Below are positions 1 through 57,924 of a DNA stretch of 57,924 nt, one piece after another. Source of the DNA: an uncultured Bacteroidales bacterium. Lineage in GTDB: Bacteria; Bacteroidota; Bacteroidia; Bacteroidales; WCHB1-69. The notes below the pieces were generated by a model. It saw only the letters and a program-made list of their open reading frames with translations. It was not told where the DNA came from and searched no databases. The DNA lies in the NCBI GenBank assembly GCA_900319925.1, contig ONQE01000026.1, positions 1 through 57,924 on the forward strand, written 5' to 3'. Position numbers and translations under genes: made by a program. Each line of letters opens with the position of its first letter. The stretch's first letter is position 1.

Positions 1-129
1 GTAGAGGTAGTCCCCCTGCTCACAAACAGGATCCTTCCCGCAAGAGATCATGGCTAATCCGATGACCGCAAAGAAAGCCACCACGATAACGTCTAACAAT
101 CTATTACGTTCAATGATAGTCATCATCAT
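1..129 (-). CDS. N-terminus of a putative lipoprotein (runs off the left edge)
   Basis: Manual translation MMMTIIERNRLLDVIVVAFFAVIGLAMISCGKDPVCEQGDYLY shows a hydrophobic stretch then lipobox-like MISC. Not in the ORF track because it is truncated. Confidence 0.6.
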   Translation of the reverse strand, partial: MMMTIIERNRLLDVIVVAFFAVIGLAMISCGKDPVCEQGDYLY

Positions 130-130
130 A

Positions 131-178
131 CAAATCACAAATCACAATTCACAATTCACAAATCACAAATCACAAATC
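131..178. repeat. Heptamer tandem repeat (CACAAAT/CACAATT)
   Basis: caaatcacaaatcacaattcacaattcacaaatcacaaatcacaaatc; it overlaps the last codons (VICDL*) of the adjacent gene. Confidence 0.85.
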
Positions 179-1355
179 CCACCCCCATCCGTACGCCCCA
201 AGCGCATCTTACATCGTTAATCGGGTTCAGGTTGTACAACATTCCGGTGGCTTCGGCGGAAAGCGCGAGATGGCGGATGTGGAACATCACGCCGAGCGAA
301 GCGGTGGGACCGTAATAGTTCCGCTTCGGGTAATAATGCCAGCCCTGGTCGCTCTCGAAATTGAGAGTGCGGTAGCTGTATCCGGCACCGATATGGAGGG
401 AGAACAGTTCAAGGGGGCGGACGACCAGCCCCAACTGGCCTTCGAGGTAGGTGGTCTTGGAAACGCCGGTGAGGACGTAATGCCCGTCCTCCTCGAAGGG
501 TGAGAAAGCCCCTCTGTAGTTGAAGTTGGTCATCGCGCTGAGGTACCAGCCGAAGCGTTTCACCGTGCCAATCTTGAACCCGAAGGACCATTGTGGCATG
601 GAGGTGTAGGCGGCATTAAGGGTGAAGAACGTGGTCAGTGGGTAGGTGTTGAGGAATGCCTTCCGTTTGGCCGCTCTTTCCTGTCGTTCGGCAGCCTTCT
701 CGGCGGCGAGGAGGGCCCGAATAGAGACCTTAGTGGTGTCGTTGGCGGTTGTTTGGGAGGGTGGGGGAGTGCTCCCCGCCATCCTGACGCTATCCTCCTT
801 GCTCCACACAGCTTCCTCATCATCATTGCCTAAGTCTAAGTAATCGTTATCAACCCCGCCATCGTAATCCATCGCCAGTCGGAATCCCGTGGAAGCATCG
901 TCGCCACCGAGGTAGAAGGAGGGGGTCACGTCCGGGAGGAAGCCCGTCTGGACGGCGCACGTCCATTCCGATTCCGTGGGGAGGCGGTAGTGCAGTTTCG
1001 TCTTCTGGTTGAGCCAGAAGATGAAAAGCTGCACCTCGTCGCGGGAGACATTGGTCACGGGCAGGTAGTCGTCGGCTTCTCCGTCCGGGTGGGTACCCAT
1101 GACCTCGTTCCAGAGCCGCCGCGTGACCTTGTGCTTGGCGATGTAGAATCCCTTGACGTGGGCAGAACTTGTTTGTGCGGTCGAAGCGTCGGTTGTGGGC
1201 GTGCAGGACGGCACAAAGCGCATCTCGACGAGAGGGTTGCTGTTGGGGGTGATGTCGTTTTGGGAATAGAGAAGAGGTCTAAAGACAATAGACAAAAGGC
1301 ACACTATCAACGTGATACAAAATGCCTGCCGTGATGCTGATAGGTTCTTTGCCAT
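156..1355 (-). CDS. Secreted protein with a shortened FGE-sulfatase (SUMF1-like) domain, an acidic linker and a C-terminal outer-membrane beta-barrel-like region
   Basis: FGE motifs FYIAKHKVTRRLWNEVMG, PVTNVS, YRLPTESEW and GFRLA; amphipathic strands ending WGVRMGVGF. Start re-called at MAKNLS (1355) because the ORF-track extension overlaps the neighbouring gene. Confidence 0.7.
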   Translation of the reverse strand: MAKNLSASRQAFCITLIVCLLSIVFRPLLYSQNDITPNSNPLVEMRFVPSCTPTTDASTAQTSSAHVKGFYIAKHKVTRRLWNEVMGTHPDGEADDYLPVTNVSRDEVQLFIFWLNQKTKLHYRLPTESEWTCAVQTGFLPDVTPSFYLGGDDASTGFRLAMDYDGGVDNDYLDLGNDDEEAVWSKEDSVRMAGSTPPPSQTTANDTTKVSIRALLAAEKAAERQERAAKRKAFLNTYPLTTFFTLNAAYTSMPQWSFGFKIGTVKRFGWYLSAMTNFNYRGAFSPFEEDGHYVLTGVSKTTYLEGQLGLVVRPLELFSLHIGAGYSYRTLNFESDQGWHYYPKRNYYGPTASLGVMFHIRHLALSAEATGMLYNLNPINDVRCAWGVRMGVGFVICDL

Positions 1356-1381
1356 AAAGTCCGAAATGTTTTCCAAACCCG

Positions 1382-2968
1382 CTATTCTTCCACCAACCAC
1401 GTCCCCACCGTCATCGTCTCCTGCTCGAAGGCCACGCCGACTTTGACGACCTTGCGGCCTTCGGTTTCGTAGGGCAGGGCGTAGTTCTTGCTGTTGATCT
1501 GGTCGAGGGCTTCCTGTGCCGTGCCGTTCGCCTTCAGTTCGAAGACGTAGGTGGTGTCGGGCATCTCCACCACGACGTCGGTGCGGCCGCCCGCGCACTT
1601 GACCTGGGTGCGCACATAGACGTTGAGCATCGAGAAGATCAGGTACAGCGACCATTCGTAAAACCCTTCGTAGTTCTTCACCTCCGCCAACTTCTTTTGG
1701 AAGCCTTCCACGTAAGGCAGTCCGGCGAAGTAGGCCTTCATCTCCTTCAGGGCAAGGTCTATGTCGTCCTTTTTCAGGGCTTGCCACAGTTTCAGGGCGA
1801 AGCCTTTCTGCACAATGGGCCCATCAATGCCTATGTAAGTGGGCAGCAACCCTCGTGTGAAGCCTAAGCGGACCTCGTTGTTGGGGATGCCGAGGGTGTA
1901 GATGTCCGACTCGCGATCGTAACCCTTGATGGTGATATAACCGCTTTGGTAGAGTAGCGGCAGGGCGGTTTCCATGGCTTCGGTGGGACAGTCGAAGGCG
2001 TCAGACGGCTCTTCCATGCGGTCCAGTGTGGTGATGTCGGTGCGGTAGTGCTGCATCTGTCGGATGAGGAAGGTCGGGGTGGCACTCTCGAACCAGTAGT
2101 TGGCGATATCCCTCTGGTTGAAACATTTCAGCAGACTGAACGGATTGTAAATGTCGGGAGACTTTTTGGCAAAGCGGTAACCGTCGTACTGCTTTTTCAG
2201 GTTGTCGTGCATCTCCTCGGGCGTGCATTCGTACTCTTCCGCGAGCATCGCGATGTCGGGGGCCATGTCGGTGACCAGTTCCTCTTCCGTGATGCCGCAG
2301 ATGGCCGCATATTTAGAATCCATAGAGATGTTGGTGAGGTTGTTGATGGTGGAGAAGATGCTCAGCTGCGAGAATTTGGTGATGCCGGTGATGAAGCAGA
2401 AGCGGATCATCGCCTCGTTCGCCTTCAGCTGGATGAAGAACTCCTGCATCACGTCGCGGAATCCGTCCAACAATTCCGGAAGGTGGAGCTTGTCCAACAG
2501 CGGTGCGTCGTATTCGTCGATGATGACGGCCACCTGCTTGCCGGTTTGATTGTAGGCGCGATGGATGAGCCCGCTGAACATTTTTCCAGGAGAAGTCTCC
2601 ATTTCGTCCTTCCCATATATTTCGCACAGAGGCCTCAAGATCCACATCAGGGTTTCTCGCAATGCCTCGATCGAACTTTCCGCTTTTGCTATGCTCAGGT
2701 CCACATGGATGACGGGGTGTTCTTCCCACTCCGTCTCCAGATCCATAATCTTGAGTCCTTCGAAAAGCTCTTTTTGTCCTTTGAAGTAGGAGTCCAGCGT
2801 GGTGGTTAGCAGGCTCTTGCCGAACCGGCGCGGCCGGCTGAGGAAGACGAAAGGACTCTCCTTGGTGATCTTCCAGACCAAGTCTGTCTTGTCGATATAG
2901 AGGTAGTTCTCTTTTCTCAGCCTTTCAAAGGTCTGGATTCCCACGGGGTATTTGCGGACGGTGTTCAT
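1382..2968 (-). CDS. AAA-ATPase-like + PD-(D/E)XK (PDDEXK_9-type) nuclease protein
   Basis: KYPVGIQTFERLR..YIDKT, SRPRRFGKSL (Walker A), IIDEYDAP (Walker B), GRTDVV..YVFELK..ALDQI..Y; start re-called at MNTVRK. Confidence 0.9.
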   Translation of the reverse strand: MNTVRKYPVGIQTFERLRKENYLYIDKTDLVWKITKESPFVFLSRPRRFGKSLLTTTLDSYFKGQKELFEGLKIMDLETEWEEHPVIHVDLSIAKAESSIEALRETLMWILRPLCEIYGKDEMETSPGKMFSGLIHRAYNQTGKQVAVIIDEYDAPLLDKLHLPELLDGFRDVMQEFFIQLKANEAMIRFCFITGITKFSQLSIFSTINNLTNISMDSKYAAICGITEEELVTDMAPDIAMLAEEYECTPEEMHDNLKKQYDGYRFAKKSPDIYNPFSLLKCFNQRDIANYWFESATPTFLIRQMQHYRTDITTLDRMEEPSDAFDCPTEAMETALPLLYQSGYITIKGYDRESDIYTLGIPNNEVRLGFTRGLLPTYIGIDGPIVQKGFALKLWQALKKDDIDLALKEMKAYFAGLPYVEGFQKKLAEVKNYEGFYEWSLYLIFSMLNVYVRTQVKCAGGRTDVVVEMPDTTYVFELKANGTAQEALDQINSKNYALPYETEGRKVVKVGVAFEQETMTVGTWLVEE

Positions 2969-3130
2969 GACGGACGGTTTTATCGCGGCAAAGGTACAAA
3001 TTTTTCGTTTACGGCTTCGCGTGGCGAAAATGTCGGGCGGTATCAACCTCCCACATTGCAAGTCTTTCGCAAGCCCTTCGCAAGTAGTAGCATCGCTCTT
3101 GCGCCCTGTCAGCGTCGTACCAGGCACGTC

Positions 3131-3245
3131 AGTTCTTCGATAGTTGTTCGATACTTCTTCGATACTTCTTCGATAGTTGTTCGATAGTTCTTCGTAATTT
3201 TACGGAGAACTATCGAACAACTCACGGAGAACTCACGGAGAACTC
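3131..3245. repeat. 11-bp tandem repeat array overlapping a ~23-bp-arm near-perfect palindrome
   Basis: A(G/C)TT(C/G)TTCGAT x5.8 (3131-3194); 3175-3197 pairs with 3200-3222; then (C)ACGGAGAACT x3. Confidence 0.85.
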
Positions 3246-3507
3246 GCGAGCCTGCGTGCTCTCTGATACGGCTCATATACGGTGCAAGGGCTTGGGAACG
3301 CCTGTATTGCCATCCACAAGAGCCATGTTGAGAATCAGTTTGGCCTTTGCGATTTCGATCTGTTCCTGTTTCTCGAAGTCGATGATCTCGTTCAGGAAAA
3401 GGGCTTTTGCCGCTTTGTTGAATGTTGATGTGTTTTTGATCAAAACAGTTCGACAACAGCCGTCACTGCGGCGGGAATGCAGAAGAACTGGTATGCCTTT
3501 TTTCTTA

Positions 3508-4053
3508 TCAACAGCGTAACGGATGGTTCACACTGTGCACAATATGCGGCAACATCTCGGTCAATGCCCGCTTGTCAGGATGATGGCCACATTTGAACGT
3601 GTAGGTCGGGAACAACATCGAAAGTTCGTCCTTGTATGAGAACAATTCATCGTTGGTGCCAAACAGGCATGTCACATCTTCAAACAGGTAGGAGGGCATT
3701 TGATCGTGGTATTCTCTTTGGAGATAATCCTCAAGGGGTTTGTATTTTGAACCGTCATAGCCGAGTTTGGGAAGTTCTACAGATGGCCTAAAACACACGT
3801 TTATCAGAATTCTCGGAACTGGGGGGTATAGGACAAGTGCGAAAAATGCGCCCAACGAGGAGGCGACGATTCCGTCAGGTGTTTCATCATTAATGAATTT
3901 CTCCAATTGTGCTAACCCGACTTTCGGTTCCTCCTGGCTATATTCAGTGGTGACAATCTCCATATCCGAAGAGCGCAACAGCTCGCCGAGTGTTCTGGCG
4001 GTGGTGGATTTTGGACTTGACCCGAAACCGTAAATGTAAAGAATCTTATTCAT
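3508..4053 (-). CDS. YqiA/YcfP (UPF0227) alpha/beta-hydrolase family esterase
   Basis: ILYIYGFGSSPKS, nucleophile elbow ASSLGAF, ILINVCFRP, FGTNDELF, C-terminal GHH. Confidence 0.85.
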   Translation of the reverse strand: MNKILYIYGFGSSPKSTTARTLGELLRSSDMEIVTTEYSQEEPKVGLAQLEKFINDETPDGIVASSLGAFFALVLYPPVPRILINVCFRPSVELPKLGYDGSKYKPLEDYLQREYHDQMPSYLFEDVTCLFGTNDELFSYKDELSMLFPTYTFKCGHHPDKRALTEMLPHIVHSVNHPLRC

Positions 4054-4092
4054 TTTCTTGTGTGAATAAAAATATAGAATTTGGTTCCTGTC

Positions 4093-4749
4093 TTAGTCGT
4101 TGAGATACTTTTTGAAATAGGAATAGTCGAAATTGTCATCCTCCCTTAACATAGAGGGGAAGAAAATGTTCATATAGTGGGCATACATTCTGTCATACCG
4201 TTCTTGATCTGCGTAGTTGCCGTCATCGTCTATTTCTCCCCACGGAGACCCATCCATATTGTCATTAATTTCATCAAACAAATATTCTTCGATGAAAAAC
4301 AGGTCAACCTCATCATGATGAAGAATGTCATTGTAGTACACTCCATCATCCTCATACGCTTTCGCCTTGCTTAGCGTTGGCATCCCGTCAATGCATGTGG
4401 CTTGATACCAGATGCTGACATTGCTACCAGACTCGGTGGCGGTTAGTAGCAATTGCATTAGGACATTCACGTTTTTGTCTTTCGCGAGTTTGATGCAGGT
4501 GCGCCGCACATCATCGATGGATCTCCGTGTGGGTATACCGGCAGGAAGTTTTTCAGAAATCTCAAAACTGACATCATTTTTGAGTTCTAATGTGAAATTT
4601 TCCGAATAGCGGATATCGTTGTATTGTAACTTCTTAATCCGATTTTCCAGTTCTGTTTTTATCAGAATCAATTCCTTCTGAGGAAGGGTTTTCATTCTGT
4701 CATCCAGAAAAATGATCTTCCAAAAGTCAACTATGTCATGTAAAACCAT
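4093..4749 (-). CDS. Hypothetical acidic protein; full-length paralog of the N-terminal domain of 5349-6536
   Basis: MVLHDIVDFWKIIFLDDRMK..IKTELENRIKKLQYNDIRY aligns with MALHDICDEWKILFLDDKMN..IKTELEERIKKLQYGDLRY; shared TATE.G, AK.YE, EYL.D and SPW motifs. Confidence 0.8.
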   Translation of the reverse strand: MVLHDIVDFWKIIFLDDRMKTLPQKELILIKTELENRIKKLQYNDIRYSENFTLELKNDVSFEISEKLPAGIPTRRSIDDVRRTCIKLAKDKNVNVLMQLLLTATESGSNVSIWYQATCIDGMPTLSKAKAYEDDGVYYNDILHHDEVDLFFIEEYLFDEINDNMDGSPWGEIDDDGNYADQERYDRMYAHYMNIFFPSMLREDDNFDYSYFKKYLND

Positions 4750-4797
4750 AATTGTTAGTGAGATTACCTGTACCTCTCAAGGTGTTGATGCGACCAA

Positions 4798-5175
4798 CTA
4801 TGAAATGACAATATCAGTGAAATACTCATAATGTAAATCCATACAATCGTTGTAGTAAACGAGTTGTCGGGGAACATGTGTCTTGAACGGACCATGTTTC
4901 ATACAATACGCTGCTCTTGTGATACGCTCTCGCAAAGCGATGCCATTTGGATCCTTTTCCAAATAATCAACAAAAGAGTCTGCGTCAGTATAATTGAGAG
5001 ACCTTAAGATTTTGATCTCTTCTTTCTTCATCTGCTTCTCAATATTGCTGATAAAAGTGTTTTTTGTACCGTTGTCGCTAATATCCGCATCGTAGAAAAC
5101 CTCGTCTTCGGTTTCCACGATGAATGCATCTTTAAGTTTATCTATCAATTTATACTTTCCAACCATAATATTCAA
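4798..5175 (-). CDS. Hypothetical protein (125 aa; start may be a few codons in)
   Basis: AT-rich ORF, co-oriented with the cluster, protein-like composition; no family recognised. Confidence 0.65.
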   Translation of the reverse strand: MNIMVGKYKLIDKLKDAFIVETEDEVFYDADISDNGTKNTFISNIEKQMKKEEIKILRSLNYTDADSFVDYLEKDPNGIALRERITRAAYCMKHGPFKTHVPRQLVYYNDCMDLHYEYFTDIVIS

Positions 5176-5286
5176 AGGACTTCTATGTTAAACAATTCAA
5201 TCGTTTCATTATGCCTTTGCGAAGTCCGTTAGACAAAAACACGATGATGACGATACACTGACAGTACTTTTTTTCTATGTCGGCTG

Positions 5287-5329
5287 ATTTTGAAAAAGTG
5301 GGGCTTTCGAGACCCCACTTTTTCAAAAT
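5287..5329. terminator. 17-bp perfect inverted repeat, terminator-like, downstream of the glycosylase fusion
   Basis: attttgaaaaagtgggg-N9-ccccactttttcaaaat. Confidence 0.6.
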
Positions 5330-5348
5330 GACAAACGGTTTAGTTGTC

Positions 5349-6536
5349 CTATTTTTTGAAGCCAAGCGCTTCCTTCCATCCTTCCAATTTTTTCTCGAAG
5401 GACATCGGATAGGCGTTGCTTGTGGAGGGAGCGGTCGCACACTTCTTTTCAATCTTGAAATGCTCTTCAAAATCCTTGAATGTTTTCTTGCCGTTGAACA
5501 CGAGAAGATCAATGGTTTGATGCTCATTCAGGAACCCTTCGAGGTTATTGTAAACCACATTCTTCATATTCTTGTCCGCAGATCCCTCGCGCTCGCACTG
5601 ATGCGCAAGATCCCACACGGCCACCTTGTTGGCTTTCAGGCATTCCTCCTTCTCATTGTAGTTTTGGAACTTTTTGCCCTTATTGTAGATTTGTTCCATG
5701 AATTTCCAGAAGCTGTTGGTGTGGGAAGCATAATATTCGCCGGTTTCGAGGGATTTGTTTCCGGGCATAGTGCCGAGAATGAGAATCTTAGGCTCATCGC
5801 CAACCAATGGATTCAGGCCTGTTATTTCATTACCGATGATTATTTCCGTCTTTTCCTCCGTCACTTCTTCCGTATATTTCTTGGGAATATATTGCTGGAA
5901 AGAAGCAGACAGTTCGTCTAACCACAAATCATAGAAGAATGCCTTTGCTGTGTAAGCAAAACACTTGTTATACAGCTTCTCTGCATCTTCGGTCAACTCA
6001 TTGTCTTCATCCTTCTCCCATGGGGATTCGTCAAAATTGTCCATTAACGTGTCCCACAAGTATTCTTGGATTTCCTCCTCATTAGTCTCATTTTCAAAAT
6101 CTATATCTGTAAAGAATTCACCGTCAATATTTTCGTACACTTTGGCATCCGCTTCTGATGTTTGTCCGAAAAGGACGGCTGCTTGCATCCAAATAATCAA
6201 TTCTTTACCATACTCGGTAGCCGTATTGAAGATTTGCACCATAACATTCAAATGATTTTCGAGTGCATAATTTTGGCACAACTCCAAAATATCCTTTTGC
6301 GCTTTTGGGAAAGGAGAACCTTCGGGGATGGAATATTGCTCACCCCAAAGGTGCTCATCTGTGTCATAATAACTTAATTTAAAATCATCCGCATAACGAA
6401 GATCACCATATTGGAGCTTTTTGATTCGCTCTTCCAATTCTGTTTTTATCCTGAAACGCCTCTCTTTGGGGATTATATTCATTTTGTCGTCCAAAAAAAG
6501 GATTTTCCATTCATCACAAATATCATGTAAAGCCAT
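5349..6536 (-). CDS. Fusion of an unknown acidic N-terminal domain and a C-terminal UDG-superfamily DNA-deoxyinosine (hypoxanthine) glycosylase
   Basis: C-terminal ~160 aa has PKILILGTMPGNKSLETGEYYASHTNSFW, VAVWD, CEREGSADKNM, VFNGKK and APSTSNAY, matching family-6 HDG/MUG-like motifs. Confidence 0.85.
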   Translation of the reverse strand: MALHDICDEWKILFLDDKMNIIPKERRFRIKTELEERIKKLQYGDLRYADDFKLSYYDTDEHLWGEQYSIPEGSPFPKAQKDILELCQNYALENHLNVMVQIFNTATEYGKELIIWMQAAVLFGQTSEADAKVYENIDGEFFTDIDFENETNEEEIQEYLWDTLMDNFDESPWEKDEDNELTEDAEKLYNKCFAYTAKAFFYDLWLDELSASFQQYIPKKYTEEVTEEKTEIIIGNEITGLNPLVGDEPKILILGTMPGNKSLETGEYYASHTNSFWKFMEQIYNKGKKFQNYNEKEECLKANKVAVWDLAHQCEREGSADKNMKNVVYNNLEGFLNEHQTIDLLVFNGKKTFKDFEEHFKIEKKCATAPSTSNAYPMSFEKKLEGWKEALGFKK

Positions 6537-6643
6537 ATCTTACGCGATTACCTATACATCGCAAGGTTCTAAATAATAGGATCCATATATGAACTATAGT
6601 GATCACCAGCAGGAACCCTTTAACCGGTGCCACAGTTTTTGCT

Positions 6644-6871
6644 CTATTCTTCTGTCAATTCAATGTTTGTTGAAGAGCGGATGAGGATAGACTGCTCTGC
6701 AGGAATGATGCAGACAGGAAGCAGGTGTCCGTTTGTGCGCTCACAGATTCGATATAGGTTATGCTTCAGCACCACAACCATCTCTGTTTTTGAATCCGTT
6801 GTTCCGAAGAAGCGTGTGTATTGCCTGTCCGTCACCTTCACTCCGTCTGCAAATGTTTCTATGATGACCAT
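6644..6871 (-). CDS. Small hypothetical protein (75 aa)
   Basis: Co-oriented ATG-start ORF in the AT-rich cluster. Confidence 0.5.
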   Translation of the reverse strand: MVIIETFADGVKVTDRQYTRFFGTTDSKTEMVVVLKHNLYRICERTNGHLLPVCIIPAEQSILIRSSTNIELTEE

Positions 6872-6971
6872 CCGAATAAATACTGTTTATTGGTATTAGA
6901 CTGTTATTACATATTATGGCATAAATATACGCCACAACAGAGTGTTTTTAACAAACCCAAAAAACAGGAGA

Positions 6972-7172
6972 CTATTTGTCTTTGTTGATAAAATCGATGA
7001 GCTTGTTTCCGAACTGACGGACAGTCCACTCCTTGTCGTATTCGAAGCCGACCTTTGCCGCTATTTCACGAAGAGCCGCCGTAGAGTTGTCATAAATGCG
7101 ATAGACCACGATGCTTCCGCTTTCTTCCTTTTGGATGATGTATTCACCCGAAATTGCTGATTTTGCTGCCAT
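6972..7172 (-). CDS. Small hypothetical protein (66 aa), first gene after the operator-bearing promoter
   Basis: MAAKSAISGEYIIQKEESGSIVVYRIYDNSTAALREIAAKVGFEYDKEWTVRQFGNKLIDFINKDK, preceded by an AT-rich translation-initiation region. Confidence 0.75.
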   Translation of the reverse strand: MAAKSAISGEYIIQKEESGSIVVYRIYDNSTAALREIAAKVGFEYDKEWTVRQFGNKLIDFINKDK

Positions 7173-7193
7173 AACTGTATGTTTTAAATTATT

Positions 7194-7283
7194 AAGAACG
7201 CCGTGAAATCCCTCTTCGGTGATTTCACAGCGCAAAAATAATATGTTAACCGATTGGCGGCTTGGTCCGAATTGGTCCGAATT
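7194..7283 (-). promoter_or_regulatory. Operator/promoter/leader-hairpin block, copy 1
   Basis: GGTCCGAATTGGTCCGAA at 7264-7281; -7 box TATTTTTG (minus strand, 7233-7240); hairpin GTGAAATC..GATTTCAC; 86/90 nt identical to 11751-11840. Confidence 0.8.
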
Positions 7284-7286
7284 TAC

Positions 7287-7379
7287 TCACTCCCGCTCCT
7301 GCCGCACCTCTGTCAACCCGCCTTTGTTGCCGACCACGAAGAGCGTCGGGACGTTGTTGCCGTGCACGAAGTTGTCGAG
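7287..7379 (-). pseudogene. Duplicated 3' end (30 codons + stop) of the regulator gene 13422-13994
   Basis: 87/93 nt identical to 13422-13514; reads LDNFVHGNNVPTLFVVGNKGGLTEVRQERE* versus LDNFVHGNNAPTLFVVGNKGGLTEVRRERE*. Confidence 0.9.
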
Positions 7380-7522
7380 ATTATCCCTTAGTAACCTGAA
7401 CTTTTGTAGAGAATACATAAAACTGTCCTATAACACGTTCCTCATGTTTTATATATTTTTCTTCATCATCTATAGGGAAAAGCGTAAATGCCACCACACC
7501 ATTCTTTTTGTGTAAGGTAGGT

Positions 7523-10500
7523 TTAATCCTTGAGGCAGCGAACGGAATAGCCCTGGTTCTTGCTGTTGGTAATGCTGGTTACGTAGGCGCTATTGTAGAA
7601 GAGGTGGCGGCGGTACGCGTCAAAGCCACTGGACTCGGTAGAACTCCAAAAGACGGCGGTGTAGCCGAAATTGCAAGAACCATTACCATTGATGTAGAAG
7701 CCCGCAGGCAACGCCCCGAAACATGTGGCGTTGTTGCTGGACGGCATGTTGCCCACATCACATTGGTTTTCACTGTAAGTCCATCCTGTGGTTGAGGCTA
7801 ACGCCTTGGCGACAAAGTTGTTGTTGTTGCCGCACAGATAGTTGCTCTGGCTACTGACATGGTTTTCCAGTTCACTCCACTCCGCGTCGCTTGGAACGTG
7901 CCACCCGTTGGGACATATACCCAGCACGCCGGAGGGAGAGGCATTGCTGGAAGAAGCCCCATGCATTACCGCAGCCCAGTTGTAAAGATAACCGTGTGTG
8001 GAAATAGTGCTGCTGCTGTTTGCTGGATAATAATAGAAATAATAGGGGTAGGCTGTTGAGGAGGAACTACCTGAAGATAGGGAAGTGCCATCCGCGTAAT
8101 GCGTAGTGCGGAGATTCTCCTGCATCCAGCACTGGTTTCCGATTTGCACCGTATTATAAACGTTTCCGTCATAGTCAGTGACAGTAGGTGTGTTAGGGCA
8201 AGAAACTTGTTGATTTGTCATGAAACTCACCTGGTTGCCATACGCCGTGCCCGCGTTGTTTGTGGCGTAGGCCCGCACATAGTAGGTGGTGTTTTGAGAC
8301 AAATCGGTAACACTGCTGGTAAAGGTGCCGGTACCGTTGCCGTCGGTGGTATGGTTGTTGCTTACCGTAGGGTTGGGCGAAGTACTCCAACACACCCCGC
8401 GGGCGGTCACAGATACACCGCCGTCAGCGGTCACGTTGCCGCCACAAGTGGCGGAGTTGGTTGTGATGTTGCTGGGCGCAGCGGTGAATACGGTGGGAAA
8501 GGAGACAAAAGTGGTGTCTCCACCACCTCCCGTCTCGTCTTTTATGCAACGGACGGAATAGCATTGTCGTATGCTGCCGAAACTCAATTGCCAGTAGATA
8601 TTGTTGGAGTAAAGGCTGAAGTCATAGAGGTATACTCCATACGAATCATCAGAATGTACGGTAGCACTCCAAAAGTGGGTGTCGCCACCGACAGCGTTGT
8701 AGCCGTTGTAGCTATAGTAGCCAGCGGGAAGGGCTGAAAAGCCCGTGCCGTTGTTGGCAGAAAGATCGTTGCCTATCACGCAGTAGCCATTCTCGGTGAT
8801 CCATCCCACCGTGTCCGCCAATGCCTTGACGATACTGTTTTCGTAACCGCATAAATGAATGCTTTGGCTACTCACAGAATCGGCCATTTGCTCCCACTCC
8901 ATTTTACTAGGCAAATGCCACCCAACGGGGCAGATGCCCCTGCGGTGGCCAGTGAACGTCACCGACATCTGGTTAGCGGGATCTGTATTCACACTTGTCT
9001 CCCCAAACATTGTATTGAACGTGTCCACCGCCGCATACCAGTTGTAGAGCAATCCGTATTTCATCGGGGCATACGTGGCGGATTCGTTGTTGTACCAGCG
9101 TGCCTGCTTACCCGTGTACGTACATACCGAATTGACATCCGGAATAAGGTAAGTTCCAGTACTCGGCGAAGTTGTGGTACGCAAATTTTCCCTCATCCAG
9201 CACTGGTTTCCGATCAGCACGGTGTTATAGACGTTGCCCTCATGGTCAGTCACGGTTGGAACACCAGGACAAGGAAGACCACCCTGTCCAGTGGTGCCAG
9301 AAGTGGTGGTAAAAGGCCATTGTTCCCCGTATGACGTACCCAGACTGTTGGTGGCATACGCCCGCACGTAATAGGTTGTGTTAGCGGCAAGCCCCGTGAT
9401 ATTGCTTGTAAAACCGCCCGTGCCACTGCCATCCGTGGTATGACTATCATTAAGGGTAGGATTATGCGATGTACTCCAGCACACTCCACGGGAAAAGACG
9501 GTATCGTTACCATCAGCTGTTACAGTTCCGCCGCAGATGGCAGAAACAGAAGAAATGCCAGTAGCAGGATTAGTGATGACTTGTGGCAAAGTCTGGTTGC
9601 TGCCAACACCGAGAACACAACGGACTGAAAGCCCTGAATTCTTATAACTCGAGTTACCACTTATGTATGTGTTGTCGGCAGACAAGTACTGGGAGGATGC
9701 ATAATCAACAGAAGTACCATTGGAAGTCCAAAAATAAGCGTATTGGCCTGCCCCATAGAGGCCTGCCCCTTGGAATCCCAAACTGTACCACTCACCTGCC
9801 GGAACGGCCGAAAAACCGGTAGCATTGTTTGTGGACGGGCTGTTGCCTATAGCGCAACTGGTGGAACTATTTTGCCATCCCGTTGTAGAAGCCAAAGCCT
9901 TAGCGATAGAATTATCACATTGGTACTGGCTTTGACTGCCCACATAAGAACTCAATTGCCACCATTCATCAAGGCTGGGAACATGCCACCCAGTAGGGCA
10001 GATACCTTGAATACCACTTGGATTTGCATTAGAGGAACAAGCATTATGCATCACAGCAGGCCAATTGTACAGATAACCATAACCTAGCTGTGCCTGATAC
10101 GAAAGGATGTAATAGTACGGCAGAATATAGCTGCCTTCACCACTCATGTTGCCTACTGGTATGGACACACCATCGGCATAATGCGTGGTTCGCAGGTTCT
10201 CTTTCATCCAACATTGGTCACCAATCTGCACGGTATTGTAAGTGTTTCCGTCAATGTCGGTGAGGGTTGCGGCATTTGGGCAAGGCTGCCCATCCATAGA
10301 CAAGGTCGTAAAACTCACCACATTTCCATACGCTGTCCCTACACTATTGGTGGCATACGCCCGCACATAATAGACTGTGTTTGCAGCCAACCCTGAGATG
10401 CTGCTGCCAAAACTGCCGGTACCGCTGCCGTTTGAAGTGTGGCTGTCATTGAGAGTTGGGTTCTGTGAAGTACTCCAACATACACCTCGTGCCGTGACAG

Positions 10501-11602
10501 GAGCAGCCACAACACTGTTCACATAGTTGTTCCCGCAATAGGCTGAGTTTCCTGTAACGTTGCTCACCGTACCCGTTGTTACCTCTGGTAAAGTGGCTGA
10601 TGTTGTGAAACTCACCTCGTTGCCATACGATGTGCCCACACTGTTTCGGGCGTATGCCCGCACATAATAGGTTCTGCCGGCATAAAGTCCAGTCAAACTG
10701 CTGGTGAAAGCACCCGTTCCGCTGCCATTCGTAGTATGGTCACCGCTAATAGTTGGGTTATGCGACAAACTCCAGCAAACACCCCTTTCCGTAACGGCCG
10801 CACCGCCGTCACTGGTTACGTTGCCGCCGCAAGTGGCTGCGTTAGACGTGATGCCACTTACTGTATTGGTGGAGACTGTTGGCATGTAGTATATTTGCGT
10901 TTCCGCAAACTGCAATGTGAATAATTGCGACGATCCCTGCGCTTGTGTGATGCGCTGGCTCTCCGCTTCCGTGTTGTTAATGAAGGCATAACCCACATAT
11001 TCCATTTGGTCGCCGAAATTGAAAGGATTGTTAGTGCTGGATTTCAACACGACGGTAATGGTCTGTACCATGCCAAGATAGTCTAATGTGTTGCTACCAC
11101 CTCCGCCGTTGCAAATCATCTTGATGGAGGATGTCTTCCCATTCTGGCGGGCGGTCATCACGTAAGTACCCGCGGTGGACAAGGAAATGCGGAATTGATG
11201 ATTTCCCGGTTGTAGAGATACAAGATTTTGTGTCTCTATGATGCGTCCATTCATATCCTTGATGTCCAAATCAACCTTGCCTTCATCCACTGTTGTCAGG
11301 CTCACCTCAGTAGTGCCACTGAAGGGGTTTGGATTGTTCTGCGACAGAACGAATCCGCCGTCCAAAGTGTGGTCGTCAATGTCCGTGCCGTTCTGCATAG
11401 TCAGCACCGTGTCGGGCCAGTAAATGGTCTCCTGCCAGCTCTTGGTCAGATTGGTTATGATAACCCTGTTAAGCTGCACATAATGGTTTGCAGCGTCCTT
11501 TGCGGTGAAAGTGAGGGTGACGGTCTGGGCGGCCAATCCGAAGGATGCAGCCGCTAAAATAAGAAATAAAAGCCCTTTTGGGCAGATATTCTTTTCTGTC
11601 AT
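7523..11602 (-). CDS. Secreted 1359-aa surface protein: signal peptide, N-proximal T9SS-CTD/FlgD-like domain, 4 FN3-like repeats, 3 Fib_succ_major (FISUMP) domains
   Basis: LAAQ signal cleavage; LSQNNPNPF..DMNGRII..AGTYVM; repeats of CGGNVT.DGG..V..RGVCWS..YYVRAYA.N..GT.YG; three D.DGN.YNTV.IG.QCWM.ENLRTT..G.LYNW.A..ICP.GWH.PS..FW..SVRC domains. Confidence 0.9.
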   Translation of the reverse strand: MTEKNICPKGLLFLILAAASFGLAAQTVTLTFTAKDAANHYVQLNRVIITNLTKSWQETIYWPDTVLTMQNGTDIDDHTLDGGFVLSQNNPNPFSGTTEVSLTTVDEGKVDLDIKDMNGRIIETQNLVSLQPGNHQFRISLSTAGTYVMTARQNGKTSSIKMICNGGGGSNTLDYLGMVQTITVVLKSSTNNPFNFGDQMEYVGYAFINNTEAESQRITQAQGSSQLFTLQFAETQIYYMPTVSTNTVSGITSNAATCGGNVTSDGGAAVTERGVCWSLSHNPTISGDHTTNGSGTGAFTSSLTGLYAGRTYYVRAYARNSVGTSYGNEVSFTTSATLPEVTTGTVSNVTGNSAYCGNNYVNSVVAAPVTARGVCWSTSQNPTLNDSHTSNGSGTGSFGSSISGLAANTVYYVRAYATNSVGTAYGNVVSFTTLSMDGQPCPNAATLTDIDGNTYNTVQIGDQCWMKENLRTTHYADGVSIPVGNMSGEGSYILPYYYILSYQAQLGYGYLYNWPAVMHNACSSNANPSGIQGICPTGWHVPSLDEWWQLSSYVGSQSQYQCDNSIAKALASTTGWQNSSTSCAIGNSPSTNNATGFSAVPAGEWYSLGFQGAGLYGAGQYAYFWTSNGTSVDYASSQYLSADNTYISGNSSYKNSGLSVRCVLGVGSNQTLPQVITNPATGISSVSAICGGTVTADGNDTVFSRGVCWSTSHNPTLNDSHTTDGSGTGGFTSNITGLAANTTYYVRAYATNSLGTSYGEQWPFTTTSGTTGQGGLPCPGVPTVTDHEGNVYNTVLIGNQCWMRENLRTTTSPSTGTYLIPDVNSVCTYTGKQARWYNNESATYAPMKYGLLYNWYAAVDTFNTMFGETSVNTDPANQMSVTFTGHRRGICPVGWHLPSKMEWEQMADSVSSQSIHLCGYENSIVKALADTVGWITENGYCVIGNDLSANNGTGFSALPAGYYSYNGYNAVGGDTHFWSATVHSDDSYGVYLYDFSLYSNNIYWQLSFGSIRQCYSVRCIKDETGGGGDTTFVSFPTVFTAAPSNITTNSATCGGNVTADGGVSVTARGVCWSTSPNPTVSNNHTTDGNGTGTFTSSVTDLSQNTTYYVRAYATNNAGTAYGNQVSFMTNQQVSCPNTPTVTDYDGNVYNTVQIGNQCWMQENLRTTHYADGTSLSSGSSSSTAYPYYFYYYPANSSSTISTHGYLYNWAAVMHGASSSNASPSGVLGICPNGWHVPSDAEWSELENHVSSQSNYLCGNNNNFVAKALASTTGWTYSENQCDVGNMPSSNNATCFGALPAGFYINGNGSCNFGYTAVFWSSTESSGFDAYRRHLFYNSAYVTSITNSKNQGYSVRCLKD
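11212..11239. repeat. GTAG-type REP-like 28-bp palindrome inside coding sequence (encodes IETQNLVSLQ)
   Basis: gtagagatacaagattttgtgtctctat; its minus strand matches the intergenic copy at 46476-46503 at 20/28 positions. Confidence 0.65.
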
Positions 11603-11661
11603 ATTGGTTTATTTTGTTGATGAATTATTCTTTTGTTATTAATTGAAATTGTTGTTTTCAG

Positions 11662-11743
11662 CTGCTTAGGTGTGCAACCGCTTTCCTCAAAGAAGGCGCG
11701 GCCTGTCTTTGTCGTCAAAGAGGTTCTAGCAAAACCCAAGCAG
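11662..11743 (-). ncRNA. Candidate structured cis-regulatory leader RNA (multi-stem junction)
   Basis: Minus strand: CUGCUUGGG/CCUAAGCAG closing stem enclosing CCU-CUUUG(ACGA)CAAAG-AC-AGG and CCGC..GCGG hairpins; lies in the 5' leader of the 1359-aa gene. Confidence 0.45.
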
Positions 11744-11750
11744 AAAAAAA

Positions 11751-11840
11751 AAGAACGCCGTGAAATCCCTCTTCGGTGATTTCACAGCGCAAAAATAATA
11801 TCTAAACCGATTGGTGGTTTGGTCCGAATTGGTCCGAATT
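11751..11840 (-). promoter_or_regulatory. Operator/promoter/leader-hairpin block, copy 2
   Basis: GGTCCGAATTGGTCCGAA at 11821-11838; -7 box at 11790-11797; hairpin followed on the minus strand by GTTC-T9. Confidence 0.8.
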
Positions 11841-11850
11841 AAGGGTGCTA

Positions 11851-13293
11851 TCAGTCGAAAAGGTCGTCTAAGGTGACGCTGCATTGGATGACGGAGCTGT
11901 TCTTGCCCGGGACAATTCCGAACGTGGAGATCAGGGTGGTGAGGATGGTGGCGCGCGTTTTCACAGATTCCCTGAAGACGGCCACCTTTTGGCGCAACTT
12001 GTCCGCGTAGTCCTTGGTGATAAGAAACGGCTCGTTGGCGCAGAATTTGATCTCGCACAGGTTGATGGCCCTGTCGCCGCGTTCCAACACCAGGTCTATT
12101 TGAGCCCCGGCGTCTTGTGCATCCCGGTCCCACCAGGAGAACGCATTGCAAAGGACTCCGGAAATTCCCAAGCCGCGCTTGATTTGCTCCACATGGGTCA
12201 AACATATCAGCTCAAAAGTGAGACCGTTCCAGACCTGTGTCGCAGGGGTGTTGATGGTGTGAGACCAAAACCTCGGGTCCAGTCCTTCCTTCCCTTTGAT
12301 GAACTTCAAGTAAAACAAGGTGTAAAAATCGCACAGCCTGTATTTTATGTCTCTTTTCTTGTCCATGGAATAGTATGAGGAGATGAAGAAGCAGTTCTTC
12401 AGATCCCTGAGATAACGGCTGATGTCACCGCCGCATTTCTTGCCTAACAATGCGCATATTTCGGTCCGCGAATACCCTGCCTTTTTGCCGGCAAGAATTT
12501 CGATGATGTGCCTGTAGGTTTCCGGCTTTTTGAATAAGGAACTAAACAGCCGGTCGTATTCACCGGACAAGGGGGCACCCTGGCTGAAGAACAGCTCGTC
12601 AATGTTTTGCGCGAGACTTTTCCCTCGTTTCAGTTGTCGCAGATAGTAAGGGATGCCCCCCATCACCATATAGCAACGCAATATCTCGATTCTGTCGTAA
12701 GCGAAGCCCCGGCTGCTGAGATACGACTCCGTTTCAGACAGGGTGAAAGGGGATATCAACATCGGATGAGTGATGCGGTTGTACAAGCCCCCCGTGTTGT
12801 TGATGACGTTGTCGATGATGTATGAGGTGGCGGAACCGCAAACGATGAACATCAGATTGGATCTGTGAGCTGCCCAGTCGTTCCAGAAATGCTCCAATGC
12901 GGTGATGAATCCGGAAGAGGGAGTGTCCATCCATGGCAGCTCGTCAATGAAAACCACCTGCCGCTCTTGGTTGTCCGCATTGGTCAACAGGTCTTGGAGG
13001 TTGTTGAAGGCCTCAAACCAATCCGAAGGTTTCTCGTATTCCCGAATCCCATATTGATTCAGAGCCGTTTGGAAGTTTTCCAACTGCCGTTCCTTCAGGT
13101 TGATGTTGTCGGATTCGATTGGGGAGAGTCCTGTCACGCAAAAATCGAACCGATTTTGGAAAAAATGGTGGACCAAAAAGGTTTTCCCCACGCGTCGCCT
13201 GCCGTAAATTACGATGAATTCTGCCTCGCGAGAATCGTAATATTCTTGTAAATCAGTAAGTTCCTTCTTTCTTCCGATGATTTCTGCTGTCAT
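11851..13293 (-). CDS. AAA family ATPase (ATPase_2/archaeal ATPase type) with C-terminal PD-(D/E)XK-like domain
   Basis: IIGRKKEL, YGRRRVGKT (Walker A), VFIDELPW, IVCGSA, GGIPYYL, C-terminal AQIDLVLER..INLCEIKF. Confidence 0.88.
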   Translation of the reverse strand: MTAEIIGRKKELTDLQEYYDSREAEFIVIYGRRRVGKTFLVHHFFQNRFDFCVTGLSPIESDNINLKERQLENFQTALNQYGIREYEKPSDWFEAFNNLQDLLTNADNQERQVVFIDELPWMDTPSSGFITALEHFWNDWAAHRSNLMFIVCGSATSYIIDNVINNTGGLYNRITHPMLISPFTLSETESYLSSRGFAYDRIEILRCYMVMGGIPYYLRQLKRGKSLAQNIDELFFSQGAPLSGEYDRLFSSLFKKPETYRHIIEILAGKKAGYSRTEICALLGKKCGGDISRYLRDLKNCFFISSYYSMDKKRDIKYRLCDFYTLFYLKFIKGKEGLDPRFWSHTINTPATQVWNGLTFELICLTHVEQIKRGLGISGVLCNAFSWWDRDAQDAGAQIDLVLERGDRAINLCEIKFCANEPFLITKDYADKLRQKVAVFRESVKTRATILTTLISTFGIVPGKNSSVIQCSVTLDDLFD

Positions 13294-13421
13294 AATGCCC
13301 CTGTTTTATTTCTCCGCGAAGATACAAAATTTTTGTTCGCGGAGGAGTTTTAGGGGGTCGTTTTCCTCCGCGAACTGATTTTTTTTCGGTTCGTGGAGAT
13401 TTTGGCGGGGAGTGCTCGCCG

Positions 13422-13994
13422 TCACTCCCGCTCCCGCCGCACCTCCGTCAGCCCGCCTTTGTTGCCGACCACGAAGAGGGTGGGGGCGTTGTTGCCGTGC
13501 ACGAAGTTGTCGAGGTAGAGCGGCTCCCCGAGGATGAAGCAGGAACACGAAAAGGAATCGCCGGGCTTGAGCTTGGAGTTCTCGCTCTCCACCACCATGA
13601 AGCTCCCTTCGCCGAGATGGCGCAGCAGCACACGGCGGTCGGGCGACCAGGCGATGCGCACAAAACCCTCCTGCGGGATCTCGTCGGGATGCAGGACGCG
13701 GCCCAACACCGGGTTCGAGGATTCGCCCGCGCGGTCGTGGTTGGCCAGGAAATCGTCCCAGTCGTGAAAACCCACGCAACGGGCGAGGACCGAGAGGGTG
13801 GAGTAGCGGGTGGTGTCGTAACCCTCCACATAGCCCCAGATGCGCTTGAGGGTGGTCACCCCCAAGGTCTCCTTGCAGCGCTCCTGGATCACGCCGGTGA
13901 GGAACTGGAAGTCGGCGGGAGTCTTCATCTTGCGCGACACGGACTCCTCCACCATTTCGCGGAGTTGCAGGATTTCGGTTTCGTTGGGCTTCAT
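13422..13994 (-). CDS. Uncharacterised putative DNA-binding regulator (N-terminal HTH-like region, C-terminal beta-rich domain)
   Basis: Helical N-terminus TPADFQFL..LGVTTLKRIWGY..YSTLSVLARCVGFHDWDDF resembles an XRE-like HTH; its own promoter carries the repeated motif. The regulator function is inferred. Confidence 0.65.
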   Translation of the reverse strand: MKPNETEILQLREMVEESVSRKMKTPADFQFLTGVIQERCKETLGVTTLKRIWGYVEGYDTTRYSTLSVLARCVGFHDWDDFLANHDRAGESSNPVLGRVLHPDEIPQEGFVRIAWSPDRRVLLRHLGEGSFMVVESENSKLKPGDSFSCSCFILGEPLYLDNFVHGNNAPTLFVVGNKGGLTEVRRERE

Positions 13995-14013
13995 ACAGGA
14001 TTTTTTAGACGCG

Positions 14014-14061
14014 CAAAATTATAAAATTCAAACAACGGGAGACGGTCCGAATTGGTCCGAA
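14014..14061 (-). promoter_or_regulatory. Regulator promoter with operator copy 3
   Basis: -7 box TAATTTTG (14014-14021) and exact GGTCCGAATTGGTCCGAA (14044-14061); flanks are otherwise unrelated to copies 1 and 2. Confidence 0.75.
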
Positions 14062-14182
14062 CAATGACGCCGCTTCCCTTCACCTTCCTTGGAACCGTTC
14101 CGCGCGGCAAAAATACTATTTTTAAAGGTGAGATTTTTTTTTTCGAAAAAAATGTAACCTTTTTGATTTTTTGCATCTGTAT

Positions 14183-14339
14183 AGTGAATGGTGAATTGTG
14201 ATTAGTGTGATTAGTGAATTGTGATTGGTGAATTGTGATTGGTGAATAGTGATTGGTGAATTGTGATTGGTGAATTGTGATTGGTGAATTGTGATTGGTG
14301 AATTGTGATTGGTGAATTGTGAGTGAATTGTGATTAGTG
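14183..14339. repeat. Tandem repeat, 14-bp unit GTGAATTGTGATTG (paired heptamers), about 11 units
   Basis: Directly visible; no unique spacers. Confidence 0.95.
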
Positions 14340-14400
14340 CAATATTTTTGATGTGTTTTCGTTTAGTAGAATAGATATGAAGCGTTTTATAATTCGTAAG

Positions 14401-15030
14401 ATGATGAAAAAGAGTTTATTCCTGTTATTGTTGTGTGTGCCGTTCGGGATGGGGCTGTTTGCGCAAGGGGACGGCTCCGACTGGCGCCAGACGTTCAACC
14501 GGCACGAGTTCTCGCTCGCGGTCGGCGACCCGACGATGGCGAACAGAACCCGTATGGAGAAATTTTCCGGCAACACCATGACCTCCTGGTTGGACATTCC
14601 TACCTACACCGATGTCTATACTTCGGCGCCCATCACGTTGGGTTACCGTTTCCGGCTTCTGAAGTGGCTGTGGCTCGGCGGCGACATCACCTATTGCGGC
14701 TTCTTCGGCACCTCCCGCAACATCTATACGGAGGAACCGGTCTATAAGTATCGCGAAAATTCGGTGAGCATCATGCCCTCCATCCGCTTTTCCTACCTCA
14801 ACCGCGAGCACGTCACCCTCTACAGCGGTTTCACGTCGGGCTTGCGGATCGGTGTGGCGGAAGCCTACAACGAGAAGGACGTTTTTGTCCGGCTACCCTT
14901 CCAGGTGACCCTCTTCGGCGTTTCCGCCGGCAGTCAGAGCTGGTTCGGCTTTGCGGAACTCGGGGTCGGCTTCCAAGGATTCGCCAAGGCCGGCTTCGGT
15001 TACCGTTTTAACGGAAAGAAAAGACAATAA
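14401..15030 (+). CDS. Outer-membrane beta-barrel protein
   Basis: Signal peptide ending FAQ, amphipathic strands, C-terminal AGFGYRF; start re-called at MMKKSLF. Confidence 0.8.
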   Translation: MMKKSLFLLLLCVPFGMGLFAQGDGSDWRQTFNRHEFSLAVGDPTMANRTRMEKFSGNTMTSWLDIPTYTDVYTSAPITLGYRFRLLKWLWLGGDITYCGFFGTSRNIYTEEPVYKYRENSVSIMPSIRFSYLNREHVTLYSGFTSGLRIGVAEAYNEKDVFVRLPFQVTLFGVSAGSQSWFGFAELGVGFQGFAKAGFGYRFNGKKRQ

Positions 15031-15048
15031 CCTTAAAATCATGACAGT

Positions 15049-15993
15049 ATGAAAAAGATATCTTTGATATTAAGCATAGCTATCTTGTTGACGGCCCTCC
15101 TGAACAGCTGCAAGGTGGAGGATAATTCCGTCAAGCAGTTGAACGAGAACGGTATGGTACTCACGAGCTACTGGCAGGCGGCCACCTATCAGGCGCTGAT
15201 GTCCACTCCGAATACAGCGCTCCATCTCAACGCCTGGCTTTCGGCACCGGAGGAGGAACGTCCTGCAATCGAAGACAAATACTTTACCTACAGTAAACTG
15301 CGCCCCATTTCCGACCAAGAATGGGAGATTGTCTTCAATGGACGCACCCTTTGTCGCATCCAGACGGGCGGAACGTTGCTCTCGGCCCCTAACGCCGAAT
15401 GGACGGTGGTGGATTATGACCAATCCGGACTGGTTCGGGATATGCTTCCGTTCGGAAAGGACTCCGTGAGGATAACGTTACGACACATCGGGAACAAGTG
15501 GAGCGTGGAGACCGGTGTTCAGGAGGGGATGGCTTCCAGTGCCGACTATATCCCCTACTATCATCTCACCATCGAGCCCGAGTCTGGGGTGATTCCCGCC
15601 GATTTGAACGATTGCCGCTGTCTTGTCGAGGGATCCGGACGTTATGCTTTCCGCACGTACCGGTATGTGGACAATGCCCAAAATCCCGCGGAGATTCACA
15701 ATTACATCAACTTTGACTTGAGCGGGGCTGCCACGGACAATCTGTACCATTGGGCGGACGGTCTTCTGGTTATGCGGGTTTATGCGGACGTGAATGCATA
15801 CGAAGCAGGTGCTACCAACCGAGAGCAGTACGATGATTTGATCATTCGTGACCGGCTTTCCCTTCGTAGCGGTAGCCAGTACGCCGAGATTACCATGCAC
15901 GACGTGACGGAGACCTGGCCGGTGGGGCGCTTGGAAGAATTTGACCATTGGCAGTGCGGGAATTTCTTTGCTGCCTTGTTTGAACTGTTCTAA
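15049..15993 (+). CDS. Hypothetical lipoprotein
   Basis: MKK + hydrophobic core + lipobox LNSC. Confidence 0.75.
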   Translation: MKKISLILSIAILLTALLNSCKVEDNSVKQLNENGMVLTSYWQAATYQALMSTPNTALHLNAWLSAPEEERPAIEDKYFTYSKLRPISDQEWEIVFNGRTLCRIQTGGTLLSAPNAEWTVVDYDQSGLVRDMLPFGKDSVRITLRHIGNKWSVETGVQEGMASSADYIPYYHLTIEPESGVIPADLNDCRCLVEGSGRYAFRTYRYVDNAQNPAEIHNYINFDLSGAATDNLYHWADGLLVMRVYADVNAYEAGATNREQYDDLIIRDRLSLRSGSQYAEITMHDVTETWPVGRLEEFDHWQCGNFFAALFELF

Positions 15994-16049
15994 CCCGACT
16001 GCCGTTTTTTTGTAGTTCGGTTATCCCATAGTAATTCGGTTATCCCATA

Positions 16050-16084
16050 AAAAAAGGAACCATCCGTTTGGGTGGCTCCTTTTC
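16050..16084. terminator. Bidirectional intrinsic terminator between the lipoprotein gene and rnfC
   Basis: aaaaaaggaaccatcc-gttt-gggtggctcctttt between convergent genes. Confidence 0.7.
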
Positions 16085-16103
16085 TATGATCGATGTTCTG
16101 GGT

Positions 16104-17522
16104 TTATTTCGCGTTTCGTGCCCGGATGATGCCGCCGGTTTTGGCCTTGCCGACGCGGATCATGTCGAGGATCGGGCGGTTGGAGGGGCAGATGAAGGCG
16201 CAGGAGCCGCACTCGATGCAGTTCATGATGCCGTACTTCTCGGTGTCGTCCCAGCGTTTCAGCTCGGTGAAAGTCTGGAGCATGTAGGGCTCGAGTCCCA
16301 TGGGGCAGACGCTGACGCACTTACCGCAGTGCAGGCAGGGGTGCACCTCGCCGCGCGCACTCTCCTCTTCGTTCATGAACAAGAGGCTGGACATGCCCTT
16401 GGCGGTGTAGGCGCCCAGGTTGGCGATGGCCTTGCCCATCATCGGGCCGCCGGAGATAATCTTGCCGGTGTCCTCGGGGATGCCCACCGACTGCAGCACG
16501 CTCAGGATCGGGGTGCCGATGCGCAGGCGGTAGTTCTTGCATTGGTCGGGGCGCAGCGAGCGGCCGGAGACCGTGGTGTAGGTCTGCACGATCGGTTTGT
16601 TCTTCTGCACGGCCAAGTAGATGGTGTACATCGTGGTGATGTTGTTGACGATGCATCCCACGGAGATGGGCAGGGCGCCGTTGGGCACGCTCCGGCCGGT
16701 GATGGCTTTGATGAGCTGTTTCTCAGCACCTTGCGGGTATTTGATGTTCAGCGGCTGCACCTCGATATTGGGGTAGCGTTTGACGGTCTCCATCAGCTTG
16801 GCGATGGCGCGGGGCTTGTTCTCCTCAATGCCGATGATGGCTTTCGGGGCGCCGGACGCGATGAGGGCAATCTCGATGCCGATCATGCACTGCTCGCAAC
16901 GCTCCAGGATGACGCGGTTGTCGGTGGAGATGTAGGGCTCGCACTCTGCGGCGTTGACAATCAGGTATTCGCACTTCTGCTCCGGCTTCAACATATATTT
17001 GATATGGGTCGGGAAGCAGGCGCCGCCAAGACCCACGATGCCGCGGTCTTTCATGCGCTCGATGATCTCCTCTTTGGTCTTCAGCTTGATGTCGTGGATG
17101 ATGTCCAATGAGGTGTCGATGCTCTCGTCCCATTCGTCGCCTTCGCGTTTGATGACCACGGCCGGTTTCTTATAGCCGGTGATGTCGGCCACCTGGTCGA
17201 TTTTGACGACGGTGCCGGAGATGGGGGCGTGGATGTTGGCGCAGACGAAGGACTCGGCCTTGCCGATGAGCTGTCCCACCTTCACCTTGTCGCCCTTTTG
17301 GACGATGGGGGTGGCGGGGGAGCCGAGGTGCTGGGTCATATAGACGACGGCCTCGTCGGGCAGCGGGAAGGTCTCCACGGGTGCCGAGTGGGCGAACTTG
17401 TTGGCGTCGGGGTGCACACCGCCCATGTGGAACGTCTTGCGGCTCAGCTTCTTGATTTCCCTTGCGCTCTCTTTGATGTTGTCCTCTATTCTTTGTTCGA
17501 TGGATGCGACTGTATTTTCCAT
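16104..17522 (-). CDS. rnfC: Rnf electron transport complex subunit C
   Basis: TFHMGGVHP, QHLGSPA, GIVGLGGACFPTHIK, NAAECEPY, KYPQGAEKQLI, GGPMMG, two 4Fe-4S motifs. Confidence 0.95.
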   Translation of the reverse strand: MENTVASIEQRIEDNIKESAREIKKLSRKTFHMGGVHPDANKFAHSAPVETFPLPDEAVVYMTQHLGSPATPIVQKGDKVKVGQLIGKAESFVCANIHAPISGTVVKIDQVADITGYKKPAVVIKREGDEWDESIDTSLDIIHDIKLKTKEEIIERMKDRGIVGLGGACFPTHIKYMLKPEQKCEYLIVNAAECEPYISTDNRVILERCEQCMIGIEIALIASGAPKAIIGIEENKPRAIAKLMETVKRYPNIEVQPLNIKYPQGAEKQLIKAITGRSVPNGALPISVGCIVNNITTMYTIYLAVQKNKPIVQTYTTVSGRSLRPDQCKNYRLRIGTPILSVLQSVGIPEDTGKIISGGPMMGKAIANLGAYTAKGMSSLLFMNEEESARGEVHPCLHCGKCVSVCPMGLEPYMLQTFTELKRWDDTEKYGIMNCIECGSCAFICPSNRPILDMIRVGKAKTGGIIRARNAK

Positions 17523-17628
17523 TTACTTTGACTTTTGACTTTGACTGTTTCCCCGGCCCTGCGGCTGTGCCTTGTGCCGGGCTACCGAGCTTTTGCCCCT
17601 GCCGGGGCTGCTCAATGAATATTTTTAT

Positions 17629-18504
17629 TTACGCTTGGGCGGGCTCAGCCACGGCTTCGGGTTGCGGTTCGGTTTTCGGGGCCTCTTTCTTGGGCGGGAA
17701 GCCGACGGTGAGGATGGCGCCGGAGGGGCACTCGTCGACGCACTTGCGGCAGGCCTTGCACTTGTGGTAGTCGATGTAGGCGAGGTTGTTCTCGACGGTG
17801 ATGGCCTCGAAGGGGCACACTTTGGCGCACTTGCCGCAGCCGATGCAGGCTGACGAGCAGTTCTTCTTGGCCACAGCGCCTTTCTCCTTGTTGTTGCAGG
17901 CCACATAGACGCGGCGGTGGTTCTTGCCTTTGTCGCGGATTTCGAGCACTTTGCGCGGGCAGGCGTTGGCGCAGGCTTTGCAACCGACGCAGAGCTCCTC
18001 GATGACCTCGGGCAGGTGTGTCTCAGGGTTGAGGTGTATGGCGTCGAACTGGCAGGCCGCCACGCAGTCGCCGCAGCCGAGGCAGCCGTAGGGGCAGGCC
18101 TTCTCGCCGGCGAACAGGGTGTTGGCGAAGGCGCAGGTGAGCGCGGAGTCGTAGAACGACTTCATAGGCGCATGCTCGCAGGTGCCGTTGCAGCGCACCG
18201 TGGAGACCTGCGGCTCATGCAGCACCGCGTTCAAGTGCATGATTTCAGCGATTTTGTTCGTGTCGCTACCGGGGCAGTAGGCCACGTTCAGGTCATTGTT
18301 CTTGACGATGGCCTCCGCCATGGCGCGGCATCCAGCGAAACCGCAGCCGCCACAGTTGGCGTTGGGCAGGCACGCCTGCACCAGGTCGATGCGCGGGTCT
18401 TCCTCCACGTGGAAGAACTTCGACACGAAATAGAGAATCACAGCGGCGATAAGACCTGTAAGTCCCACTGTTAGAGCCGCATACAAAATTGTTGTTGTTG
18501 CCAT
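17629..18504 (-). CDS. rnfB: Rnf electron transport complex subunit B
   Basis: N-terminal TM helix, LPNANCGGCGFAGC, C.YGCLGCGDC, multiple ferredoxin motifs; start re-called at MATTT. Confidence 0.93.
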   Translation of the reverse strand: MATTTILYAALTVGLTGLIAAVILYFVSKFFHVEEDPRIDLVQACLPNANCGGCGFAGCRAMAEAIVKNNDLNVAYCPGSDTNKIAEIMHLNAVLHEPQVSTVRCNGTCEHAPMKSFYDSALTCAFANTLFAGEKACPYGCLGCGDCVAACQFDAIHLNPETHLPEVIEELCVGCKACANACPRKVLEIRDKGKNHRRVYVACNNKEKGAVAKKNCSSACIGCGKCAKVCPFEAITVENNLAYIDYHKCKACRKCVDECPSGAILTVGFPPKKEAPKTEPQPEAVAEPAQA

Positions 18505-18550
18505 AATCTCGTCAGATTTAAGGGCGCAAATATACAAATTTTATAAACTA

Positions 18551-19411
18551 CTACACTAACTCGCGCACCCATCTTTCCGCGTCTCCGGGAAGGAGGCTGA
18601 CGGGCGGGATTTCGATCATCGTGTAGGCCCCGAAGCGCTGCTGGTCGCGCAGGCGTACTGCCGCGCGGGCACAGGCGGCCAGGACCTGTCCGGTGAGTGC
18701 GGGGTTGTTGATGCTCATGTTGAACTCGAAGCGCTGGTTGTGGGTGCTGCCGCTCACGCCGTGCCGTTCCAGATGCACACCGTGGGCCACGTTGTTGAGG
18801 GCGTCCACGGAGGGAACCGCCACCACGTGCGTCTCGTCATGGGCGAAGTAGTCGTCGGCGAGCAGAAGCCGTTCCACCTCGTGGAAGTCCGCTCCCTCCT
18901 CCAACTCGATATAGACCATCCGGCGGTGTATGCCGGTGCCCAAGGGTATGGTCATGGAGAGGGCGTTTTTCACGCCGGGGATGGCCTTGGCGGCAACGGT
19001 GTGCCCCATGCTTCTGCCGGGGCCGAAGTTGGTGTAGGTGAGTCCTTTGGGGGCGATGGCGGTGAGCAGGGCGCGCACCACGGAGTCGGAGCCCGGATCC
19101 CAGCCGGCGGCGATGATGCTCACCGCCCCGTGGGCCGTCGCCACAGGTGTCAGCCGGGCGCGCAGGTCGCCGATCTGCCCGTGGATGTCGAAACTGTCAA
19201 CGGTGCAGATGCCGCGTTGGAGCAGTCTCTCCGCGTAGGCGGGTACCTCGCGGGTGGGCGTGCACAACGCCGCCACGTCCGCGTCGATGTTGTCCAGATT
19301 GTCGTTGTGATGGAAGATTCCGGCCAACTGCAGGTCCTCGGCGGCCAACACCGCCTGTTCCACGGCCTGACCGATGTTGCCGTAGCCGATAATTGCGATT
19401 CTCGTTTGCAT
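18551..19411 (-). CDS. ddh: meso-diaminopimelate D-dehydrogenase
   Basis: IAIIGYGNIG, TVDSFDIH, AGWDPGSDS, TYTNFGPGRSMGH, NNPALT. Confidence 0.93.
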   Translation of the reverse strand: MQTRIAIIGYGNIGQAVEQAVLAAEDLQLAGIFHHNDNLDNIDADVAALCTPTREVPAYAERLLQRGICTVDSFDIHGQIGDLRARLTPVATAHGAVSIIAAGWDPGSDSVVRALLTAIAPKGLTYTNFGPGRSMGHTVAAKAIPGVKNALSMTIPLGTGIHRRMVYIELEEGADFHEVERLLLADDYFAHDETHVVAVPSVDALNNVAHGVHLERHGVSGSTHNQRFEFNMSINNPALTGQVLAACARAAVRLRDQQRFGAYTMIEIPPVSLLPGDAERWVRELV

Positions 19412-19514
19412 AGTGATTCTTTTTTAAAGGCGCAAAAATAGAAAAAATCGGTTTTCGTCGGCAAGTGTCGGCACCGAAAAAATCGTATCTTTGCCGCCCC
19501 AAATAAATAAAGGT

Positions 19515-20183
19515 ATGAAAATCCTGTCGAACATCATCCTCGTTACTGCCGCCGCGATGCTTCTCGCGGCCTGCACCCACACGGAAACCACCCAATACCC
19601 CAGCGGCCGTGTCCAGTCCGTCATCCAATACAAAGGGAAAAAGGAGCACGGCAAGACTATCTATTACTATGACAACCCCAATATCGTGGAAATGGAGGTG
19701 GAGATGCGCAACGGCAAGCGTAACGGCGAGTTCCACCGCTACTACAGGAACGGTGCCTTGGACACCTACTGCGTCTATGTGAACGATTCCATCGAGGGGC
19801 TGGAGGTGATGTACACGGCCAACGGTTGTAAAAGTCAGGAATACACCTATTTGCATGGAAAGAAAACCGGTCCGCACAAAGCCTACCACCTCGACGGTAG
19901 CCTCAAGATTGAGGGAGGTTTCAAGGACGATCTCTTCGACGGCGATTGGAACTACTACGACGAGCGTGGCGTGCCTGTGGGGAACGGTGAGTTCCATAAT
20001 GGCGACGGCGAAGTGACGTTCTACGACAAAAACGGCCGCCCCGAGCGTACCACCCACTACAAACACAACCAGAAGGACGGTGCGGAGCTCTATTACACCC
20101 CCTCCGGCGCGGTGTGGCGCGAAATCACCTTCAAGGAAGACCGCATCATTGCCGACAAAACCGACTCCACCCTGCTGAAGTAA
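19515..20183 (+). CDS. MORN-variant repeat (YwqK-like) lipoprotein
   Basis: Lipobox LAAC; repeated G..hG....YY.NG motifs. Confidence 0.85.
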   Translation: MKILSNIILVTAAAMLLAACTHTETTQYPSGRVQSVIQYKGKKEHGKTIYYYDNPNIVEMEVEMRNGKRNGEFHRYYRNGALDTYCVYVNDSIEGLEVMYTANGCKSQEYTYLHGKKTGPHKAYHLDGSLKIEGGFKDDLFDGDWNYYDERGVPVGNGEFHNGDGEVTFYDKNGRPERTTHYKHNQKDGAELYYTPSGAVWREITFKEDRIIADKTDSTLLK

Positions 20184-20186
20184 TCC

Positions 20187-21682
20187 ATGCGGAGAACATT
20201 CGCCATAGTGGTCTTGGTCATGCTGTGTCTTGGCCAAATGCGCGGGCAGGGGGAACGGCGCATCCTTTACCGTGCCGATATGGGCTACTACGACGAGGAT
20301 GCCTACCCCGGCGCACAACGCCTCATCGGCAATGTCAAGTTCAAGCAGGACAATGTGATAGGCTACTGCGACAGTGCCTACCTCTATGAGGCGGACAACT
20401 ACATCGTCGCATACGGCAACCCCGTCCGATTCGTCATCAGCGATTCCATCCACCTGCACGGTCACCGCGCCACCTATAATGGCGACCTCCGGCAGGCTGT
20501 GCTCGCCGGAAAGGTGCGGCTCGAGAACGGGAAGTCCTACCTTCTGACCGACAGCCTCTTCTACGACCTCAACATCGACTGCGGCTACTACCTGACACGC
20601 TCACCAGCCTCATCGGCCGATACTACACCAACAGCGACGATGCCTACCTCCACGATTCCGTCCTTTTGCGCAGCAGCACCTATCGGATGGACTGTGACTC
20701 ACTGCGTTACAACGCCAGCAGCAAGATAGCCTACTTCATCTCACCCACGCACCTCGTCAATGAGGAGAACACGATTTTCACCGACCGCGGCCTGTACAAT
20801 ACCGAGACCGATATCTCCATCCTCTATGGCAATGTCCAGCTTTTAGGGGAGAAACAGCAGCTTTTCGCCGACAGCATCTATTACGACCAGCAGTTGCGGT
20901 TCGGTCGGGCTTGGAACCACGCCCGCTTCATCGACACGGCCAACAACCTCATAGTCGCCGGCAACTATCTCGAGCATCACGAGAAGGGCGGTACCTCCAT
21001 TGCCACGGACAGCAACCTCCTGATCTATATCGATGACAACTACGACACGCTCTTCCTGCACTGCGACACGTTGTTTGTGGATTTCGACACTGCCTCCAAT
21101 CCTACGCTCCTGCGTGCCTTCTTCCATACCAAATTCCAGCATAAGGATCTTCAAGGCGCTTGCGATTCCATGGTTTACAATGTTGAAGATTCGCTGTTGG
21201 TGATGTATTACAATCCGGTGTTTTGGTCTGATAACTACCAGCTTTCCGGCGACACGGTGCGGTTTACCATACTCGACTCCGTCCATTCCACCATCGAACT
21301 CTGCAAGTCGGGGTTCATTGTGGGCGGTCTCTTCGAAGACACGGAGTTCAACCAAATCAAGGGCTTGAACATTATTGGCCATTTGGAGCATAAGAACCTG
21401 CAACGTGTTGACATTGTGGGGAATGCGGAATGTGTCTATTATATCCAAGAGGAGGACAGCTCGTTAGTGGGCGTCAACACGTCCATTACGAGCGAGATGC
21501 GCATCTTCCTCGACAGCAACCATATACGGCAGATACGCTACTACGATGCGCCGAACGGGTATGTCCATCCTGACGAGAAGATGGAGGAAAAAGACCGCAA
21601 GTTGCAAGGTTTCCGCTGGTTGGACATCTATCGTCCGCGAAAACCCGAGGATCTCTTTGTGATGCCGGTGCCGAGAATGTAG
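20187..21682 (+). pseudogene. OstA-like (LptA/LptD N-terminal beta-jellyroll) protein, frameshifted near 20595
   Basis: Frame 1 (GNVKFKQDNVIGYCDSAYLY..LLTDSLFYD..GYYL) continues in another frame (DTLTSLIGRYYTNSDDAYLHDSV..CDSLRY..QGACDSMVY). Repeated xDS motifs are typical of this family. Confidence 0.75.
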
Positions 21683-21705
21683 AATCCAGAATAGCAGCCT
21701 TCCCC

Positions 21706-23484
21706 ATGAATGAGCATATCCAACTGATTCTGCGCTCCCTGCCTGAGAAACCGGGTGTCTATCGTTTCTACGATGACAAGGGGGTGGTCATCTATGTCGG
21801 CAAGGCCAAGCGACTGAAACGGCGGGTGTCGTCCTATTTCAACAAGGACCACGATTCGGCGAAGGTGCGGATGCTGGTGACCAAAATCCGGGACATCGAG
21901 ACGGTGGTGGTCGATAGTGAGTGGGATGCTCTGCTCTTGGAGAACAGCATGATCAAGCAGTTCAAGCCGAAGTACAACATCCTGTTGAAAGATGACAAGA
22001 CCTACCCGTGGATTGCGGTCACGAGGGAGACGTACCCGCGGATTTTCCCGACGCGCCGCCCCGATTCGGCCACGATGCAGCTTTTCGGACCCTACTCGTC
22101 GGTGAAGCAGATGAACGTGCTGTTGGACCTGATCCACGACATGTTCCCGTTACGCAACTGCAAGATACTTCGGAACAACGACCGTCCCTGTATGCAGTAC
22201 CAGATCAAGAAGTGTGCCGCCCCGTGCTGCGGGCTCATCACGGCGGAGGAGTATCAAGCGAATATTGCGAAAGCGGTGCAGATTATCAAAGGAAACCGCA
22301 AGGAGGTGATCCGGGAGCTGCGCGACGAGATGATGCGCTACGCCGACGAGTGGAAGTTCGAGCAGGCTGGCGAGGTGAAGCGGAAGATCGAGGCCTTGGA
22401 GAACTTCATCGGGAAGTCGGTGGTTGTGAACCCATCGCTCACCGATATGGATGTGTTCGGGATGGAGGAGGATGCGGATAACAACTGCTTCTACGTCAGC
22501 TTCTTGCGGGTTGTTGACGGTGCGGTGGTGCAGGCGCACACCTTAGAGGTCGGCAACCGGATGGAGACGACTCGCGAGGACGCGCTGTGGGCCGGCATCC
22601 TCGAAATCCGCGACCGTGTGGGAGGTCTCTCCTCCACACTGTTGGTGCCCTTCACCCCCGAGCTCGTCCCCGAGGAGTGGAATCTGCAGGTCCCCCAGCG
22701 CGGCGACAAGCGCAAGCTGCTGGAGCTGGCTCTCCATAACGCCCATTTCTATATGCTCGAGAAACGGAAGCGGCAGGACCTCGCCGATCCCGACCGTCGC
22801 CATATACGCGTGCTGCAGTCGTTGCAGGAGGCTTTGGGGATGAAGACGTTGCCGCGCCGCATCGAGTGTTTCGACAACTCCAACACCCAGGGCGAGGAGC
22901 CTGTGGCTGCCATGAGTTGCTTCATCGACGGCAAGCCTGCGAAGAGCGAATACCGACACTTTCTCATCAAGACGGTGGTCGGTGCCAACGACTTCGCCTC
23001 CATGGAGGAGATTATCTACCGTCGCTACCACCGGCTGTTGGAGGAGAACAAGCCGTTGCCCGACTTGGTGGTCATCGACGGCGGCAAGGGGCAGCTGACC
23101 TCTGCCTGGAACGCCTTGAAGGCGCTGCACATCGAGGACCGTTTCATGATGGTGGGCATCGCCGAGCGGTTGGAGGACATCTACAAGGTCGGCGACCAGT
23201 ATCCGATCTATATGGACAAGCGTTCGGAGGCGCAGAAGCTGTTGCAGCACGTCCGTGACGAGGTGCACCGTTTCGGCATCACCCACCACCGCAAGCGTCG
23301 CGCCAAAACGAGCATCGCCTCTGTGTTGGATGACGCTCCGGGTATCGGAAAGGTGTTGAAGACCAAGCTGTTGCGGGAGTTCAAGAGTGTCGCGAAAATC
23401 AAAGCCGCCACCGAGCCCGAATTGGCTGCCGTCATCGGTCCGAAGAAGGCTGCGGATTTAAAGGCATATCTCAACCAAAAATAG
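21706..23484 (+). CDS. uvrC: Excinuclease ABC subunit C
   Basis: GIY-YIG PGVYRF..IYVGKAK, KPKYNILLKDDKTYP, RIECFDNS, DGGKGQL, RDEVHRF, C-terminal HhH. Confidence 0.97.
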   Translation: MNEHIQLILRSLPEKPGVYRFYDDKGVVIYVGKAKRLKRRVSSYFNKDHDSAKVRMLVTKIRDIETVVVDSEWDALLLENSMIKQFKPKYNILLKDDKTYPWIAVTRETYPRIFPTRRPDSATMQLFGPYSSVKQMNVLLDLIHDMFPLRNCKILRNNDRPCMQYQIKKCAAPCCGLITAEEYQANIAKAVQIIKGNRKEVIRELRDEMMRYADEWKFEQAGEVKRKIEALENFIGKSVVVNPSLTDMDVFGMEEDADNNCFYVSFLRVVDGAVVQAHTLEVGNRMETTREDALWAGILEIRDRVGGLSSTLLVPFTPELVPEEWNLQVPQRGDKRKLLELALHNAHFYMLEKRKRQDLADPDRRHIRVLQSLQEALGMKTLPRRIECFDNSNTQGEEPVAAMSCFIDGKPAKSEYRHFLIKTVVGANDFASMEEIIYRRYHRLLEENKPLPDLVVIDGGKGQLTSAWNALKALHIEDRFMMVGIAERLEDIYKVGDQYPIYMDKRSEAQKLLQHVRDEVHRFGITHHRKRRAKTSIASVLDDAPGIGKVLKTKLLREFKSVAKIKAATEPELAAVIGPKKAADLKAYLNQK

Positions 23485-23693
23485 CCGAAGTTTAGGTTTT
23501 GGTAAAAAAAAACTATGTTTTCTGCAGAATTTTTTTTCTCATGTAAAAAAAAATGTATTTTTGCAGATTGATTAGGTATGTTGAGTAAATTTGTATTATG
23601 CTGATAATTAGCGTTTAACGAGATTGAAGGGTTGGAAAGGAATGTCAAAAATAGAACGTATATAAATATTTATAACAATAAAAAACAGTTAGT

Positions 23694-26600
23694 ATGAAAA
23701 AAGTAACTACGCTTTTGAGAGGATTTTTCCTCCTCGTTTGCTGCCTCGCGATAGCGAGTTTGGCAACGGCCCAGACCAACTGGGGCGGATGGTGCTATCG
23801 CGATTACAGCAGCGATGGCACGTTCACGGTGCCGGCCAACTGCACCCAACTCTACATTGAGGCTATCGGTGCCGGCGGCGGCGGCGGTAATGCTGTTGCA
23901 CCGTCGATATTGACACCGAATCACACCAGTACCGGTACTGGCGGTGGCGGCGGCGCGTATGCCCGTAAGCACGTCACAAACCCGTCTGGCAATTACACCA
24001 TCACGATTGGTGTCGGTGGTGGTCCTGCTGCGGCAGGTGGTGCGACCACGGTGACCGGTACAGGCTGTAGCATCACAGCCGGCGGCGGCCAGCCGGGTCA
24101 AAGCGATATACACGGAACTGGATCAACTGGAACTGGTGGAAGCGGCGGCTCGGCCTCTGGTGGTGATGCAAACCACTCAGGTGGACGAGGTGGTAAAGTT
24201 TGCGACAACAGAGATTCTGAGGCAGGAAGTCTTCATGACAGAGTCGGTTCTGGTGCCGGTGGCGGTGGAAGTGTCCACGGGTTATCCAACAACTACTCCT
24301 CTGTCTCCACGTGGTACAAAGGTGGTAATGGAGGAGCAGGCCAGAATGGTGGCTCCGGTTGGGGAAATGGCGATACTGGCGGTTATCCCGGCGGTGGTGG
24401 AAGCGGTGCTCGTACGAAAGGATATCAAGGCGATAAGTCTGGTGGTCGCGGAGCCAACGGCTTCGTCCGCGTATGGTTCTACACCGAGAAAAGCGAGCCG
24501 CTTACGGTCAGCATTGAGAACCAATCCACGACCTGCCCTTATACACTGAAAGCGACAACTTCCAACTACCTCTTCACCAACACGCTCCAATGGAACACGG
24601 GAGCAACGGGCTCAACCCTCGCCAATCTGAGCCCGTCCAGCAATACCACTTACTCAGCGACGGTGACGGACAAGCACAACTACGCTTCACACACCTGCCA
24701 AATCACCAGCACTGCAAGCATTGAGGTGAACAAGTGTCAGGATTGCGGCGTCACCATCGCTTCGGCTACGGCTTCAGCCAGCGAGGTTTGCGTAGGCGGA
24801 CCCTCTTTTCTGTCCGCCACGCTGGAGTCCGTTGACGACAACGCCAGTTATGCATGGTCTGTTAACAATTACAATGCCGGCACAAATACTTCTTTAAATT
24901 ATATGGTTACACCTACCAGTACTACCACATACACCATTAAGGTGACAATTACCAAGGGTACCTGCACAGCCTCCGACACGCGCAACATCACCGTGGCGGT
25001 GAACGATAGGGTCGATCCGACTTTCGCCTCCTTGTTCAATGACGGATATTGTGCAAGCACTCTCCCGGCAGTAGACGACCTCCCGACTACTTCCGACAAT
25101 AGCATCACGGGAACTTGGGCGTACAGTACTTCCGATTCCACGTACACGTTCACGCCCGCCGCGGGCCAGTGTGCTAACAAATTCACCAAAAAGGTCACGA
25201 TCTCCGACGACCCGACCCCGGGTACCATTGAGCCCGACATCGTGGTTTGTGACAATCAAACGATCTACACCTTCAACAATGCGACATCCGCCGCGGGCGG
25301 CATCAACGGCTCCTACGCCTGGCAGGTGAGCCTCGATCAGAACACCTGGGCGCCTATTCCCAATGCCAACAGCGCTCAATACGCTCCCATGACGGATCTG
25401 ACCGCCATGGCCACTCTGTTGGATGCCAATGCCACGGGTACATTCTATTTCCGCAGAGCTTGGACAAACGGTTGCGGGGACGTCTATTCCAACGTCCTCT
25501 CGTTAGACAACCCGGGCACGCTTACCCCGGGCTCCCTCACTGCGGATGGCGATCAGACTGGCGCATACTGCGCGGATGTGGCCGTCACAGCTACTCTGAC
25601 TGCCCACCCGAATGCCGCCGGACTCCCGAATGCGACATTCAGCGTCAAGTGGCAGAAGAAAGATTCGAATGGCGATTGGGTGGACATCCCCAGTGCCGAA
25701 GGCTACACCTATATGGTCTCCCTCGATCCGGTGCAGGAAGGCAGCTATCGCTACTTGGCCAAATACTCCAGCTGCGATTGGATGACCTCCAACAACACGT
25801 ATGACATCACGGTCAAGGAGCTTCCGGACGTGAAAATCAATAACGAGCTCCAAGCTGCCGTTTCGCTGTGCGCAGGCGGCTCGGTTGAAGTGACCGCTTC
25901 TGGCGCTGATACTTACTTGTGGAGCAATGGCGGCACTACGGCTACCGTCACCCTCACCGCTCCCGAAACTTACACCGTCGTGGGCACACTCAATGGCTGC
26001 GAAAACGAGGCTACCGTGACCGTCACGGAGAAAGCGCTTCCGACTGTGAAAATCAACGGTGAGAGCGCTTACACCCTTGAGAAGTGTGCAGGTGCCACCG
26101 TTGAGCTGACCGCCACTGGCGCCGTCGACTACACCTGGTCCCCGGCTGATGGCCTGACCATTACCGATGCGGAGCACGGCTCCACGGCCACCCTCACGGG
26201 CACCGGCAACTACACGGTCACTGGCGTCGATGCGAACGGTTGCTCGAACACGGCCACCGCGGCCATCACGGAAAGTGCGCTTCCCGTGGTCAATAGCATC
26301 ACAGCTCCCACGGACCTTTGTCCGGGCAAGACCTCATACGAACTGCAAGCGGACATCACCTCCAGCGCAGCCATCGACACCTACACGTGGGGCGGAAACG
26401 CCACGGGCAGCACTGCCACGGGTACCGTCACCGCCACGCTGCCCAACTGCGGACAGACTTACAGCTACTCCCTCAAGGTGACGGATGAAAAGGGCTGTGA
26501 AAGCGCCGTTAAGACCGGCAGCTTCACCACCACCACGCCCACGATGACAATTGGTACGATCAGCAGCATGGAGGCTGTCAAGAGCGCTGAGAATTGCAAG

Positions 26601-29600
26601 TACTACGTCCCCTCCCAAGATGATTTGGCTGCTGCTGTGAACAGCGCCATTACCACCACCTGCGGCAATACGGTGACCCTCATCAACATCAATCCTGCCG
26701 CCGGCTCGCTGATTGATGCCACCACGACCGTTACGGCTACTGCGACGGATATGTGCGGCAATACGGAAACCGTCAACATCGAGGTTACCGTTCCGACCGT
26801 CACCTTCTCCATTGATCCTACTACGGAGACCTTCACGCTTCCTTACGGTGCTGCCACCATGGACGTCACGCTTACGAGCACTCCCAGCTTCGAGCCGAGC
26901 GATCTCCCCTACACTTTTGAGAACAACCTCCAAAACCCGCTGGGTGTAGGTACGCATAACATTACGTGGACACTGAAGGACGAGTGCGGCAATCCTATCA
27001 CCACCGCTGTCGAAGAGGTCAATGTTGTCCTCCCCGAATGTGAGGATGCGGTCACCCTCGACGGTTACGACTATCCGGTGGTGCGCGTCGGCTACGACTG
27101 CTGGTTCAAGGAGAACGTGAAGGCCACTACCGATATTGCGGATGTCGTTGCCTACAAGAATGATCCTGATACCTACAAAGACAAATTCGGCATGCTCTAC
27201 ACTTGGTATGCTGCCGTGGCGGCAGAACCCGAAACGGGCAGCGAAGAAGGCGGTTCCGGCTCCGGCCCCGCTTTGATGATGCCGATGCCGATCCCGCCGG
27301 TGAATCCTTCCGAACGCACCCAGGGTATCTGTCCTGAGGGCTGGGCCATCCCGACCGTGGAGGATTTCCAGCGTCTATTCGTCGCTGCTGGAAGCAATGT
27401 CGCCTACCTAAAAGATCTGGATGCGACCACCTGGACAACCGGCAAATGCGGCATAGAGCCCTCTACCGGCTTCAATCTCCGCGGCGCCGGCTACTACCTC
27501 AGCAGCATCGCCGCTTTCCAGGATTTGCTCAGCAACACCCGTTTCTGGACCGACAAGGCCGGCTCAACGGCCAACAAGGCCATCTGCTGTGAGTTCAACT
27601 ACTACTGCGACGAACCCATGTTCAAGGAGATTTCTTCATTCGACAAGGTGAGCGTGCGTTGTATCAAGATCAACAGCGAGGAACTTCCTACGCCTCCTCC
27701 TGCCGAATGCCCGACCATCGGCACCCCCACCATCGAATTCATTGACGAGAACACCACGAGTTACCATTACGATATTAGTAAACTCACGTTGAAAATCTCC
27801 ACACCCATCATTGATTACGATGATGATATGGTTGGCAACGCTACCTATTACGCCTATTATACCACCCCTGGGCATAACTATCCTGTCAATCATGCCATTA
27901 ACAATCCTGAATATGTTTATGCATATTTCACGGAGGATGGCGTTTTTGTGGCTGAAATTCAAGGTCGTGATGACAACTTCCTTGGACAGTTGGGCCAAAT
28001 TGGTGAAATTACAATCTCTTTGAAGGTCGCTATTAACTGTGCAATGGATGGTGTCGAATGGAGTGAAAGTGTGCCGTTCACGCCTGCGACGGATTGCCCG
28101 GCCTATGAAATTTCTCCTGTAGCGGAGAAACTTCTCGACTATATCGGGGTCACTGCTTACATTAATGACTTCACTTCCGGTTCCGTGAATGAGAACTCCG
28201 TTAGCTGGAATGTTACTTCCGACGCTGGCGTTTCCAAGACCTACACGCCTGCCAACAACAGTGGAAATGATATTAGTGTATCCGTGACTCTTGGCCAGGT
28301 GTCCTGGCAGGAGATTACGCTTTCTTGGAATCAAGTGGCTGCAGATTTCGGTGAACCCGCCACGCTCACGTTCGTCCCCTCCATGGGCACCACGTGCGAA
28401 GGAAACCCTGTCACGGTCACTGGTTTCCCCGCTACCTTCCCGATTGCGCCCGTTTCAACGGATGATTGCCCGACGTTTGAAGATGATGAGTTTGAGGTCA
28501 CCTTGGAGAACGGCCAGTACATCGCTGAAATTCCGTTCGAATTCGAAGGAACTGGTAATGTGAGTGTGAATGGAGAATATTATACTGCGCCTTATACGAT
28601 CGCTCCCCTCAAATACGACTTGAATGGTGATATGTATCATGTTACTGATAATACGATTTTCGTTCACATTCCGGTTAATGCATCGGGCCTTTCCGGCGAA
28701 TTGAGCGAGGGTCAGTCTCTTAACATTAACATCAGTATCGATTATCCTGACTGTTCCGGCGCATTGATCTCAGGCGCCTACGAGGCTCCCGCCGCCCCTG
28801 TTGAATGCCCGACGATGGGAGAAATCAATGCGGAACCCGGTACCACCAATAACACCTATATTTTCACTGCACAGGTGGGCAATTATGACCCGAACGAATT
28901 TTATGCTTTTACCATTATTACCACGAAACATATTACCACAGGAAATATTCATATGCAGTATCCTGAAATAATTAGCTATAATTCTGATCAAGCTGATTAT
29001 TCCAACTATGTGAGTAATGAGGGAGTCATTACGTATGTTGCAGATATCGTAGATGTTACAGGTGACATATATGATTCTATTCTTGTGACCTTTAGAATCA
29101 ACATGCCAGGGACGGATTGCGAGATGGCGTACAGCATTCGCAAGGTGGAGTTTGAGCAACCCGACGTTGAATGCCCGATGATTACCGACAATGTGTTCGG
29201 GTTGGAGAAGGTCAATAGTTATTATGCTGTTATAGATTACGAAGGCGGTTCCGGCAACGAGACGGTCAGTGGATACTACTATACCACGAGTAATACCGAA
29301 GAAATTGACTTCCAATTGAATGAAACTTTGTGGCTTGATAAGACTGAACATACCATTACTGTTACTATCCCGTTTGCGAATGTCGAACTTGAAGAGGGTG
29401 AGTACCTTTATGTCTCGCTTACCCTTTCCGATCAAGGGTGTGAAGATATCGACATGTCCGGCGAGTACTTTGAGGAACCCGAAGAGGAACCCGTTCCTGA
29501 ATGCCCGAATACTGAATATACTGAGCTTGATTTGGAAAAGGGCAATAGCTATTATGTTCAAATTCCCTACACAGGCGGTTCCGGCAACGAGACGGTCAGT

Positions 29601-30224
29601 GGTGTCTACTTTATAGGTGAAGTTATGGGCGAAACTAATAATCCTCTTAATAATCAATCCTTAGTGCTTGATAAAACGAACAAAACCATTACGGTTTCTA
29701 TTCCGTTTACGGAAGTCACCCTTAATCCGGGACAGACACTTGGAGTTGTGCTTACCCTTTCCGATGATAATTGTGATGGTGTAACCATATACTCTCAGTA
29801 CACGGAGCCCACTGTTTCTGTTGAATGCCCGAGCATGGGTGCTTCGAATCTGCCAGAAACCATCACCCTTAGCGATCTCACCATCACCACTCCCGTTACT
29901 GACTTGGCGGATCTGAGCGTTGTCACCAGCTACGGTTACCATATTGTAGCAGATGTTAATATGCCCAATGCTGATCCTATTACCTATGAAATTACGGTGG
30001 ACCAAGCCACTACGCAAGTGAATGTGCAATTGACCACCTCTCAACTCAGTATTTCCGCTAACTTGCTTGGCTTAGTTCCTGCTGAATACCAGAACTTTTT
30101 GCCGATGTTGCTTCAGAGTGGGTATGCATTTGTCAACATTACGCCGTTCATCACGGTGTCCGACACTTCCTGTGGTGTTAACGGTGAAATCACTGGCGAA
30201 ACGATAGTCTATCCGGAACCCTAA
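23694..30224 (+). CDS. 2176-aa secreted modular surface protein: Gly-rich N-terminus, Ig/PKD/HYR-like repeats, one Fib_succ_major domain, seven divergent C-terminal Cys-bracketed modules
   Basis: Signal ending ATAQ; IGAGGGGG..GGGGGAY region; ASGADTYLWSNG/YTVTGVDANGC repeats; DGYDYPVVRVGYDCWFKEN..GMLYTW..GICPEGW..SVRC; seven [E/D]CP-led modules. Confidence 0.85.
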   Translation: MKKVTTLLRGFFLLVCCLAIASLATAQTNWGGWCYRDYSSDGTFTVPANCTQLYIEAIGAGGGGGNAVAPSILTPNHTSTGTGGGGGAYARKHVTNPSGNYTITIGVGGGPAAAGGATTVTGTGCSITAGGGQPGQSDIHGTGSTGTGGSGGSASGGDANHSGGRGGKVCDNRDSEAGSLHDRVGSGAGGGGSVHGLSNNYSSVSTWYKGGNGGAGQNGGSGWGNGDTGGYPGGGGSGARTKGYQGDKSGGRGANGFVRVWFYTEKSEPLTVSIENQSTTCPYTLKATTSNYLFTNTLQWNTGATGSTLANLSPSSNTTYSATVTDKHNYASHTCQITSTASIEVNKCQDCGVTIASATASASEVCVGGPSFLSATLESVDDNASYAWSVNNYNAGTNTSLNYMVTPTSTTTYTIKVTITKGTCTASDTRNITVAVNDRVDPTFASLFNDGYCASTLPAVDDLPTTSDNSITGTWAYSTSDSTYTFTPAAGQCANKFTKKVTISDDPTPGTIEPDIVVCDNQTIYTFNNATSAAGGINGSYAWQVSLDQNTWAPIPNANSAQYAPMTDLTAMATLLDANATGTFYFRRAWTNGCGDVYSNVLSLDNPGTLTPGSLTADGDQTGAYCADVAVTATLTAHPNAAGLPNATFSVKWQKKDSNGDWVDIPSAEGYTYMVSLDPVQEGSYRYLAKYSSCDWMTSNNTYDITVKELPDVKINNELQAAVSLCAGGSVEVTASGADTYLWSNGGTTATVTLTAPETYTVVGTLNGCENEATVTVTEKALPTVKINGESAYTLEKCAGATVELTATGAVDYTWSPADGLTITDAEHGSTATLTGTGNYTVTGVDANGCSNTATAAITESALPVVNSITAPTDLCPGKTSYELQADITSSAAIDTYTWGGNATGSTATGTVTATLPNCGQTYSYSLKVTDEKGCESAVKTGSFTTTTPTMTIGTISSMEAVKSAENCKYYVPSQDDLAAAVNSAITTTCGNTVTLININPAAGSLIDATTTVTATATDMCGNTETVNIEVTVPTVTFSIDPTTETFTLPYGAATMDVTLTSTPSFEPSDLPYTFENNLQNPLGVGTHNITWTLKDECGNPITTAVEEVNVVLPECEDAVTLDGYDYPVVRVGYDCWFKENVKATTDIADVVAYKNDPDTYKDKFGMLYTWYAAVAAEPETGSEEGGSGSGPALMMPMPIPPVNPSERTQGICPEGWAIPTVEDFQRLFVAAGSNVAYLKDLDATTWTTGKCGIEPSTGFNLRGAGYYLSSIAAFQDLLSNTRFWTDKAGSTANKAICCEFNYYCDEPMFKEISSFDKVSVRCIKINSEELPTPPPAECPTIGTPTIEFIDENTTSYHYDISKLTLKISTPIIDYDDDMVGNATYYAYYTTPGHNYPVNHAINNPEYVYAYFTEDGVFVAEIQGRDDNFLGQLGQIGEITISLKVAINCAMDGVEWSESVPFTPATDCPAYEISPVAEKLLDYIGVTAYINDFTSGSVNENSVSWNVTSDAGVSKTYTPANNSGNDISVSVTLGQVSWQEITLSWNQVAADFGEPATLTFVPSMGTTCEGNPVTVTGFPATFPIAPVSTDDCPTFEDDEFEVTLENGQYIAEIPFEFEGTGNVSVNGEYYTAPYTIAPLKYDLNGDMYHVTDNTIFVHIPVNASGLSGELSEGQSLNINISIDYPDCSGALISGAYEAPAAPVECPTMGEINAEPGTTNNTYIFTAQVGNYDPNEFYAFTIITTKHITTGNIHMQYPEIISYNSDQADYSNYVSNEGVITYVADIVDVTGDIYDSILVTFRINMPGTDCEMAYSIRKVEFEQPDVECPMITDNVFGLEKVNSYYAVIDYEGGSGNETVSGYYYTTSNTEEIDFQLNETLWLDKTEHTITVTIPFANVELEEGEYLYVSLTLSDQGCEDIDMSGEYFEEPEEEPVPECPNTEYTELDLEKGNSYYVQIPYTGGSGNETVSGVYFIGEVMGETNNPLNNQSLVLDKTNKTITVSIPFTEVTLNPGQTLGVVLTLSDDNCDGVTIYSQYTEPTVSVECPSMGASNLPETITLSDLTITTPVTDLADLSVVTSYGYHIVADVNMPNADPITYEITVDQATTQVNVQLTTSQLSISANLLGLVPAEYQNFLPMLLQSGYAFVNITPFITVSDTSCGVNGEITGETIVYPEP

Positions 30225-30332
30225 TGATGATTGCCTAAATGAAACCGTGAAGATTTTGGGCAGAAGGGTGTTGATGAATAGAGAGTCCCTCCCTCCGCCC
30301 TTAAGACAGAAAGTGCATTAAGAATATAAAGT

Positions 30333-30361
30333 AAGGGCGTGGCCGCGAGCCGCGCCCTTTT
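30333..30361 (+). terminator. Intrinsic terminator
   Basis: aagggcgtggc-cgcga-gccgcgccctttt. Confidence 0.75.
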
Positions 30362-30437
30362 GGTTCAATTTTCTTAATTTTGCCATCCGCCCTTGTGGAT
30401 GATTTGATTATATTAATTAATTGCAGATGAAATTGTT

Positions 30438-32126
30438 ATGAAATGTATTAAACTTATCCTTTCCATTGTTTTGTTCGCCGTGACCCTCACGCTTTCCGCC
30501 CAGGACACCGCGCTCACCTATCCAGCCACGTATGTGGAGACCGTCTTGGACGCTGCCACGCTACAGGCGCTGTCGCACACTTTTTCCGTGGACAAGGTGC
30601 GACGCCATGCCGACAACACCTTCGATACGCGCATCAGCTTGTCTTATAAGGAGTTCGACGCTTTCCGGGCGTTGGGCATCCCCTACACGGTGGCACCGCG
30701 TTCCCGTGCATACGTGCAGATGGCGCAGAATTACGACGAGATGACCTCCACCTGGAGACGTTACCCCACGTACAGCACCTATCTTGCTATGATGGATACG
30801 TTCAGGACACGCTATCCGTCGCTCTGCGAGATCGACACGATATTGTACGAAACGCCTGCGCACCACCGCATTCTCTGCGCCCACATCAGCAACAACCTCA
30901 GCGACCACGAGGGCAAGCCGTCGGTGTTCTACACCTCGACCATCCACGGTGATGAGGTGGTGGGTTACTATATGATGCTGCGACTGATCGACTATCTGCT
31001 TGCCAATTACAATACGGACAGCCGCGTCACGGAGCTGGTTGATCAGGTGGATCTCTGGATTTGCCCCCTGCACAATCCGGATGGCACCTACTACACCTCC
31101 AACAACCAGATCAACGAATCGCCCGTCTCCATCCGCTACAACCGCCATTATGAGGATCTTAACCGCTCGTTCCCGCATGCCGGACAGCCTGCGAAAAGCG
31201 ATTACGAACCCGAGGTGGAGGCGATGATGACCTTTATGGCCGCGCACAATTTCACGCTTGCGGCCAACTTCCACGGCGGTGCGGAGGTGTTCAACTATCC
31301 GTGGGACACGTGGACCACGTGGCAGCACAGCCACGCCGATGCCGCGTGGTGGGAGTATGTGGGCCACCGTTTCGCCGACACGTGCCAGCACTACAACAGC
31401 AGTTACATGAACGAGGAGGACGACGGGGTCACGCCGGGAGGCGACTGGTACGTCATTGAGGGTTCTATGCAGGACTACCACAACTGGTATCTCGGCACCC
31501 GCCATGTCACGATCGAGGTGTCTGACGACAAGGTTTTGTCAACCAACTATTTGCCGAGCTATTGGGGCTATATCCGCTCCTCGCTGCTGAACTTCATCGA
31601 CGATTCGCGTCACGGCATCCACGGGACGGTCACCGATTCGATTACGGGCGAGCCGTTGGAGGCGCTCGTCTACATTGCTAACCACGATCTGGACCACTCC
31701 TACGTGGAGTCGGTGCTGCCTCACGGCGACTATCACCGTCCGATCAAGGCCGGACAATACTCGGTCACCTATTCGGCGGACGGCTATCTTCCGAAAACGA
31801 TTGTCACCCAAGTCGCGGACGGGCAGACCGTTCTCCAGAATGTGCAGCTGACCAAGACGGTCGGTATCGAGGATTACGAGAGTTGCATTGCCCTTTATCC
31901 CAACCCTGCAAAGGATTTCGTGACGGTAGAAATCAGCGGTGATTTGGAAATCGCCAACATCGCTCTATACGATGTCAACGGCCGTATGGTCAGGACGAAT
32001 CCTTATTCGCCCCTGCAGAGCGGGAGCGTTAAATTGGATGTTCACGATTTGTACTCCGGTACCTACATCCTCCATCTTAAAACCGCGGATGGTCGCGAAA
32101 TCATCCGCAAGATTGCAAAACAATAG
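30438..32126 (+). CDS. M14 zinc carboxypeptidase with CarboxypepD_reg-like domain and T9SS type A sorting domain
   Basis: STIHGDE, NPDG, DLNRSFP, NFHGGAEVFNYPWD, GDWYVIEGSMQD, TIE; C-terminal LYPNPAKD..SGTYILHL..RKIAKQ. Confidence 0.92.
   Translation: MKCIKLILSIVLFAVTLTLSAQDTALTYPATYVETVLDAATLQALSHTFSVDKVRRHADNTFDTRISLSYKEFDAFRALGIPYTVAPRSRAYVQMAQNYDEMTSTWRRYPTYSTYLAMMDTFRTRYPSLCEIDTILYETPAHHRILCAHISNNLSDHEGKPSVFYTSTIHGDEVVGYYMMLRLIDYLLANYNTDSRVTELVDQVDLWICPLHNPDGTYYTSNNQINESPVSIRYNRHYEDLNRSFPHAGQPAKSDYEPEVEAMMTFMAAHNFTLAANFHGGAEVFNYPWDTWTTWQHSHADAAWWEYVGHRFADTCQHYNSSYMNEEDDGVTPGGDWYVIEGSMQDYHNWYLGTRHVTIEVSDDKVLSTNYLPSYWGYIRSSLLNFIDDSRHGIHGTVTDSITGEPLEALVYIANHDLDHSYVESVLPHGDYHRPIKAGQYSVTYSADGYLPKTIVTQVADGQTVLQNVQLTKTVGIEDYESCIALYPNPAKDFVTVEISGDLEIANIALYDVNGRMVRTNPYSPLQSGSVKLDVHDLYSGTYILHLKTADGREIIRKIAKQ
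31989..32016. repeat. Degenerate GTAG-type REP-like 28-bp palindrome inside the T9SS CTD (encodes VRTNPYSPL)
   Basis: gtcaggacgaat-cctt-attcgcccctgc resembles GTAGGGGCGAAT-N4-ATTCGCCCCTAC. Confidence 0.55.
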
Positions 32127-32152
32127 CACTACGGCCCACGGCTCGCCAAAAG

Positions 32153-32187
32153 AAAACGGGACCAACAATTGCTGTCGGTCCCGTTTT
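32153..32187. terminator. Bidirectional terminator between convergent genes
   Basis: aaaacgggacc ... ggtcccgtttt. Confidence 0.75.
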
Positions 32188-32212
32188 GTTATCGGAAAGG
32201 GTTATGTAACCT

Positions 32213-33925
32213 TTACTTCTTGATGATTTTGTGCATGGAGGTGCCGTTTTCGGTCGTCAGCTTCAGGGTGTAGAGACCGTTGGCGAGATCCTTCACGGAG
32301 ATGGTGTGCACATCGCCGGCCTCGGCCTTCACAAGCTGGCCTTGGATGTTGAAGATCTCCACGCGTTGCACTTGGCTGCCGCTGTTGATGGTGAGCACAT
32401 CGGTGGCCGGGTTCGGATAGACGGTGGTGTTCTCCATCGTGACCTCCTCGATACTGGCAGGGACGCTCACATCAATCAAATAGGTGGCCTGGGAACCGAA
32501 ATTGCCGTTGTCACGGAAAATGCGGCTGCCGTCCCCGTTGAGCAACTCGAAATATCCGCTGCCGTAGCCGGAGTTGATACCGTCACCGTATTGGTCATAC
32601 ACTTCCAGTCTGTAGCAACCGACCACGGGCGGGTTGAACGCGAAAGTATGCACGGTGGAGGTGTTCGAGAAAGGACCGCCGGAAAGGACAACCGCGCCGT
32701 CAGGTCCGAAAATCTTGAAGGTTGTTTCAGAACCGTAATTGTCGGTCTTCAGGTTGAAGACCATATTTCCACCACCCGTATAGACACTCTTCTTGAAGGT
32801 CAGTGATTTCGGGGACGTTGTGACAGCTGTGCCGTCGATATTGGTGACTTCCACTTGAACCGTGTTGTTTTGGTTCAGGTTGACGGTGATGGTGGGCATG
32901 GCGATTATTGCCGATGCCATGGGGGCGATGTTGCCTGTCCAAGAGCCGGTGAACGCTGTTCCGTTAACCGTGTAAGAGTAGTTCAATCCCGTGATTGCGG
33001 ACGAACCGAGGTTTCTGAAGTCAAAACTGGTGGAAGCGGTGTTGGCACAAGAGAGGTCGCCGTTGTCAATCACTCTCAAGATGCGGCCGCCGATGGCTGG
33101 CACGTTGTTTAATTGGATGGGGACTTCAATGCCGGTGAGCACTTCCTGGTGACCTTCGCAGACAAAGGCAACCACGGTAAGATCCTCAAGCAGAGCGTCG
33201 ATGGCATTGGGTGAACCCAATTGCTCCGGAATCACATATTCGTAATTCTTCTCCACCAAGTTTCCCACAGCGAGGTTGTCGATAGTTTCGCCCCATTGGC
33301 CAGTAATGAGGTGGCGTAGCATGTGCATGTGCATGTATAGGTCGCCCACCACTTGGTCGGGGTTTTTCTCCTTGCCCACTTGCGGACCCAGCACGTTGTC
33401 CTGCATGATGGCAACGTTCAGCGCATTGGAAGTCACCGTCTGGGCAGCGGTGTAATAGAGCTGGACACGGATATTCAGTGTGCGGGTGCTCCAGTCGATA
33501 GTGGCTTCAGCTCCGATGTTCACCGGAGATGACTGGTTCAGGATGGTGTTGGCGGCACTGGCCCAGTCACCTCTGCCTAAGGCGGTCACACTGCCGGAGA
33601 AGACATGGCGGTTGACCGTTCCGGAAGGATATCCGTCCAAACCGGTTTGGTTTGCCAATGCGTTGCCGAACTGTGTGGTGTAGGTGTTCGCCGCGAAGCT
33701 GCCTTGGTGGATGTTGATGAGGCAGACTCTGCCGGGGTGCGAGGCCTTGAGCTGGTTTGCGCGCTTGTGGCCGTCAGGGCACCAAGTGCAGTTGACGCCG
33801 GTGTATTCCTCCAGCACGACGTTCTTGTTGGAGGGAGTGGTGGACACAATGGTGTCGGAGACTTGCGCGGAGGCGAACATCGTGGTCAGCATCGCCGCGA
33901 CTAAAAGAAGTAACGTTTTCTTCAT
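32213..33925 (-). CDS. Omp28-related outer membrane protein with T9SS type A sorting domain
   Basis: KNVVLEEYTGVNCTWCPDGH, GYPSGTVNRH, HMHMLRHLITGQWG; C-terminal VYPNPATD..NGLYTLK..HKIIKK. Confidence 0.9.
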   Translation of the reverse strand: MKKTLLLLVAAMLTTMFASAQVSDTIVSTTPSNKNVVLEEYTGVNCTWCPDGHKRANQLKASHPGRVCLINIHQGSFAANTYTTQFGNALANQTGLDGYPSGTVNRHVFSGSVTALGRGDWASAANTILNQSSPVNIGAEATIDWSTRTLNIRVQLYYTAAQTVTSNALNVAIMQDNVLGPQVGKEKNPDQVVGDLYMHMHMLRHLITGQWGETIDNLAVGNLVEKNYEYVIPEQLGSPNAIDALLEDLTVVAFVCEGHQEVLTGIEVPIQLNNVPAIGGRILRVIDNGDLSCANTASTSFDFRNLGSSAITGLNYSYTVNGTAFTGSWTGNIAPMASAIIAMPTITVNLNQNNTVQVEVTNIDGTAVTTSPKSLTFKKSVYTGGGNMVFNLKTDNYGSETTFKIFGPDGAVVLSGGPFSNTSTVHTFAFNPPVVGCYRLEVYDQYGDGINSGYGSGYFELLNGDGSRIFRDNGNFGSQATYLIDVSVPASIEEVTMENTTVYPNPATDVLTINSGSQVQRVEIFNIQGQLVKAEAGDVHTISVKDLANGLYTLKLTTENGTSMHKIIKK

Positions 33926-34030
33926 ACTTTTGATTTTTTATGTGATTAATTGTTTCGAATTTTTAACCGCGCAAAAATACACTTTTGTTTTAAAAAAGTC
34001 AATGGTCAACTATATTTTTTTTGCGAGTCG

Positions 34031-35302
34031 TTATTTCAGCACCAATTGGATGGTGTGACGGTTGCTCTGGCGTATCAGCACCTCTTCATCGCGGAACATA
34101 TCCAGCACAACACGTTCGGAATCGGCATCAAAGTGGCGGATGGTCACCAATCGGATGCCGTCGTTGAATTTCACCACGAACTCTTTGCTCAAGGCATCGA
34201 TGCAGGGCTGGAGCCGCATGGGAACGTTGTCGGTGCAGACTGAGAAGGTGAGCGCGGAGTTCTGTATCAGGTTGATTTTCACGCGGTAGTCGGATAGGAT
34301 GTCCAAGATTTTGGAGAGGTTTTCCACGCCGATGATGGAGAAGTCGCGCGGGGAGACCGAAATCAGCAGCTGGTTGTCTTTCACAATGTAGGACGGAATG
34401 TCTACGGATTCAGCCTCTTGCGAGATTTTGCTGCCCTCGTTCTCGGGATGGAAGAAGGATTTCACGAACAAGGGTATCTGCTTGTTGTGCAGCGGCCTGA
34501 GGGTCTTCGGGTGGATGACGCTGGCACCGTAATAGGCCAGCTCCACGGTTTCGTGGTAGGTCAGGGTGTCGATTTTGACGGCGTCGGGGAACCGTTTCGG
34601 GTCGGCGTTGAGGATGCCGGGCACGTCCTTCCATACGGTGACGCATTCGGCATCCAGCGTGTAGGCCATGATGGCGGCGGAGTAGTCGGAACCCTCGCGT
34701 CCCAACGTGGTGGTCTGGTTTTCGGCCGTACCCGCGATGAAGCCCTGCGTCAGCGCGATGCCGTGCGGTCGGTTCTGGAAGTAGGGTAGGATGGTGTTGC
34801 GGACCAGCTTTTCGGTCACGGCCCAATCGACGTGTCCCTCGCGGTAGATGTTGTCGGTGCGGACGAGCTGTCGCGCATCAAGCCATTGCGTTTCAATGCC
34901 TTGAGTGTTCAGGTAGGTGGCTATTAACGTGGTGGAGAGCAGTTCGCCGAAGCTCACGATGCGATCGTAGTCGTAGTCGAAATTGTCGGAGGTCGGGCGT
35001 TGCAGCTGCTCGGTCAGCAGGGTGAAGAGTCGTTCGGAGTGCGGCAGGAAGGGGTTGTCGGCGCCCATGAGCTGTTCCGAAACCGTTTCGTGCTGTGCGC
35101 GGAGCTCCGCCACCAAAGCGGGCACCCTTTCCGGGGTGTGGCAGTAGGCGTCGAGCACCTTCTCCAAAAAGTTGGTGGTCTTGCCCATGGCGGAAATCAC
35201 CACCACTAACTGCTCGTTGTCGTAACGTTGCAGGATGTTTTTCAGATTTTCAATGGCTGGGGCATCCTTCACCGAGGCGCCGCCGAATTTGAAGACTTTC
35301 AT
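34031..35302 (-). CDS. lysC: Aspartate kinase
   Basis: MKVFKFGGASV, VVISAMGKTT, TTLGREGSDYSA, WKDVPG, ELAYYGASVIHPKT, ACT-like C-terminus. Confidence 0.95.
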   Translation of the reverse strand: MKVFKFGGASVKDAPAIENLKNILQRYDNEQLVVVISAMGKTTNFLEKVLDAYCHTPERVPALVAELRAQHETVSEQLMGADNPFLPHSERLFTLLTEQLQRPTSDNFDYDYDRIVSFGELLSTTLIATYLNTQGIETQWLDARQLVRTDNIYREGHVDWAVTEKLVRNTILPYFQNRPHGIALTQGFIAGTAENQTTTLGREGSDYSAAIMAYTLDAECVTVWKDVPGILNADPKRFPDAVKIDTLTYHETVELAYYGASVIHPKTLRPLHNKQIPLFVKSFFHPENEGSKISQEAESVDIPSYIVKDNQLLISVSPRDFSIIGVENLSKILDILSDYRVKINLIQNSALTFSVCTDNVPMRLQPCIDALSKEFVVKFNDGIRLVTIRHFDADSERVVLDMFRDEEVLIRQSNRHTIQLVLK

Positions 35303-35308
35303 TGTAGG

Positions 35309-36292
35309 TTATTCGTTTTTGATGACTTGCAATAATGTCGTGCCCACCACGCCGAGTGTGTTCCGGTCGATGTGCTGGATGTTGTCGTTCACGGTGTGCC
35401 ATACGGGGTCGAAGCCGGTGCCCGAGGCCGCGTCGTAGTGGATGATGTCGATCATCTTGAACGGGGCGTACTTGTTGACGTAGTAGTGATCGTCGGTAAT
35501 CACGCCGCCGGGTTTGTTCTGGAAGTACTGCCCGTGGCCGAGGTCGTAGGCAGTGGACCAGACCTTGCGCACCACCTCCTGGGCGTCGCGCATGGAGAAC
35601 TGTTCCTGCATGAACTGCGCGTTGGGGCTGCCGACCATATCGAGGAGGATGCCGTATTCCGCTGTGTATCCTTCAATATGGGGGTTTTTCGCCCAATGTT
35701 GCGCGCCGAGTCCCCACCAGTCGCCGGGGACGTGCTCGCTTTCCCGCGGACCGTAGTCCTCCGCATCGAAAAAGACGATATCGACCCCCACATTCGGCTG
35801 GTTCTCATGCAGTTGGTGGGCAACCTCAAGGAGTACGCCCACACCGCTGGCGCCGTCGTTGGCCCCGTCGATGGGGGTCTCACGGTTGGCGGGGAGCGGG
35901 TCGTGGTCGGCGAAGGGGCGGGAGTCCCAGTGTGCCGCCAGCACGATGCGTTTCGACTTCTCCGGTGCGATGCTGCCGATGAAGTTCGTGCCCGGGTACT
36001 GCTTCCCGTCGTAGGTCTTGGCGGTGAAATGCTGGCTGTAAACGGTGTCGCAGAATGCGCGCAGCGTCGTCGCGAGCCAGTCGCCGCAGCGCTCATGCGC
36101 CTCTGTGCCCAACACGCGCGGCCCGAAGTCGGTTTGCGCTTTCACGTAGGCGTAGGCGGAATCGTGGTCGAAAGCGGGCAGAACGACGGTGGCCTTCGGG
36201 GTCTCCGTGGTGGATTTCTTGGTACGGTCGCAGGCCGCGAACAGAACGGCCGCGCCCAACAAAACCATTAGTACTTTCTTCATTTTCAGCAT
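35309..36292 (-). CDS. M28 family lipoprotein, probable glutaminyl-peptide cyclotransferase
   Basis: Lipobox FAAC; FGPRV, AHWDSRP, GANDGASGVGVLLE, FDAEDYG, LLDMVG, ITDDH, WHT..D. Confidence 0.85.
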   Translation of the reverse strand: MLKMKKVLMVLLGAAVLFAACDRTKKSTTETPKATVVLPAFDHDSAYAYVKAQTDFGPRVLGTEAHERCGDWLATTLRAFCDTVYSQHFTAKTYDGKQYPGTNFIGSIAPEKSKRIVLAAHWDSRPFADHDPLPANRETPIDGANDGASGVGVLLEVAHQLHENQPNVGVDIVFFDAEDYGPRESEHVPGDWWGLGAQHWAKNPHIEGYTAEYGILLDMVGSPNAQFMQEQFSMRDAQEVVRKVWSTAYDLGHGQYFQNKPGGVITDDHYYVNKYAPFKMIDIIHYDAASGTGFDPVWHTVNDNIQHIDRNTLGVVGTTLLQVIKNE

Positions 36293-36384
36293 ATTGCAAT
36301 AGACTATGGATGATATTCAATGTTTAAAAAAGAGGTGGCGAAGATACAAAAAAAAGATGGCTGTTGTAACAGTCATCTTTTTTG

Positions 36385-36458
36385 TGGCGGGATCGAGAGT
36401 TGAACTCGAGACCTCCGGGTTATGAATCCGACGCTCTAACCAACTGAGCTACCCCGCC
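36385..36458 (-). tRNA. tRNA-Met (CAT)
   Basis: GGCGGGGTAGCTCAGTTGGTTAGAGCGTCGGATTCATAACCCGGAGGTCTCGAGTTCAACTCTCGATCCCGCCA folds as a cloverleaf with anticodon CAT; followed by a terminator hairpin (~36349-36383). Confidence 0.93.
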
Positions 36459-36643
36459 TTTTTTTGAGGTTGCAAAAGTACACTTTTTTTTGATTCTACG
36501 ACATGGCTTTGATTTTTTTTATAACATCCTTGGATAGTGATGTTTACATTCTTTGGAAGGGAAGATGGGACGACCTTGCCCATCCGATTTATCGTGGATT
36601 TGTCCTCGAGAATCGCAAAAATCGTATCTTTGCCGTCCATTTA

Positions 36644-38545
36644 ATGACGATGGCAACGGAGATTGATTACAGTGCGCGTGCGCACGAGGTGCTGAAGCAA
36701 TTCTGGGGTTACGACCGCTTCCGGCCGCTGCAGGAGGACATTATCCTGTCGGTGTTGGAGGGTCGAGACACCCTCGCGCTACTGCCTACGGGTGGCGGCA
36801 AGTCTATCTGTTTTCAGGTGCCGGCGATCGTGAAGGGCGGCCTCTGCGTGGTGGTTTCCCCGCTCATCGCCCTGATGAAGGATCAGGTGGAACATCTTCG
36901 GGATCGCCGCATCAAAGCCGGAGCCATCTTCTCTGGCATGCGGCAGAGCGAGATCCAGGCTACCATCGACAACTGCCTCTTCGACCCCGAGTACCGCTTC
37001 CTCTACGTCTCCCCGGAGCGTCTCCAGACCGAGAGTTTCAAGGTCAACTTCGCCCGTATGCCCGTCGCGATGATTGCCGTGGACGAGGCGCACTGCATCT
37101 CGCAGTGGGGCTACGACTTCCGGCCCCCGTACCTCGAGATTGCGCAGATCCGTAAAGTCTTTCCCAAGGCGCCGGTTCTCGCGCTCACCGCCACGGCCAC
37201 CCCGGAGGTGGTCAAGGATATCCAGGCACGGTTGGACTTCAAGACCGAGAATGTGTTCCAGAAGAGTTTCAAGCGGGGGAACTTGACCTACTTTGTGGTC
37301 AACGAGGAGGACAAGCTCAGCCGGATGTTGCGGATTATGGACCGCTACCCTGGCTCGGGCATCGTGTATGTGCGCAACCGCAGACGCACGGCGGAGACGG
37401 CCGAGTTCCTGCGCAACCACGGCATTGCCGCCGACCACTACCACGCCGGCCTCGACCCCCGCGAGCGCGACCGCAAACAGCAGCGCTGGATGAAGGGCGA
37501 AACCCGTGTGATGGTGGCGACCAATGCTTTCGGCATGGGCATCGACAAACCCGACGTGCGGTTCGTGGTTCACATCGACCTGCCCGACACCCTGGAGGCC
37601 TACTTCCAGGAGGCAGGGCGCGGCGGACGGGACGAGCAGCCCGCCGTCGCCATTCTGCTCTACGACCACAACGACATCGCCCAGCTCAAACGGAACTTTA
37701 CGTTCACCTTCCCCGAGCTCGACCGTGTGCGCGAGGTCTATCGCGAGCTGTGCCAGGGGTATCACATCGAGATTGGCAACGGACAGGGCAAAGTCTTCCC
37801 CTTCTCTATGGAAGAGCACGCCCGCACCGTGAAGATGAATGCCACCCAGTACTTCAGCGCTCTCAAGCTGCTGCAGAACATCGGTGTCATCCTCGTTTCC
37901 GAGCACCTGCGCGACAAATCGCAGTTGCAGTTCCGTCTCGACGGCGACCAGCTGCTGAGGTATCAGAAAGAAAAGCCGGAGTTTGAACCGCTTATCACCG
38001 CCATCTTGCGCTCCTACACCGGCGTTTTCACCCAATATACCGACATTGACGAGCAGATCCTCGCCAACCGGTTGGAAACCACGGAAGAAAGTGTCGTAGA
38101 GCAGCTTAAGACGTTGCGAGGCGAAAAGATTCTCTCGTATCAACCCTTGAGTAATATTCCGCTGTTGGTCTTCCTGAAGGACCGAATTGACGAAAGGTAT
38201 CTCTATTTCGACAAGAAGATCTACGATTTCAGGAAGGAGAAGGCGGAGGAACGGCTTGCGGCGGTGGAAAACTACGTGAAGACGGACAATGTGTGCCGGA
38301 GCCAGTTGCTGCTGCAGTATTTCGGGGAGTGGGACAGCACGCCTTGTGGCGGGTGCGATGTGTGCCGCCGCAATCGGATTCATCAGGTTCGCAACCGGGA
38401 TTTCGAGCGGATCTCCGAAGAGGTCAAAGCACTCGAGCGCCTTCAAAAGTCTCCGAAGGAGATTCTCGCCGAGTTGTCGAAGAGGTATGAGGAGCCGCAA
38501 ATCGTGTCGGTGATGCGTTGGCTGGCGGATGAAAATTTTCGATAA
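36644..38545 (+). CDS. recQ: RecQ family ATP-dependent DNA helicase
   Basis: LPTGGGKSICFQ, VDEAHCISQWGYDFRP, ALTATAT, ATNAFGMGIDK, YFQEAGRGGRD, Zn motif CR..YFGE..CG.CDVC; start re-called after a TATCTTTG promoter. Confidence 0.93.
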   Translation: MTMATEIDYSARAHEVLKQFWGYDRFRPLQEDIILSVLEGRDTLALLPTGGGKSICFQVPAIVKGGLCVVVSPLIALMKDQVEHLRDRRIKAGAIFSGMRQSEIQATIDNCLFDPEYRFLYVSPERLQTESFKVNFARMPVAMIAVDEAHCISQWGYDFRPPYLEIAQIRKVFPKAPVLALTATATPEVVKDIQARLDFKTENVFQKSFKRGNLTYFVVNEEDKLSRMLRIMDRYPGSGIVYVRNRRRTAETAEFLRNHGIAADHYHAGLDPRERDRKQQRWMKGETRVMVATNAFGMGIDKPDVRFVVHIDLPDTLEAYFQEAGRGGRDEQPAVAILLYDHNDIAQLKRNFTFTFPELDRVREVYRELCQGYHIEIGNGQGKVFPFSMEEHARTVKMNATQYFSALKLLQNIGVILVSEHLRDKSQLQFRLDGDQLLRYQKEKPEFEPLITAILRSYTGVFTQYTDIDEQILANRLETTEESVVEQLKTLRGEKILSYQPLSNIPLLVFLKDRIDERYLYFDKKIYDFRKEKAEERLAAVENYVKTDNVCRSQLLLQYFGEWDSTPCGGCDVCRRNRIHQVRNRDFERISEEVKALERLQKSPKEILAELSKRYEEPQIVSVMRWLADENFR

Positions 38546-38606
38546 AAAGTTTGCAACAATTGGGAGGGAATTTCGTTAGGGTAAAAAAAGAATAATACCA
38601 TATAAT

Positions 38607-40931
38607 ATGAAGAAAATATACACTTTTCTGGTTATCAATTTGTTAGCGATAATCTGTTTCGGCCAAGGTTATCAATATCAGGCGTGGAGGCCTGACATGA
38701 ACATGGGACCGCTGAACTTCAACACGTTGGGAGACGCGCAGCACCCCTACGCGCAGATGAAATACAGCAGTTCGTACCAAAATCCGAGTACGATCTGCAC
38801 AACCCCCCAGGGATCCGGCAACAACACCTCCCATGCTATCATCACCAGTAACACGCCCGATCCATGCCGTTGTTACACGATTAATAACGGTGCCAGCTAC
38901 ATCCATGAGAACTATATGCCGCCGTTGTGGAGCATGGACGGCAGTACCGATCACCAGGACACGGTCATCCGCATCGGCTGCGGATCCGAGACAAGCGTCT
39001 GTTACCACGCTGCACAGATAGAGTACTGGTTCTATCCTACGGACACCCTCAGCACGTTGTTGGTTATGTTCTCCTTCGCCATCCAGAATAAGACAGACGG
39101 TCATGGCGACGGAACCGGCTGCGGCTCCATCCGAAATCCGAAATTCTATATCGAAGTCTATGACGGCGAGACAGGCCAGCTGCTGAACCTCGGCTACTAT
39201 CCTACGAAAAACTCACAAAACACAGCCAACCCCGTGCCCAACACCAACTGGCCCTATTCCCGATTCTTGGCATGGCCAAGCGGATGCCAGGGCGGCAATG
39301 ACACGTGGAACCCGGCTAACGACTACGGCATCACCACCTACTATTGGAACGGGCAAAACAGCAACGGATACGCCACGCCCACCACATTCCCTTACCGCGA
39401 GTGCCCCTCCACACAGACCAGCGGTACCAGCGGCACATGGCCAGTCAAATGGTTCGAGTACAAACCCATAGCCTTCAACCTGAACGAACAGGCTTCTCAG
39501 AATGTGGACGCAGACGGGAACTTCGTTGCCAACAAGTCCGTGAAACTGCGCATATACACGAACGGTTGCAGTGCCACCGCGCACTGGGCCTACGGACTTT
39601 TCACCGCCAAGATGATTCCCGGCGTGATGCAGGTGGACGCCTGTGGTGACGAAGACATCCACCTCTCCGTGCCTGCCGGCTTTATCCCGGACACCTACGT
39701 GTGGCATTATGGCTACGATTCCGCAGATGCTGCGACTCACTTTTGGGATTTCACAGCGGATCCGGTGCCCGGAGTCACGCCTGAGGGACTGACAGGTGTA
39801 TACCTCAACCGTAATCTGACCCAAATCTACCCCTACTACCGTTGCGAAATGATATCCTTCACGGGTGCCCCCTTTATCTATGAGGCGCACGTCAAATCCT
39901 ATTATGTCATACCAGAGTTCCGTTACGAGCAGAGTTTCGATAATTGCGACCTTACCGTCAATTTCTATGACTCCAGTACCATATATGTCATGACTCCGCC
40001 CACGATTCCCCCATCCCAGGGCGGCACATACGACACCGTCATCCAACCCACCCAACATATCCAATGGTGGGTGAAACGTTACGGCAATTTCATCCCGTTC
40101 GGGAACCTCAACCAACTTGACCCCGTACACACGTTCATAGACGGGGAGTATGACGAGAACGGCATCGCCACCATTAAAATCGCCATCTCCGATTCTGCCA
40201 GGAAGTGCTTCGACACGTTGGTTAAGACGATTCAGCTTGACTTGTCGGCTATTGAAAACTCGTTCGGGAGCGACACCATCTACACTTGTGAAGAAAAGCT
40301 GCCGTACGTCTTTGACCCCGAGTATTTCGGGGATACCCAGACATGGTCAACCGAAGGCACAAGGCGCGTCACGTATGAGGGAAGGGCGTGGAACGGCTGC
40401 GACAGTCTTGCTGACATCACCCTGATTATCCGTAAGCCCAAAGTCTCCATCGTGTTCGACCTTGACTACTGCGATGAGTTCACCACTACGCTGTCGGCGA
40501 TGACGGATAGTGAGGTGGCCGAGTACAAGTGGAACACGGGAGAGACCACTCCGAACATTACCATCACCACACCGGGCAACTACTCGGTGGTGGTCGTCGA
40601 TGACGAAGGTTGCGTCTCCGACCCGCCCGGCACCATCAATATCCCGGCCTGCAAGCCGTTCCTCAACTTGGCCAACACCATCACGCCCAGCAATTTGGAC
40701 GGCATCAACGACTACTTCAGCATCCCGCAGAAGAACCTCATCCAGGAATTGGAGTTCACCGTCTATAACCGTAACGGTGAGATTGTCTATCATACGACCA
40801 ACAAGGACTTCCAGTGGAATGGCTCGGTGAACGGTAAAATCCTCAGCGGCGCCACCTACACCTATACGCTCTATATCGTTGATTACGAAGGCGTCTCCTC
40901 CAATCACAGGGGGTCGATTACGGTGCTTTAA
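38607..40931 (+). CDS. Secreted protein with gliding-motility-associated (T9SS type B / CHU_C) C-terminal domain
   Basis: Signal ending FGQ; C-terminus NTITPSNLDGINDYF..VYNRNG..WNG..GATYTY..GSITVL. Confidence 0.85.
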   Translation: MKKIYTFLVINLLAIICFGQGYQYQAWRPDMNMGPLNFNTLGDAQHPYAQMKYSSSYQNPSTICTTPQGSGNNTSHAIITSNTPDPCRCYTINNGASYIHENYMPPLWSMDGSTDHQDTVIRIGCGSETSVCYHAAQIEYWFYPTDTLSTLLVMFSFAIQNKTDGHGDGTGCGSIRNPKFYIEVYDGETGQLLNLGYYPTKNSQNTANPVPNTNWPYSRFLAWPSGCQGGNDTWNPANDYGITTYYWNGQNSNGYATPTTFPYRECPSTQTSGTSGTWPVKWFEYKPIAFNLNEQASQNVDADGNFVANKSVKLRIYTNGCSATAHWAYGLFTAKMIPGVMQVDACGDEDIHLSVPAGFIPDTYVWHYGYDSADAATHFWDFTADPVPGVTPEGLTGVYLNRNLTQIYPYYRCEMISFTGAPFIYEAHVKSYYVIPEFRYEQSFDNCDLTVNFYDSSTIYVMTPPTIPPSQGGTYDTVIQPTQHIQWWVKRYGNFIPFGNLNQLDPVHTFIDGEYDENGIATIKIAISDSARKCFDTLVKTIQLDLSAIENSFGSDTIYTCEEKLPYVFDPEYFGDTQTWSTEGTRRVTYEGRAWNGCDSLADITLIIRKPKVSIVFDLDYCDEFTTTLSAMTDSEVAEYKWNTGETTPNITITTPGNYSVVVVDDEGCVSDPPGTINIPACKPFLNLANTITPSNLDGINDYFSIPQKNLIQELEFTVYNRNGEIVYHTTNKDFQWNGSVNGKILSGATYTYTLYIVDYEGVSSNHRGSITVL

Positions 40932-41092
40932 GGTTTAAGGTTTAAGGGTTAAGGTTTAAGGGTTAAGGTTTAAGGGTTAAGGTTTAAGGGTTAAGGTTTA
41001 AGGGTTAAGGTTTAAGGGTTAAGGTTTAAGGGTTAAGGTTTAAGGGTTAAAGTCATAAGTCATACGTCACAAGTCATAAGTCATACGTCATA
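40932..41092. repeat. Compound tandem repeat: (GGTTTAAGGGTTAA)x8 then (A/C)GTCA(T/C)A x6
   Basis: Eight exact 14-mers at 40939-41050; six heptamers at 41051-41092. Confidence 0.95.
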
Positions 41093-41111
41093 AATCAAAA
41101 ATCAATATTCA

Positions 41112-42095
41112 ATGAGAAAATTTTTAGCATTTAGTATTATTATGATGGGTCTGCTGGGTATGCAGGCGCAGAATTCTATTCTTAACAGCGATTTCGAGCT
41201 GTGGTCATACGGGAAACCCGTGAATTGGACGGTGGACATCCATGGTTCGCTCACTGGTGTCATGAACATTCCGTTGGAGGTTCATTTCGGCGAGCAGACC
41301 TCGGATGCACACACTGGCAACTCCGCCATCAAGGTGGCGTCCGCCGATGCTACCAGTAGCGTCATCTCTTACACGATGAATCTGCCCGGTTTCCTTCAGG
41401 CCGGTGAGTCGGAAGGTTTCAGCGTTCCGTTTGAGGATGCCTTGGTCGTCTTCAATATGCTCCAGGACTCCGCTGGTATCGGCAATATTGTTGAGCAGCT
41501 TGACTCGCTTGACCTTTCCGCGCTGGCGACGTTCTTCAAAGTGTTTTCCAAAGGTGTCCCCTGCGAATCCACGCCGCATTCAGTTACGGCATGGGTGAAA
41601 TACCAACCCCAGGAGGGAGACCAGATGGCCTTGTTCATTATGACCAAGAAGAACGGAGAACTGGTGGATTATGCCTTCGATTTCTTTGCTCCGGAAAATC
41701 CGAACCAATACTACCAAATCGGTGTCAACTTCAACACTCCGGGAGCCGAATGCGACAGCATTATGGTCATCTTTACTTCCGCCACCCAGATGAACAGCAG
41801 CTCCGTGCTCTATGTCGATGATGTGGCACTCAATTACAACCCTGACGGTCTGGACAGCTACAACGAATTTCCTGGCAAGGTCTATCCCAATCCCGCCACC
41901 GACCGGATCTGCGTCCATCCCTACAATGCTCTCCCTTACGAGTGGACGCTGACCGATATGACGGGCAAGACAATCCAGGCCGGCAAGGCTGATGGCGACA
42001 TCACCATCGACACTCGTTATTGTGCCACAGGCCTTTACCTGTTGCGTCTTAACGGCGACGGAATCTCGGACACTCGCAAAGTCATGATTCGCTAA
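41112..42095 (+). CDS. Secreted PCMD/CBM-like domain protein with T9SS type A sorting domain
   Basis: Signal ending AQ; ILNSDFELW..DAHTGNSA..LYVDDV; C-terminal VYPNPATD..TGLYLLRL..RKVMIR. Confidence 0.8.
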   Translation: MRKFLAFSIIMMGLLGMQAQNSILNSDFELWSYGKPVNWTVDIHGSLTGVMNIPLEVHFGEQTSDAHTGNSAIKVASADATSSVISYTMNLPGFLQAGESEGFSVPFEDALVVFNMLQDSAGIGNIVEQLDSLDLSALATFFKVFSKGVPCESTPHSVTAWVKYQPQEGDQMALFIMTKKNGELVDYAFDFFAPENPNQYYQIGVNFNTPGAECDSIMVIFTSATQMNSSSVLYVDDVALNYNPDGLDSYNEFPGKVYPNPATDRICVHPYNALPYEWTLTDMTGKTIQAGKADGDITIDTRYCATGLYLLRLNGDGISDTRKVMIR

Positions 42096-43021
42096 TGCCG
42101 ATGGAGATCTGGCTTGCGCCCCTGCACGGGATTACCTCCCGTACGTTTCGAAACACCCTATCCCGTCATTTCGGCGGGATTGGTTTTTTTATGGCCCCCT
42201 TTCTGCCCGCACAAGACCTCGGCAAACTCAACAAACGGGTCTGGCAGGACATCTTTCCCGAGCTGAACATTGCTAAACCGCTTGTACCTCAGTTGATGGG
42301 CAATCGTCCGGAGCAGTTTGTGGACACGATGCGGATGCTCCACGATCAGTACGGTTACGAACGTTTCAACATCAACATCGGATGTCCGTCGTCTCCGGTG
42401 GTGCGCCATACGCGCGGTTGCGGGCTTATGCCGCATCCCGATAGAATAGAGGCCATCGTCAGGGAAATCACCACGAAAACGGACTTGCAGCTGTCATTGA
42501 AAATGCGCCTCGGACTGCACTCGGCCGATGAGGGTCGCGAGCTCCTCCGGCGGCTCAATGGCTACCCCCTCGACTTCCTCGTCATCCACCCGCGCCTCGG
42601 CGACGACCTCTATGAGGGTACACCGCACTGGGACCTGTTTGAGGAATGCTGTCGGCTTACCCAACATAAGATTGTCTATAGCGGGGATGTGTTCACTGTG
42701 GAGGACTACCGGCGGCTGTCGAAGCGTTTTCCGGATATGGCCGGATGGATGCTCGGTCGCGGCCTCTTGCGGAACCCGTTCTTGGCAGAGGAGATCCAGG
42801 GACTGCCTATAGGAGACAAACACACTCGCTTTCGTGCCTTCCACAAAGATTTGGTGACCGAACTGCTGCCCGTGCGTGGCGAATCCGGCACTTTAGCCAA
42901 CCTCAAGGAACTGTGGCACTATTTTGCGGAGTTCACGGGCATGACGGCAGAGGAATTACACCGATTGCTACGGATTCAAGACTTGCAGGCATTTTGCGGC
43001 GAAATAGACCGATATTGCTGA
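42095..43021 (+). CDS. tRNA-dihydrouridine synthase family protein
   Basis: LAPLHGIT, PQLMG, NINIGCPS, G.GL, KMRLG, IHPR, GD, MLGRG..NP. Confidence 0.92.
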   Translation: MPMEIWLAPLHGITSRTFRNTLSRHFGGIGFFMAPFLPAQDLGKLNKRVWQDIFPELNIAKPLVPQLMGNRPEQFVDTMRMLHDQYGYERFNINIGCPSSPVVRHTRGCGLMPHPDRIEAIVREITTKTDLQLSLKMRLGLHSADEGRELLRRLNGYPLDFLVIHPRLGDDLYEGTPHWDLFEECCRLTQHKIVYSGDVFTVEDYRRLSKRFPDMAGWMLGRGLLRNPFLAEEIQGLPIGDKHTRFRAFHKDLVTELLPVRGESGTLANLKELWHYFAEFTGMTAEELHRLLRIQDLQAFCGEIDRYC

Positions 43022-43116
43022 TTCGTCGTCGTTAGAAGCCTGTTTAAAAGCAATTGGGGTTGCCCGTTATCCAGAGTAGTAACGAGCAACCCCAATTATC
43101 CATTATCCATTATCTA

Positions 43117-46023
43117 TTACTTCACCAGCGTCACCGATCCGGTGTACTCCTTATCGTCACCGTTGAGGTTGACCAAGCGGATGATGAAGATGTAGACACC
43201 CTCGGGGCACATCTGGCCGTATTTGTTGCGGCCGTCCCAGTAGTCGTAGGGATTGCGGGTGCTGAAAATGAGTACACCGCTACGGTCGAAGATCTGCATC
43301 GAGTATTGGTCGGGATCGACACCCTCGCCGCTCGGCGCGAAGGTCTCGTTGATGCCGTCACCGTCGGGGGTGAACGCGTTGGGGATGTAGAAGAAGTAGG
43401 GCACCTCGACAGAGACCCTGGCTTTGGTGGAGTCCACGCAGCCGACGGAGTCGGTGGCCGTCAGCGTGATCGTGTAATAACCCGAGTGGGTGTAGTCGTG
43501 GGTCACTTCGCTGACGTTCTCCACTTCGTTGACGTTGGAGAAGATGTCGCCAAAGTTCCATTTCAGATGGTATTCGGCGGGAGAGAGGTCGGTGCAGGTG
43601 ACCGTTCCGATGTTGTTCTCCACGTAGATTTCAGTTGGGTCGGCCATGAACGACGGTGTGGGCAGTGGCAGCACATGGACGGTGAAGGTGTCGATGACCG
43701 TACAGTTACCCTCCATTGTGGCGGAAACTGTGTAAAGGGTGGTGACCTGCGGGGTGACCGTGATGGTGGCGCCGTTCTGTCCGTTGCTCCAGTGGAAGGA
43801 GTTGGAGGTGGGGTGCGAGGCCGTCAGCGTGGCCGGATAGCCTTGGCATACGCTGTCGGTGCCAGAGATTTGCGGCAGTTCCAACTCCGTGATTTTCACT
43901 CGCACGGTGTCCTTGTTGTCGCAGCGGTTACTGAATGTCACCGTCAGTGTGTAGGTGGTGCTTTCCAGCGGGTTCACCGTGACGGTCGCTGTGGTATCGC
44001 CAGTGCTCCAGAGGTAGGATTCCGGAAGAATGTCGGAATAACCCGTGAAAGTGGCCGACAGGGTGGCCGGGTCGCCCGGACAGATGAAGTTGTTGCCGAT
44101 GGAGGAGGCGAGGTGCACCTGGGGAACCTTCACGAGAATGGTGGTGGTGTCCATCAGGGTGAAGTGCTGCCCGGAGGCGTTGGTGAACTGATAGACGGAA
44201 ATGTATTTGGTGACGGGCTCGTTGGGCTTACTGACCGTAATCATCTTTTCGGTACTGTAGGGCGTTCCCATGGTGTCGTTCACGAACCAGCGCAAGGTGC
44301 CCATTTCATCCAACGGTGTGACGGGGGTGAAACGCCAGGCTTCTTCGTCGGCAGTCCAGCTGGTCATGCCGCGTCCCGGTGCAAGCAGAATTTGCGAAGA
44401 GGTGTTGTTTTGCAATCCTACGATACCCTCATGATTGGAGTTGTTGGTGGAGGCACAGCAATCCCTGTGTTTGATATACACATCAATGATATTTGTGCCC
44501 TCATAAATCACCATTTGGTAGGTGTTATAGTTGCTCGGGCTACTATGATGTCCGAAAAGTCCGACATTCAGGTAGTTGAACACGAACGCGCGACAAGGAG
44601 GGCTGCCTAACACGCCGGTACGGACCGCACCCATCGTATTATAACAATACGTGTTGAAGTATCCGCAGTCGATATCCTCATAAACACCGTAAATACAGTT
44701 CTTGTACTTAAAGGGAATAGCGGAATACGGCGGGGAAGTAGGCGGTTGGGGATAAGCGTACTCGCAGAAGCCGGACTGCGGGTTCATGGAAATCAGTCCG
44801 TTGGTGCCAGGATAGACGGTGGTGTAAGGTTTCCCGAAGAAGGTGAAGGTAAAGGGTAGTTGCACGCCGCTCTGCCAGTGGTCGTCGGAGTTGGCACCGA
44901 TATTCGTTCCTTCTGTGAACTCGAAGATATGCGATTCGAAGGGAATCTGTTTCACGGAGTAGTCGCTGGTGTATTGTCCGGTGGCGATAACGCCGGCCTT
45001 GAGCAGGATGATGGGAATGTCGCAGTCCCAAAGAATGGTCTTGTTTTCCGGGTCGAAGATGTCCGCGTAGAGGGAGTCCACATCGTTGGTCACCGAAGGG
45101 CAGGCACTGCCGTCGGGACTTTCGAAGAGTTCGGGCACGCAGGAGATCTCCGCCGCCCAGCCGGGCTTCTGCATATCGCCGTTCGCGCCCTTATAGACAA
45201 AAGAGAGCGCATTGCCGGTGGAGAAAAAGACGGGCGGCTTGTTGCCGGTCGTTGCGTCGAGTGTGGAGGTGCAGAACTGGCCGATGAGCCGTTTGTCGGG
45301 GTCATGGTATTGACCGTCCCAAATCTGCATCACGCCGTTCACGGAGAACTGGGAGAATTCGCATTTGACGTGGGTGCCCGCAGGGGAAATGAAATCGGCG
45401 AAGATGTCCGAGGCATAACCTTGCGTGGTGTAGTTGTTTGCATCGACGGAAGCGATGTTGCCGTTCGGGCCACCGGAGTCGTAAAAATAGCAGCTGCACG
45501 TCAAGGCACTGATGGTATTGTAATATTGCGGCCACTCATAGACCTCCGGGGTGGTGGAGTAGGCATAAACCTTGGCATGCCAGCCAGCCTGCAACCCCGG
45601 AATGTGCGAATTGTTGGAGTGGAACACGAAGGTCATCATGCGGTCGGAGGCGAACACCTCGCCCGGACTTTGCACTAGGTTGTAAACTCCGTAGAGCGGT
45701 GCGTTGACATTTGGACCGTCGAAGATCCAAAGCGTGTCACCGTCGTCCATGGCGAACTCCTCAAACAGAACGTAGAGGATGGTGCCCGTCATGTTGGTAC
45801 GCAGAGTCATCGTGTCGCGAAGGTTTTCGGCGAAAAAACCGTTCGGGTCCTGGTTGGCTCCCGGCTGTTCGGGAGAGCCGCCCGGATCATAGAAGTCGCG
45901 CACTTGGTCGTCGATATCGGACACTAATGGGGTGGAACCCATGATAATATTCTGACCTATAGCGTTTTGTGAGATACAAAACAATACTGTCAACAGTAAG
46001 GCTGCAAATAGTTTTTTCCTCAT
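43117..46023 (-). CDS. CUB- and PKD-domain secreted protein with T9SS type B C-terminal domain
   Basis: FYDPGG / FYDSGGP CUB starts, FVFHSN..GW.A, WNFGD..HDYTHSGYY PKD, YIPNAFTPDGDGINETF..WDG..GSVTLVK; start re-called at MRKKLF. Confidence 0.9.
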   Translation of the reverse strand: MRKKLFAALLLTVLFCISQNAIGQNIIMGSTPLVSDIDDQVRDFYDPGGSPEQPGANQDPNGFFAENLRDTMTLRTNMTGTILYVLFEEFAMDDGDTLWIFDGPNVNAPLYGVYNLVQSPGEVFASDRMMTFVFHSNNSHIPGLQAGWHAKVYAYSTTPEVYEWPQYYNTISALTCSCYFYDSGGPNGNIASVDANNYTTQGYASDIFADFISPAGTHVKCEFSQFSVNGVMQIWDGQYHDPDKRLIGQFCTSTLDATTGNKPPVFFSTGNALSFVYKGANGDMQKPGWAAEISCVPELFESPDGSACPSVTNDVDSLYADIFDPENKTILWDCDIPIILLKAGVIATGQYTSDYSVKQIPFESHIFEFTEGTNIGANSDDHWQSGVQLPFTFTFFGKPYTTVYPGTNGLISMNPQSGFCEYAYPQPPTSPPYSAIPFKYKNCIYGVYEDIDCGYFNTYCYNTMGAVRTGVLGSPPCRAFVFNYLNVGLFGHHSSPSNYNTYQMVIYEGTNIIDVYIKHRDCCASTNNSNHEGIVGLQNNTSSQILLAPGRGMTSWTADEEAWRFTPVTPLDEMGTLRWFVNDTMGTPYSTEKMITVSKPNEPVTKYISVYQFTNASGQHFTLMDTTTILVKVPQVHLASSIGNNFICPGDPATLSATFTGYSDILPESYLWSTGDTTATVTVNPLESTTYTLTVTFSNRCDNKDTVRVKITELELPQISGTDSVCQGYPATLTASHPTSNSFHWSNGQNGATITVTPQVTTLYTVSATMEGNCTVIDTFTVHVLPLPTPSFMADPTEIYVENNIGTVTCTDLSPAEYHLKWNFGDIFSNVNEVENVSEVTHDYTHSGYYTITLTATDSVGCVDSTKARVSVEVPYFFYIPNAFTPDGDGINETFAPSGEGVDPDQYSMQIFDRSGVLIFSTRNPYDYWDGRNKYGQMCPEGVYIFIIRLVNLNGDDKEYTGSVTLVK

Positions 46024-46088
46024 TGGCGTAGATTTTAACACGATAACGAAATGGGTGCGAATTTGTTGCAAAAAAAATGCGGGCTTGG

Positions 46089-46303
46089 TCACTTTCGGAC
46101 AACTTTTGTAGTGGCGTTGCCGGATTTCAGAAGATAAGTGCCTGCGGGCAGTCGGGGCCGCCGGAGTCGTAGAACAGGGCGTTGCAGGTTTCGACGGAGA
46201 TCAATGTGTCGCCTGATGGCCAGCAAACTGTCTGTGCAATAGTGGATTGGGTAGAGACCAAGGTGGCCATAAACAGGAAAAAGAGGATGTGATGGATTCG
46301 CAT
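46089..46303 (-). pseudogene. Collapsed remnant of a T9SS-secreted CUB-domain gene
   Basis: MRIHHILFFLFMATLVSTQSTIAQ..TCNALFYDSGGPDCP joins out of frame to (RL)PAGTYLLKSGNATTKVVRK*, a typical T9SS-A tail; promoter-like TATTTTTG upstream. Confidence 0.7.
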
Positions 46304-46392
46304 AATCGATATTTTTTAGACTGCAAAAATAAAAAAAATCAAGATGTCTTTTTATTTCAAAAAAAGTGTATTTTTGCACCCGCAAAACGGAA

Positions 46393-46465
46393 CGGGGTGT
46401 GGCGCAGTTGGTAGCGCGCTACGTTCGGGACGTAGAGGCCGGAAGTTCGAGTCTTCTCACCCCGA
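46393..46465 (+). tRNA. tRNA-Pro (CGG)
   Basis: CGGGGTGTGGCGCAGTTGGTAGCGCGCTACGTTCGGGACGTAGAGGCCGGAAGTTCGAGTCTTCTCACCCCGA; promoter TATTTTTG upstream. Confidence 0.95.
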
Positions 46466-46475
46466 CACCAACAAG

Positions 46476-46503
46476 GTAGAGACGCAAATTTATGCGTCTC
46501 TAT
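46476..46503. repeat. GTAG-type REP-like palindrome / tRNA terminator
   Basis: gtagagacgca-aattta-tgcgtctctat. Confidence 0.7.
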
Positions 46504-46555
46504 TTTATTTTGCTTCTCCACTTTCGCTTTAAGTATTATAGTACATATAATAAAA

Positions 46556-46586
46556 CCACGGGGATTGTCAAAGACAGTCCCCGTGG
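46556..46586. terminator. Terminator hairpin downstream of mmdB
   Basis: ccacggggattgtc-aaa-gacagtccccgtgg. Confidence 0.75.
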
Positions 46587-46605
46587 CTTAACTACTAACT
46601 GATAA

Positions 46606-47751
46606 CTAATACAGGAAGCTCAGCAAGATACCTGCTGCAACTGCGCTGCCGATGACGCCGGCCACGTTCGGACCCATGGCGTGCATGAGCAGGAAGTTGG
46701 TGCGGTCGTACTTCTGACCCTCCACCAGGGAGACGCGCGCCGCATCGGGCACGGCGGAGACGCCGGCGTTGCCGATGAGCGGGTTGATTTTGTTGTCGCC
46801 CTTGAGGAAGAGGTTGAAGAACTTCACGAACAGCACGCCGGAAGCGGTGGCGATCACGAAGGAGAAGGCACCCAGCACGAAGATGAGCACGGAAGCCGGA
46901 CGCAGGAAGTTGGTGGCCTGCGTGGAGGCACCGACGGTGAGACCGATGAGGATGGTCACGATGTCGACCAACGGACCGGAGGCGGTGTTAGCCAAACGTT
47001 TGGTCACGCCGCTCTCTTTCAGCAGGTTGCCGAAGAAGAGCATACCCAACAATGGCAGACCCGTGGGCACGAGGAAGGCGGTGAGCAGGATACACATCAT
47101 CGGGAAGAGCACTTTCTCGCGATGGCTGACGGCGCGGGGCGGTCTCATGCGGATGAGACGCTCCTGCGGGGTGGTCAGCGCGCGCATGATCGGGGGTTGG
47201 ATCACCGGGACCAAAGCCATATAAGAGTAGGCCGACACGGCGATGGCACCCATCATGCTCGGGGCCAACTTCGAGGAGATGAAGATGGCGGTAGGACCGT
47301 CAGCACCGCCGATGATACCGATAGCACCGGCCTCCATCGGGGAGAAACCGAGCAGCAAGGCGGTGATGTAGGCGGCGAAGATACCGAACTGGGCGGCCGC
47401 GCCGATCAGAATCAGCTTCGGGTTGGAAATCAGGGCCGAGAAGTCCGTCATCGCCCCGATGCCGAGGAAGATCAACGGCGGATAGAAGCCTTTGACCACA
47501 CCGAAATAGAGGTAGTTGAGCACGGCGCCGTTCTCATAGACACCCACTTGAAGGCCGTCGGTGAACGGGATGTTGCCGATGATGATGCCGAACCCGATGG
47601 GCACGAGCAGCAGCGGCTCATATTCCTTGATAATTCCCAAAGCTATGAACACCAGGCCGATGCATATCATGATGATATGCCCCCAGGTGCAGTTTCCGAA
47701 GCCGGAATAGCTCAGGAATTGCAATAATCCTTCTTTGAAAAATTCTAACAT
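46606..47751 (-). CDS. mmdB: Na+-translocating decarboxylase beta subunit
   Basis: YEPLLLVPIGFG, IFLGIGAMTDF, GIIGGADGPTAIF, AYSYMALVP, HAMGPNVAGVIGSA. Confidence 0.93.
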   Translation of the reverse strand: MLEFFKEGLLQFLSYSGFGNCTWGHIIMICIGLVFIALGIIKEYEPLLLVPIGFGIIIGNIPFTDGLQVGVYENGAVLNYLYFGVVKGFYPPLIFLGIGAMTDFSALISNPKLILIGAAAQFGIFAAYITALLLGFSPMEAGAIGIIGGADGPTAIFISSKLAPSMMGAIAVSAYSYMALVPVIQPPIMRALTTPQERLIRMRPPRAVSHREKVLFPMMCILLTAFLVPTGLPLLGMLFFGNLLKESGVTKRLANTASGPLVDIVTILIGLTVGASTQATNFLRPASVLIFVLGAFSFVIATASGVLFVKFFNLFLKGDNKINPLIGNAGVSAVPDAARVSLVEGQKYDRTNFLLMHAMGPNVAGVIGSAVAAGILLSFLY

Positions 47752-47781
47752 AATCTCAATCTTTTATGATGATGAAATTCC

Positions 47782-48222
47782 TTATTCGAAAACCACGAGC
47801 ACCTGGCCTTCCATGACAGCGTCGCTCTTGCCGACCTTCACCTCTTTGATGACACCGTCGCGGTCCGCGTCGATGTTGTTCTCCATCTTCATGGCTTCGA
47901 GGAGGAGGAGGCGTTGGCCGACCTTCACGGCGTCGCCGGGGCGCACGAACACGTCGAGCACGGTGCCGGGCAGCGGGGATGTGAGGGTGCCGCCACCACC
48001 GGCGGGAGCGGCGGGAGCCACCTTCTGTGCCGGTGCTGCACCTTCAGCCTTGGGCGCGGGAGCCACTTTCACGACGGATTTCACCGTCTTGGGCTTCAGC
48101 TCCATGTCTAATTCCACTTTATAAGGCGTGCCGTTCACGGTCACGTCAATCATGTTGTCGTCTAATTCACCGACTTCAACGGCGTATTTATTTCCGTAAA
48201 TCTTAAAATTATAGGTTTTCAT
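47782..48222 (-). CDS. mmdC: Biotin carboxyl carrier protein (decarboxylase gamma subunit)
   Basis: Ala/Pro linker, SPLPG, EAMKMEN biotinylation motif. Confidence 0.92.
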   Translation of the reverse strand: MKTYNFKIYGNKYAVEVGELDDNMIDVTVNGTPYKVELDMELKPKTVKSVVKVAPAPKAEGAAPAQKVAPAAPAGGGGTLTSPLPGTVLDVFVRPGDAVKVGQRLLLLEAMKMENNIDADRDGVIKEVKVGKSDAVMEGQVLVVFE

Positions 48223-48246
48223 ATTCTTTATTTCTGATTTTGGTGA

Positions 48247-49230
48247 TTATCTTCTGGGATTTCTCTTCATAGTGAGTTCTTTTTGAGCCCATGGCGAATA
48301 GTGCTTGGAAGGCATGTTGATGGTGATGATTTCGCTCTCCTCGTCATGCATGCTGCCGAAATGGAGGTGCAGGGCCGTACCGATGGCGGCACAAGTCGGA
48401 CCGTCAACGATGTCGTCCTTCTCATCGCCAGCCTTTGCGGGCATCGCAGCGGCGGGCGTTGCAGCGGTCTTCGCTTTGGACTTTTGGGTGCTGCGGCGAC
48501 TCACATAGTTGAAAATCTTCAACATGATGTAGATCATGATGAGTGCCGTGAACACCACCGCCATGGAGATGATGGCCATGCCGATGCCGTAGGGGTCGTC
48601 GCGTTTGAGCTTGTCCTGTTTGGAGATTTTCGCGCCCGTCTCGTTGGAGGATGCCGGCGTGAACTCACCTAAATAGTCGAGTTCGCCTTCTTGACGTTTG
48701 CCCTGCTTGAAGGCTTTCGGGTCGCGCACACCGTCCAGCAGGTAGCCGTAGGTGCGGGAGGTGTCACGCAGCTCCACGGGGTATTCCACCAAGTCGAGCA
48801 GCTCTTTGCCGTTGGAGCTGATGAGGGCGATGTAGTGGGTCTTCGACTTCTCGGGTGAGAAACTGGCGTGGTAGGGACCGTACAGCGGGGAGTCGTCCAG
48901 ATAGAAAATCAGGAAGCTGCGCTGGGGCATGTACATTTTCTGGTCCGTGGGGATGCGGTACCAGCGGGCCGGGACTTCGCCGCCCTTCTTGCCGGCGGCG
49001 GCCAGACCCGTCGTGTCATCGGTGAGATAACAGCCGGTGATGTTGACCGTGTTGTAGGCGGTGTTGAAGATCTCCACCCACGGCACGTGACGGCCATACT
49101 CGTCGGCATAGTTATCCACGTTCTTGATCATCATCTCGTTGAGGCGAAGGTCGTGCACCGACTGCCCGAAGGTGGCGGTGACGGCGAACAGCGCGACAAC
49201 GGTGAAGATATATTTGTAAATCGATTTCAT
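48247..49230 (-). CDS. Lamin-tail-domain + OadG-family (delta-like) subunit
   Basis: LRLNEMM..WVEIFN..GCYLTD (LTD); TM MAVVFTALIMIY; AAIGTALHLH..HDEES..SPW (OadG). Confidence 0.85.
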   Translation of the reverse strand: MKSIYKYIFTVVALFAVTATFGQSVHDLRLNEMMIKNVDNYADEYGRHVPWVEIFNTAYNTVNITGCYLTDDTTGLAAAGKKGGEVPARWYRIPTDQKMYMPQRSFLIFYLDDSPLYGPYHASFSPEKSKTHYIALISSNGKELLDLVEYPVELRDTSRTYGYLLDGVRDPKAFKQGKRQEGELDYLGEFTPASSNETGAKISKQDKLKRDDPYGIGMAIISMAVVFTALIMIYIMLKIFNYVSRRSTQKSKAKTAATPAAAMPAKAGDEKDDIVDGPTCAAIGTALHLHFGSMHDEESEIITINMPSKHYSPWAQKELTMKRNPRR

Positions 49231-49257
49231 AAATCTCTGAATTTTAGTTTTTATATT

Positions 49258-49285
49258 GTAGAGACGCGCCAGGGCACGACTCTAC
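49258..49285. repeat. GTAG-type REP-like palindrome
   Basis: gtagagacgcgcc-ag-ggcacgactctac, followed by a second hairpin cgacgctt-gg-aagcgtcg. Confidence 0.7.
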
Positions 49286-49319
49286 GGTTCGTTGCGACGC
49301 TTGGAAGCGTCGGCTCCTT

Positions 49320-50879
49320 TTACAACGGCAGGTTGTCGTGCTTCTTGGCCGGGTTCTCCAGACGTTTGTTACGCAGTGACTCGAGGGCGCGGATCACGCG
49401 GAAGCGAGTGTTACGCGGCTCGATGACGTCGTCGATGTAGCCGTATTGGGCAGCCACATACGGGTTGGAGAATTTCTGGCGGTATTCTTCGACCTTCTCG
49501 TCGAGGAATTTCTGACGCTCGCCGGCATCCTCGATTTTCTTCATCTGGGAGCCGTAGAGGATCTCCGCTGCGCCGCTGCCGCCCATGACGGCGATCTCGG
49601 CGGTCGGCCATGCGTAGTTCACATCGCCGCGCAGATGCTTGGAGCTCATCACGCAGTAGGCGCCGCCGTAGTCCTTGCGCAGGATGACGGTGACCTTCGG
49701 CACGGTGCACTCGCCGTAAGCGTAGAGCAGCTTCGCGCCGTGCAGGATGATGCCGCCGTACTCTTGGCCGGTGCCGGGCAGGAAGCCGGGAACATCGACC
49801 AACGTCACGATCGGGATGTTGAAGGCGTCGCAGAAACGGACGAAGCGGGCGCCCTTGCGGGAGGCGTTGATGTCGAGCACGCCGGCCATGCACTTGGGCT
49901 GGTTGGCCACGATACCCACACTCATGCCGTTGAAGCGGGCGAAACCGACGACGATGTTCTGGGCGTAGGTGGCGTGCACCTCCAAGAACTTGCCGTCATC
50001 GACGATGCCGCCGATCACGTCCTTCACATCGTAAGGATGGTTCGGGTTGTCGGGGATGATGGAGTTGAGGCTGTCCTCCAGACGGTTGATGGGATCCTCC
50101 GTGGGCTCGTACGGGGGCTCCTCCATATTGTTGGAGGGCAGGTAGCCGATGAGGTCGCGCAGCAGGGCGATACCGGTCTCCTCGTCCGAGACGGAGAACT
50201 GGGCCACGCCGGACTTGGTGGAGTGCACCGTCGCACCGCCGAGGGTCTCGGTGGTCACGTCCTCGCCGGTGACAGTCTTCACGACCTTCGGGCCGGTGAC
50301 GAACATATAGCTAGAGTTTTGGGCCATCATGATGAAGTCGGTGAGGGCCGGGGAATAGACCGCGCCGCCGGCACAGGGACCGAAGATGGCGGAGATTTGC
50401 GGCACCACGCCGGAAGCGAGGATGTTGCGTTGGAAAATCTCGGCATAGCCGGCCAAGCTGTTGACGCCTTCCTGGATACGGGCTCCGCCGGAGTCATTGA
50501 AGCCGATGACGGGCGCGCCGACCTTCATGGCCTGGTCCATCACCTTGCAGATCTTCGCGGCGAAGGTTTCGGAAAGGGAACCGCCGAACACGGTGAAATC
50601 CTGGGAGAAAACATAGACCAGACGGCCGTTCACTGTGCCGTAGCCGGTCACCACACCGTCGGAGAGGAACTTGTCCTTCTCGATGCCGAAGTTCACGCAG
50701 CGGTGGGTTACGAACATGTCGAACTCCTCAAAGCTGCCCTCGTCGAGGAACATCAGGATGCGCTCGCGCGCGGAATATTTACCCTTGGCGTGCTGTTTGT
50801 CAATCTTGTCTTGACCGCCGCCTAAACGAGCCTTCTCTCTTAAGGACAAAAGCTCGTTGATCTTGTCTTGCATTGCCAT
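49320..50879 (-). CDS. mmdA: Methylmalonyl-CoA decarboxylase alpha subunit (carboxyltransferase)
   Basis: [55 protein letters not shown]; sits in the operon with the biotin carrier and beta subunit. Confidence 0.92.
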
Positions 50880-51011
50880 ATTTGACTGATATTTAATTTG
50901 TTATAAATTTATAATTACCCAAATTTCACACTATAATGAATTTGCGAAAGTACAATTTTTTTCAATGCAAAAATTGTGTACTTTTGCGCCCTTTTAAGAA
51001 AAAAACGTTTT

Positions 51012-52535
51012 ATGGAAAATAGGAAACCCAGAGTCAGATTCGCGCCGAGTCCCACGGGACCGCTGCACATCGGCGGCGTGCGCACCGCATTGTATAACTA
51101 CCTTTTCGCCAAGAAGCACGGCGGCACCTTCATGCTACGCATCGAGGACACCGACCAGACCCGCTTTGTGCCAGGTGCGGAGGAATACATCATCGAGGCG
51201 TTCCAGTGGTTGGGGCTGAAGTTCGACGAGGGCGTCGGCATCGGCGGAGAGTTCGGACCCTACAAACAGTCGGAGCGCAAGCCGATGTACAAACCCTACG
51301 CCGAGCAACTGGTGCGCGACGGTTGGGCTTACTATGCTTTCGATACGCCCGAGGCTTTGGATGCCAAACGCAAGGAGGCCGAGAGCCAGAAGAAGACGTT
51401 CCAGTACGATGCTTCCACCCGTATGTCGATGGTCAACTCATTGACCCTGAGTGCGGAGGAGACGAAAGCACGCTTGGAATCCGGCGAGCCTTTTGTGGTT
51501 CGCTTCAAATACCCCGAAAATACCGATATCCATGTCCACGACCTGATTCGCGGCGAGGTGGTGATCAATTCCAACCTCTTGGATGACAAGGTCCTGTACA
51601 AATCAGACGGAATGCCGACCTACCACTTGGCCAACATCGTGGATGACCACACCATGCAAATCACGCACGTGATCCGTGGTGAGGAGTGGCTGCCGTCGGC
51701 CCCGCTGCACGTGATGCTTTATAAGGCGTTCGGTTGGGAGGCCCCGCAGTTCGCCCACCTGCCGTTGCTGCTCAAACCCGACGGCAACGGCAAACTCAGC
51801 AAGCGCGATGGCGACCGTCTCGGATTCCCCGTTTTCCCGTTGGAGTGGCATGACCCCAAGAGCGGTGATGTCTCCTCGGGCTATCGCGAGAGCGGTTATC
51901 TGCCTGACGCGGTGGTGAATATGCTTGCACTTCTCGGGTGGAACCCCGGCACCGAGCAGGAAATCTTCACCCTCGACGAGATGGTGGATCTCTTCTCGTT
52001 GGAGAAAATCAGCAAGTCCGGCGCGAAGTTCTCCCTCGACAAAGCCAAGTGGTTCAACCACGAGTATATCCAGATGAAATCCGCGCAGGAGTTGCTGCCG
52101 TACTTTTCCAAAATCCTGAATGAGAAGGGTATTACATATACCGAGGATTATCTCCTGAAGGTCATTGACCTAATCAAGGATCGCCTCAACTTCATCCCTG
52201 ATTTTTGGGAGCAGGCTTGTTACTTCTTCGTGGCCCCCACGGAATACAGTGCCCAGGATCTGAAGAAGCGTTGGAAAGAGGGCACGGGCGAGAAGTTGCG
52301 TGTCATCCTCCAGATGCTGCAGCAGGATGAGGTTTTCGACCCGCAGACGGCGCAAGAGCGTGTGATTGACCACATCAAGGTCAACGAGTGGAACATGGGT
52401 GCGGTGCTCAACAGCTTGAGAATCGGACTTGTGGGTGCCGCCCGTGGCCCCGAGCTCTTCACCATGATCGGCCTTCTCGGCGTGGAGGAAACCCTCAAGC
52501 GCACCGAGGCGGTGATTGCCGCGGTGGAAAGCTGA
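51012..52535 (+). CDS. gltX: Glutamate--tRNA ligase
   Basis: [36 protein letters not shown]. Confidence 0.97.
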
Positions 52536-52610
52536 TAAGGATTATTGTCATTTTACCATCCCCAGGACTTTCTCCTTGGGGAGAATGGGATTCCAATCTT
52601 ACTAAGACAG

Positions 52611-52637
52611 GTCTCGGACGCGATGAATCGCGCCTAC
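52611..52637. repeat. Degenerate GTAG-type REP-like palindrome
   Basis: Minus strand gtaggcgcgattcatcgcgtccgagac. Confidence 0.5.
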
Positions 52638-52715
52638 CATGATTTGTGGGCTCATTGCCCCTGTGCTCCACAAGAACGTCCCCTCATGAAATGCTTTTTT
52701 GTTTGATGTTTGACA

Positions 52716-55205
52716 TCACCATTCCACCATCAGCTTCACATTGATTAGCCGGCCTGTGAGATAGGTCGGGATCGGGCGCTGGTAGTTATAGATGTCCGTC
52801 ACCCACATATAGGAAGAGACGTTATAGGTGCCTAACAGATTGAAGACTTCAACATAGATGCCTGCGTTTTTGATGCTCCGCAGGAAGGCCGATTTGTGCT
52901 TCATGCGGTCGCGGCTCTGTTCGAGGAGCATGAACGAGAGTCCCAAATCGACGCGGCGGTACCAGGGGGTGCGGAACTTTCGCATTGCGGGTTCGGCTTT
53001 CGGAGGTCCGTAGGGCAGTCCGCTGGCAAAGACGAAGTTTAAGTGCACGCGGAATTGCGGGAAACTCGGGATATGGTCTTGGAAGAAGAGGTTGAAGGCC
53101 ACCCGCTGGTCGGTGGGGCGCGGAATGTAACCCACCTCCACTTGGCTGCCGTCGGCGTCTGTCGTGTAGTCGCCGATCACATCCTCCATGGTGCTCATCA
53201 GTGAGACCGAGAACCACGATTCGAGGCCGCGCACGAACTCGCCGCTCAGGCGCAGATCCAATCCTGCGGCATAGCCCTTGGCGTTGTTCTCACCGTTGTA
53301 TATAATCTGCACATTGTCAACATTATAGGTGATTAGCCGGTCAAGGTATTTGTAATAGGCCTCAGCGGTGAACTTGAAGGGACGTCGCCACATCATGAAG
53401 CGGTATTCGCCGCCGGCAACCACCTGTGCCGACCGTTGCGAGCGGATGTCGGGGTTGAGTGTGCCGTCGGGGTAGCGCATCTCGCGGTAGAATGCGGGCT
53501 GGTAGTAAAGTCCTGTGCGAAGACTGAACCGCCAGTCCTGCCGCCAGCGAGGCTTGTAGAGGAAGGCCAACCTTGGCGACACGGTGAATTCTCTCTTGCT
53601 GTAAGTCCAATAGTGCATACGGAGACCGCCGGTCAGTGTGAAACGGTTCGCACTGTCGCTGTCGATCTTCCACGTGTCCTGCACGAAACCGGTGATTCGC
53701 CAGGTGTTCAGGGTGTTGTTGCTCACCAAGTAGTTGTTCTCTCCGAAATCGAGCAGGCGGGCGGGATCCCCCTGCACGACAATCTCGCCAGGCGTGGTTG
53801 GGATGTAAGGCAGCGTGTAGCCGGAGGAGTCAAGCATCGTCCACTCCTTGATATGGTCGCGGATGTATTCGTTCTGTGTCTTCACACCCCATTCGAGTTT
53901 GTTGCGGAACGGCAGGTTATGGGTGCCTTGGAGATCGGCTGCGCTCACCACGGAAGAGAGGTTGTTGCGGGCGTGTTCCAAGTAACTTCCGTATCCCATC
54001 AAGTCCCCGATTTCCACCTCGCCGTCGCCGCCAAATCGGATGTCATTGAGCCAATACTGCGCCAGAATGTCGTAGGTCTCGCTCTCTTTGGAGTAGTAGG
54101 ACGACAGAATCAATCGCAACTGGTTGTTATCATTGTGCTTGTAGAGGAATGTCAGACCACCGAGATAGTTCTGGTAGCGATCCACCTCCTGCCCTTCGTA
54201 GAAGGCGCGCAGTTTCATTGCCTGGTCAACGGAACCGAAGTTCTTGTTCACACTGTCGGGCTGGAAGAGGTAGTAGTTGCGCGACAGGTTCCCCAAGAGG
54301 CTGATGGAGAGCTTGGGGTGGACATCCCATTTGAGCAGAAACTGCGTGTCGAAGAAACGGGGTTTGTAATTGCCGGACGTTTCCAACGATTTGAGCAGGT
54401 AGGCGTTGGATTTGAAGCGCAATCCGACGAGGAAGGAGAAGTTGCCGACCTTGCCCTCGGCATGAGCGGTGGCGCCGAGCAGGCTGGCGGAGACGGAACC
54501 GCCGAATTGAGTGGGCTCCTTGTAAACGACGTCGAGCACGGATGACATCTTGTCGCCGTATTTCGCATCGAAGCCACCGGCCGAGAAGGTGACATTGCCG
54601 GTGAGGTCGCTGTTAATGAAGCTCATGCCTTCCTGTTGTGCATTGCGCACGAGGAATGGGCGGTAGATTTGGATGCCATTCACGAAGACCAGGTTCTCGT
54701 CGAAATTGCCCCCGCGCACGTTGTATTGGGAACTGAGTTCGTTGTTTGAGGCGGTGCCGGGCAGCATCTTGATGAGCGATTCCATTCCGCCGGTGGGGGA
54801 GGGGAGTTGGAAGGAGAGCTTGGGGTTCACCTGCACGTAGCCCGACGTGGTGGCTCCCACGATTTGCACGGCCTCCAGCCGCTCGCCGTTGGTGTGCAGT
54901 ACGATGTTCAGGGTGCGCGTCTCCTTTGAGTTGAGGCGGAGGTCGATGAGGGTGTCGTGATGGCTCAGGTGTTGGACGAAGAGACGGATGTCGCGGCCGG
55001 AGGGAACGGCGATGTTGTACTGTCCATGCTCGTTGGTGATGGTTTGCCGGTCGAAGTCTATGCCTCGGATAACCGCATTCTCAATGGGGTCGCCGAACTC
55101 GTCGGTGACCACACCTTTCACTGTCGCGTTCTGTGCAAAGCCTGCCAACGCGGTCACGATGAAGGCGAGGATGATCAGTATCCTGTGTTTCAAAATTTCG
55201 AACAT
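52716..55205 (-). CDS. TonB-dependent receptor (CarboxypepD_reg + plug + barrel)
   Basis: ELSSQYNVRGGNFDENLVFVNG, FSAGGFDAKYGDKMSSVLD, C-terminal aromatic residue (MVEW). Confidence 0.92.
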   Translation of the reverse strand: MFEILKHRILIILAFIVTALAGFAQNATVKGVVTDEFGDPIENAVIRGIDFDRQTITNEHGQYNIAVPSGRDIRLFVQHLSHHDTLIDLRLNSKETRTLNIVLHTNGERLEAVQIVGATTSGYVQVNPKLSFQLPSPTGGMESLIKMLPGTASNNELSSQYNVRGGNFDENLVFVNGIQIYRPFLVRNAQQEGMSFINSDLTGNVTFSAGGFDAKYGDKMSSVLDVVYKEPTQFGGSVSASLLGATAHAEGKVGNFSFLVGLRFKSNAYLLKSLETSGNYKPRFFDTQFLLKWDVHPKLSISLLGNLSRNYYLFQPDSVNKNFGSVDQAMKLRAFYEGQEVDRYQNYLGGLTFLYKHNDNNQLRLILSSYYSKESETYDILAQYWLNDIRFGGDGEVEIGDLMGYGSYLEHARNNLSSVVSAADLQGTHNLPFRNKLEWGVKTQNEYIRDHIKEWTMLDSSGYTLPYIPTTPGEIVVQGDPARLLDFGENNYLVSNNTLNTWRITGFVQDTWKIDSDSANRFTLTGGLRMHYWTYSKREFTVSPRLAFLYKPRWRQDWRFSLRTGLYYQPAFYREMRYPDGTLNPDIRSQRSAQVVAGGEYRFMMWRRPFKFTAEAYYKYLDRLITYNVDNVQIIYNGENNAKGYAAGLDLRLSGEFVRGLESWFSVSLMSTMEDVIGDYTTDADGSQVEVGYIPRPTDQRVAFNLFFQDHIPSFPQFRVHLNFVFASGLPYGPPKAEPAMRKFRTPWYRRVDLGLSFMLLEQSRDRMKHKSAFLRSIKNAGIYVEVFNLLGTYNVSSYMWVTDIYNYQRPIPTYLTGRLINVKLMVEW

Positions 55206-55249
55206 GGAACAAACACTACGAACAGACGTCCGTTTTATTGTACCTTAAC

Positions 55250-55288
55250 AAAAAAAAACTGCTGTGTGGAAACAGCAGTCCTTTTTTT
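55250..55288. terminator. Terminator downstream of rpmB
   Basis: aaaaaaaactgctgt-gtggaa-acagcagtccttttttt. Confidence 0.7.
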
Positions 55289-55314
55289 CACAATCTTATA
55301 TATATACAACATTA

Positions 55315-55548
55315 TTATAAGATGCCTTTTTCGCTGGCCTCAATCAGGCATTGGTAGATGCCTTTTTTGTTGATGTTGCGCATACCGTGTGCGGAGACCT
55401 TGAGGTAAATCCACTCGTCCAGTTCGGGAACATAGAACTTTTTGGTATGCAGATTGGGGTTGAATTTCCTTTTCGTGCGGATATTAGAGTGGGAGACATT
55501 GTTGCCCACAATCGCTTTTTTCCCTGTGATTTCGCAAACTCTTGACAT
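55315..55548 (-). CDS. rpmB: 50S ribosomal protein L28
   Basis: [27 protein letters not shown]. Confidence 0.97.
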
Positions 55549-55680
55549 TGTTATCTTCTTTTAATTGTTATACTTGCACTTGATTTTTTCGAGCGGCAAA
55601 AATACACTTTTTTTTGATATAACCGACTGCGTTTTCTGAAAATATTTTTAACCGATTGTGTTAACAGAACAAGGCGTCGA

Positions 55681-57006
55681 TTAGTACGTCGAATACGAGA
55701 TTTCCAGTCTCAGTCTCGTCGGGGAGGCAGGGTCGGTGCCGTCGAAAATCAGGCGTTGCGGACGCACGGCCGAGCCACGCACGATGAGGTTGATGCTGTT
55801 TTCCCAATCGCCCTGACCGAGTATCAGCTGCTGCACATACTTGGTGATGCGGAAGCGATACTCTCGTGTTTTTTCGTTGTAAATGCCACCGTAATAGTTC
55901 GAGCTGGTGTAGTAGTCGTCGTCGGGAAGGAACCGGATGGCACCATTGGATTTGCCGATGCCCTGTATGGTGAGATTTGTGGGTGGGGTCAGGTAAACCT
56001 CGTGGGGGTCAACATTGGTGATGACCAACTCGGCGCGATGGATGGCCACACGTTGATTGTACTGGTCGAAAGCGTGCTCCAAGTAGGGGAATGTGATGCG
56101 GGTCTTGACGCCGCCGCCTCCCTGCACAAAGAGTTTGTCGGTTCCGACGGAAGTCTGATGCTGCAACACTTCGCTCACGAAATCGTTGTCTTGCGAGGCA
56201 TTGTAGTCGTGATTGAAATGGGAAAAACGCATGCAGCTTTCACTGCACACGAGTGTGTAGCGGAGGTTCTGTGTGCTGTCGTTGTGGTAGTAGATTGTCA
56301 CGCCGGACAGGGCGCTGGTCATGTTGGTCGAAAGCATGTAGCCGCGGTTTCCGGTGTGTGAGATCGCCTCGACATAAAGACCTTTCAGGTAGTCGCGCAA
56401 GTTGCTGTTGATTTCGCTTTGGTGATTGAGCAACTCTTGTCCGAAAGCCTGGGAAAGACGTACGCGCAAGTGGGCGTTGTAAACGCCGGTGTCCACAACG
56501 ACAGGTGTCTTGGGCTTCAAGGTGTAGCTTGTAAGCTGGTAGTTGATCGGTTGGGGGTCGTAACTGGCAGTACTGGTCTGGTAATAGTTGGCCTCGCGGT
56601 CCAGGTTCTCGGTGAGGCGATGCACGCGGATGCCCACTGCGGAGGTGGTGTCGCCGTAGTAACCGGAAATTTGCAAGGTGAGCACGGCGGAGTCGATGAC
56701 GGGATTCCCGCCGAAGTTAACGGCACTGCCGCTGATGGCAAGCTCTGTGTAGATGCCCGCGTCGCTGTTGCCGAACACAGGGTCGGCAAGGTGTCCGAGG
56801 ATCTGCGCCGACGATTTTGTGGTGTTGATAGTGTTCTCGAGAACCGACCACGCCTGCAGGGTTATGGTGTCGGTGAAATCGGTGCCCACCGTGTTGTCCA
56901 GCAGGTCGTAGCCAATGACGCTGTTCTCGTTTTTGCAGGAGGACAAAAAAATGCACGTTAGCAGGACTAATGTGCAATGAAGGATTCTTTTCATTCGGGA
57001 TGACAT
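55681..57006 (-). CDS. DUF4270-family lipoprotein
   Basis: Lipobox LSSC; LGHLADPVFG, IDSAVLTL..YYGDT, Y.FRIT.Y.Q, LRLEISYS; expected position next to glycogen synthase. Confidence 0.8.
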   Translation of the reverse strand: MSSRMKRILHCTLVLLTCIFLSSCKNENSVIGYDLLDNTVGTDFTDTITLQAWSVLENTINTTKSSAQILGHLADPVFGNSDAGIYTELAISGSAVNFGGNPVIDSAVLTLQISGYYGDTTSAVGIRVHRLTENLDREANYYQTSTASYDPQPINYQLTSYTLKPKTPVVVDTGVYNAHLRVRLSQAFGQELLNHQSEINSNLRDYLKGLYVEAISHTGNRGYMLSTNMTSALSGVTIYYHNDSTQNLRYTLVCSESCMRFSHFNHDYNASQDNDFVSEVLQHQTSVGTDKLFVQGGGGVKTRITFPYLEHAFDQYNQRVAIHRAELVITNVDPHEVYLTPPTNLTIQGIGKSNGAIRFLPDDDYYTSSNYYGGIYNEKTREYRFRITKYVQQLILGQGDWENSINLIVRGSAVRPQRLIFDGTDPASPTRLRLEISYSTY

Positions 57007-57824
57007 TATAAGACGTTCGCTTTTTCGAGAAGTTCATCATAGAACTCATCGTACATATCCACGTAGTTGTCGTCGTCGGGATGTTGGAGAACCGGTTTCC
57101 CGGATTTCTCGACGTAGGTGAGAAGTCTCTTCTTGATGTCCTTGGTGAGGGCGATGCCGTCGGAGTAGTCGATAGCGGCTTGGACGATTTGGTCGTAGCC
57201 CGGCTTGCGGAAATGCTTGAGCCCGGAGGTGGGTATATTGGTCTGTTTCAGCTTCTTGGCGAAGTTGGGGGAGAACTTGTCAGGGAATTCGTCGGGCAGG
57301 ATGGAATAGACCACTTGGGTGCCTTGGAGCAGCGGGTCGTCCTTATAAACAGTCTTGACGAACAGCGGCACGAGGGCGGAAATCCAGCCGTGACAGTGGA
57401 TGACGTTCGGATCCCATCCCAACTTCCTGACGGTCTCGATGACCCCCTTCGCATAGAAGATCGCCCGCGAGTCGTTGTCTGGGTAGAAGTTGCCCTCTGC
57501 GTCATGGTACTGCGTCTTGCGTTTGAAAAAGTCCTCGCTGTCGATGAAGTAGATCTGCATGCGGACGTTCTGCAATGACGCCACCTTGATGATGAGCGGA
57601 TGGTCAGTGTCCTCGATGATGATGTTCTGACCGGATAGCCGGATGACCTCGTGGAGCATGTGCTTGTGATCGTTCACGCAGCCGAATTTCGGCATGAAAG
57701 TGCGGATTTCGTTCTCTCGCTCCTGGATTCCTTGCGGCAGAAACCGACAGATATTGGCGATGTAACCCTCGGGAAAGTAGGGGTAAATCTCGGGTGTGAT
57801 GAATAAAACCTTCTTCTGAGCCAT
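57006..57824 (-). CDS. Glycogen/starch synthase catalytic-domain protein (Glyco_transf_5)
   Basis: KVLFITPEIYPY, EIRTFMPKFG, LHEVIRLSG, IYFIDSEDFF, VIHCHGW; start re-called at MAQKKV. Confidence 0.9.
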   Translation of the reverse strand: MAQKKVLFITPEIYPYFPEGYIANICRFLPQGIQERENEIRTFMPKFGCVNDHKHMLHEVIRLSGQNIIIEDTDHPLIIKVASLQNVRMQIYFIDSEDFFKRKTQYHDAEGNFYPDNDSRAIFYAKGVIETVRKLGWDPNVIHCHGWISALVPLFVKTVYKDDPLLQGTQVVYSILPDEFPDKFSPNFAKKLKQTNIPTSGLKHFRKPGYDQIVQAAIDYSDGIALTKDIKKRLLTYVEKSGKPVLQHPDDDNYVDMYDEFYDELLEKANVL

Positions 57825-57924
57825 TATAATATAATTAGTCGGCAAATATACGATTTTTTTGGATATAAAAATTTTTTTTTTGAAAGTGAGATACCATATC
57901 AAAAAAAGTGTATTTTTGCCGCGC

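Follow-up and report, generated by a model that had tools for sequence, protein, structure and literature searches.

Why should a hypoxanthine-type DNA glycosylase be fused to a strongly acidic protein domain and encoded within a short, AT-rich run of small genes? The question is raised by a 57,924-nucleotide stretch of DNA from an uncultured Bacteroidales bacterium (GCA_900319925.1, contig ONQE01000026.1), referred to here as the window. The locus is an accessory cassette of rumen Bacteroidales in which a family-6 UDG (hypoxanthine-type) glycosylase stays constant and the parts around it are exchangeable. The initial annotation had proposed an undescribed defence or DNA-damage module; what stands of that proposal is that the cassette is undescribed, accessory, mosaic and located among PADLOC candidate-defence genes, but none of its six proteins matches a PADLOC model, and a role in genetic conflict is advanced here only tentatively.

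Organization and Limits of the Cassette

ORF calling in the window recovered the six co-oriented genes that had been annotated, as minus-strand ORFs occupying exactly 3508-7172. From right to left these are s66 (6972-7172), whose homologues begin at the same ATG as its 66-aa form; s75 (6644-6871, 75 aa); the acidic domain-HDG fusion (5349-6536, 395 aa); p125 (4798-5175, 125 aa, with a more likely ATG at 5166 that would give 122 aa); par218 (4093-4749, 218 aa); and an esterase (3508-4053, 181 aa). Pairwise dN/dS against related loci is low for all six (0.05-0.46; by gene, s66, 0.14; s75, 0.00-0.14; p125, 0.06; par218, 0.32), so all six ORFs can be regarded as real genes, and the cassette genes are under purifying selection. 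The AT-rich character of the cluster is confirmed by sliding GC, which drops to 0.37-0.44 between 3750 and 7250 while the flanks lie at 0.50-0.60, and by the GC of the individual genes (0.365-0.467, compared with 0.532 for the window). BLASTN blocks, together with contig ends and loose ends shared among related, metagenome and RNA-library contigs, place the limits of similarity at 3416 and ~7186 and thereby delimit a mobile module of ~3.8 kb (3416-7186, minus strand). RNA-library contigs from two sheep-gut studies span every gene junction, though they may derive from DNA carry-over. That the module is undescribed is borne out for four of its components, the acidic domain, p125, s75 and s66, for which no family was found in Pfam, NCBIfam, PHROG or PADLOC profile searches.

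The cassette is mosaic: other strains may have or lack a two-gene insert and, separately, the two leader genes. The insert (4074-5290, minus strand), defined by BLASTN blocks and junction alignment, comprises p125 and par218; it is missing from short-form loci and present in L008. A GC-rich hairpin followed by a T-run (5298-5318, minus strand) lies just past the fusion stop codon, and the 1.2-kb insert starts directly behind it. In a sheep-gut contig, 7174 is joined to 6546, such that s66 and s75 are missing, while s75 is conserved in the short-form loci L003 and L004. Between genomes G055 and G000, residues 16-238 of the fusion are only 43-45% identical, whereas the DNA of the HDG domain and of the genes upstream is 90-93% identical; the acidic domain has been swapped by recombination, with the flanks remaining more than 90% identical. 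The G055 contig also carries a Kinase-PolyVal fragment.

The Glycosylase and Its Acid-Fused Relatives

The annotated fusion of an acidic domain to a family-6 UDG-like glycosylase is corroborated by two profile matches. Residues 240-387 match the DNA-deoxyinosine glycosylase model TIGR04274 (E 8e-42, 142.9 bits against an equivalog cut-off of 80 bits) over profile positions 1-150 of 150, and the protein also matches Pfam UDG PF03167 (34.3 bits, cut-off 24.3). Together with a linker, this domain is encoded at 5349-5873 (minus strand, stop codon included). It retains all 13 columns that are invariant in an alignment of 40 HDG sequences and, by score and motifs, is a bona fide family-6 UDG. A genome-wide search gave an equal TIGR04274 result, and the fusion is the sole HDG of the genome. 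Family-6 UDGs are described as excising hypoxanthine but not uracil from DNA (PMC5387724). The cassette enzyme resembles them in the equivalog-level match of its last 150 residues and in keeping every invariant column, but differs in carrying a fused 215-aa orphan acidic domain, in belonging to a sub-clade whose full-length members all have an acidic fusion, and in being encoded in a mosaic cassette rather than at a stable locus.

In a tree of 145 HDG domains, six acid-fused representatives (P0003, P0004, P0006, P0007, P0008, and P0010) fall under one node of 7 tips with a support of 0.87. These six are the HDGs closest to that of the window, and their acidic partners, of net charge -28 to -80, are found at either the N- or the C-terminus; apart from the set formed by P0007, P0008, and P0010, the partners can be neither aligned nor clustered with one another. 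The window HDG belongs to a dedicated sub-clade whose members invariably carry a very acidic partner at one end or the other. The free protein p125 is a second such partner domain, being 38% identical (E 5e-18) to the C-terminal domain of P0006, an HDG with a p125-like C-terminus; p125 is otherwise found in only 4 near-identical clusters. With p125 also serving as a fusion partner and the acid-fused HDGs forming one clade, the link between HDG and acidic partners is stronger than first described.

The view that HDGs usually consist of a single domain holds only approximately. Of the 150 nearest cluster representatives, 147 bear an HDG and 85 of these stand alone, while 54 of the 147 have an N-terminal extension, some basic and DNA-binding-looking, and one (P0051) is fused to the repair domain Ogt. 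HDGs are rare in phages (5/50,697 records) and plasmids (20/72,556), and stand-alone HDGs in related genomes also follow large surface-protein genes, with no obvious defence genes there.

The Acidic Domain

The acidic N-domain of the fusion (5892-6536, minus strand; residues 1-215) contains 50 D+E against 20 K+R, has a pI of 4.2 and is predicted to adopt an orphan alpha/beta fold (AF2 pLDDT 87.7). A set of 5.8 billion proteins contains no more than 9 clusters of this rare domain. The profile and structure comparisons that the initial annotation had called for returned neither a known family nor a clear structural relative, the latter in Foldseek PDB, VIA wide, BFVD and PDB sequence searches. 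Among the best VIA rows are a T6SS effector-immunity complex (Z 5.5) and a CdiA-CT/immunity complex (Z 4.4), both within noise, and BFVD gave weak rows, with a best E of 1.9e-3, for 'YubB ferredoxin-like' and phage proteins. par218, on the minus strand with a pI of 4.55, is indeed the same domain alone, sharing 40% identity with the fusion N-domain over 201 residues (E 2e-45).

The small proteins Ugi, Ocr, and ArdA are acidic DNA-mimic inhibitors. The N-domain and par218 both have the strong net negative charge that is one criterion of a DNA mimic and, like these inhibitors, are small, strongly acidic domains (pI 4.2-4.6) linked to a DNA-binding enzyme. Unlike them, the acidic domain is covalently joined to the glycosylase and is host-encoded, and in the searches run it has no sequence or structure match to any of the three.

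Leader Proteins and Esterase

The model of s66 consists of three strands and a helix-loop-helix (AF2 pLDDT 91), with weak SAP/LEM/Rho-N-like matches (Z 2.7-4.6). The domain occurs in 28 of the 152 genomes of the bacterial family, as tandem or fused forms. GIY_YIG_2 genes directly follow s66 in three loci (L023, L025, and L027), s66 is fused to nuclease-like domains in other proteins, and in G021 a tandem s66 lies immediately upstream of another acid-fused HDG.

The 181-aa protein is an esterase as annotated, matching the UPF0227/YqiA-like family PF05728 (E 2.8e-9, 37.6 bits, cut-off 21). While it resembles YqiA/UPF0227 esterases in passing the PF05728 gathering score, it falls far under the YqiA equivalog cut-off (NF008291, 30.3 bits against 252), and its orthologues of at least 94% identity are confined to the three fusion-bearing genomes, where it is co-inherited with the fusion, with no other match above 42% identity. 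It is a distant relative and not YqiA itself. Within the same bacterial family, more remote relatives of the esterase carry a fused NT5C deoxynucleotidase domain.

Genomic Setting and Distribution

The cluster had been placed between two AAA-ATPase/PD-(D/E)XK genes. This holds on the left, where the neighbour (1382-3127) encodes AAA-ATPase_like and PDDEXK_9 domains, but not on the right, where the adjoining gene (7523-11602) encodes a 1359-aa surface protein with Fib_succ_major and Por_Secre_tail domains and the gene beyond it (11851-13293) matches ATPase_2 and PADLOC PDC-S27, with no PD-(D/E)XK domain detected by Pfam. An operator-bearing promoter had also been proposed, and a palindrome with a 15-bp stem does exist at 7203-7228 (folding energy -26.6 kcal/mol, z -6.7; two exact copies against 0.01 expected). 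It lies, however, in a 90-bp leader segment (7194-7283) of which a 96% identical copy is found at 11751-11840, ahead of the Fib_succ_major gene, and behind a displaced copy of an ORF 3' end (7287-7379, minus strand; 94% identical to 13422-13514, the source ORF ending at 13422). Because of this duplicated setting, the palindrome may be a displaced terminator and not an operator. The displaced ORF end marks a scar left by recombination or insertion; sheep-gut contigs continue past 7379 into other sequence as loose ends.

When the neighbourhood was searched with PADLOC-DB 2.0.0 (dated 2023), as the initial annotation had suggested, only flanking genes matched, to PDC candidate families; the six cassette proteins gave no match at E 0.1 or better (0/6), nor did the G021 fusion and its small neighbours match any model. 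The neighbours of related loci include a ZorD/DpdE-like SNF2 gene, PDC-S09, two PDC-S01 and PDC-S29, and the cassette is accompanied by PADLOC candidate-defence genes in four different arrangements. This proximity may be due to chance, since PDC are only candidate families and DUF4143/AAA ATPases are common in Bacteroidales.

The cassette is accessory in its bacterial family. An HDG above the cut-off is present in 10 and the acidic domain in 3 of the 152 family genomes, and a sample of 400 further genomes of the order yielded no case of the acidic domain. Searches of phage, plasmid and IMG/VR viral-contig collections gave no relative of the acidic domain or of s66 and no close relative of the HDG. 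Neither an integrase or transposase nor a conjugation or phage structural gene was observed beside any copy, and toxin, Rhs, T6SS and recombinase genes were not observed in the first 15 kb of the window or in the related loci examined.

Possible Roles of the Cassette

We tentatively favor a host-side base-excision conflict module of the defence type, in which a constant glycosylase is paired with a variable acidic regulator or sensor. The glycosylase would be the DNA-acting effector, removing purines that are deaminated or unusual in some other way from DNA that is damaged or foreign and invading. Regulation or specificity would lie with the acidic domain, which changes fast and, as a sensor or pseudo-substrate, would restrain or guide the enzyme and may be the part that meets a variable adversary; the free paralogs could widen or buffer this interaction, and s66 may be a small nucleic-acid-binding adaptor or regulator. 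Counted in favor of such a role are the identity of the HDG, the acid-fused clade, the free partners, the domain swap, the present/absent parts, the accessory status, the s66 partners, the PADLOC neighbours, the lack of matches in phage, plasmid and viral collections, the RNA-library contigs and the precedent of the Brig proteins. Brig1 and Brig2, two glycosylases of the UDG superfamily, protect against phages that carry modified bases (bioRxiv 10.1101/2025.10.29.685425; PMC11078745) and, in the former report, are described as single proteins whose substrates are modified pyrimidines, with Brig2 homologues reported in A/T-rich, recently acquired regions (bioRxiv 10.1101/2025.10.29.685425). The cassette is similar in having a UDG-superfamily catalytic domain and an A/T-rich, shuffled region near candidate defence genes, but its enzyme is a purine-specific family-6 UDG, multi-domain and part of a six-gene operon. 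Counted against a conflict role are the 0/6 PADLOC result, the stand-alone HDGs that lie behind surface-protein genes without obvious defence genes, and the expectation that an orthodox HDG would excise hypoxanthine only; a changed specificity would be purely conjectural, because the enzyme scores as an ordinary equivalog. Hypoxanthine is not known to occur as a base of phage DNA.

A somewhat unlikely alternative is that the cassette serves DNA repair as an accessory function, the HDG clearing deaminated purines where deamination is frequent, with the acidic domains as protein-protein adaptors or as tails that aid solubility or regulation, and with unrelated passengers in the esterase and the small proteins. 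The equivalog-level score and complete conserved residues, the status of the fusion as sole HDG of the genome and the rarity of HDGs in phages and plasmids are all compatible with this, and the Ogt fusion and the basic, DNA-binding-looking extensions of other HDGs fit plain repair. Yet domain swapping inside near-identical flanks, free partner-domain paralogs and present/absent rebuilding of a cassette are unusual for repair genes, the clade couples one enzyme to several unrelated acidic domains, and the leader protein s66 is common to nuclease genes. Nuclease toxins typically have acidic immunity proteins, and the small acidic paralogs arrayed in an AT-rich mosaic islet, where the acidic part turns over fast while the enzyme stays constant, could represent an orphan immunity-plus-repair array in which acidic proteins neutralise the basic, DNA-binding domains of interbacterial deaminase or nuclease toxins and the fused HDG mends base damage that escapes. 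The effector-immunity complexes among the best VIA rows would agree, but this similarity is at noise level, toxin, Rhs, T6SS and recombinase genes were not seen in the first 15 kb of the window or the related loci examined, and DNA deaminase toxins are known to yield uracil and not hypoxanthine; we consider such an array quite unlikely.

The strong negative charge of the acidic domains, the weak BFVD rows to phage and 'YubB ferredoxin-like' proteins and the Kinase-PolyVal fragment on the G055 contig would suit the counter-defence cargo of a mobile element, with acidic DNA mimics blocking host restriction or other DNA-binding defences and a glycosylase that cleans incoming DNA. This is very unlikely given that searches of phage and plasmid records and IMG/VR contigs gave no relatives of the acidic domain, the HDG clade or s66, and that mobility and phage structural genes were not seen beside any copy. 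Least probable is a toxin-antitoxin-like pair, in which the glycosylase would be a DNA-damaging toxin curbed either by the acidic domain fused to it together with the free paralogs, or by an upstream antitoxin in the form of s66. The putative inhibitor does occur in free copies adjoining the fusion, and a small gene does precede three kinds of DNA-acting enzymes (HDG, GIY-YIG, and nuclease-like), but toxicity would not be expected of an HDG-type enzyme whose motifs are orthodox, and fusion of s66 to the enzymes it accompanies is unusual in antitoxins.

The favored conflict module can be extended to a bolder proposal, which we regard as unlikely. The acid-fused HDG clade would then be a new modular base-excision immunity family, with a purine-specific glycosylase as its constant effector and an interchangeable acidic domain acting both as an intramolecular pseudo-substrate lock and as a sensor of a variable phage or foreign factor, with the free paralogs as spare or decoy sensors. 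As an adaptor shared with GIY-YIG and PD-(D/E)XK-like effectors, the helix-loop-helix leader s66 would make this a hitherto unrecognised defence family of 'one adaptor, many DNA-damaging effectors' in rumen Bacteroidales.

Implications

Glycosylases have been recognised as anti-phage effectors only recently, and so far as single proteins that act on modified pyrimidines or guanines. If the cassette is a conflict module, this idea would extend to the purine-specific family-6 UDGs and to a sensor/effector or lock/enzyme architecture made by domain shuffling, and several orphan acidic domains would become candidates for natural regulation or inhibition of enzymes with the UDG fold, of use as reagents in base editing. 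Even if its role is confined to repair, the cassette defines a sub-clade of HDGs whose acidic partners are obligate but interchangeable, along with three orphan families of proteins that lack any database description.

Organization of the Cassette

The initial annotation described six co-oriented, AT-rich genes at 3508-7172, flanked on both sides by AAA-ATPase/PD-(D/E)XK genes. All six were found on the minus strand: s66 (6972-7172, 66 aa), s75 (6644-6871, 75 aa), the fusion gene (5349-6536, 395 aa), p125 (4798-5175, 125 aa, or probably 122 aa from an ATG at 5166, as in cluster representative P0157), par218 (4093-4749, 218 aa) and an esterase gene (3508-4053, 181 aa). Their AT-richness was likewise borne out, GC falling to 0.37-0.44 across the region and ranging from 0.365 to 0.467 among the genes, against 0.532 for the window. 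The description of the flanks held on the left, where the neighbor encodes an AAA-ATPase_like / PDDEXK_9 protein; on the right, the neighbor is a 1359-aa Fib_succ_major surface protein (7523-11602), and an ATPase_2 gene follows it. Pairwise dN/dS values against related loci were 0.05-0.46 for all six genes, which are therefore under purifying selection. An 87-aa version of s66 beginning at a TTG was dismissed because its homologs all start at the ATG at 7172, and a 114-aa ORF (5183-5527), which covers the 3′ end of the fusion gene in another frame and matches no family, was taken as spurious. No family was found for p125, s75, or s66 in Pfam, NCBIfam, PHROGs, or PADLOC.

The Glycosylase and Its Acidic Partners

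Residues 240-387 of the fusion match the NCBIfam model TIGR04274 (DNA-deoxyinosine glycosylase, family-6 UDG) end to end with 142.9 bits against a cut-off of 80, and also match Pfam UDG, in agreement with the earlier reading of this gene as a family-6 UDG-like glycosylase. In an alignment with 39 stand-alone hypoxanthine-type DNA glycosylases (HDGs), the window enzyme retains 13 of 13 invariant columns; nothing suggests that it is inactive. It is the sole HDG of its genome (87% complete). Distribution of the enzyme is patchy: of the 152 genomes from the bacterial family, this one counted, 10 contain an HDG above cut-off, and in its genus matches at E 1e-5 or better occur in 6 of the 54 other genomes.

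The N-terminal domain of the fusion (residues 1-215) is strongly acidic, with 50 D+E against 20 K+R and a pI of 4.2. Two further points of the initial annotation, that 4093-4749 encodes this domain alone and that the domain belongs to no recognized family, were both upheld: par218 is 40% identical to it over 201 residues (E 2e-45), and neither protein matches any Pfam, NCBIfam, PHROG, or PADLOC model. Members of this family are exceedingly scarce: nine clusters emerged when 5.8 billion proteins were searched with a profile, and an exhaustive search of 1.84 billion representatives contributed none other than P0005, P0009, and P0016. Proteins consisting of a free N-domain are P0005, P0016, and P0154-P0156. 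It occurs in 3 of the 152 family genomes, again counting this one, and in 0 of 400 further genomes drawn from the order. Its AlphaFold2 model is alpha/beta and confident (pLDDT 87.7), but the Foldseek comparison proposed in the initial annotation yielded no nameable fold, the best match in the PDB having an E of 0.046 and no neighbor being convincing. The best hit of a wide VIA search, a T6SS effector-immunity complex, has a Z of 5.5, under the tool's stated noise level, and the BFVD matches (best E 1.9e-3), several of them labeled ‘YubB ferredoxin-like’, are too weak to name a fold. None of these model-based matches is good enough to establish or dismiss any known DNA-mimic or immunity family. 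Sequence profile searches of the PDB with the N-domain (query A2) and query A5 gave nothing significant, and the ESM Atlas gave no usable match for the N-domain. A predicted complex of the HDG domain with the N-domain was returned as ‘no answer’ (score 0.00, mark 0.32) and weighs neither way.

To place the fusion among its relatives, the best 150 of 3469 cluster representatives from a search with the fusion protein were surveyed; being the top of that list, they represent near relatives only. Among these 150, 147 contain the HDG domain, of which 85 are stand-alone, 54 carry an N-terminal extension of at least 60 aa and 8 a C-terminal extension. Most of the 54 N-extensions, as seen among the HDG representatives P0012-P0148, are about 100 aa long and basic, and the basic ones include three unnamed families of 25, 12, and 7 representatives within the same best 150 of 3469, none of them in Pfam. 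Strongly acidic partners, with a net charge of -28 or lower, were found in seven proteins of this set. One, P0075, was set aside because its reading frame seems to continue into a lipoprotein gene. The remaining six (P0003, P0004, P0006, P0007, P0008, and P0010) are also the highest-scoring HDG matches, and all fall under one seven-tip node with SH-like support of 0.87 in a midpoint-rooted FastTree phylogeny built from 145 HDG domains after exclusion of two that fell short of 120 aa; the seventh tip, P0088 (197 aa), is unfused. The acidic partner is N-terminal in the window fusion and P0004 and C-terminal in P0006, P0007, P0008, and P0010. Apart from a repeat domain common to P0007, P0008, and P0010, the partners cannot be aligned with one another, and BLASTP similarity of P0004 and P0008 is confined to the HDG domain. 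Among these near relatives, the association of HDG with an acidic partner is systematic. The p125 protein shares 38% identity with the partner at the C-terminus of P0006 (E 5e-18), and the window therefore encodes two different HDG fusion-partner domains as free proteins.

Modularity and Recombination

DNA comparison revealed a short form of the cassette in genome G009 and in the MAG contigs L006, L009, and L010, in which 3416-4073 is contiguous with 5291-7445 and the intervening 4074-5290, encoding p125 and par218, is missing. The long form recurs in metagenome contig L008, 96% identical to the window over 3416-7186. The inserted stretch sits exactly between a GC-rich hairpin that follows the fusion stop codon and the start of the esterase gene. 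In genome G055 (L004, L007) and contig L011, the HDG domain and upstream genes share 90-93% DNA identity with the window, while fusion codons 16-238 have no DNA match and the N-domain encoded there is only 43-45% identical, a clean domain replacement. Divergence from G009 is mosaic, s66 being 86% and the N-domain 99% identical, and in one DNA contig from sheep gut 7174 abuts 6546, so that s66 and s75 are lacking. Orthologs of the esterase (at least 94% identity) are limited to the three fusion-bearing genomes, all other matches being 42% identical or less. More distant esterase relatives, exemplified by L055:820-1992 in G037 and similar proteins of ~380 aa in other genomes of the bacterial family, carry a fused NT5C deoxynucleotidase domain and adjoin DUF4143 / PDC-S01 ATPases.

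The s66 Leader Protein

The s66 domain was detected in 28 of the 152 family genomes, often as a tandem pair. In G021, such a pair lies directly 5′ of a gene for a 595-aa HDG with two acidic repeats (P0008-like), which is followed by genes for two other small acidic proteins. Tandem s66 genes precede a GIY_YIG_2 nuclease gene (E 1e-15 to 1e-17) in G052, G094, and G014 (L023, L025, L027), and elsewhere (including L026, L036, and L043; G113, G121, and G053) the domain is fused to or adjoins proteins with a PD-(D/E)XK-like motif, an assignment that comes from a weak PDDEXK_4 match (E 0.002) and a motif read by eye. Proteins of this family may form small adaptor-plus-nuclease modules in their own right. 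The AlphaFold2 model of s66 (pLDDT 91) has a three-stranded sheet and a helix-loop-helix; Foldseek found nothing for it, and the ESM Atlas placed tandem s66 in unnamed Bacteroidota clusters only. The helix-loop-helix gave weak VIA scores (Z 2.7-4.6) against SAP, LEM, Rho-N, and endonuclease VII C-terminal motifs, and the modeled resemblance to the nucleic-acid-binding motifs SAP, LEM, and Rho-N is a lead only.

Neighborhood and Occurrence

The 480-aa ATPase_2 protein encoded at 11851-13293 is a full-length match to the PADLOC candidate defense family PDC-S27 (E 4e-191). Among the products encoded at related loci are a ZorD/DpdE-like SNF2 helicase, an MNT-HepT pair (PDC-S09), two DUF4143 ATPases (PDC-S01), PDC-S29, and a Schlafen/AlbA_2 protein. 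A 90-bp segment containing a strong palindrome (7194-7283) is duplicated at 11751-11840, and the 3′ end of an upstream ORF (7287-7379) at 13422-13514, which shows that insertion or recombination has reshaped this region. Together these make up a unit of ~190 bp that is contiguous at 7194-7379 and, in its other copy, split by the PDC-S27 ATPase gene (13514-13422 / 11840-11751), an insertion or recombination scar in a cassette hot spot.

Five 11-bp tandem repeats at 3133-3205 lead into an inverted copy at 3200-3249, and the leader of the AAA-ATPase_like / PDDEXK_9 gene thereby contains a long hairpin, where metagenome contigs break or differ (3133-3249); Rfam matches to plant miRNAs on the hairpin (3149-3248) were sub-threshold and spurious. 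A 14-bp (7+7) tandem repeat is present in about ten copies at 14155-14345 and recurs inverted at 130-188, 14 kb away; the whole variable region, cassette included, lies between these two sites. An HDG gene or cassette lies just 3′ of the gene for a giant Fib_succ_major / Por_Secre_tail surface protein in four different arrangements (window 7523-11602, L006:33-8546, L008:1583-7969, and L014:2528-6727), the length of that protein varying from 1359 to 2837 aa. The acid-fused HDG islet of G021 adjoins mutL and a putative tRNA gene (L013:8375-8542), the latter judged by eye from an ORF translation artifact; such a position would be typical of where islands insert.

Gut metagenomes of cattle and sheep contain the cassette stretch (20 run rows from 10 studies), and five of the rows may be its source. 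RNA-library contigs from two sheep-gut studies span all junctions between the genes of the long form, which is compatible with a single transcript without proving transcription; one such contig runs into adapter sequence at 7186.

A Putative Base-Excision Module

The anatomy of the cassette fits conflict systems better than housekeeping repair, because a constant DNA-acting enzyme is coupled to an interchangeable partner domain that turns over fast and also has free paralogs, because its leader is common to nucleases, its presence/absence is cassette-like and its GC low, and because it has candidate defense neighbors and shows up in none of the viral or plasmid collections searched, neither tblastn on phages and plasmids nor scans of IMG/VR giving a match for the N-domain, close HDG relatives, or s66. 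Plain accessory DNA repair, to which this anatomy is less suited, is a somewhat doubtful explanation. An array of immunity plus repair directed against DNA-damaging interbacterial toxins is unlikely. No integrase, transposase, conjugation, or phage structural genes were seen in the cassette neighborhood or related loci, and mobile-element counter-defense is quite improbable; a toxin-antitoxin-like arrangement is the least probable of these readings. Brig1 and Brig2 are known UDG-fold glycosylases with an anti-phage effector role (bioRxiv 10.1101/2025.10.29.685425; PMC11078745), and the cassette enzyme resembles them in being a UDG-fold glycosylase. Given this precedent and the conflict-like anatomy, we tentatively favor a putative host-side base-excision module.

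The HDG enzyme family and glycosylase-based defense are already known. The literature searched holds no account of HDG fusions or of HDG in defense; the supplementary tables of UDG-like candidates in the Brig2 preprint, outside that scope, might list relatives. What is new is the sub-clade of acid-fused HDGs, the orphan domains that partner them (the N-domain and p125), the s66 leader family, and their cassette behavior. In the host-side base-excision module tentatively favored here, the acidic domain would regulate or direct the glycosylase.

Follow-up and report, generated by a model that had tools for sequence, protein, structure and literature searches.

What reads an 18-bp direct repeat that recurs ahead of three promoters in one Bacteroidales locus, and is its reader the 190-aa protein encoded beside one of them? 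Transcription control in Bacteroidota is known mainly from hybrid two-component systems, SusR, ECF sigma/anti-sigma pairs and a few classical families. To answer the question we analyzed a window of 57,924 nt, the whole stretch of DNA under study, together with its source genome (G000; from a ruminant gut, 3.1 Mb, 252 contigs, 86.8% complete) and loci of other genomes. The features of the locus are collected in Table 1.

Three copies of a direct repeat at a fixed distance from the -7 box

On the plus strand, the 18-mer GGTCCGAATTGGTCCGAA occurs exactly three times in the window. The first-pass annotation had reported exact copies at 7264-7281, 11821-11838 and 14044-14061, and all three were recovered. 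The sequence consists of two half-sites, TTCGGACC-AA-TTCGGACC, which form a tandem direct repeat one helical turn apart. Nothing beyond the three exact copies appeared when the window was scanned at up to three mismatches, against a chance expectation of 0.09, and none of 100 shuffled sequences reached three matches. A scan of the whole genome, which had been proposed as a check, returned only the same three copies at up to two mismatches and still three sites at up to three mismatches (reversed control 0 in both cases). The regulon proposed in the first-pass annotation consists of three local sites and is not genome-wide.

Copies 1 and 2 lie inside one duplicated 90-nt module (7194-7283 and 11751-11840, 96% identical), and their downstream flanks match at 56 of 60 positions. 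This module recurs at more than 90% identity in many genomes, ahead of unrelated genes. The in-register flanks of copy 3 match those of copies 1 and 2 at 14-20 of 60 positions, no more than chance would give; this agrees with the earlier claim that copy 3 shares nothing else with the other two. An array of 14-nt units upstream of copy 3 probably lies outside the operator.

Table 1. Positions of the repeat copies, promoter elements and genes in the window
Feature	Position	Strand	Remarks
395-aa protein	5349..6536	-	C-terminal 150 residues match DNA-deoxyinosine glycosylase (UDG superfamily)
75-aa ORF	6644..6871	-	No family match
66-aa ORF	6972..7172	-	First gene past repeat copy 1; ATG 109 nt after repeat; no family match
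13-pair stem-loop, second copy	7198..7233	-	Overlaps -7 box end
-7 box TATTTTTG	7233..7240	-	23 nt past repeat copy 1
Repeat copy 1	7264..7281	-	Candidate operator, promoter ahead of small-ORF/glycosylase gene string
Remnant of second regulator gene	7287..7379	-	Last 31 codons; ends 5 nt before repeat copy 1
1359-aa surface-type protein	7523..11602	-	Three Fib_succ_major (FISUMP) stretches and FN3-like repeats; ATG 236 nt past repeat copy 2
13-pair stem-loop (11790-11755) with U-rich run (TTCTTTTTTTTTC)	11740..11790	-	Begins at last G of -7 box
-7 box TATTTTTG	11790..11797	-	23 nt past repeat copy 2
Repeat copy 2	11821..11838	-	Candidate operator, promoter ahead of FISUMP gene
480-aa P-loop ATPase	11851..13293	-	Pfam ATPase_2; PADLOC candidate defence gene PDC-S27; cassette between regulator gene and repeat copy 2
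190-aa regulator gene (P0001)	13422..13994	-	N-terminal helical and C-terminal beta domain
-7 box TAATTTTG, regulator promoter	14014..14021	-	22 nt past repeat copy 3; 19 nt before ATG
Repeat copy 3 (TTCGGACCAATTCGGACC)	14044..14061	-	Candidate operator of the regulator's own promoter; starts 67 nt before ATG
About 10 copies of 14-nt tandem repeat (family D2)	14155..14345	.	Upstream of repeat copy 3

Read on the minus strand, each copy (TTCGGACCAATTCGGACC) is followed after 22-23 nt by TAnnTTTG, and the spacing given in the first-pass annotation therefore holds at all three promoters. Passages of two reports give the consensus of the -7 element as TAnnTTTG or TANNTTTGY (PMC7366714, PMC12632263). 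Across 34 distinct sites with up to three mismatches, drawn from the window and 20 loci of other genomes, the box begins 22 or 23 nt past the repeat in 32. At copies 1 and 2 the box runs into a stem-loop, with a folding energy of -23.2 kcal/mol for the one at 11740-11790. No pair of this structure is broken in 16 sequences, and one pair appears as GC in nine of them, as CG in six and as GU in one. An Rfam search of positions 5000-15000 returned two sub-threshold chance rows only and assigned the stem-loop to no known RNA family; a sigma-70-type promoter and terminator scan, a method ill-suited to this phylum, skipped the structure owing to its loop limit.

The genes around the repeats are rearranged between close relatives. 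Contigs from three of four RNA runs join position 13336 to 11885, so that the ATPase cassette is absent (these libraries consist of contigs only, from which start sites, strand and levels are unreadable). One RNA run also holds a contig that ends at 7186 and continues in adapter-like letters, which is too thin for a 5' end. In genome G043 the repeat stands directly behind the stop codon of the regulator. Positions 7287-7379, a feature absent from the first-pass annotation, are a 94% DNA copy of the final 93 nt of the regulator gene (13422-13514), and repeat copy 1 thus sits just past the remnant of a second regulator gene. The same remnant is present in genome G009, where the same 66-aa ORF follows the repeat, and UDG-like genes likewise lie downstream of the repeat at three other loci (L047, L048 and L053). 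PADLOC gave no match for the regulator, the FISUMP gene or the small ORFs.

Conservation of the repeat among orthologues and paralogue clades

At up to three mismatches, 11 of 30 orthologue loci have the repeat at -64 to -69 from the start codon. The orthologues that keep this position span other species and another genus and have diverged flanks, in line with the expectation of the first-pass annotation that the motif should accompany homologues. In 15 distinct orthologue promoters the conserved columns are the repeat and a T-run before the box, and nothing else. Among 152 genomes of the taxonomic family, the motif at up to two mismatches gave 46 matches in 31 genomes, compared with one match for the reversed control. 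Each of the 19 genomes with the motif at up to one mismatch has a homologue of the regulator; 84 of the 152 hold none.

Paralogues have repeats of their own. The repeat of clade B is AAGAACC-N4-AAGAACC and that of clade C is AAATGGGyCAAAATGGG, and both occupy the same promoter position as the repeat of clade A. In a quick ML tree, repeat type, in classes that were defined after viewing the data, tracked the protein clade (13 of 13 core rows in C, 27 of 31 in B, 13 of 27 in A and 0 of 6 in D), which leaves 14 of the 27 clade-A orthologues and all six clade-D genes with no such repeat; because the genomes are related, these counts overstate independence. A near-perfect 8-mer repeat with a period of 10 or 11 was found between -48 and -19 from the box in 44 of 85 family promoters, compared with 25 of 782 promoter-like sites of G000. 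Eight control sites were perfect, and three of them are the three family genes themselves.

The clade-C word also served as a prediction: AATGGGYCAAAATGGG occurred exactly in all 14 genomes that have a core clade-C gene and in 4 of the remaining 138, and multiple copies of it cluster on the same contig as the clade-C gene. Extra repeat copies stand at neighboring promoters in 14 of 43 loci, and G000 itself has three clade-C copies on contig C188 and a second clade-B copy on contig C125, 23 nt before TACTTTTG. Measured from the repeat core to the box, the gap is 22-23 nt in clade A (13/13), 23-24 nt in clade C (13/13) and 22-24 nt in 23 of 27 clade-B promoters. In the remaining four clade-B promoters it is 32-33 nt, longer by one helical turn, which would be the behavior expected of a face-specific activator.

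The 190-aa protein and its long relatives

Searches of Pfam and NCBIfam with the 190-aa protein gave zero matches, and the Protein Atlas placed the whole regulator in 'hypothetical' clusters only. An RcgA-like identity for residues 1-95, taken from the named clusters of the same resource, scored 0.78, under the lead level, and was rejected. The family comprises at least 3261 sequence clusters, and literature searches outside subscription journals and supplements found no description of it or of the motif. On comparative grounds, our best reading is that the protein would belong to a large, undescribed Bacteroidales family of small one-component transcription regulators.

The structural model consists of a five-helix domain (residues about 5-85; helices at 5-18, 26-40, 46-52, 64-73 and 79-85), a linker (89-98) and an eight-strand beta domain (111-188). 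Residues 1-91 (pLDDT 84) align to XRE, lambda-repressor and POU-specific DNA-binding domains (Z 4.2-5.8, rmsd 2.7-4.8, 63-78 aligned residues), with POU-specific, HicB3, XRE-family, ComR, DdrO, ImmR, SinR and HipB domains matching best. The top 50 structural matches are mostly XRE-type, yet all have Z below 6, a range where, according to the fold-search tool, a common helical arrangement can suffice. With the modest confidence that such values allow, the model suggests an XRE-like helical N-terminal domain. Pfam searches of 50 family members at E up to 1 gave no HTH_3 row and a single HTH_6 row (E 0.22), the family profile had 0 matches to PDB sequences at E up to 10, and neither the full model nor the C-terminal domain had a Foldseek match in the PDB at E up to 0.001. 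The first-pass description of an uncharacterised HTH-like regulator thus fits as regards the missing family match, and it fits the fold at modest Z.

When modeled alone (pLDDT 96.7), the C-terminal domain best matched the PDZ-like part of MamP (Z 6.2); Sm-like folds reached only Z 3.4-4.0, and Foldseek gave no match for this domain at E below 0.3. The earlier suggestion of a WYL-like beta domain is not upheld by these values, by the Pfam search, which returned no WYL match, or by a fold without a clear solved counterpart. Nothing in the analysis ties the system to DNA damage or phage, as had also been suggested. The homodimer prediction score of the regulator was 0.01, which we count neither for nor against a dimer. 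Helix TLKR(I/L)W (residues 48-53) is invariant across clades despite their differing repeats, which means that specificity would have to lie elsewhere, for example in candidate residues 46-47, which differ between clades.

In 21 genomes from other families, the N-terminal domain alone also stands at the start of ORFs that are 785-895 aa long. These long forms came from a genome search only; a homologue search for longer proteins with residues 1-95 returned none. The pattern [GT]GTCA-N4-[GT]GTCA, likewise defined after viewing the data, lies upstream of the gene in 10 of 23 long-form loci examined; its background rate in G000 is 0.001 per 130 nt. Upstream repeats therefore occur with both forms, whose sole common part is the N-terminal domain. 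In Pfam, NPHP3_N matched three of three long proteins (E 0.00025-0.0048) and NACHT one of three (E 2.2e-4), below the curated cut-offs, and the long form gave a partial match to the EruA NACHT (E 1.4e-5).

A candidate activator, its alternatives and known counterparts

The repeat, its spacing and conservation, its association with the gene and the different words of the clades are observed; from them we infer that the 190-aa protein binds the repeat, that it activates and that it senses a signal. It is probably a cluster-situated, autoregulating one-component activator that reads the repeat and switches on three promoters. The N-terminal XRE-like domain would read the two half-sites one helical turn apart, with the promoter-proximal edge of the repeat 22-24 nt upstream of the sigma-A -7 box and the site at roughly -37 to -55 from the start site. 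Two or more subunits, head to tail on the repeat, would most likely aid RNA polymerase in a class-II-like activation. The predicted targets are its own promoter, through positive autoregulation, and two neighboring promoters, one driving the large FISUMP surface protein and the other the string of small ORFs with the UDG-like glycosylase gene. Sensing or oligomerisation would most likely fall to the C-terminal beta domain, which a STAND-type NTPase may replace in distant relatives. Binding, autoregulation and control of both neighbors had been proposed in the first-pass annotation and find comparative support in the conserved spacing, the 19/19 co-occurrence and the clade words. The activator-type position claimed there is borne out as a position, and it points to activation as the likely sign. 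Because control promoters of G000 themselves have no clear -33 peak in a TTTG comparison, it is on the position of the site that the argument for activation is built.

The same protein could bind the repeat and repress, as an autorepressor that silences the neighboring cassettes until a signal arrives. None of the evidence for binding discriminates between the two signs, repressors are common among XRE-type proteins, which gave the best fold matches, and the locus resembles a variable island with a defence-type cassette, a kind of island that is often silent. However, the whole site is upstream of the -7 box, clear of both the box and the start site, whereas repressor operators usually overlap the core promoter and the operators of XRE dimers are usually palindromic. 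A gap of 22-24 nt in three clades, with exceptions about 10 nt off, is moreover a face-of-helix constraint typical of activators, and we consider repression unlikely. The constancy of the spacing, at 32 of 34 sites and across clades, also bears on the idea that the repeats are DNA-recombination sites (cassette boundaries or sites of architectural, Xis-like proteins) and not operators, since a recombination site needs no such spacing. Close relatives are indeed rearranged, with the ATPase cassette present or absent, a remnant beside copy 1 and varied cargo behind the same module, and genes upstream often end immediately ahead of the repeat. Yet homologous recombination between duplicated modules accounts for these rearrangements without a dedicated site, and no recombinase gene was found beside the loci examined with Pfam, which makes recombination sites a very improbable explanation.

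It is also conceivable that another factor, a host regulator or an alternative promoter-recognition element, reads the repeat while the 190-aa gene co-travels in a mobile or duplicated promoter module. This would suit copies 1 and 2, whose module recurs before unrelated genes, the exact site of genome G114 (an 87%-complete assembly), where the homologue is just 45% identical, and contig C127, where a perfect repeat of the same geometry (AGTTGTCCCAAGTTGTCC) precedes an unrelated ATPase gene with no family gene nearby. But the three clades differ in their repeats, in step with the protein tree, as in the distribution of the clade-C word, and a common host factor fails to explain such clade-specific words; the regulators' own promoters, in turn, have only the repeat in common with the module. 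We therefore judge a separate reader improbable.

If the 190-aa protein is the activator that we favor, a nameless family would gain a testable function, defined candidate operators and a specificity code, which is predicted because three clades have three different DNA words. Operators at fixed spacing could furnish orthogonal, portable promoter/regulator pairs for Bacteroides engineering. The link to variable islands, which encode large surface proteins, a UDG-like glycosylase and defence-type cassettes, would also open a way to study how Bacteroidales of the rumen and gut turn such islands on.

Several known systems resemble this arrangement in part. PhoB/OmpR proteins bind head to tail on two direct repeats with a period of 10-11 bp, which take the place of the upstream promoter element, they autoregulate, and they combine a winged-helix output domain with a phosphorylated receiver domain. 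The head-to-tail binding and autoregulation proposed here would be similar, but neither the regulator (Pfam, NCBIfam) nor 50 family members (Pfam) gave a Response_reg or Trans_reg_C match. XRE and lambda-repressor-like proteins are the best structural matches, at non-decisive Z, although the regulator has no HTH_3 profile match and its candidate target is a direct repeat and not a palindrome. With WYL regulators it may have a common two-part plan, a putative N-terminal HTH and a small C-terminal beta domain that possibly senses a ligand, but its beta domain is nearest to the PDZ-like MamP domain and lacks a WYL match in Pfam.

Lambda CII is a small helical HTH protein that binds TTGC-N6-TTGC, with a 10-bp period, at the -35 region and activates intrinsically weak promoters. 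A small helical protein and a 10-bp-period direct repeat upstream of a promoter element are found here as well. CII, however, serves phage lysogeny, has about 97 aa with no beta domain and binds a site on both sides of the -35 element; Pfam and PDB-sequence profile searches found no sequence similarity between it and the regulator family. SARP regulators of actinomycetes, small (ActII-ORF4) or large (AfsR), contain an OmpR-type winged helix and a BTAD. These cluster-situated proteins recognise tandem direct repeats with a period near one helical turn, which stand at a set distance ahead of the -10/-7 element, and they turn on neighboring genes. Their short form has the DNA-binding domain and a small domain, and their long form a STAND NTPase after the DNA-binding domain. 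The regulator family likewise has direct repeats 22-24 nt from the box, extra copies at neighboring promoters and a short and a long architecture, the latter with weak STAND-type matches, a likeness of working and not of membership. It differs in its five-helix XRE-like model, in the absence of Trans_reg_C and BTAD (Pfam rows at E up to 1 were at chance level), in its phylum and in its promoter type, here with a sigma-A -7 box.

A wider and rather doubtful possibility is a Bacteroidales counterpart of SARP/AfsR, in which a portable and hitherto unrecognised repeat-reading domain is joined to a beta sensor or a STAND NTPase, each paralogue has a private word, and a portable promoter module drives hypervariable surface and defence islands while a built-in terminator insulates the cassettes. 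Such a system, if real, would be a signal-triggered switch, responding perhaps to phage or envelope stress, that remodels the surface of rumen Bacteroidales. Our best reading is that the regulator is functionally like SARP/AfsR or lambda CII, yet a member of neither family.

The repeat word at three minus-strand promoters

Scanning the window, we found exact copies of the 18-mer GGTCCGAATTGGTCCGAA at 7264, 11821 and 14044 (repeats 1, 2 and 3, the candidate operators), as the first-pass annotation had reported, and no fourth copy at up to three mismatches. By chance 0.09 copies were expected, and three were reached in none of 100 shuffles. The G000 assembly (3.12 Mb in 252 contigs, 86.8% complete), to which the window belongs as contig C70, held no further copy at up to three mismatches, and the reversed control gave none; the word is thus not scattered but confined to the window. 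Read on the minus strand it is TTCGGACCAATTCGGACC, followed after 23, 23 and 22 nt (copies 1, 2 and 3) by the boxes TATTTTTG, TATTTTTG and TAATTTTG, which bears out the proposed distance of 22-23 nt. Both boxes fit the Bacteroidota sigma-A -7 consensus, given as TAnnTTTG or TANNTTTGY in two papers (PMC7366714, PMC12632263). Repeats 1 and 2 lie inside a duplicated 90-nt module (96% identity). The flanks of repeat 3 agree with theirs no better than by chance (14-20 of 60 positions), so that repeat 3 indeed shares nothing else with the other two.

Among 152 genomes from the taxonomic family of G000, 68 have a homologue (E <=1e-10) of P0001, the 190-aa candidate regulator. We then considered 30 orthologue loci, three of them from another genus, in which the protein is at least 70% identical to P0001. 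In 11 of these the 18-mer, with up to three mismatches, stands at -64 to -69 relative to the ATG, and weaker versions are visible in several others. Across 15 distinct orthologue promoters, nothing is conserved except the columns of the repeat and the run of Ts ahead of the box. At up to two mismatches the 18-mer occurred 46 times in 31 of the 152 genomes, whereas its reversed control occurred once. A homologue is present in every genome (19 of 19) that has a copy at up to one mismatch, and the four genomes with the word but no homologue show two-mismatch matches only. A -7 box follows 22-23 nt downstream at 32 of 34 distinct sites (window plus 20 loci). Some sites are remote from the regulator gene (12 kb in genome G044, 74 kb in G049) or on another contig (G114, G122, G126). 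About half of the orthologues in clade A, that of P0001, carry no such repeat, which counts against a universal rule.

A candidate regulator family with clade-specific words

P0001 gave no match in Pfam or NCBIfam, Pfam searches on 50 family members returned chance-level rows only, and the family profile found nothing among sequences of solved structures; in protein collections the family is named 'hypothetical protein' throughout. Close relatives form 154 clusters, and the profile search reached 3261 clusters (50% identity) at E <=0.001 and 1516 at E <=1e-10. In the AlphaFold2 model of P0001 (mean pLDDT 84), a disordered linker (89-98) separates five helices at the N-terminus from a C-terminal domain of eight strands. 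In VIA-align 2, a structure search independent of Foldseek, residues 1-91 align mostly to XRE/lambda-repressor-like DNA-binding domains at Z 4.2-5.8, a non-decisive range, with matches including POU-specific, HicB3, ComR, DdrO, ImmR, SinR, HipB and C.BclI. Modelled alone, the C-terminal domain reached pLDDT 96.7. Its top structural match, the PDZ-like part of MamP, has Z 6.2 and the next 4.7, Sm-like folds score 3.4-4.0, and Foldseek returned no match. As modelled, the domain seems to have no clear structural relative, which leaves the earlier analogy of the beta-rich C-terminus with WYL regulators unsupported.

G000 holds two paralogues of P0001, on contigs C125 (45% identity) and C188 (37%), whose promoters carry AAGAACCGAAAAAGAACC (period 11) and AAATGGGCCAAAATGGGC (period 10), respectively, each 24 nt ahead of TATCTTTG or TATTTTTG. 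We regard these differing words at the same promoter place as the decisive comparison at the sequence level. When 60 further paralogue loci were added, a quick maximum-likelihood tree of 89 proteins showed that repeat type tracks protein clade (C, 13/13 core rows; B, 27/31; A, 13/27; D, 0/6), in repeat classes drawn up post hoc from sequences already seen. A class-free statistic, the best 8-mer self-match at period 10 or 11 between -48 and -19 from the box, was at least 7/8 in 44 of 85 family promoters versus 25 of 782 promoter-like control sites of G000; three of the eight perfect controls are G000's own three family genes. The gap from repeat core to box was 22-23 nt in clade A (13/13), 23-24 nt in clade C (13/13) and 22-24 nt in 23 of 27 clade-B promoters, the remaining four lying one turn further, at 32-33 nt.

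A prediction set beforehand concerned the 16-mer AATGGGYCAAAATGGG: exact copies were found in every genome that has a core clade-C gene (14 of 14) and in 4 of the 138 remaining genomes, and where a genome has two to four, they share a contig with that gene. At one mismatch the background is appreciable (about 10 reversed-control matches). Of 43 loci, 14 had additional copies of their own word in the flanking sequence analysed. In G000, C188 has three clade-C copies within 2.4 kb, and a second, diverged clade-B copy, 23 nt ahead of TACTTTTG, precedes genes for 397-aa and 1069-aa Ig-like proteins.

The C125 and C188 loci adjoin Ser/Thr kinase, HipA-like, AbiEii and ATPase_2 genes, so that all three G000 family genes lie in island-like, defence-flavoured neighbourhoods. 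Contig C127 bears a perfect tandem repeat, AGTTGTCCCAAGTTGTCC (minus strand, L119 4054-4071), which is spaced from a -7 box as in the family promoters and precedes an AAA-ATPase_like/PDDEXK_9 gene. No 190-aa family member is nearby, and another regulator may use the same geometry there.

A profile search over 401 genomes spread across the order recovered full-length relatives in several other families, and in 21 genomes the N-terminal 90-100 residues alone head ORFs of 785-895 aa. NACHT/STAND matches in three of these long proteins were sub-threshold only. The pattern [GT]GTCA-N4-[GT]GTCA (period 9), drawn up post hoc, occurs within 130 nt upstream in 10 of 23 long-form loci; in G000, a different genome, its background frequency is 0.001 per 130 nt. 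Upstream repeats thus accompany short and long forms alike. The N-terminal domain is the sole part common to both and is a predicted portable module. In the ten of these 23 long-form genes (L132-L134, L137-L156, from other families of the order; proteins of about 790-895 aa) that carry them, the TGTCA/GGTCA repeats are trailed by a T-run.

Gene order and the stem-loop of the duplicated module

All genes under discussion lie on the minus strand.

Features of the regulator region, in window coordinates
Feature	Coordinates	Strand	Remarks
14-nt tandem repeat, about 10 copies	14155-14345		just upstream of regulator promoter
Repeat 3, -7 box, 190-aa gene	13994-13422 (gene)	minus	
Imperfect 36-nt inverted repeat	13311-13399		75% complementary; between regulator stop codon and ATPase start
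480-aa ATPase	13293-11851	minus	Pfam ATPase_2; PADLOC PDC-S27 candidate
Stem-loop copies	7198-7233 and 11755-11790	minus	from folding of duplicated module
Repeat 2, -7 box, stem-loop, 1359-aa FISUMP protein gene	11602-7523 (gene)	minus	internal repeats of about 1 kb (families D1, D3)
Remnant of second regulator gene's 3' end	7379-7287	minus	93 nt
Repeat 1, -7 box, stem-loop, ORFs of 66 and 75 aa		minus	
395-aa protein	after 75-aa ORF	minus	C-terminal deoxyinosine-glycosylase/UDG domain
Further ORFs	after 395-aa gene	minus	include UPF0227 esterase-like protein

In genome G043 the repeat stands directly 3' of the regulator stop codon. Together with the remnant of a second regulator gene, this order points to an ancestral unit that is, as reconstructed, regulator gene, repeat, promoter and target. 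The ATPase, a full-length match (E 3.6e-191) to PDC-S27, a candidate defence gene in PADLOC, is an inserted cassette: RNA-library contigs lacking it join 13336 to 11885 in three of four runs. It is present or absent as a cassette, and G043 holds a DUF4143 ATPase at the matching place. Homologous loci have differing short tandem arrays (7-14 nt units) in a place similar to that of the 14-nt array, and the inverted repeat is kept in loci L009, L016 and L018. Residues 91-163 of the FISUMP protein, close to the N-terminus and not at the C-terminus, resemble Por_Secre_tail; Fib_succ_major comes up in papers on diversity-generating retroelements.

In other genomes the repeat is followed by a varied set of genes, most of them without a name. 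They encode FISUMP proteins, products 738-936 aa long that belong to no known family, UDG-like proteins (L047, L048, L053), TerB, GIY-YIG and PvuRts1I-like proteins, and DUF4143 or ATPase_2 ATPases; the repeat-bearing regions are variable islands. The UDG-superfamily gene (window 5349-6536; also in those three loci) recurs downstream of a candidate repeat-controlled promoter, usually preceded by a large unnamed protein. The regulator gene is represented among contigs of sheep-gut RNA libraries, as are 6400-7158 and portions of the FISUMP gene; such contigs may include DNA and show presence, not regulation.

The stem-loop has 13 pairs (-17 to -23 kcal/mol), takes in the final G of the -7 box as its first base, and precedes a U-rich run. 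Across 16 sequences no pair is broken, G-U wobbles are frequent, and one pair varies as GC (9), CG (6) or GU (1). Such unbroken pairing with compensatory and G-U changes argues for an RNA structure on the minus strand rather than a protein operator. Since the stem starts inside the -7 box, it would be complete only in transcripts coming from upstream, and it may be the upstream gene's terminator, with which the next promoter overlaps; alternatively, it could be a leader attenuator. With a terminator, each cassette would need an activator-bound promoter of its own. The stem-loop is missing from several diverged modules and from the promoters of the regulator genes themselves.

Proposed mechanism and known analogues

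We propose that two or more subunits would bind the tandem half-sites head to tail, just upstream of the expected -33 element, and would assist RNA polymerase. The evidence that suggests activation is positional: the core promoter is not overlapped, the distance to the box is constant, and where it deviates it does so by one helical turn. Whether a TTTG is missing at -33 gave no information, as control promoters of this genome show no clear peak there either. The central proposal of the first-pass annotation, that the 190-aa protein would read the repeat, autoregulate and control its neighbours, is well supported by comparative genomics. Searches of the openly accessible literature found no description of the family. 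What appears to be novel is a regulator family named by nobody, with clade-specific putative tandem-repeat operators at a fixed promoter position, and likewise its putative fused STAND form. Since no OmpR-type, BTAD or receiver domain was detected in the family, we do not hold it to be a member of the SARP/AfsR, lambda CII or PhoB groups; these would be its closest known analogues in function and architecture.

Follow-up and report, generated by a model that had tools for sequence, protein, structure and literature searches.

Integrase-mediated genomic islands use a gene's 3' end as their insertion site and are bounded by attL/attR repeats, integron cassettes are mostly promoterless, and variable-gene and defence hotspots sit between conserved core genes. 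A logic of 3'-end displacement has been described for T6SS effector-immunity arrays, in those passages of PMC5361080 that deal with them; Jackson 2009 and de Vries and Wackernagel 2002 are among the references of that paper. Here we examine a locus of an uncultured rumen Bacteroidales bacterium (WCHB1-69) in which the 3' end of a putative regulator gene, reg, occurs twice. The window, i.e., the whole stretch of DNA analysed (57,924 nucleotides), corresponds to positions 1 to 57,924 of contig ONQE01000026.1 (GCA_900319925.1).

Anatomy of the locus

The minus strand is the coding strand for all genes at the locus. Their order is the intact reg gene, a PDC-S27-type ATPase gene, promoter block D5R and the gene of a 1359-aa FISUMP surface protein, followed by a gene remnant, a 3' stub of reg, promoter block D5L and a 66-aa gene. 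The features and the genes beyond them are as follows.

14044..14061, minus strand: putative operator/promoter of reg (TTCGGACC, 2 nt, TTCGGACC), 22 nt upstream of the -7 box
13422..13994, minus strand: intact reg, 190 aa, from a large and uncharacterised protein family of Bacteroidales
13311..13399, minus strand: palindromes in the gap that separates the reg stop from the ATPase start; a ~10-nt word four times in alternating orientation, forming two adjacent palindromes
11851..13293, minus strand: ATPase gene, 480 aa, Pfam ATPase_2 (PF01637, 3.6e-19), between the reg stop and D5R
11751..11840, minus strand: promoter block D5R; direct repeat (11821-11838), -7 box TATTTTTG (11790-11797), ~15-bp stem-loop, then a T-run
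11689..11746, minus strand: conserved 54-58-nt element between D5R and the FISUMP gene; small hairpin and terminator-like hairpin
7523..11602, minus strand: FISUMP gene, 1359-aa secreted protein with three Fib_succ_major (FISUMP) domains and ~1-kb internal repeats
7399..7506, minus strand: remnant of a 168-aa gene, about its last 50 codons; intact version in L008 at 9437-9943
7287..7379, minus strand: reg stub, last 30 codons (160-190) and stop of a second reg copy
7194..7283, minus strand: promoter block D5L; direct repeat (7264-7281), -7 box (~7233-7240), stem-loop, T-run absent
6972..7172, minus strand: 66-aa conserved hypothetical gene, start codon 60 nt past the D5L -7 box
3109..6900, minus strand: low-GC block (36-43%) with further acquired genes (from Pfam and GC)
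1382-3127, minus strand: AAA-ATPase_like/PDDEXK_9 gene, within 156..3127
~156-1370, minus strand: FGE-sulfatase-like gene, after the AAA-ATPase_like/PDDEXK_9 gene

A sequence-only reading of this DNA had proposed two direct repeats, and both are present to the base where it had placed them. Positions 7194-7283 match 11751-11840 at 86/90 nucleotides (96%), and 7287-7379 match 13422-13514 at 87/93 (94%); the number of such matches expected by chance over all position pairs of the window is ~7e-33 for the 90-nt and ~3e-31 for the 93-nt repeat (binomial, 0.28 per base). As that reading had also claimed, the left copy has 3 nt between its two halves, and the ATPase ORF lies in the space between the right-hand ones, which measures 1581 nt (11841-13421). 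The stub, which lacks a promoter and the first 159 codons, forms together with its own promoter block a 186-base composite ~6 kb downstream of intact reg. The count of six differences in the coding repeat, four synonymous and two nonsynonymous, was likewise correct (pS 0.178, pN 0.030; P = 0.038 against neutrality, binomial), and this synonymous excess between stub and full copy is what would be expected for a once-functional allele.

Over the reg 3' end, the stop and the promoter block, the composite aligns base for base with L009 and with the first reg copy of L007, and its homology to these intact units begins exactly at codon 160. Given this collinearity, the composite is a reg copy truncated at its 5' end and accompanied by its native promoter, and not an att site. 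The break at 7379/7380 is an illegitimate or deletion junction. Beside it lies the 3' end of a decayed 168-aa gene, which has lost its ~118 first codons and 42 nt by internal deletion and which matches the L008 gene both in nucleotide alignment and at 60% over 50 aa (tblastn); the left copy is therefore a truncated gene and not a duplicated attachment site. In L008, the intact 168-aa gene precedes a full-length reg with its own promoter. D5L is the native partner of the stub and putatively drives the 66-aa gene, the product of which has 21 homologous clusters at 71-97% identity.

In all three promoters, a Bacteroidetes-type -7 box (for intact reg, TAATTTTG at 14014-14021) is preceded at a distance of 22-23 nt by a direct repeat. 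The window holds 3 exact matches to the direct repeat versus 0.14 expected. In relaxed form it occurs upstream of reg homologues in 49/81 regions, against 0.014 expected per region, and the combination of direct repeat and -7 box occurs 99 times across the window and the 80 loci, compared to 7 times in one shuffle. The earlier proposal that each cargo keeps its own operator agrees with these data, the same motif being present in each promoter block and also before reg. This operator-like direct repeat may be recognised by Reg itself, and the FISUMP gene would be the cargo driven by D5R.

Promoter blocks homologous to D5R were found in L001, L003, L004, L006, L007, L009, L010 and L017. The stem is perfect, with one compensatory pair among three sequences. 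The adjacent element at 11689-11746, missing from the left copy, is conserved at 94-100% identity in L001, L003, L004, L006, L007 and L010, and over 34 nt in L011. The palindrome array occupies the same place after reg in L001, L006 and L008; it was rejected as a genome-wide repeat family, since it occurs once in the window and otherwise only at that place in these three loci. No Rfam family was found for the promoter block, the 11689-11746 element or the palindromes, the sole Rfam match being sub-threshold and at chance level (21.2 bits versus a gathering score of 45, E 0.34). A scan for sigma-70 and terminator consensus sequences was uninformative.

The ATPase matches the PADLOC PDC-S27 profile over its full length (E 3.6e-191, residues 2-479 on 2-473 of 474), and its L001 copy is 97.7% identical. 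PDC-S27 is a PADLOC candidate single-gene defence system, treated solely as an abundant candidate (PDC) system in the relevant passages of PMC13356809. Further downstream, the low-GC block contains a 395-aa DNA-deoxyinosine glycosylase-domain protein, a UPF0227 protein and three ORFs without family match. In relatives, an FGE-like gene or, in L016, an ATPase-like gene directly follows reg.

The earlier reading had found no integrase or transposase in the window, and this is borne out: among 40 of the 41 non-overlapping window ORFs of at least 70 aa, there were 0 Pfam matches to integrase, resolvase or transposase families (E <= 0.01 in one run, E <= 1e-5 in another), the ORF omitted being 7219-7515 on the plus strand, which overlies the repeat itself. 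Plasmid and phage collections gave 0 DNA matches to 7194-14061 and 0 protein matches to Reg, and a plasmid or phage origin was dropped on these grounds.

The reg family, its variable downstream genes and its stubs

Reg is a putative DNA-binding regulator. We found 154 homologues, and the family comprises 2915 clusters at 50% identity (E <= 0.001). Reg had no match in Pfam, NCBIfam or PADLOC, nor in the PDB by profile or single sequence; no profile match was common across 22 members of the family at E <= 5, and the Atlas contains it in "hypothetical" clusters only. Sequence profiles detected no recognisable helix-turn-helix domain, and comparison with an HTH_3 protein from L011 gave a probability of 0.4% (hhalign). 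No fused longer form was found (729 candidates, none scored), and of eight longer relatives scanned, one carries a CutC domain, likely by read-through, the others showing nothing useful. The GC content is 63.5% in the interval 13601-14000.

A limitation is that the comparison loci are all metagenome-assembled genomes, of different species. Comparing the gene content downstream of reg was a check proposed by the sequence-only reading, and the cargo is indeed variable: 23 reg copies in 22 loci are followed by 12 classes of first gene. The commoner ones are kinase (7), FGE-like (4), DUF559 (2) and PBECR1 (2) genes; seen once each were ATPase_2, PDDEXK_2, AAA-ATPase_like/PDDEXK_9, PAD_porph, a 66-aa-like gene, an HTH_3-first methylase/Z1 cluster and two classes without family. 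The postulated unit of regulator, operator/promoter and cargo exists intact in L009, and also at the first of the reg copies of L007, with 3-50 nt between the reg stop and the block. The two full reg copies of L007 lie on the same strand, 5.7 kb apart.

Two pairs of loci differ exactly at the reg 3' end, L010 having 2.6 kb where L017 has none, and L020 having 5.1 kb where L015 has none. The flanks of L010 and L017 are 85-92% identical, and their reg genes, at 72% identity, are more divergent than these flanks. Empty arrangements are further represented by the promoter block directly after reg in L009 and by the kinase directly after reg in L013, L014, L015, L017 and L023; a convergent Ser/Thr kinase flanks the site in 10/22 loci. 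The upstream side of reg is likewise variable between these species, so the term hotspot rests mainly on the two filled-versus-empty pairs, variability having been measured at this site alone. The cargo-capture hotspot that had been proposed is thus supported in part, by the variable cargo and the filled and empty sites, but its attL/attR-like mechanism is not: the window ORFs scanned encode no recombinase, and the stubs of five loci vary in length and share no junction core. The att and integron readings were rejected for the same reasons, i.e., no recombinase found and varying junctions.

These stubs were searched for with the last 75-150 nt of reg. Of the 81 sources (the window and 80 loci), five have a same-strand reg 3' stub downstream, namely the window, L006, L007, L008 and L079; in the control searches, one was found downstream on the opposite strand, one non-trivial case upstream on the same strand and none upstream on the opposite strand. 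Their lengths are about 21, 45, 52-70, 93 (window) and 390 nt, and the five have no common junction core, both position and sequence being different. In all five loci, the stub lies beyond inserted DNA, downstream of a full reg copy. For the L079 stub, 188/200 positions agree with the working 3' end in its sister genome L054, compared to 163/200 with the full gene of L079 itself. The stub tails of L007 and L008 resemble the working tail of L003-L005, and the differing tail of the full reg genes of L007 and L008 came with the insert. The idea that the stub is an allele from a related strain fits the distant L079 group, where the stub carries the allele that works as the 3' end in L054; the window stub matches its own reg and that of L001 equally well (87/93 each, and L008 reg at 75/93). 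The rarity of stubs (5/81) is an observation that goes against displacement.

Origin of the composite

The explanation we prefer, and to which we give an even chance, is that the composite is an orphan left by 3'-end displacement through homology-anchored recombination, as in rhs/T6SS arrays. It builds on what can be directly seen, i.e., the anatomy of the locus and the way in which it is collinear with intact units, together with a variable cargo, stubs that recur in other loci and a mosaic reg. Compared with L001, the 5' end of reg and its promoter contain 35 mismatches in 241 nt, and the sequence onward through the ATPase and D5R contains 52 in 2132 nt, with segment identities of 90.6, 97.2, 97.5 and 97.8%. 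From this change of identity along the gene, the crossover is placed inside reg. It should be noted that the mosaic could instead stem from the lineage of L001.

The order of events and the route, homology combined with an illegitimate join, would be as follows. DNA of a closely related strain, putatively taken up by the cell, would pair homologously inside reg, and its far end would join illegitimately at codon 160 of the resident gene. This insertion would bring a new 3' part of reg, the PDC-S27-type ATPase gene, D5R, the FISUMP gene and the decayed 168-aa gene, and the resident reg 3' end with its cargo would come to lie 6 kb further downstream. A tolerated landing place may be offered by the convergent gap that follows reg. 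As the conserved reg sequence provides the homology, differing cargos would build up after it, every cargo retaining a promoter with the common direct-repeat motif.

A possible but distinctly less probable origin is deletion, in which a complete second unit (promoter, reg, D5L and 66-aa gene) lay downstream of the FISUMP and 168-aa genes and later lost its promoter and first 159 codons, the stub being a decaying paralogue. Several deletions did strike this spot, since the 168-aa gene is reduced to its last ~50 codons and has lost another 42 nt internally. In L008, the FISUMP gene is followed by the intact 168-aa gene and then by a promoter and full reg, and L007 carries two full same-strand reg copies; a cut-down second unit therefore explains the window equally simply. 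However, it is the 3' end that was kept, downstream of a full copy, in all five stub loci, and no 5' fragments were seen with a query covering the last 75-150 nt of reg, whereas random decay should leave both. Moreover, the window stub is no nearer to L008 reg (75/93) than to its own or L001 reg (87/93 each), and a prior event would still be required to create tandem units. Very unlikely, in our view, is an assembly artefact that joined two strains at the repeats, their copies belonging to separate genomes. The window does resemble metagenome-assembled genomes, many reg homologues lie on short contigs, and assemblers do break at this place, as the L002 contig ends inside the reg 3' end. Yet the copies are not collapsed, differing at 4 and 6 positions, and analogous stubs occur in independent assemblies from other studies. 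In addition, position 7379/7380 joins unique DNA to codon 160, and D5R and the stub are connected through unique sequence by the 4-kb FISUMP gene, so that the order FISUMP gene, then truncated reg, must exist in some genome.

We regard as extremely improbable a site-specific integrative island that entered at an att site within the 3' end of reg, with the 93-nt repeats as attL/attR and a recombinase encoded elsewhere. Direct repeats of 93 nt do flank a 6.04-kb segment (7380-13421) and relatives have empty arrangements; in L001 a Phage_integrase gene is situated ~3 kb upstream of reg, and in L006 a ~21-nt repeat surrounds a 0.9-kb DUF559 insert. Such an island is nevertheless hard to reconcile with repeats ranging from ~21 to ~390 nt, junctions without a common core, a left junction falling in the decayed 168-aa gene, 40/41 window ORFs free of integrase, resolvase and transposase matches, and no matching plasmid or phage record.

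A broader proposal, which we consider improbable, is that reg and the promoter block act as an integrase-free cassette platform, with the reg 3' end and the portable operator/promoter/stem-loop block serving as homology handles for exchanging self-contained cargo. If true, rumen Bacteroidales would use it to swap defence candidates, nucleases and surface proteins, and captured units would come pre-wired to the same regulator, so that the local regulon would grow by recombination. The cargo nucleases (GIY-YIG_2, DUF559, PBECR1, PD-(D/E)XK) might promote exchange by cutting empty sites.

Comparison with known systems

The locus offers a worked example of how defence-like genes and surface-protein genes may turn over in uncultured rumen Bacteroidales with no dedicated recombinase. 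Furthermore, the unannotated reg family, with its conserved direct-repeat promoter motif, could mark variable islands in metagenome-assembled genomes and may help to explain assembly breaks at such sites.

As in integrase islands, acquired DNA lies between direct repeats derived from the 3' end of a target gene that itself stays intact; unlike in these islands, no integrase was found in the window, repeat length and junctions vary, and the distal copy starts at an arbitrary codon beside a decayed gene. The stacking of exchangeable cargo units downstream of a fixed platform recalls integron arrays, but the window has no IntI/Phage_integrase match, the units have their own promoters, and no attC-type imperfect hairpins were identified (judged without an attC model), the promoter-block stem being perfect. 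Conserved flanks (reg and the convergent kinase) around diverse, partly defence-like inserts are shared with variable and defence hotspots, from which the locus differs in that part of the flank gene itself is duplicated and reg is mosaic.

The closest parallel is with rhs, CDI and T6SS arrays, as far as these are set out in the passages cited. There too, a conserved 5' gene part provides the homology by which incoming DNA is anchored, this DNA supplies another 3' end with its cargo, the former 3' end is displaced together with the gene behind it and persists as an orphan, and no dedicated recombinase is involved, homology-facilitated illegitimate recombination having been proposed. In the window, L006, L007, L008 and L079, a full gene is followed by cargo, a 5'-truncated same-strand 3' copy and older cargo, which is the make-up of an orphan array. 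Two further traits of such arrays are seen: an orphan 3' end that is a working allele in other genomes, for L079 and in the tails of the L007 and L008 stubs, and a recombination breakpoint within the anchor gene, from the mosaic identity along reg. In contrast to what those passages describe, the role of anchor falls here to a small cytoplasmic putative regulator and not to a toxin; the cargo consists of a candidate-defence ATPase and surface or small proteins instead of toxin tips with immunity genes; and displaced units keep their own direct-repeat promoter, with one orphan only in the window. The principle is already known from rhs, CDI and T6SS, and what is new is the setting and the candidate regulator-operator pair, not the mechanism.

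Anatomy of the reg locus

All relevant features lie on the minus strand and are listed here in 5' to 3' order.

Features around the putative regulator gene (reg)
14044-14061, minus: direct repeat TTCGGACC, 2 nt, TTCGGACC, with TAATTTTG 22 nt downstream
13994-13422, minus: reg, 190 aa
13399-13311, minus: two adjacent palindromes
13293-11851, minus: ATPase_2 protein, full-length match to PADLOC candidate PDC-S27
11840-11751, minus: promoter block D5R (direct repeat TTCGGACC twice, 23 nt, TATTTTTG, 15-bp stem-loop, T-run)
11746-11689, minus: 54-58-nt element
11602-7523, minus: 1359-aa secreted protein with three FISUMP (Fib_succ_major) domains
7506-7399, minus: gene remnant (3' end of a 168-aa gene)
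7379-7287, minus: reg stub, the orphan 3' end of a second copy
7283-7194, minus: promoter block D5L
7172-6972, minus: 66-aa gene, conserved in 21 clusters
3500-7200: block of 36-43% GC
1382-3127 and 156-1787, minus: AAA-ATPase_like/PDDEXK_9 gene and FGE-like (FGE-sulfatase-like) gene, by family matches

Both repeats described in the sequence-only reading were recovered: 7194-7283 matches 11751-11840 at 86/90 positions and 7287-7379 matches 13422-13514 at 87/93, with a chance expectation for both of ~1e-32 to 1e-31. As that reading had also described, the repeat halves are 3 nt apart in the left copy and separated by an ATPase gene in the right, and 4 of the 6 coding differences are synonymous. 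The right-hand spacing is 1581 nt, with an ATPase ORF of 480 aa, and the coding differences give pS 0.178, pN 0.030 and P = 0.038. Family profile scans likewise found no integrase or transposase among 40/41 ORFs of the window.

Stub and D5L together (the composite, 7194-7379) represent the end of a reg gene. We aligned 7160-7400 with locus L009 and the first reg copy of L007, both from other genomes, in which an intact reg runs to its stop and a promoter block follows within 3-50 nt; the regulator-promoter-cargo order proposed earlier is thus found intact. Homology of the composite to these loci extends from codon 160 onwards, with none before. The left copy therefore has the ancestral layout, cut at 7379/7380. 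The right copy carries an insertion, the palindromes and ATPase separating reg from D5R, a state common to L001 (96.3% identity over 2374 nt). The 110 nt ahead of the stub correspond to what is left of the 168-aa gene, its last ~50 codons less 42 nt lost in an internal deletion. L008 has an intact copy of this gene, preceded by a FISUMP giant and followed by a full reg with its promoter, so that at least a donor, and perhaps the window's own ancestor, carried FISUMP gene, 168-aa gene, promoter and reg in that order.

The reg region (13601-14000) has a GC content of 63.5%, like core genes at 16-19 kb, and the cargo, i.e., the genes downstream of reg, 36-52%. A passage in PMC13356809 describes PDC-S27 as abundant in rumen genomes. 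The block at 3500-7200 (36-43% GC versus ~55-65% for the genome) is probably a separate acquisition; it encodes a 395-aa protein with a match to DNA-deoxyinosine glycosylase over the C-terminal 150 aa. The longest ORFs at 156-1787 and 1382-3127 overlap by ~400 nt in different frames and, since homology to relatives begins at about residue 145, the true start of the 543-aa ORF (156-1787) is probably near 1370. The FISUMP protein (7523-11602) matches a type IX secretion C-terminal sorting domain at an N-terminal position (residues 91-163), as does its 2597-aa relative in L008 (residues 88-160). No direct-repeat promoter motif precedes the second FISUMP giant (23694-30224), a 2176-aa protein that also contains a glycine-rich domain.

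The palindromes (13311-13399) consist of four ~10-nt words in alternating orientation and could pair mutually. They separate the reg stop from the ATPase start, and follow reg directly in L001, L006 and L008 too; no further copies of the words were found elsewhere in the window. A tandem array at 14184-14339 (9.8 copies of a 14-nt unit made of two 7-nt sub-units) is found ~120 nt ahead of the promoter motif of reg, and similar heptamer runs are seen in the reg 5' leader of L006, L007 and L008 and, in L005, L021, L066 and L071, close to the gene.

The reg family and its promoter motif

Reg has 154 close homologues, and its relatives are encoded by at least 565 of the 600 matched stretches listed from species-representative genomes. 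The family comprises 2915 clusters at E <= 0.001, nearly all stand-alone proteins of ~190 aa from Bacteroidales. Pfam, NCBIfam, PDB sequence/profile searches and hhalign against an HTH_3 protein from L011 returned no fold or name for it, nor did longer or fused relatives and protein-cluster annotations. Judged by eye alone, its N-terminal half resembles a helix-turn-helix. In L016, a TGA at ~10346 (reg codon 116) replaces an invariant tryptophan codon, so that this copy looks inactivated, or else the TGA is a sequencing error.

The window contains exactly three copies of the 18-nt direct repeat (14044-14061, 11821-11838 and 7264-7281), versus 0.14 expected; none of 100 shuffles gave three. All occurrences are on the reg strand, with a -7 box always 22-23 nt downstream. 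TAnnTTTG is the -7 consensus of Bacteroidetes promoters. Repeat and box are arranged likewise ahead of reg or of downstream genes in L001, L003, L004, L005, L006, L007, L017 and L021. In distant homologues the half-site varies (GGACC, GAACC, GGACT) while the 10-nt period and the position are kept; a relaxed pattern at -130 to -30 was found for 49/81 reg copies, versus 0.014 expected per upstream region. Overall, the 80 comparison loci and the window contain 99 instances of repeat plus -7 box, versus 7 in one shuffle. Most genes behind the extra sites encode proteins that are small, secreted or at the surface (DUF6591 lipoproteins, BspA-type LRR, OmpA, WG repeats, GIY-YIG_2, and proteins of 56 aa and 120 aa without family). 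The earlier proposal that each cargo keeps its own operator agrees with the promoter carrying this motif, a putative operator, at each cargo unit. Indirectly, the shared motif argues well for a local regulon and for autoregulation, with Reg as the putative binding protein. The 10-nt-period repeat is conserved across the family, which has no annotation and numbers at least 2915 protein clusters; with Reg it makes a candidate regulator-operator pair.

Just 3' of the promoter block lies the 54-58-nt element, also present in L001 (12251-12303), L003 (11823-11876), L004 (11849-11902), L006 (6386-6439), L007 (5029-5082) and L010 (10932-10975). Its identity among these genomes is 94-100%, while their Reg proteins share only 76-96%. 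In L003, L004, L006 and L010, ~190 nt with a further -7-like box separate it from the promoter block. Its predicted fold is a small hairpin followed by a terminator-like hairpin with a T-run. An Rfam search gave no family; the element may be a small RNA or an attenuator.

Variable cargo downstream of reg

We compared loci L001-L023. L002 ends inside reg, and the other 22 loci provide 23 reg copies. Locus ORFs were called by a crude greedy rule that put some on the wrong strand (e.g., L018 7862-9052), which was corrected with tblastn. By their first downstream gene, the 23 copies sort into 12 classes; cargo is therefore variable among relatives, as the sequence-only reading had anticipated.

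First gene after reg (23 copies, 22 loci)
Ser/Thr kinase: 7 copies, five convergent with abutting stop, two on the same strand
FGE-like gene, then a second FGE-like gene and a FISUMP giant: 4 copies
DUF559: 2 copies
PBECR1: 2 copies
ATPase_2: 1 copy
PDDEXK_2: 1 copy
AAA-ATPase_like/PDDEXK_9: 1 copy
PAD_porph: 1 copy
66-aa-like genes: 1 copy
HTH_3 gene heading a cytosine methylase/HATPase/Z1 cluster: 1 copy
no family match, two separate classes: 2 copies

Two comparisons gave clean filled versus empty sites. L010 and L017 are collinear in both flanks (85-92%); 2.6 kb separate reg from the kinase in the former and nothing does in the latter. L020 carries 5.1 kb at a site that is empty in L015. 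At the insertion site two genes converge with their 3' ends, and DNA added between them leaves promoters undisturbed. Since reg itself is only 72% identical between L010 and L017, below its flanks, it travels with the cargo. As a caveat, the upstream side of reg also differs among the species of L001-L023.

The trio of FGE-like gene, second FGE-like gene and FISUMP giant recurs after reg in L006, L007, L008, L018, L019 and L020 (compare 156-1787 in the window). Both domain families turn up among papers on diversity-generating retroelements; no reverse transcriptase was seen near the trio at these loci.

Stubs, mosaic reg genes and the origin of the composite

Using each reg end as query, BLAST and a sensitive 20-mer scan revealed same-strand downstream stubs in the window and in four loci (L006, L007, L008 and L079), versus one downstream on the opposite strand, one non-trivial upstream on the same strand and none upstream on the opposite strand. 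L007 has a stub of ~45 nt and an 85-nt insert after the full gene; L008 has a stub of 52-70 nt and an insert of ~1040 nt with a reversed DUF559 gene. In L006, the same insert as in L008 is flanked by a ~21-nt repeat from the reg end. The stub tails of L007 and L008 resemble the working tail of L003-L005, whereas their full genes have a different tail, which arrived with the insert. The stub of L079 (~390 nt) lies 5.9 kb beyond reg and carries 270 nt of shared downstream DNA; it matches the working 3' end of the sister genome L054 at 188/200 positions, versus 163/200 for the full gene of L079 itself. This fits the earlier suggestion, made for the fragment in the window, of an allele from a related strain.

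The reg gene itself is mosaic. Window and L001 differ at 35 positions in 241 nt (14061 to 13821) versus 52 in the next 2132 nt, and identities with successive reg segments of L018 are 83.9, 68.9, 73.3 and 84.9%. Because segment identities are incongruent for many pairs, recombination inside reg is common.

The reading we favour, at about even odds, is that the composite was produced by displacement of a 3' end. Incoming DNA would have paired inside the resident reg, with a crossover near 13821-13976 as placed by the mosaic, and its far end would have joined at reg codon 160, leaving the resident reg 3' end, D5L and cargo as an orphan. The stub differs from the full copy at 6/93 positions and the presumed resident 5' part differs from L001 at 17/180; these divergences are of the same order, which speaks for displacement. 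The main rival, a complete second reg unit later trimmed by deletions, is a possibility to which we give distinctly less credence; the remnant of the 168-aa gene next to the stub and the two full reg copies in L007 favour it, but stubs are consistently 3'-only and downstream-only, which favours displacement. A site-specific island is very unlikely: stub junctions differ in position and sequence in every case and no recombinase was found among 40/41 ORFs of the window, so that the attL/attR-like mechanism suggested earlier is not supported. An assembly chimera, too, is unlikely.

Displacement of a 3' end also gains from a passage in PMC5361080, which proposes the same route for T6SS arrays and ties it to displacement of rhs C-termini. 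The principle of displacement is already known from these T6SS/rhs arrays; what is new is the setting, in which a putative regulator serves as the anchor and each cargo unit keeps a promoter with a shared motif.
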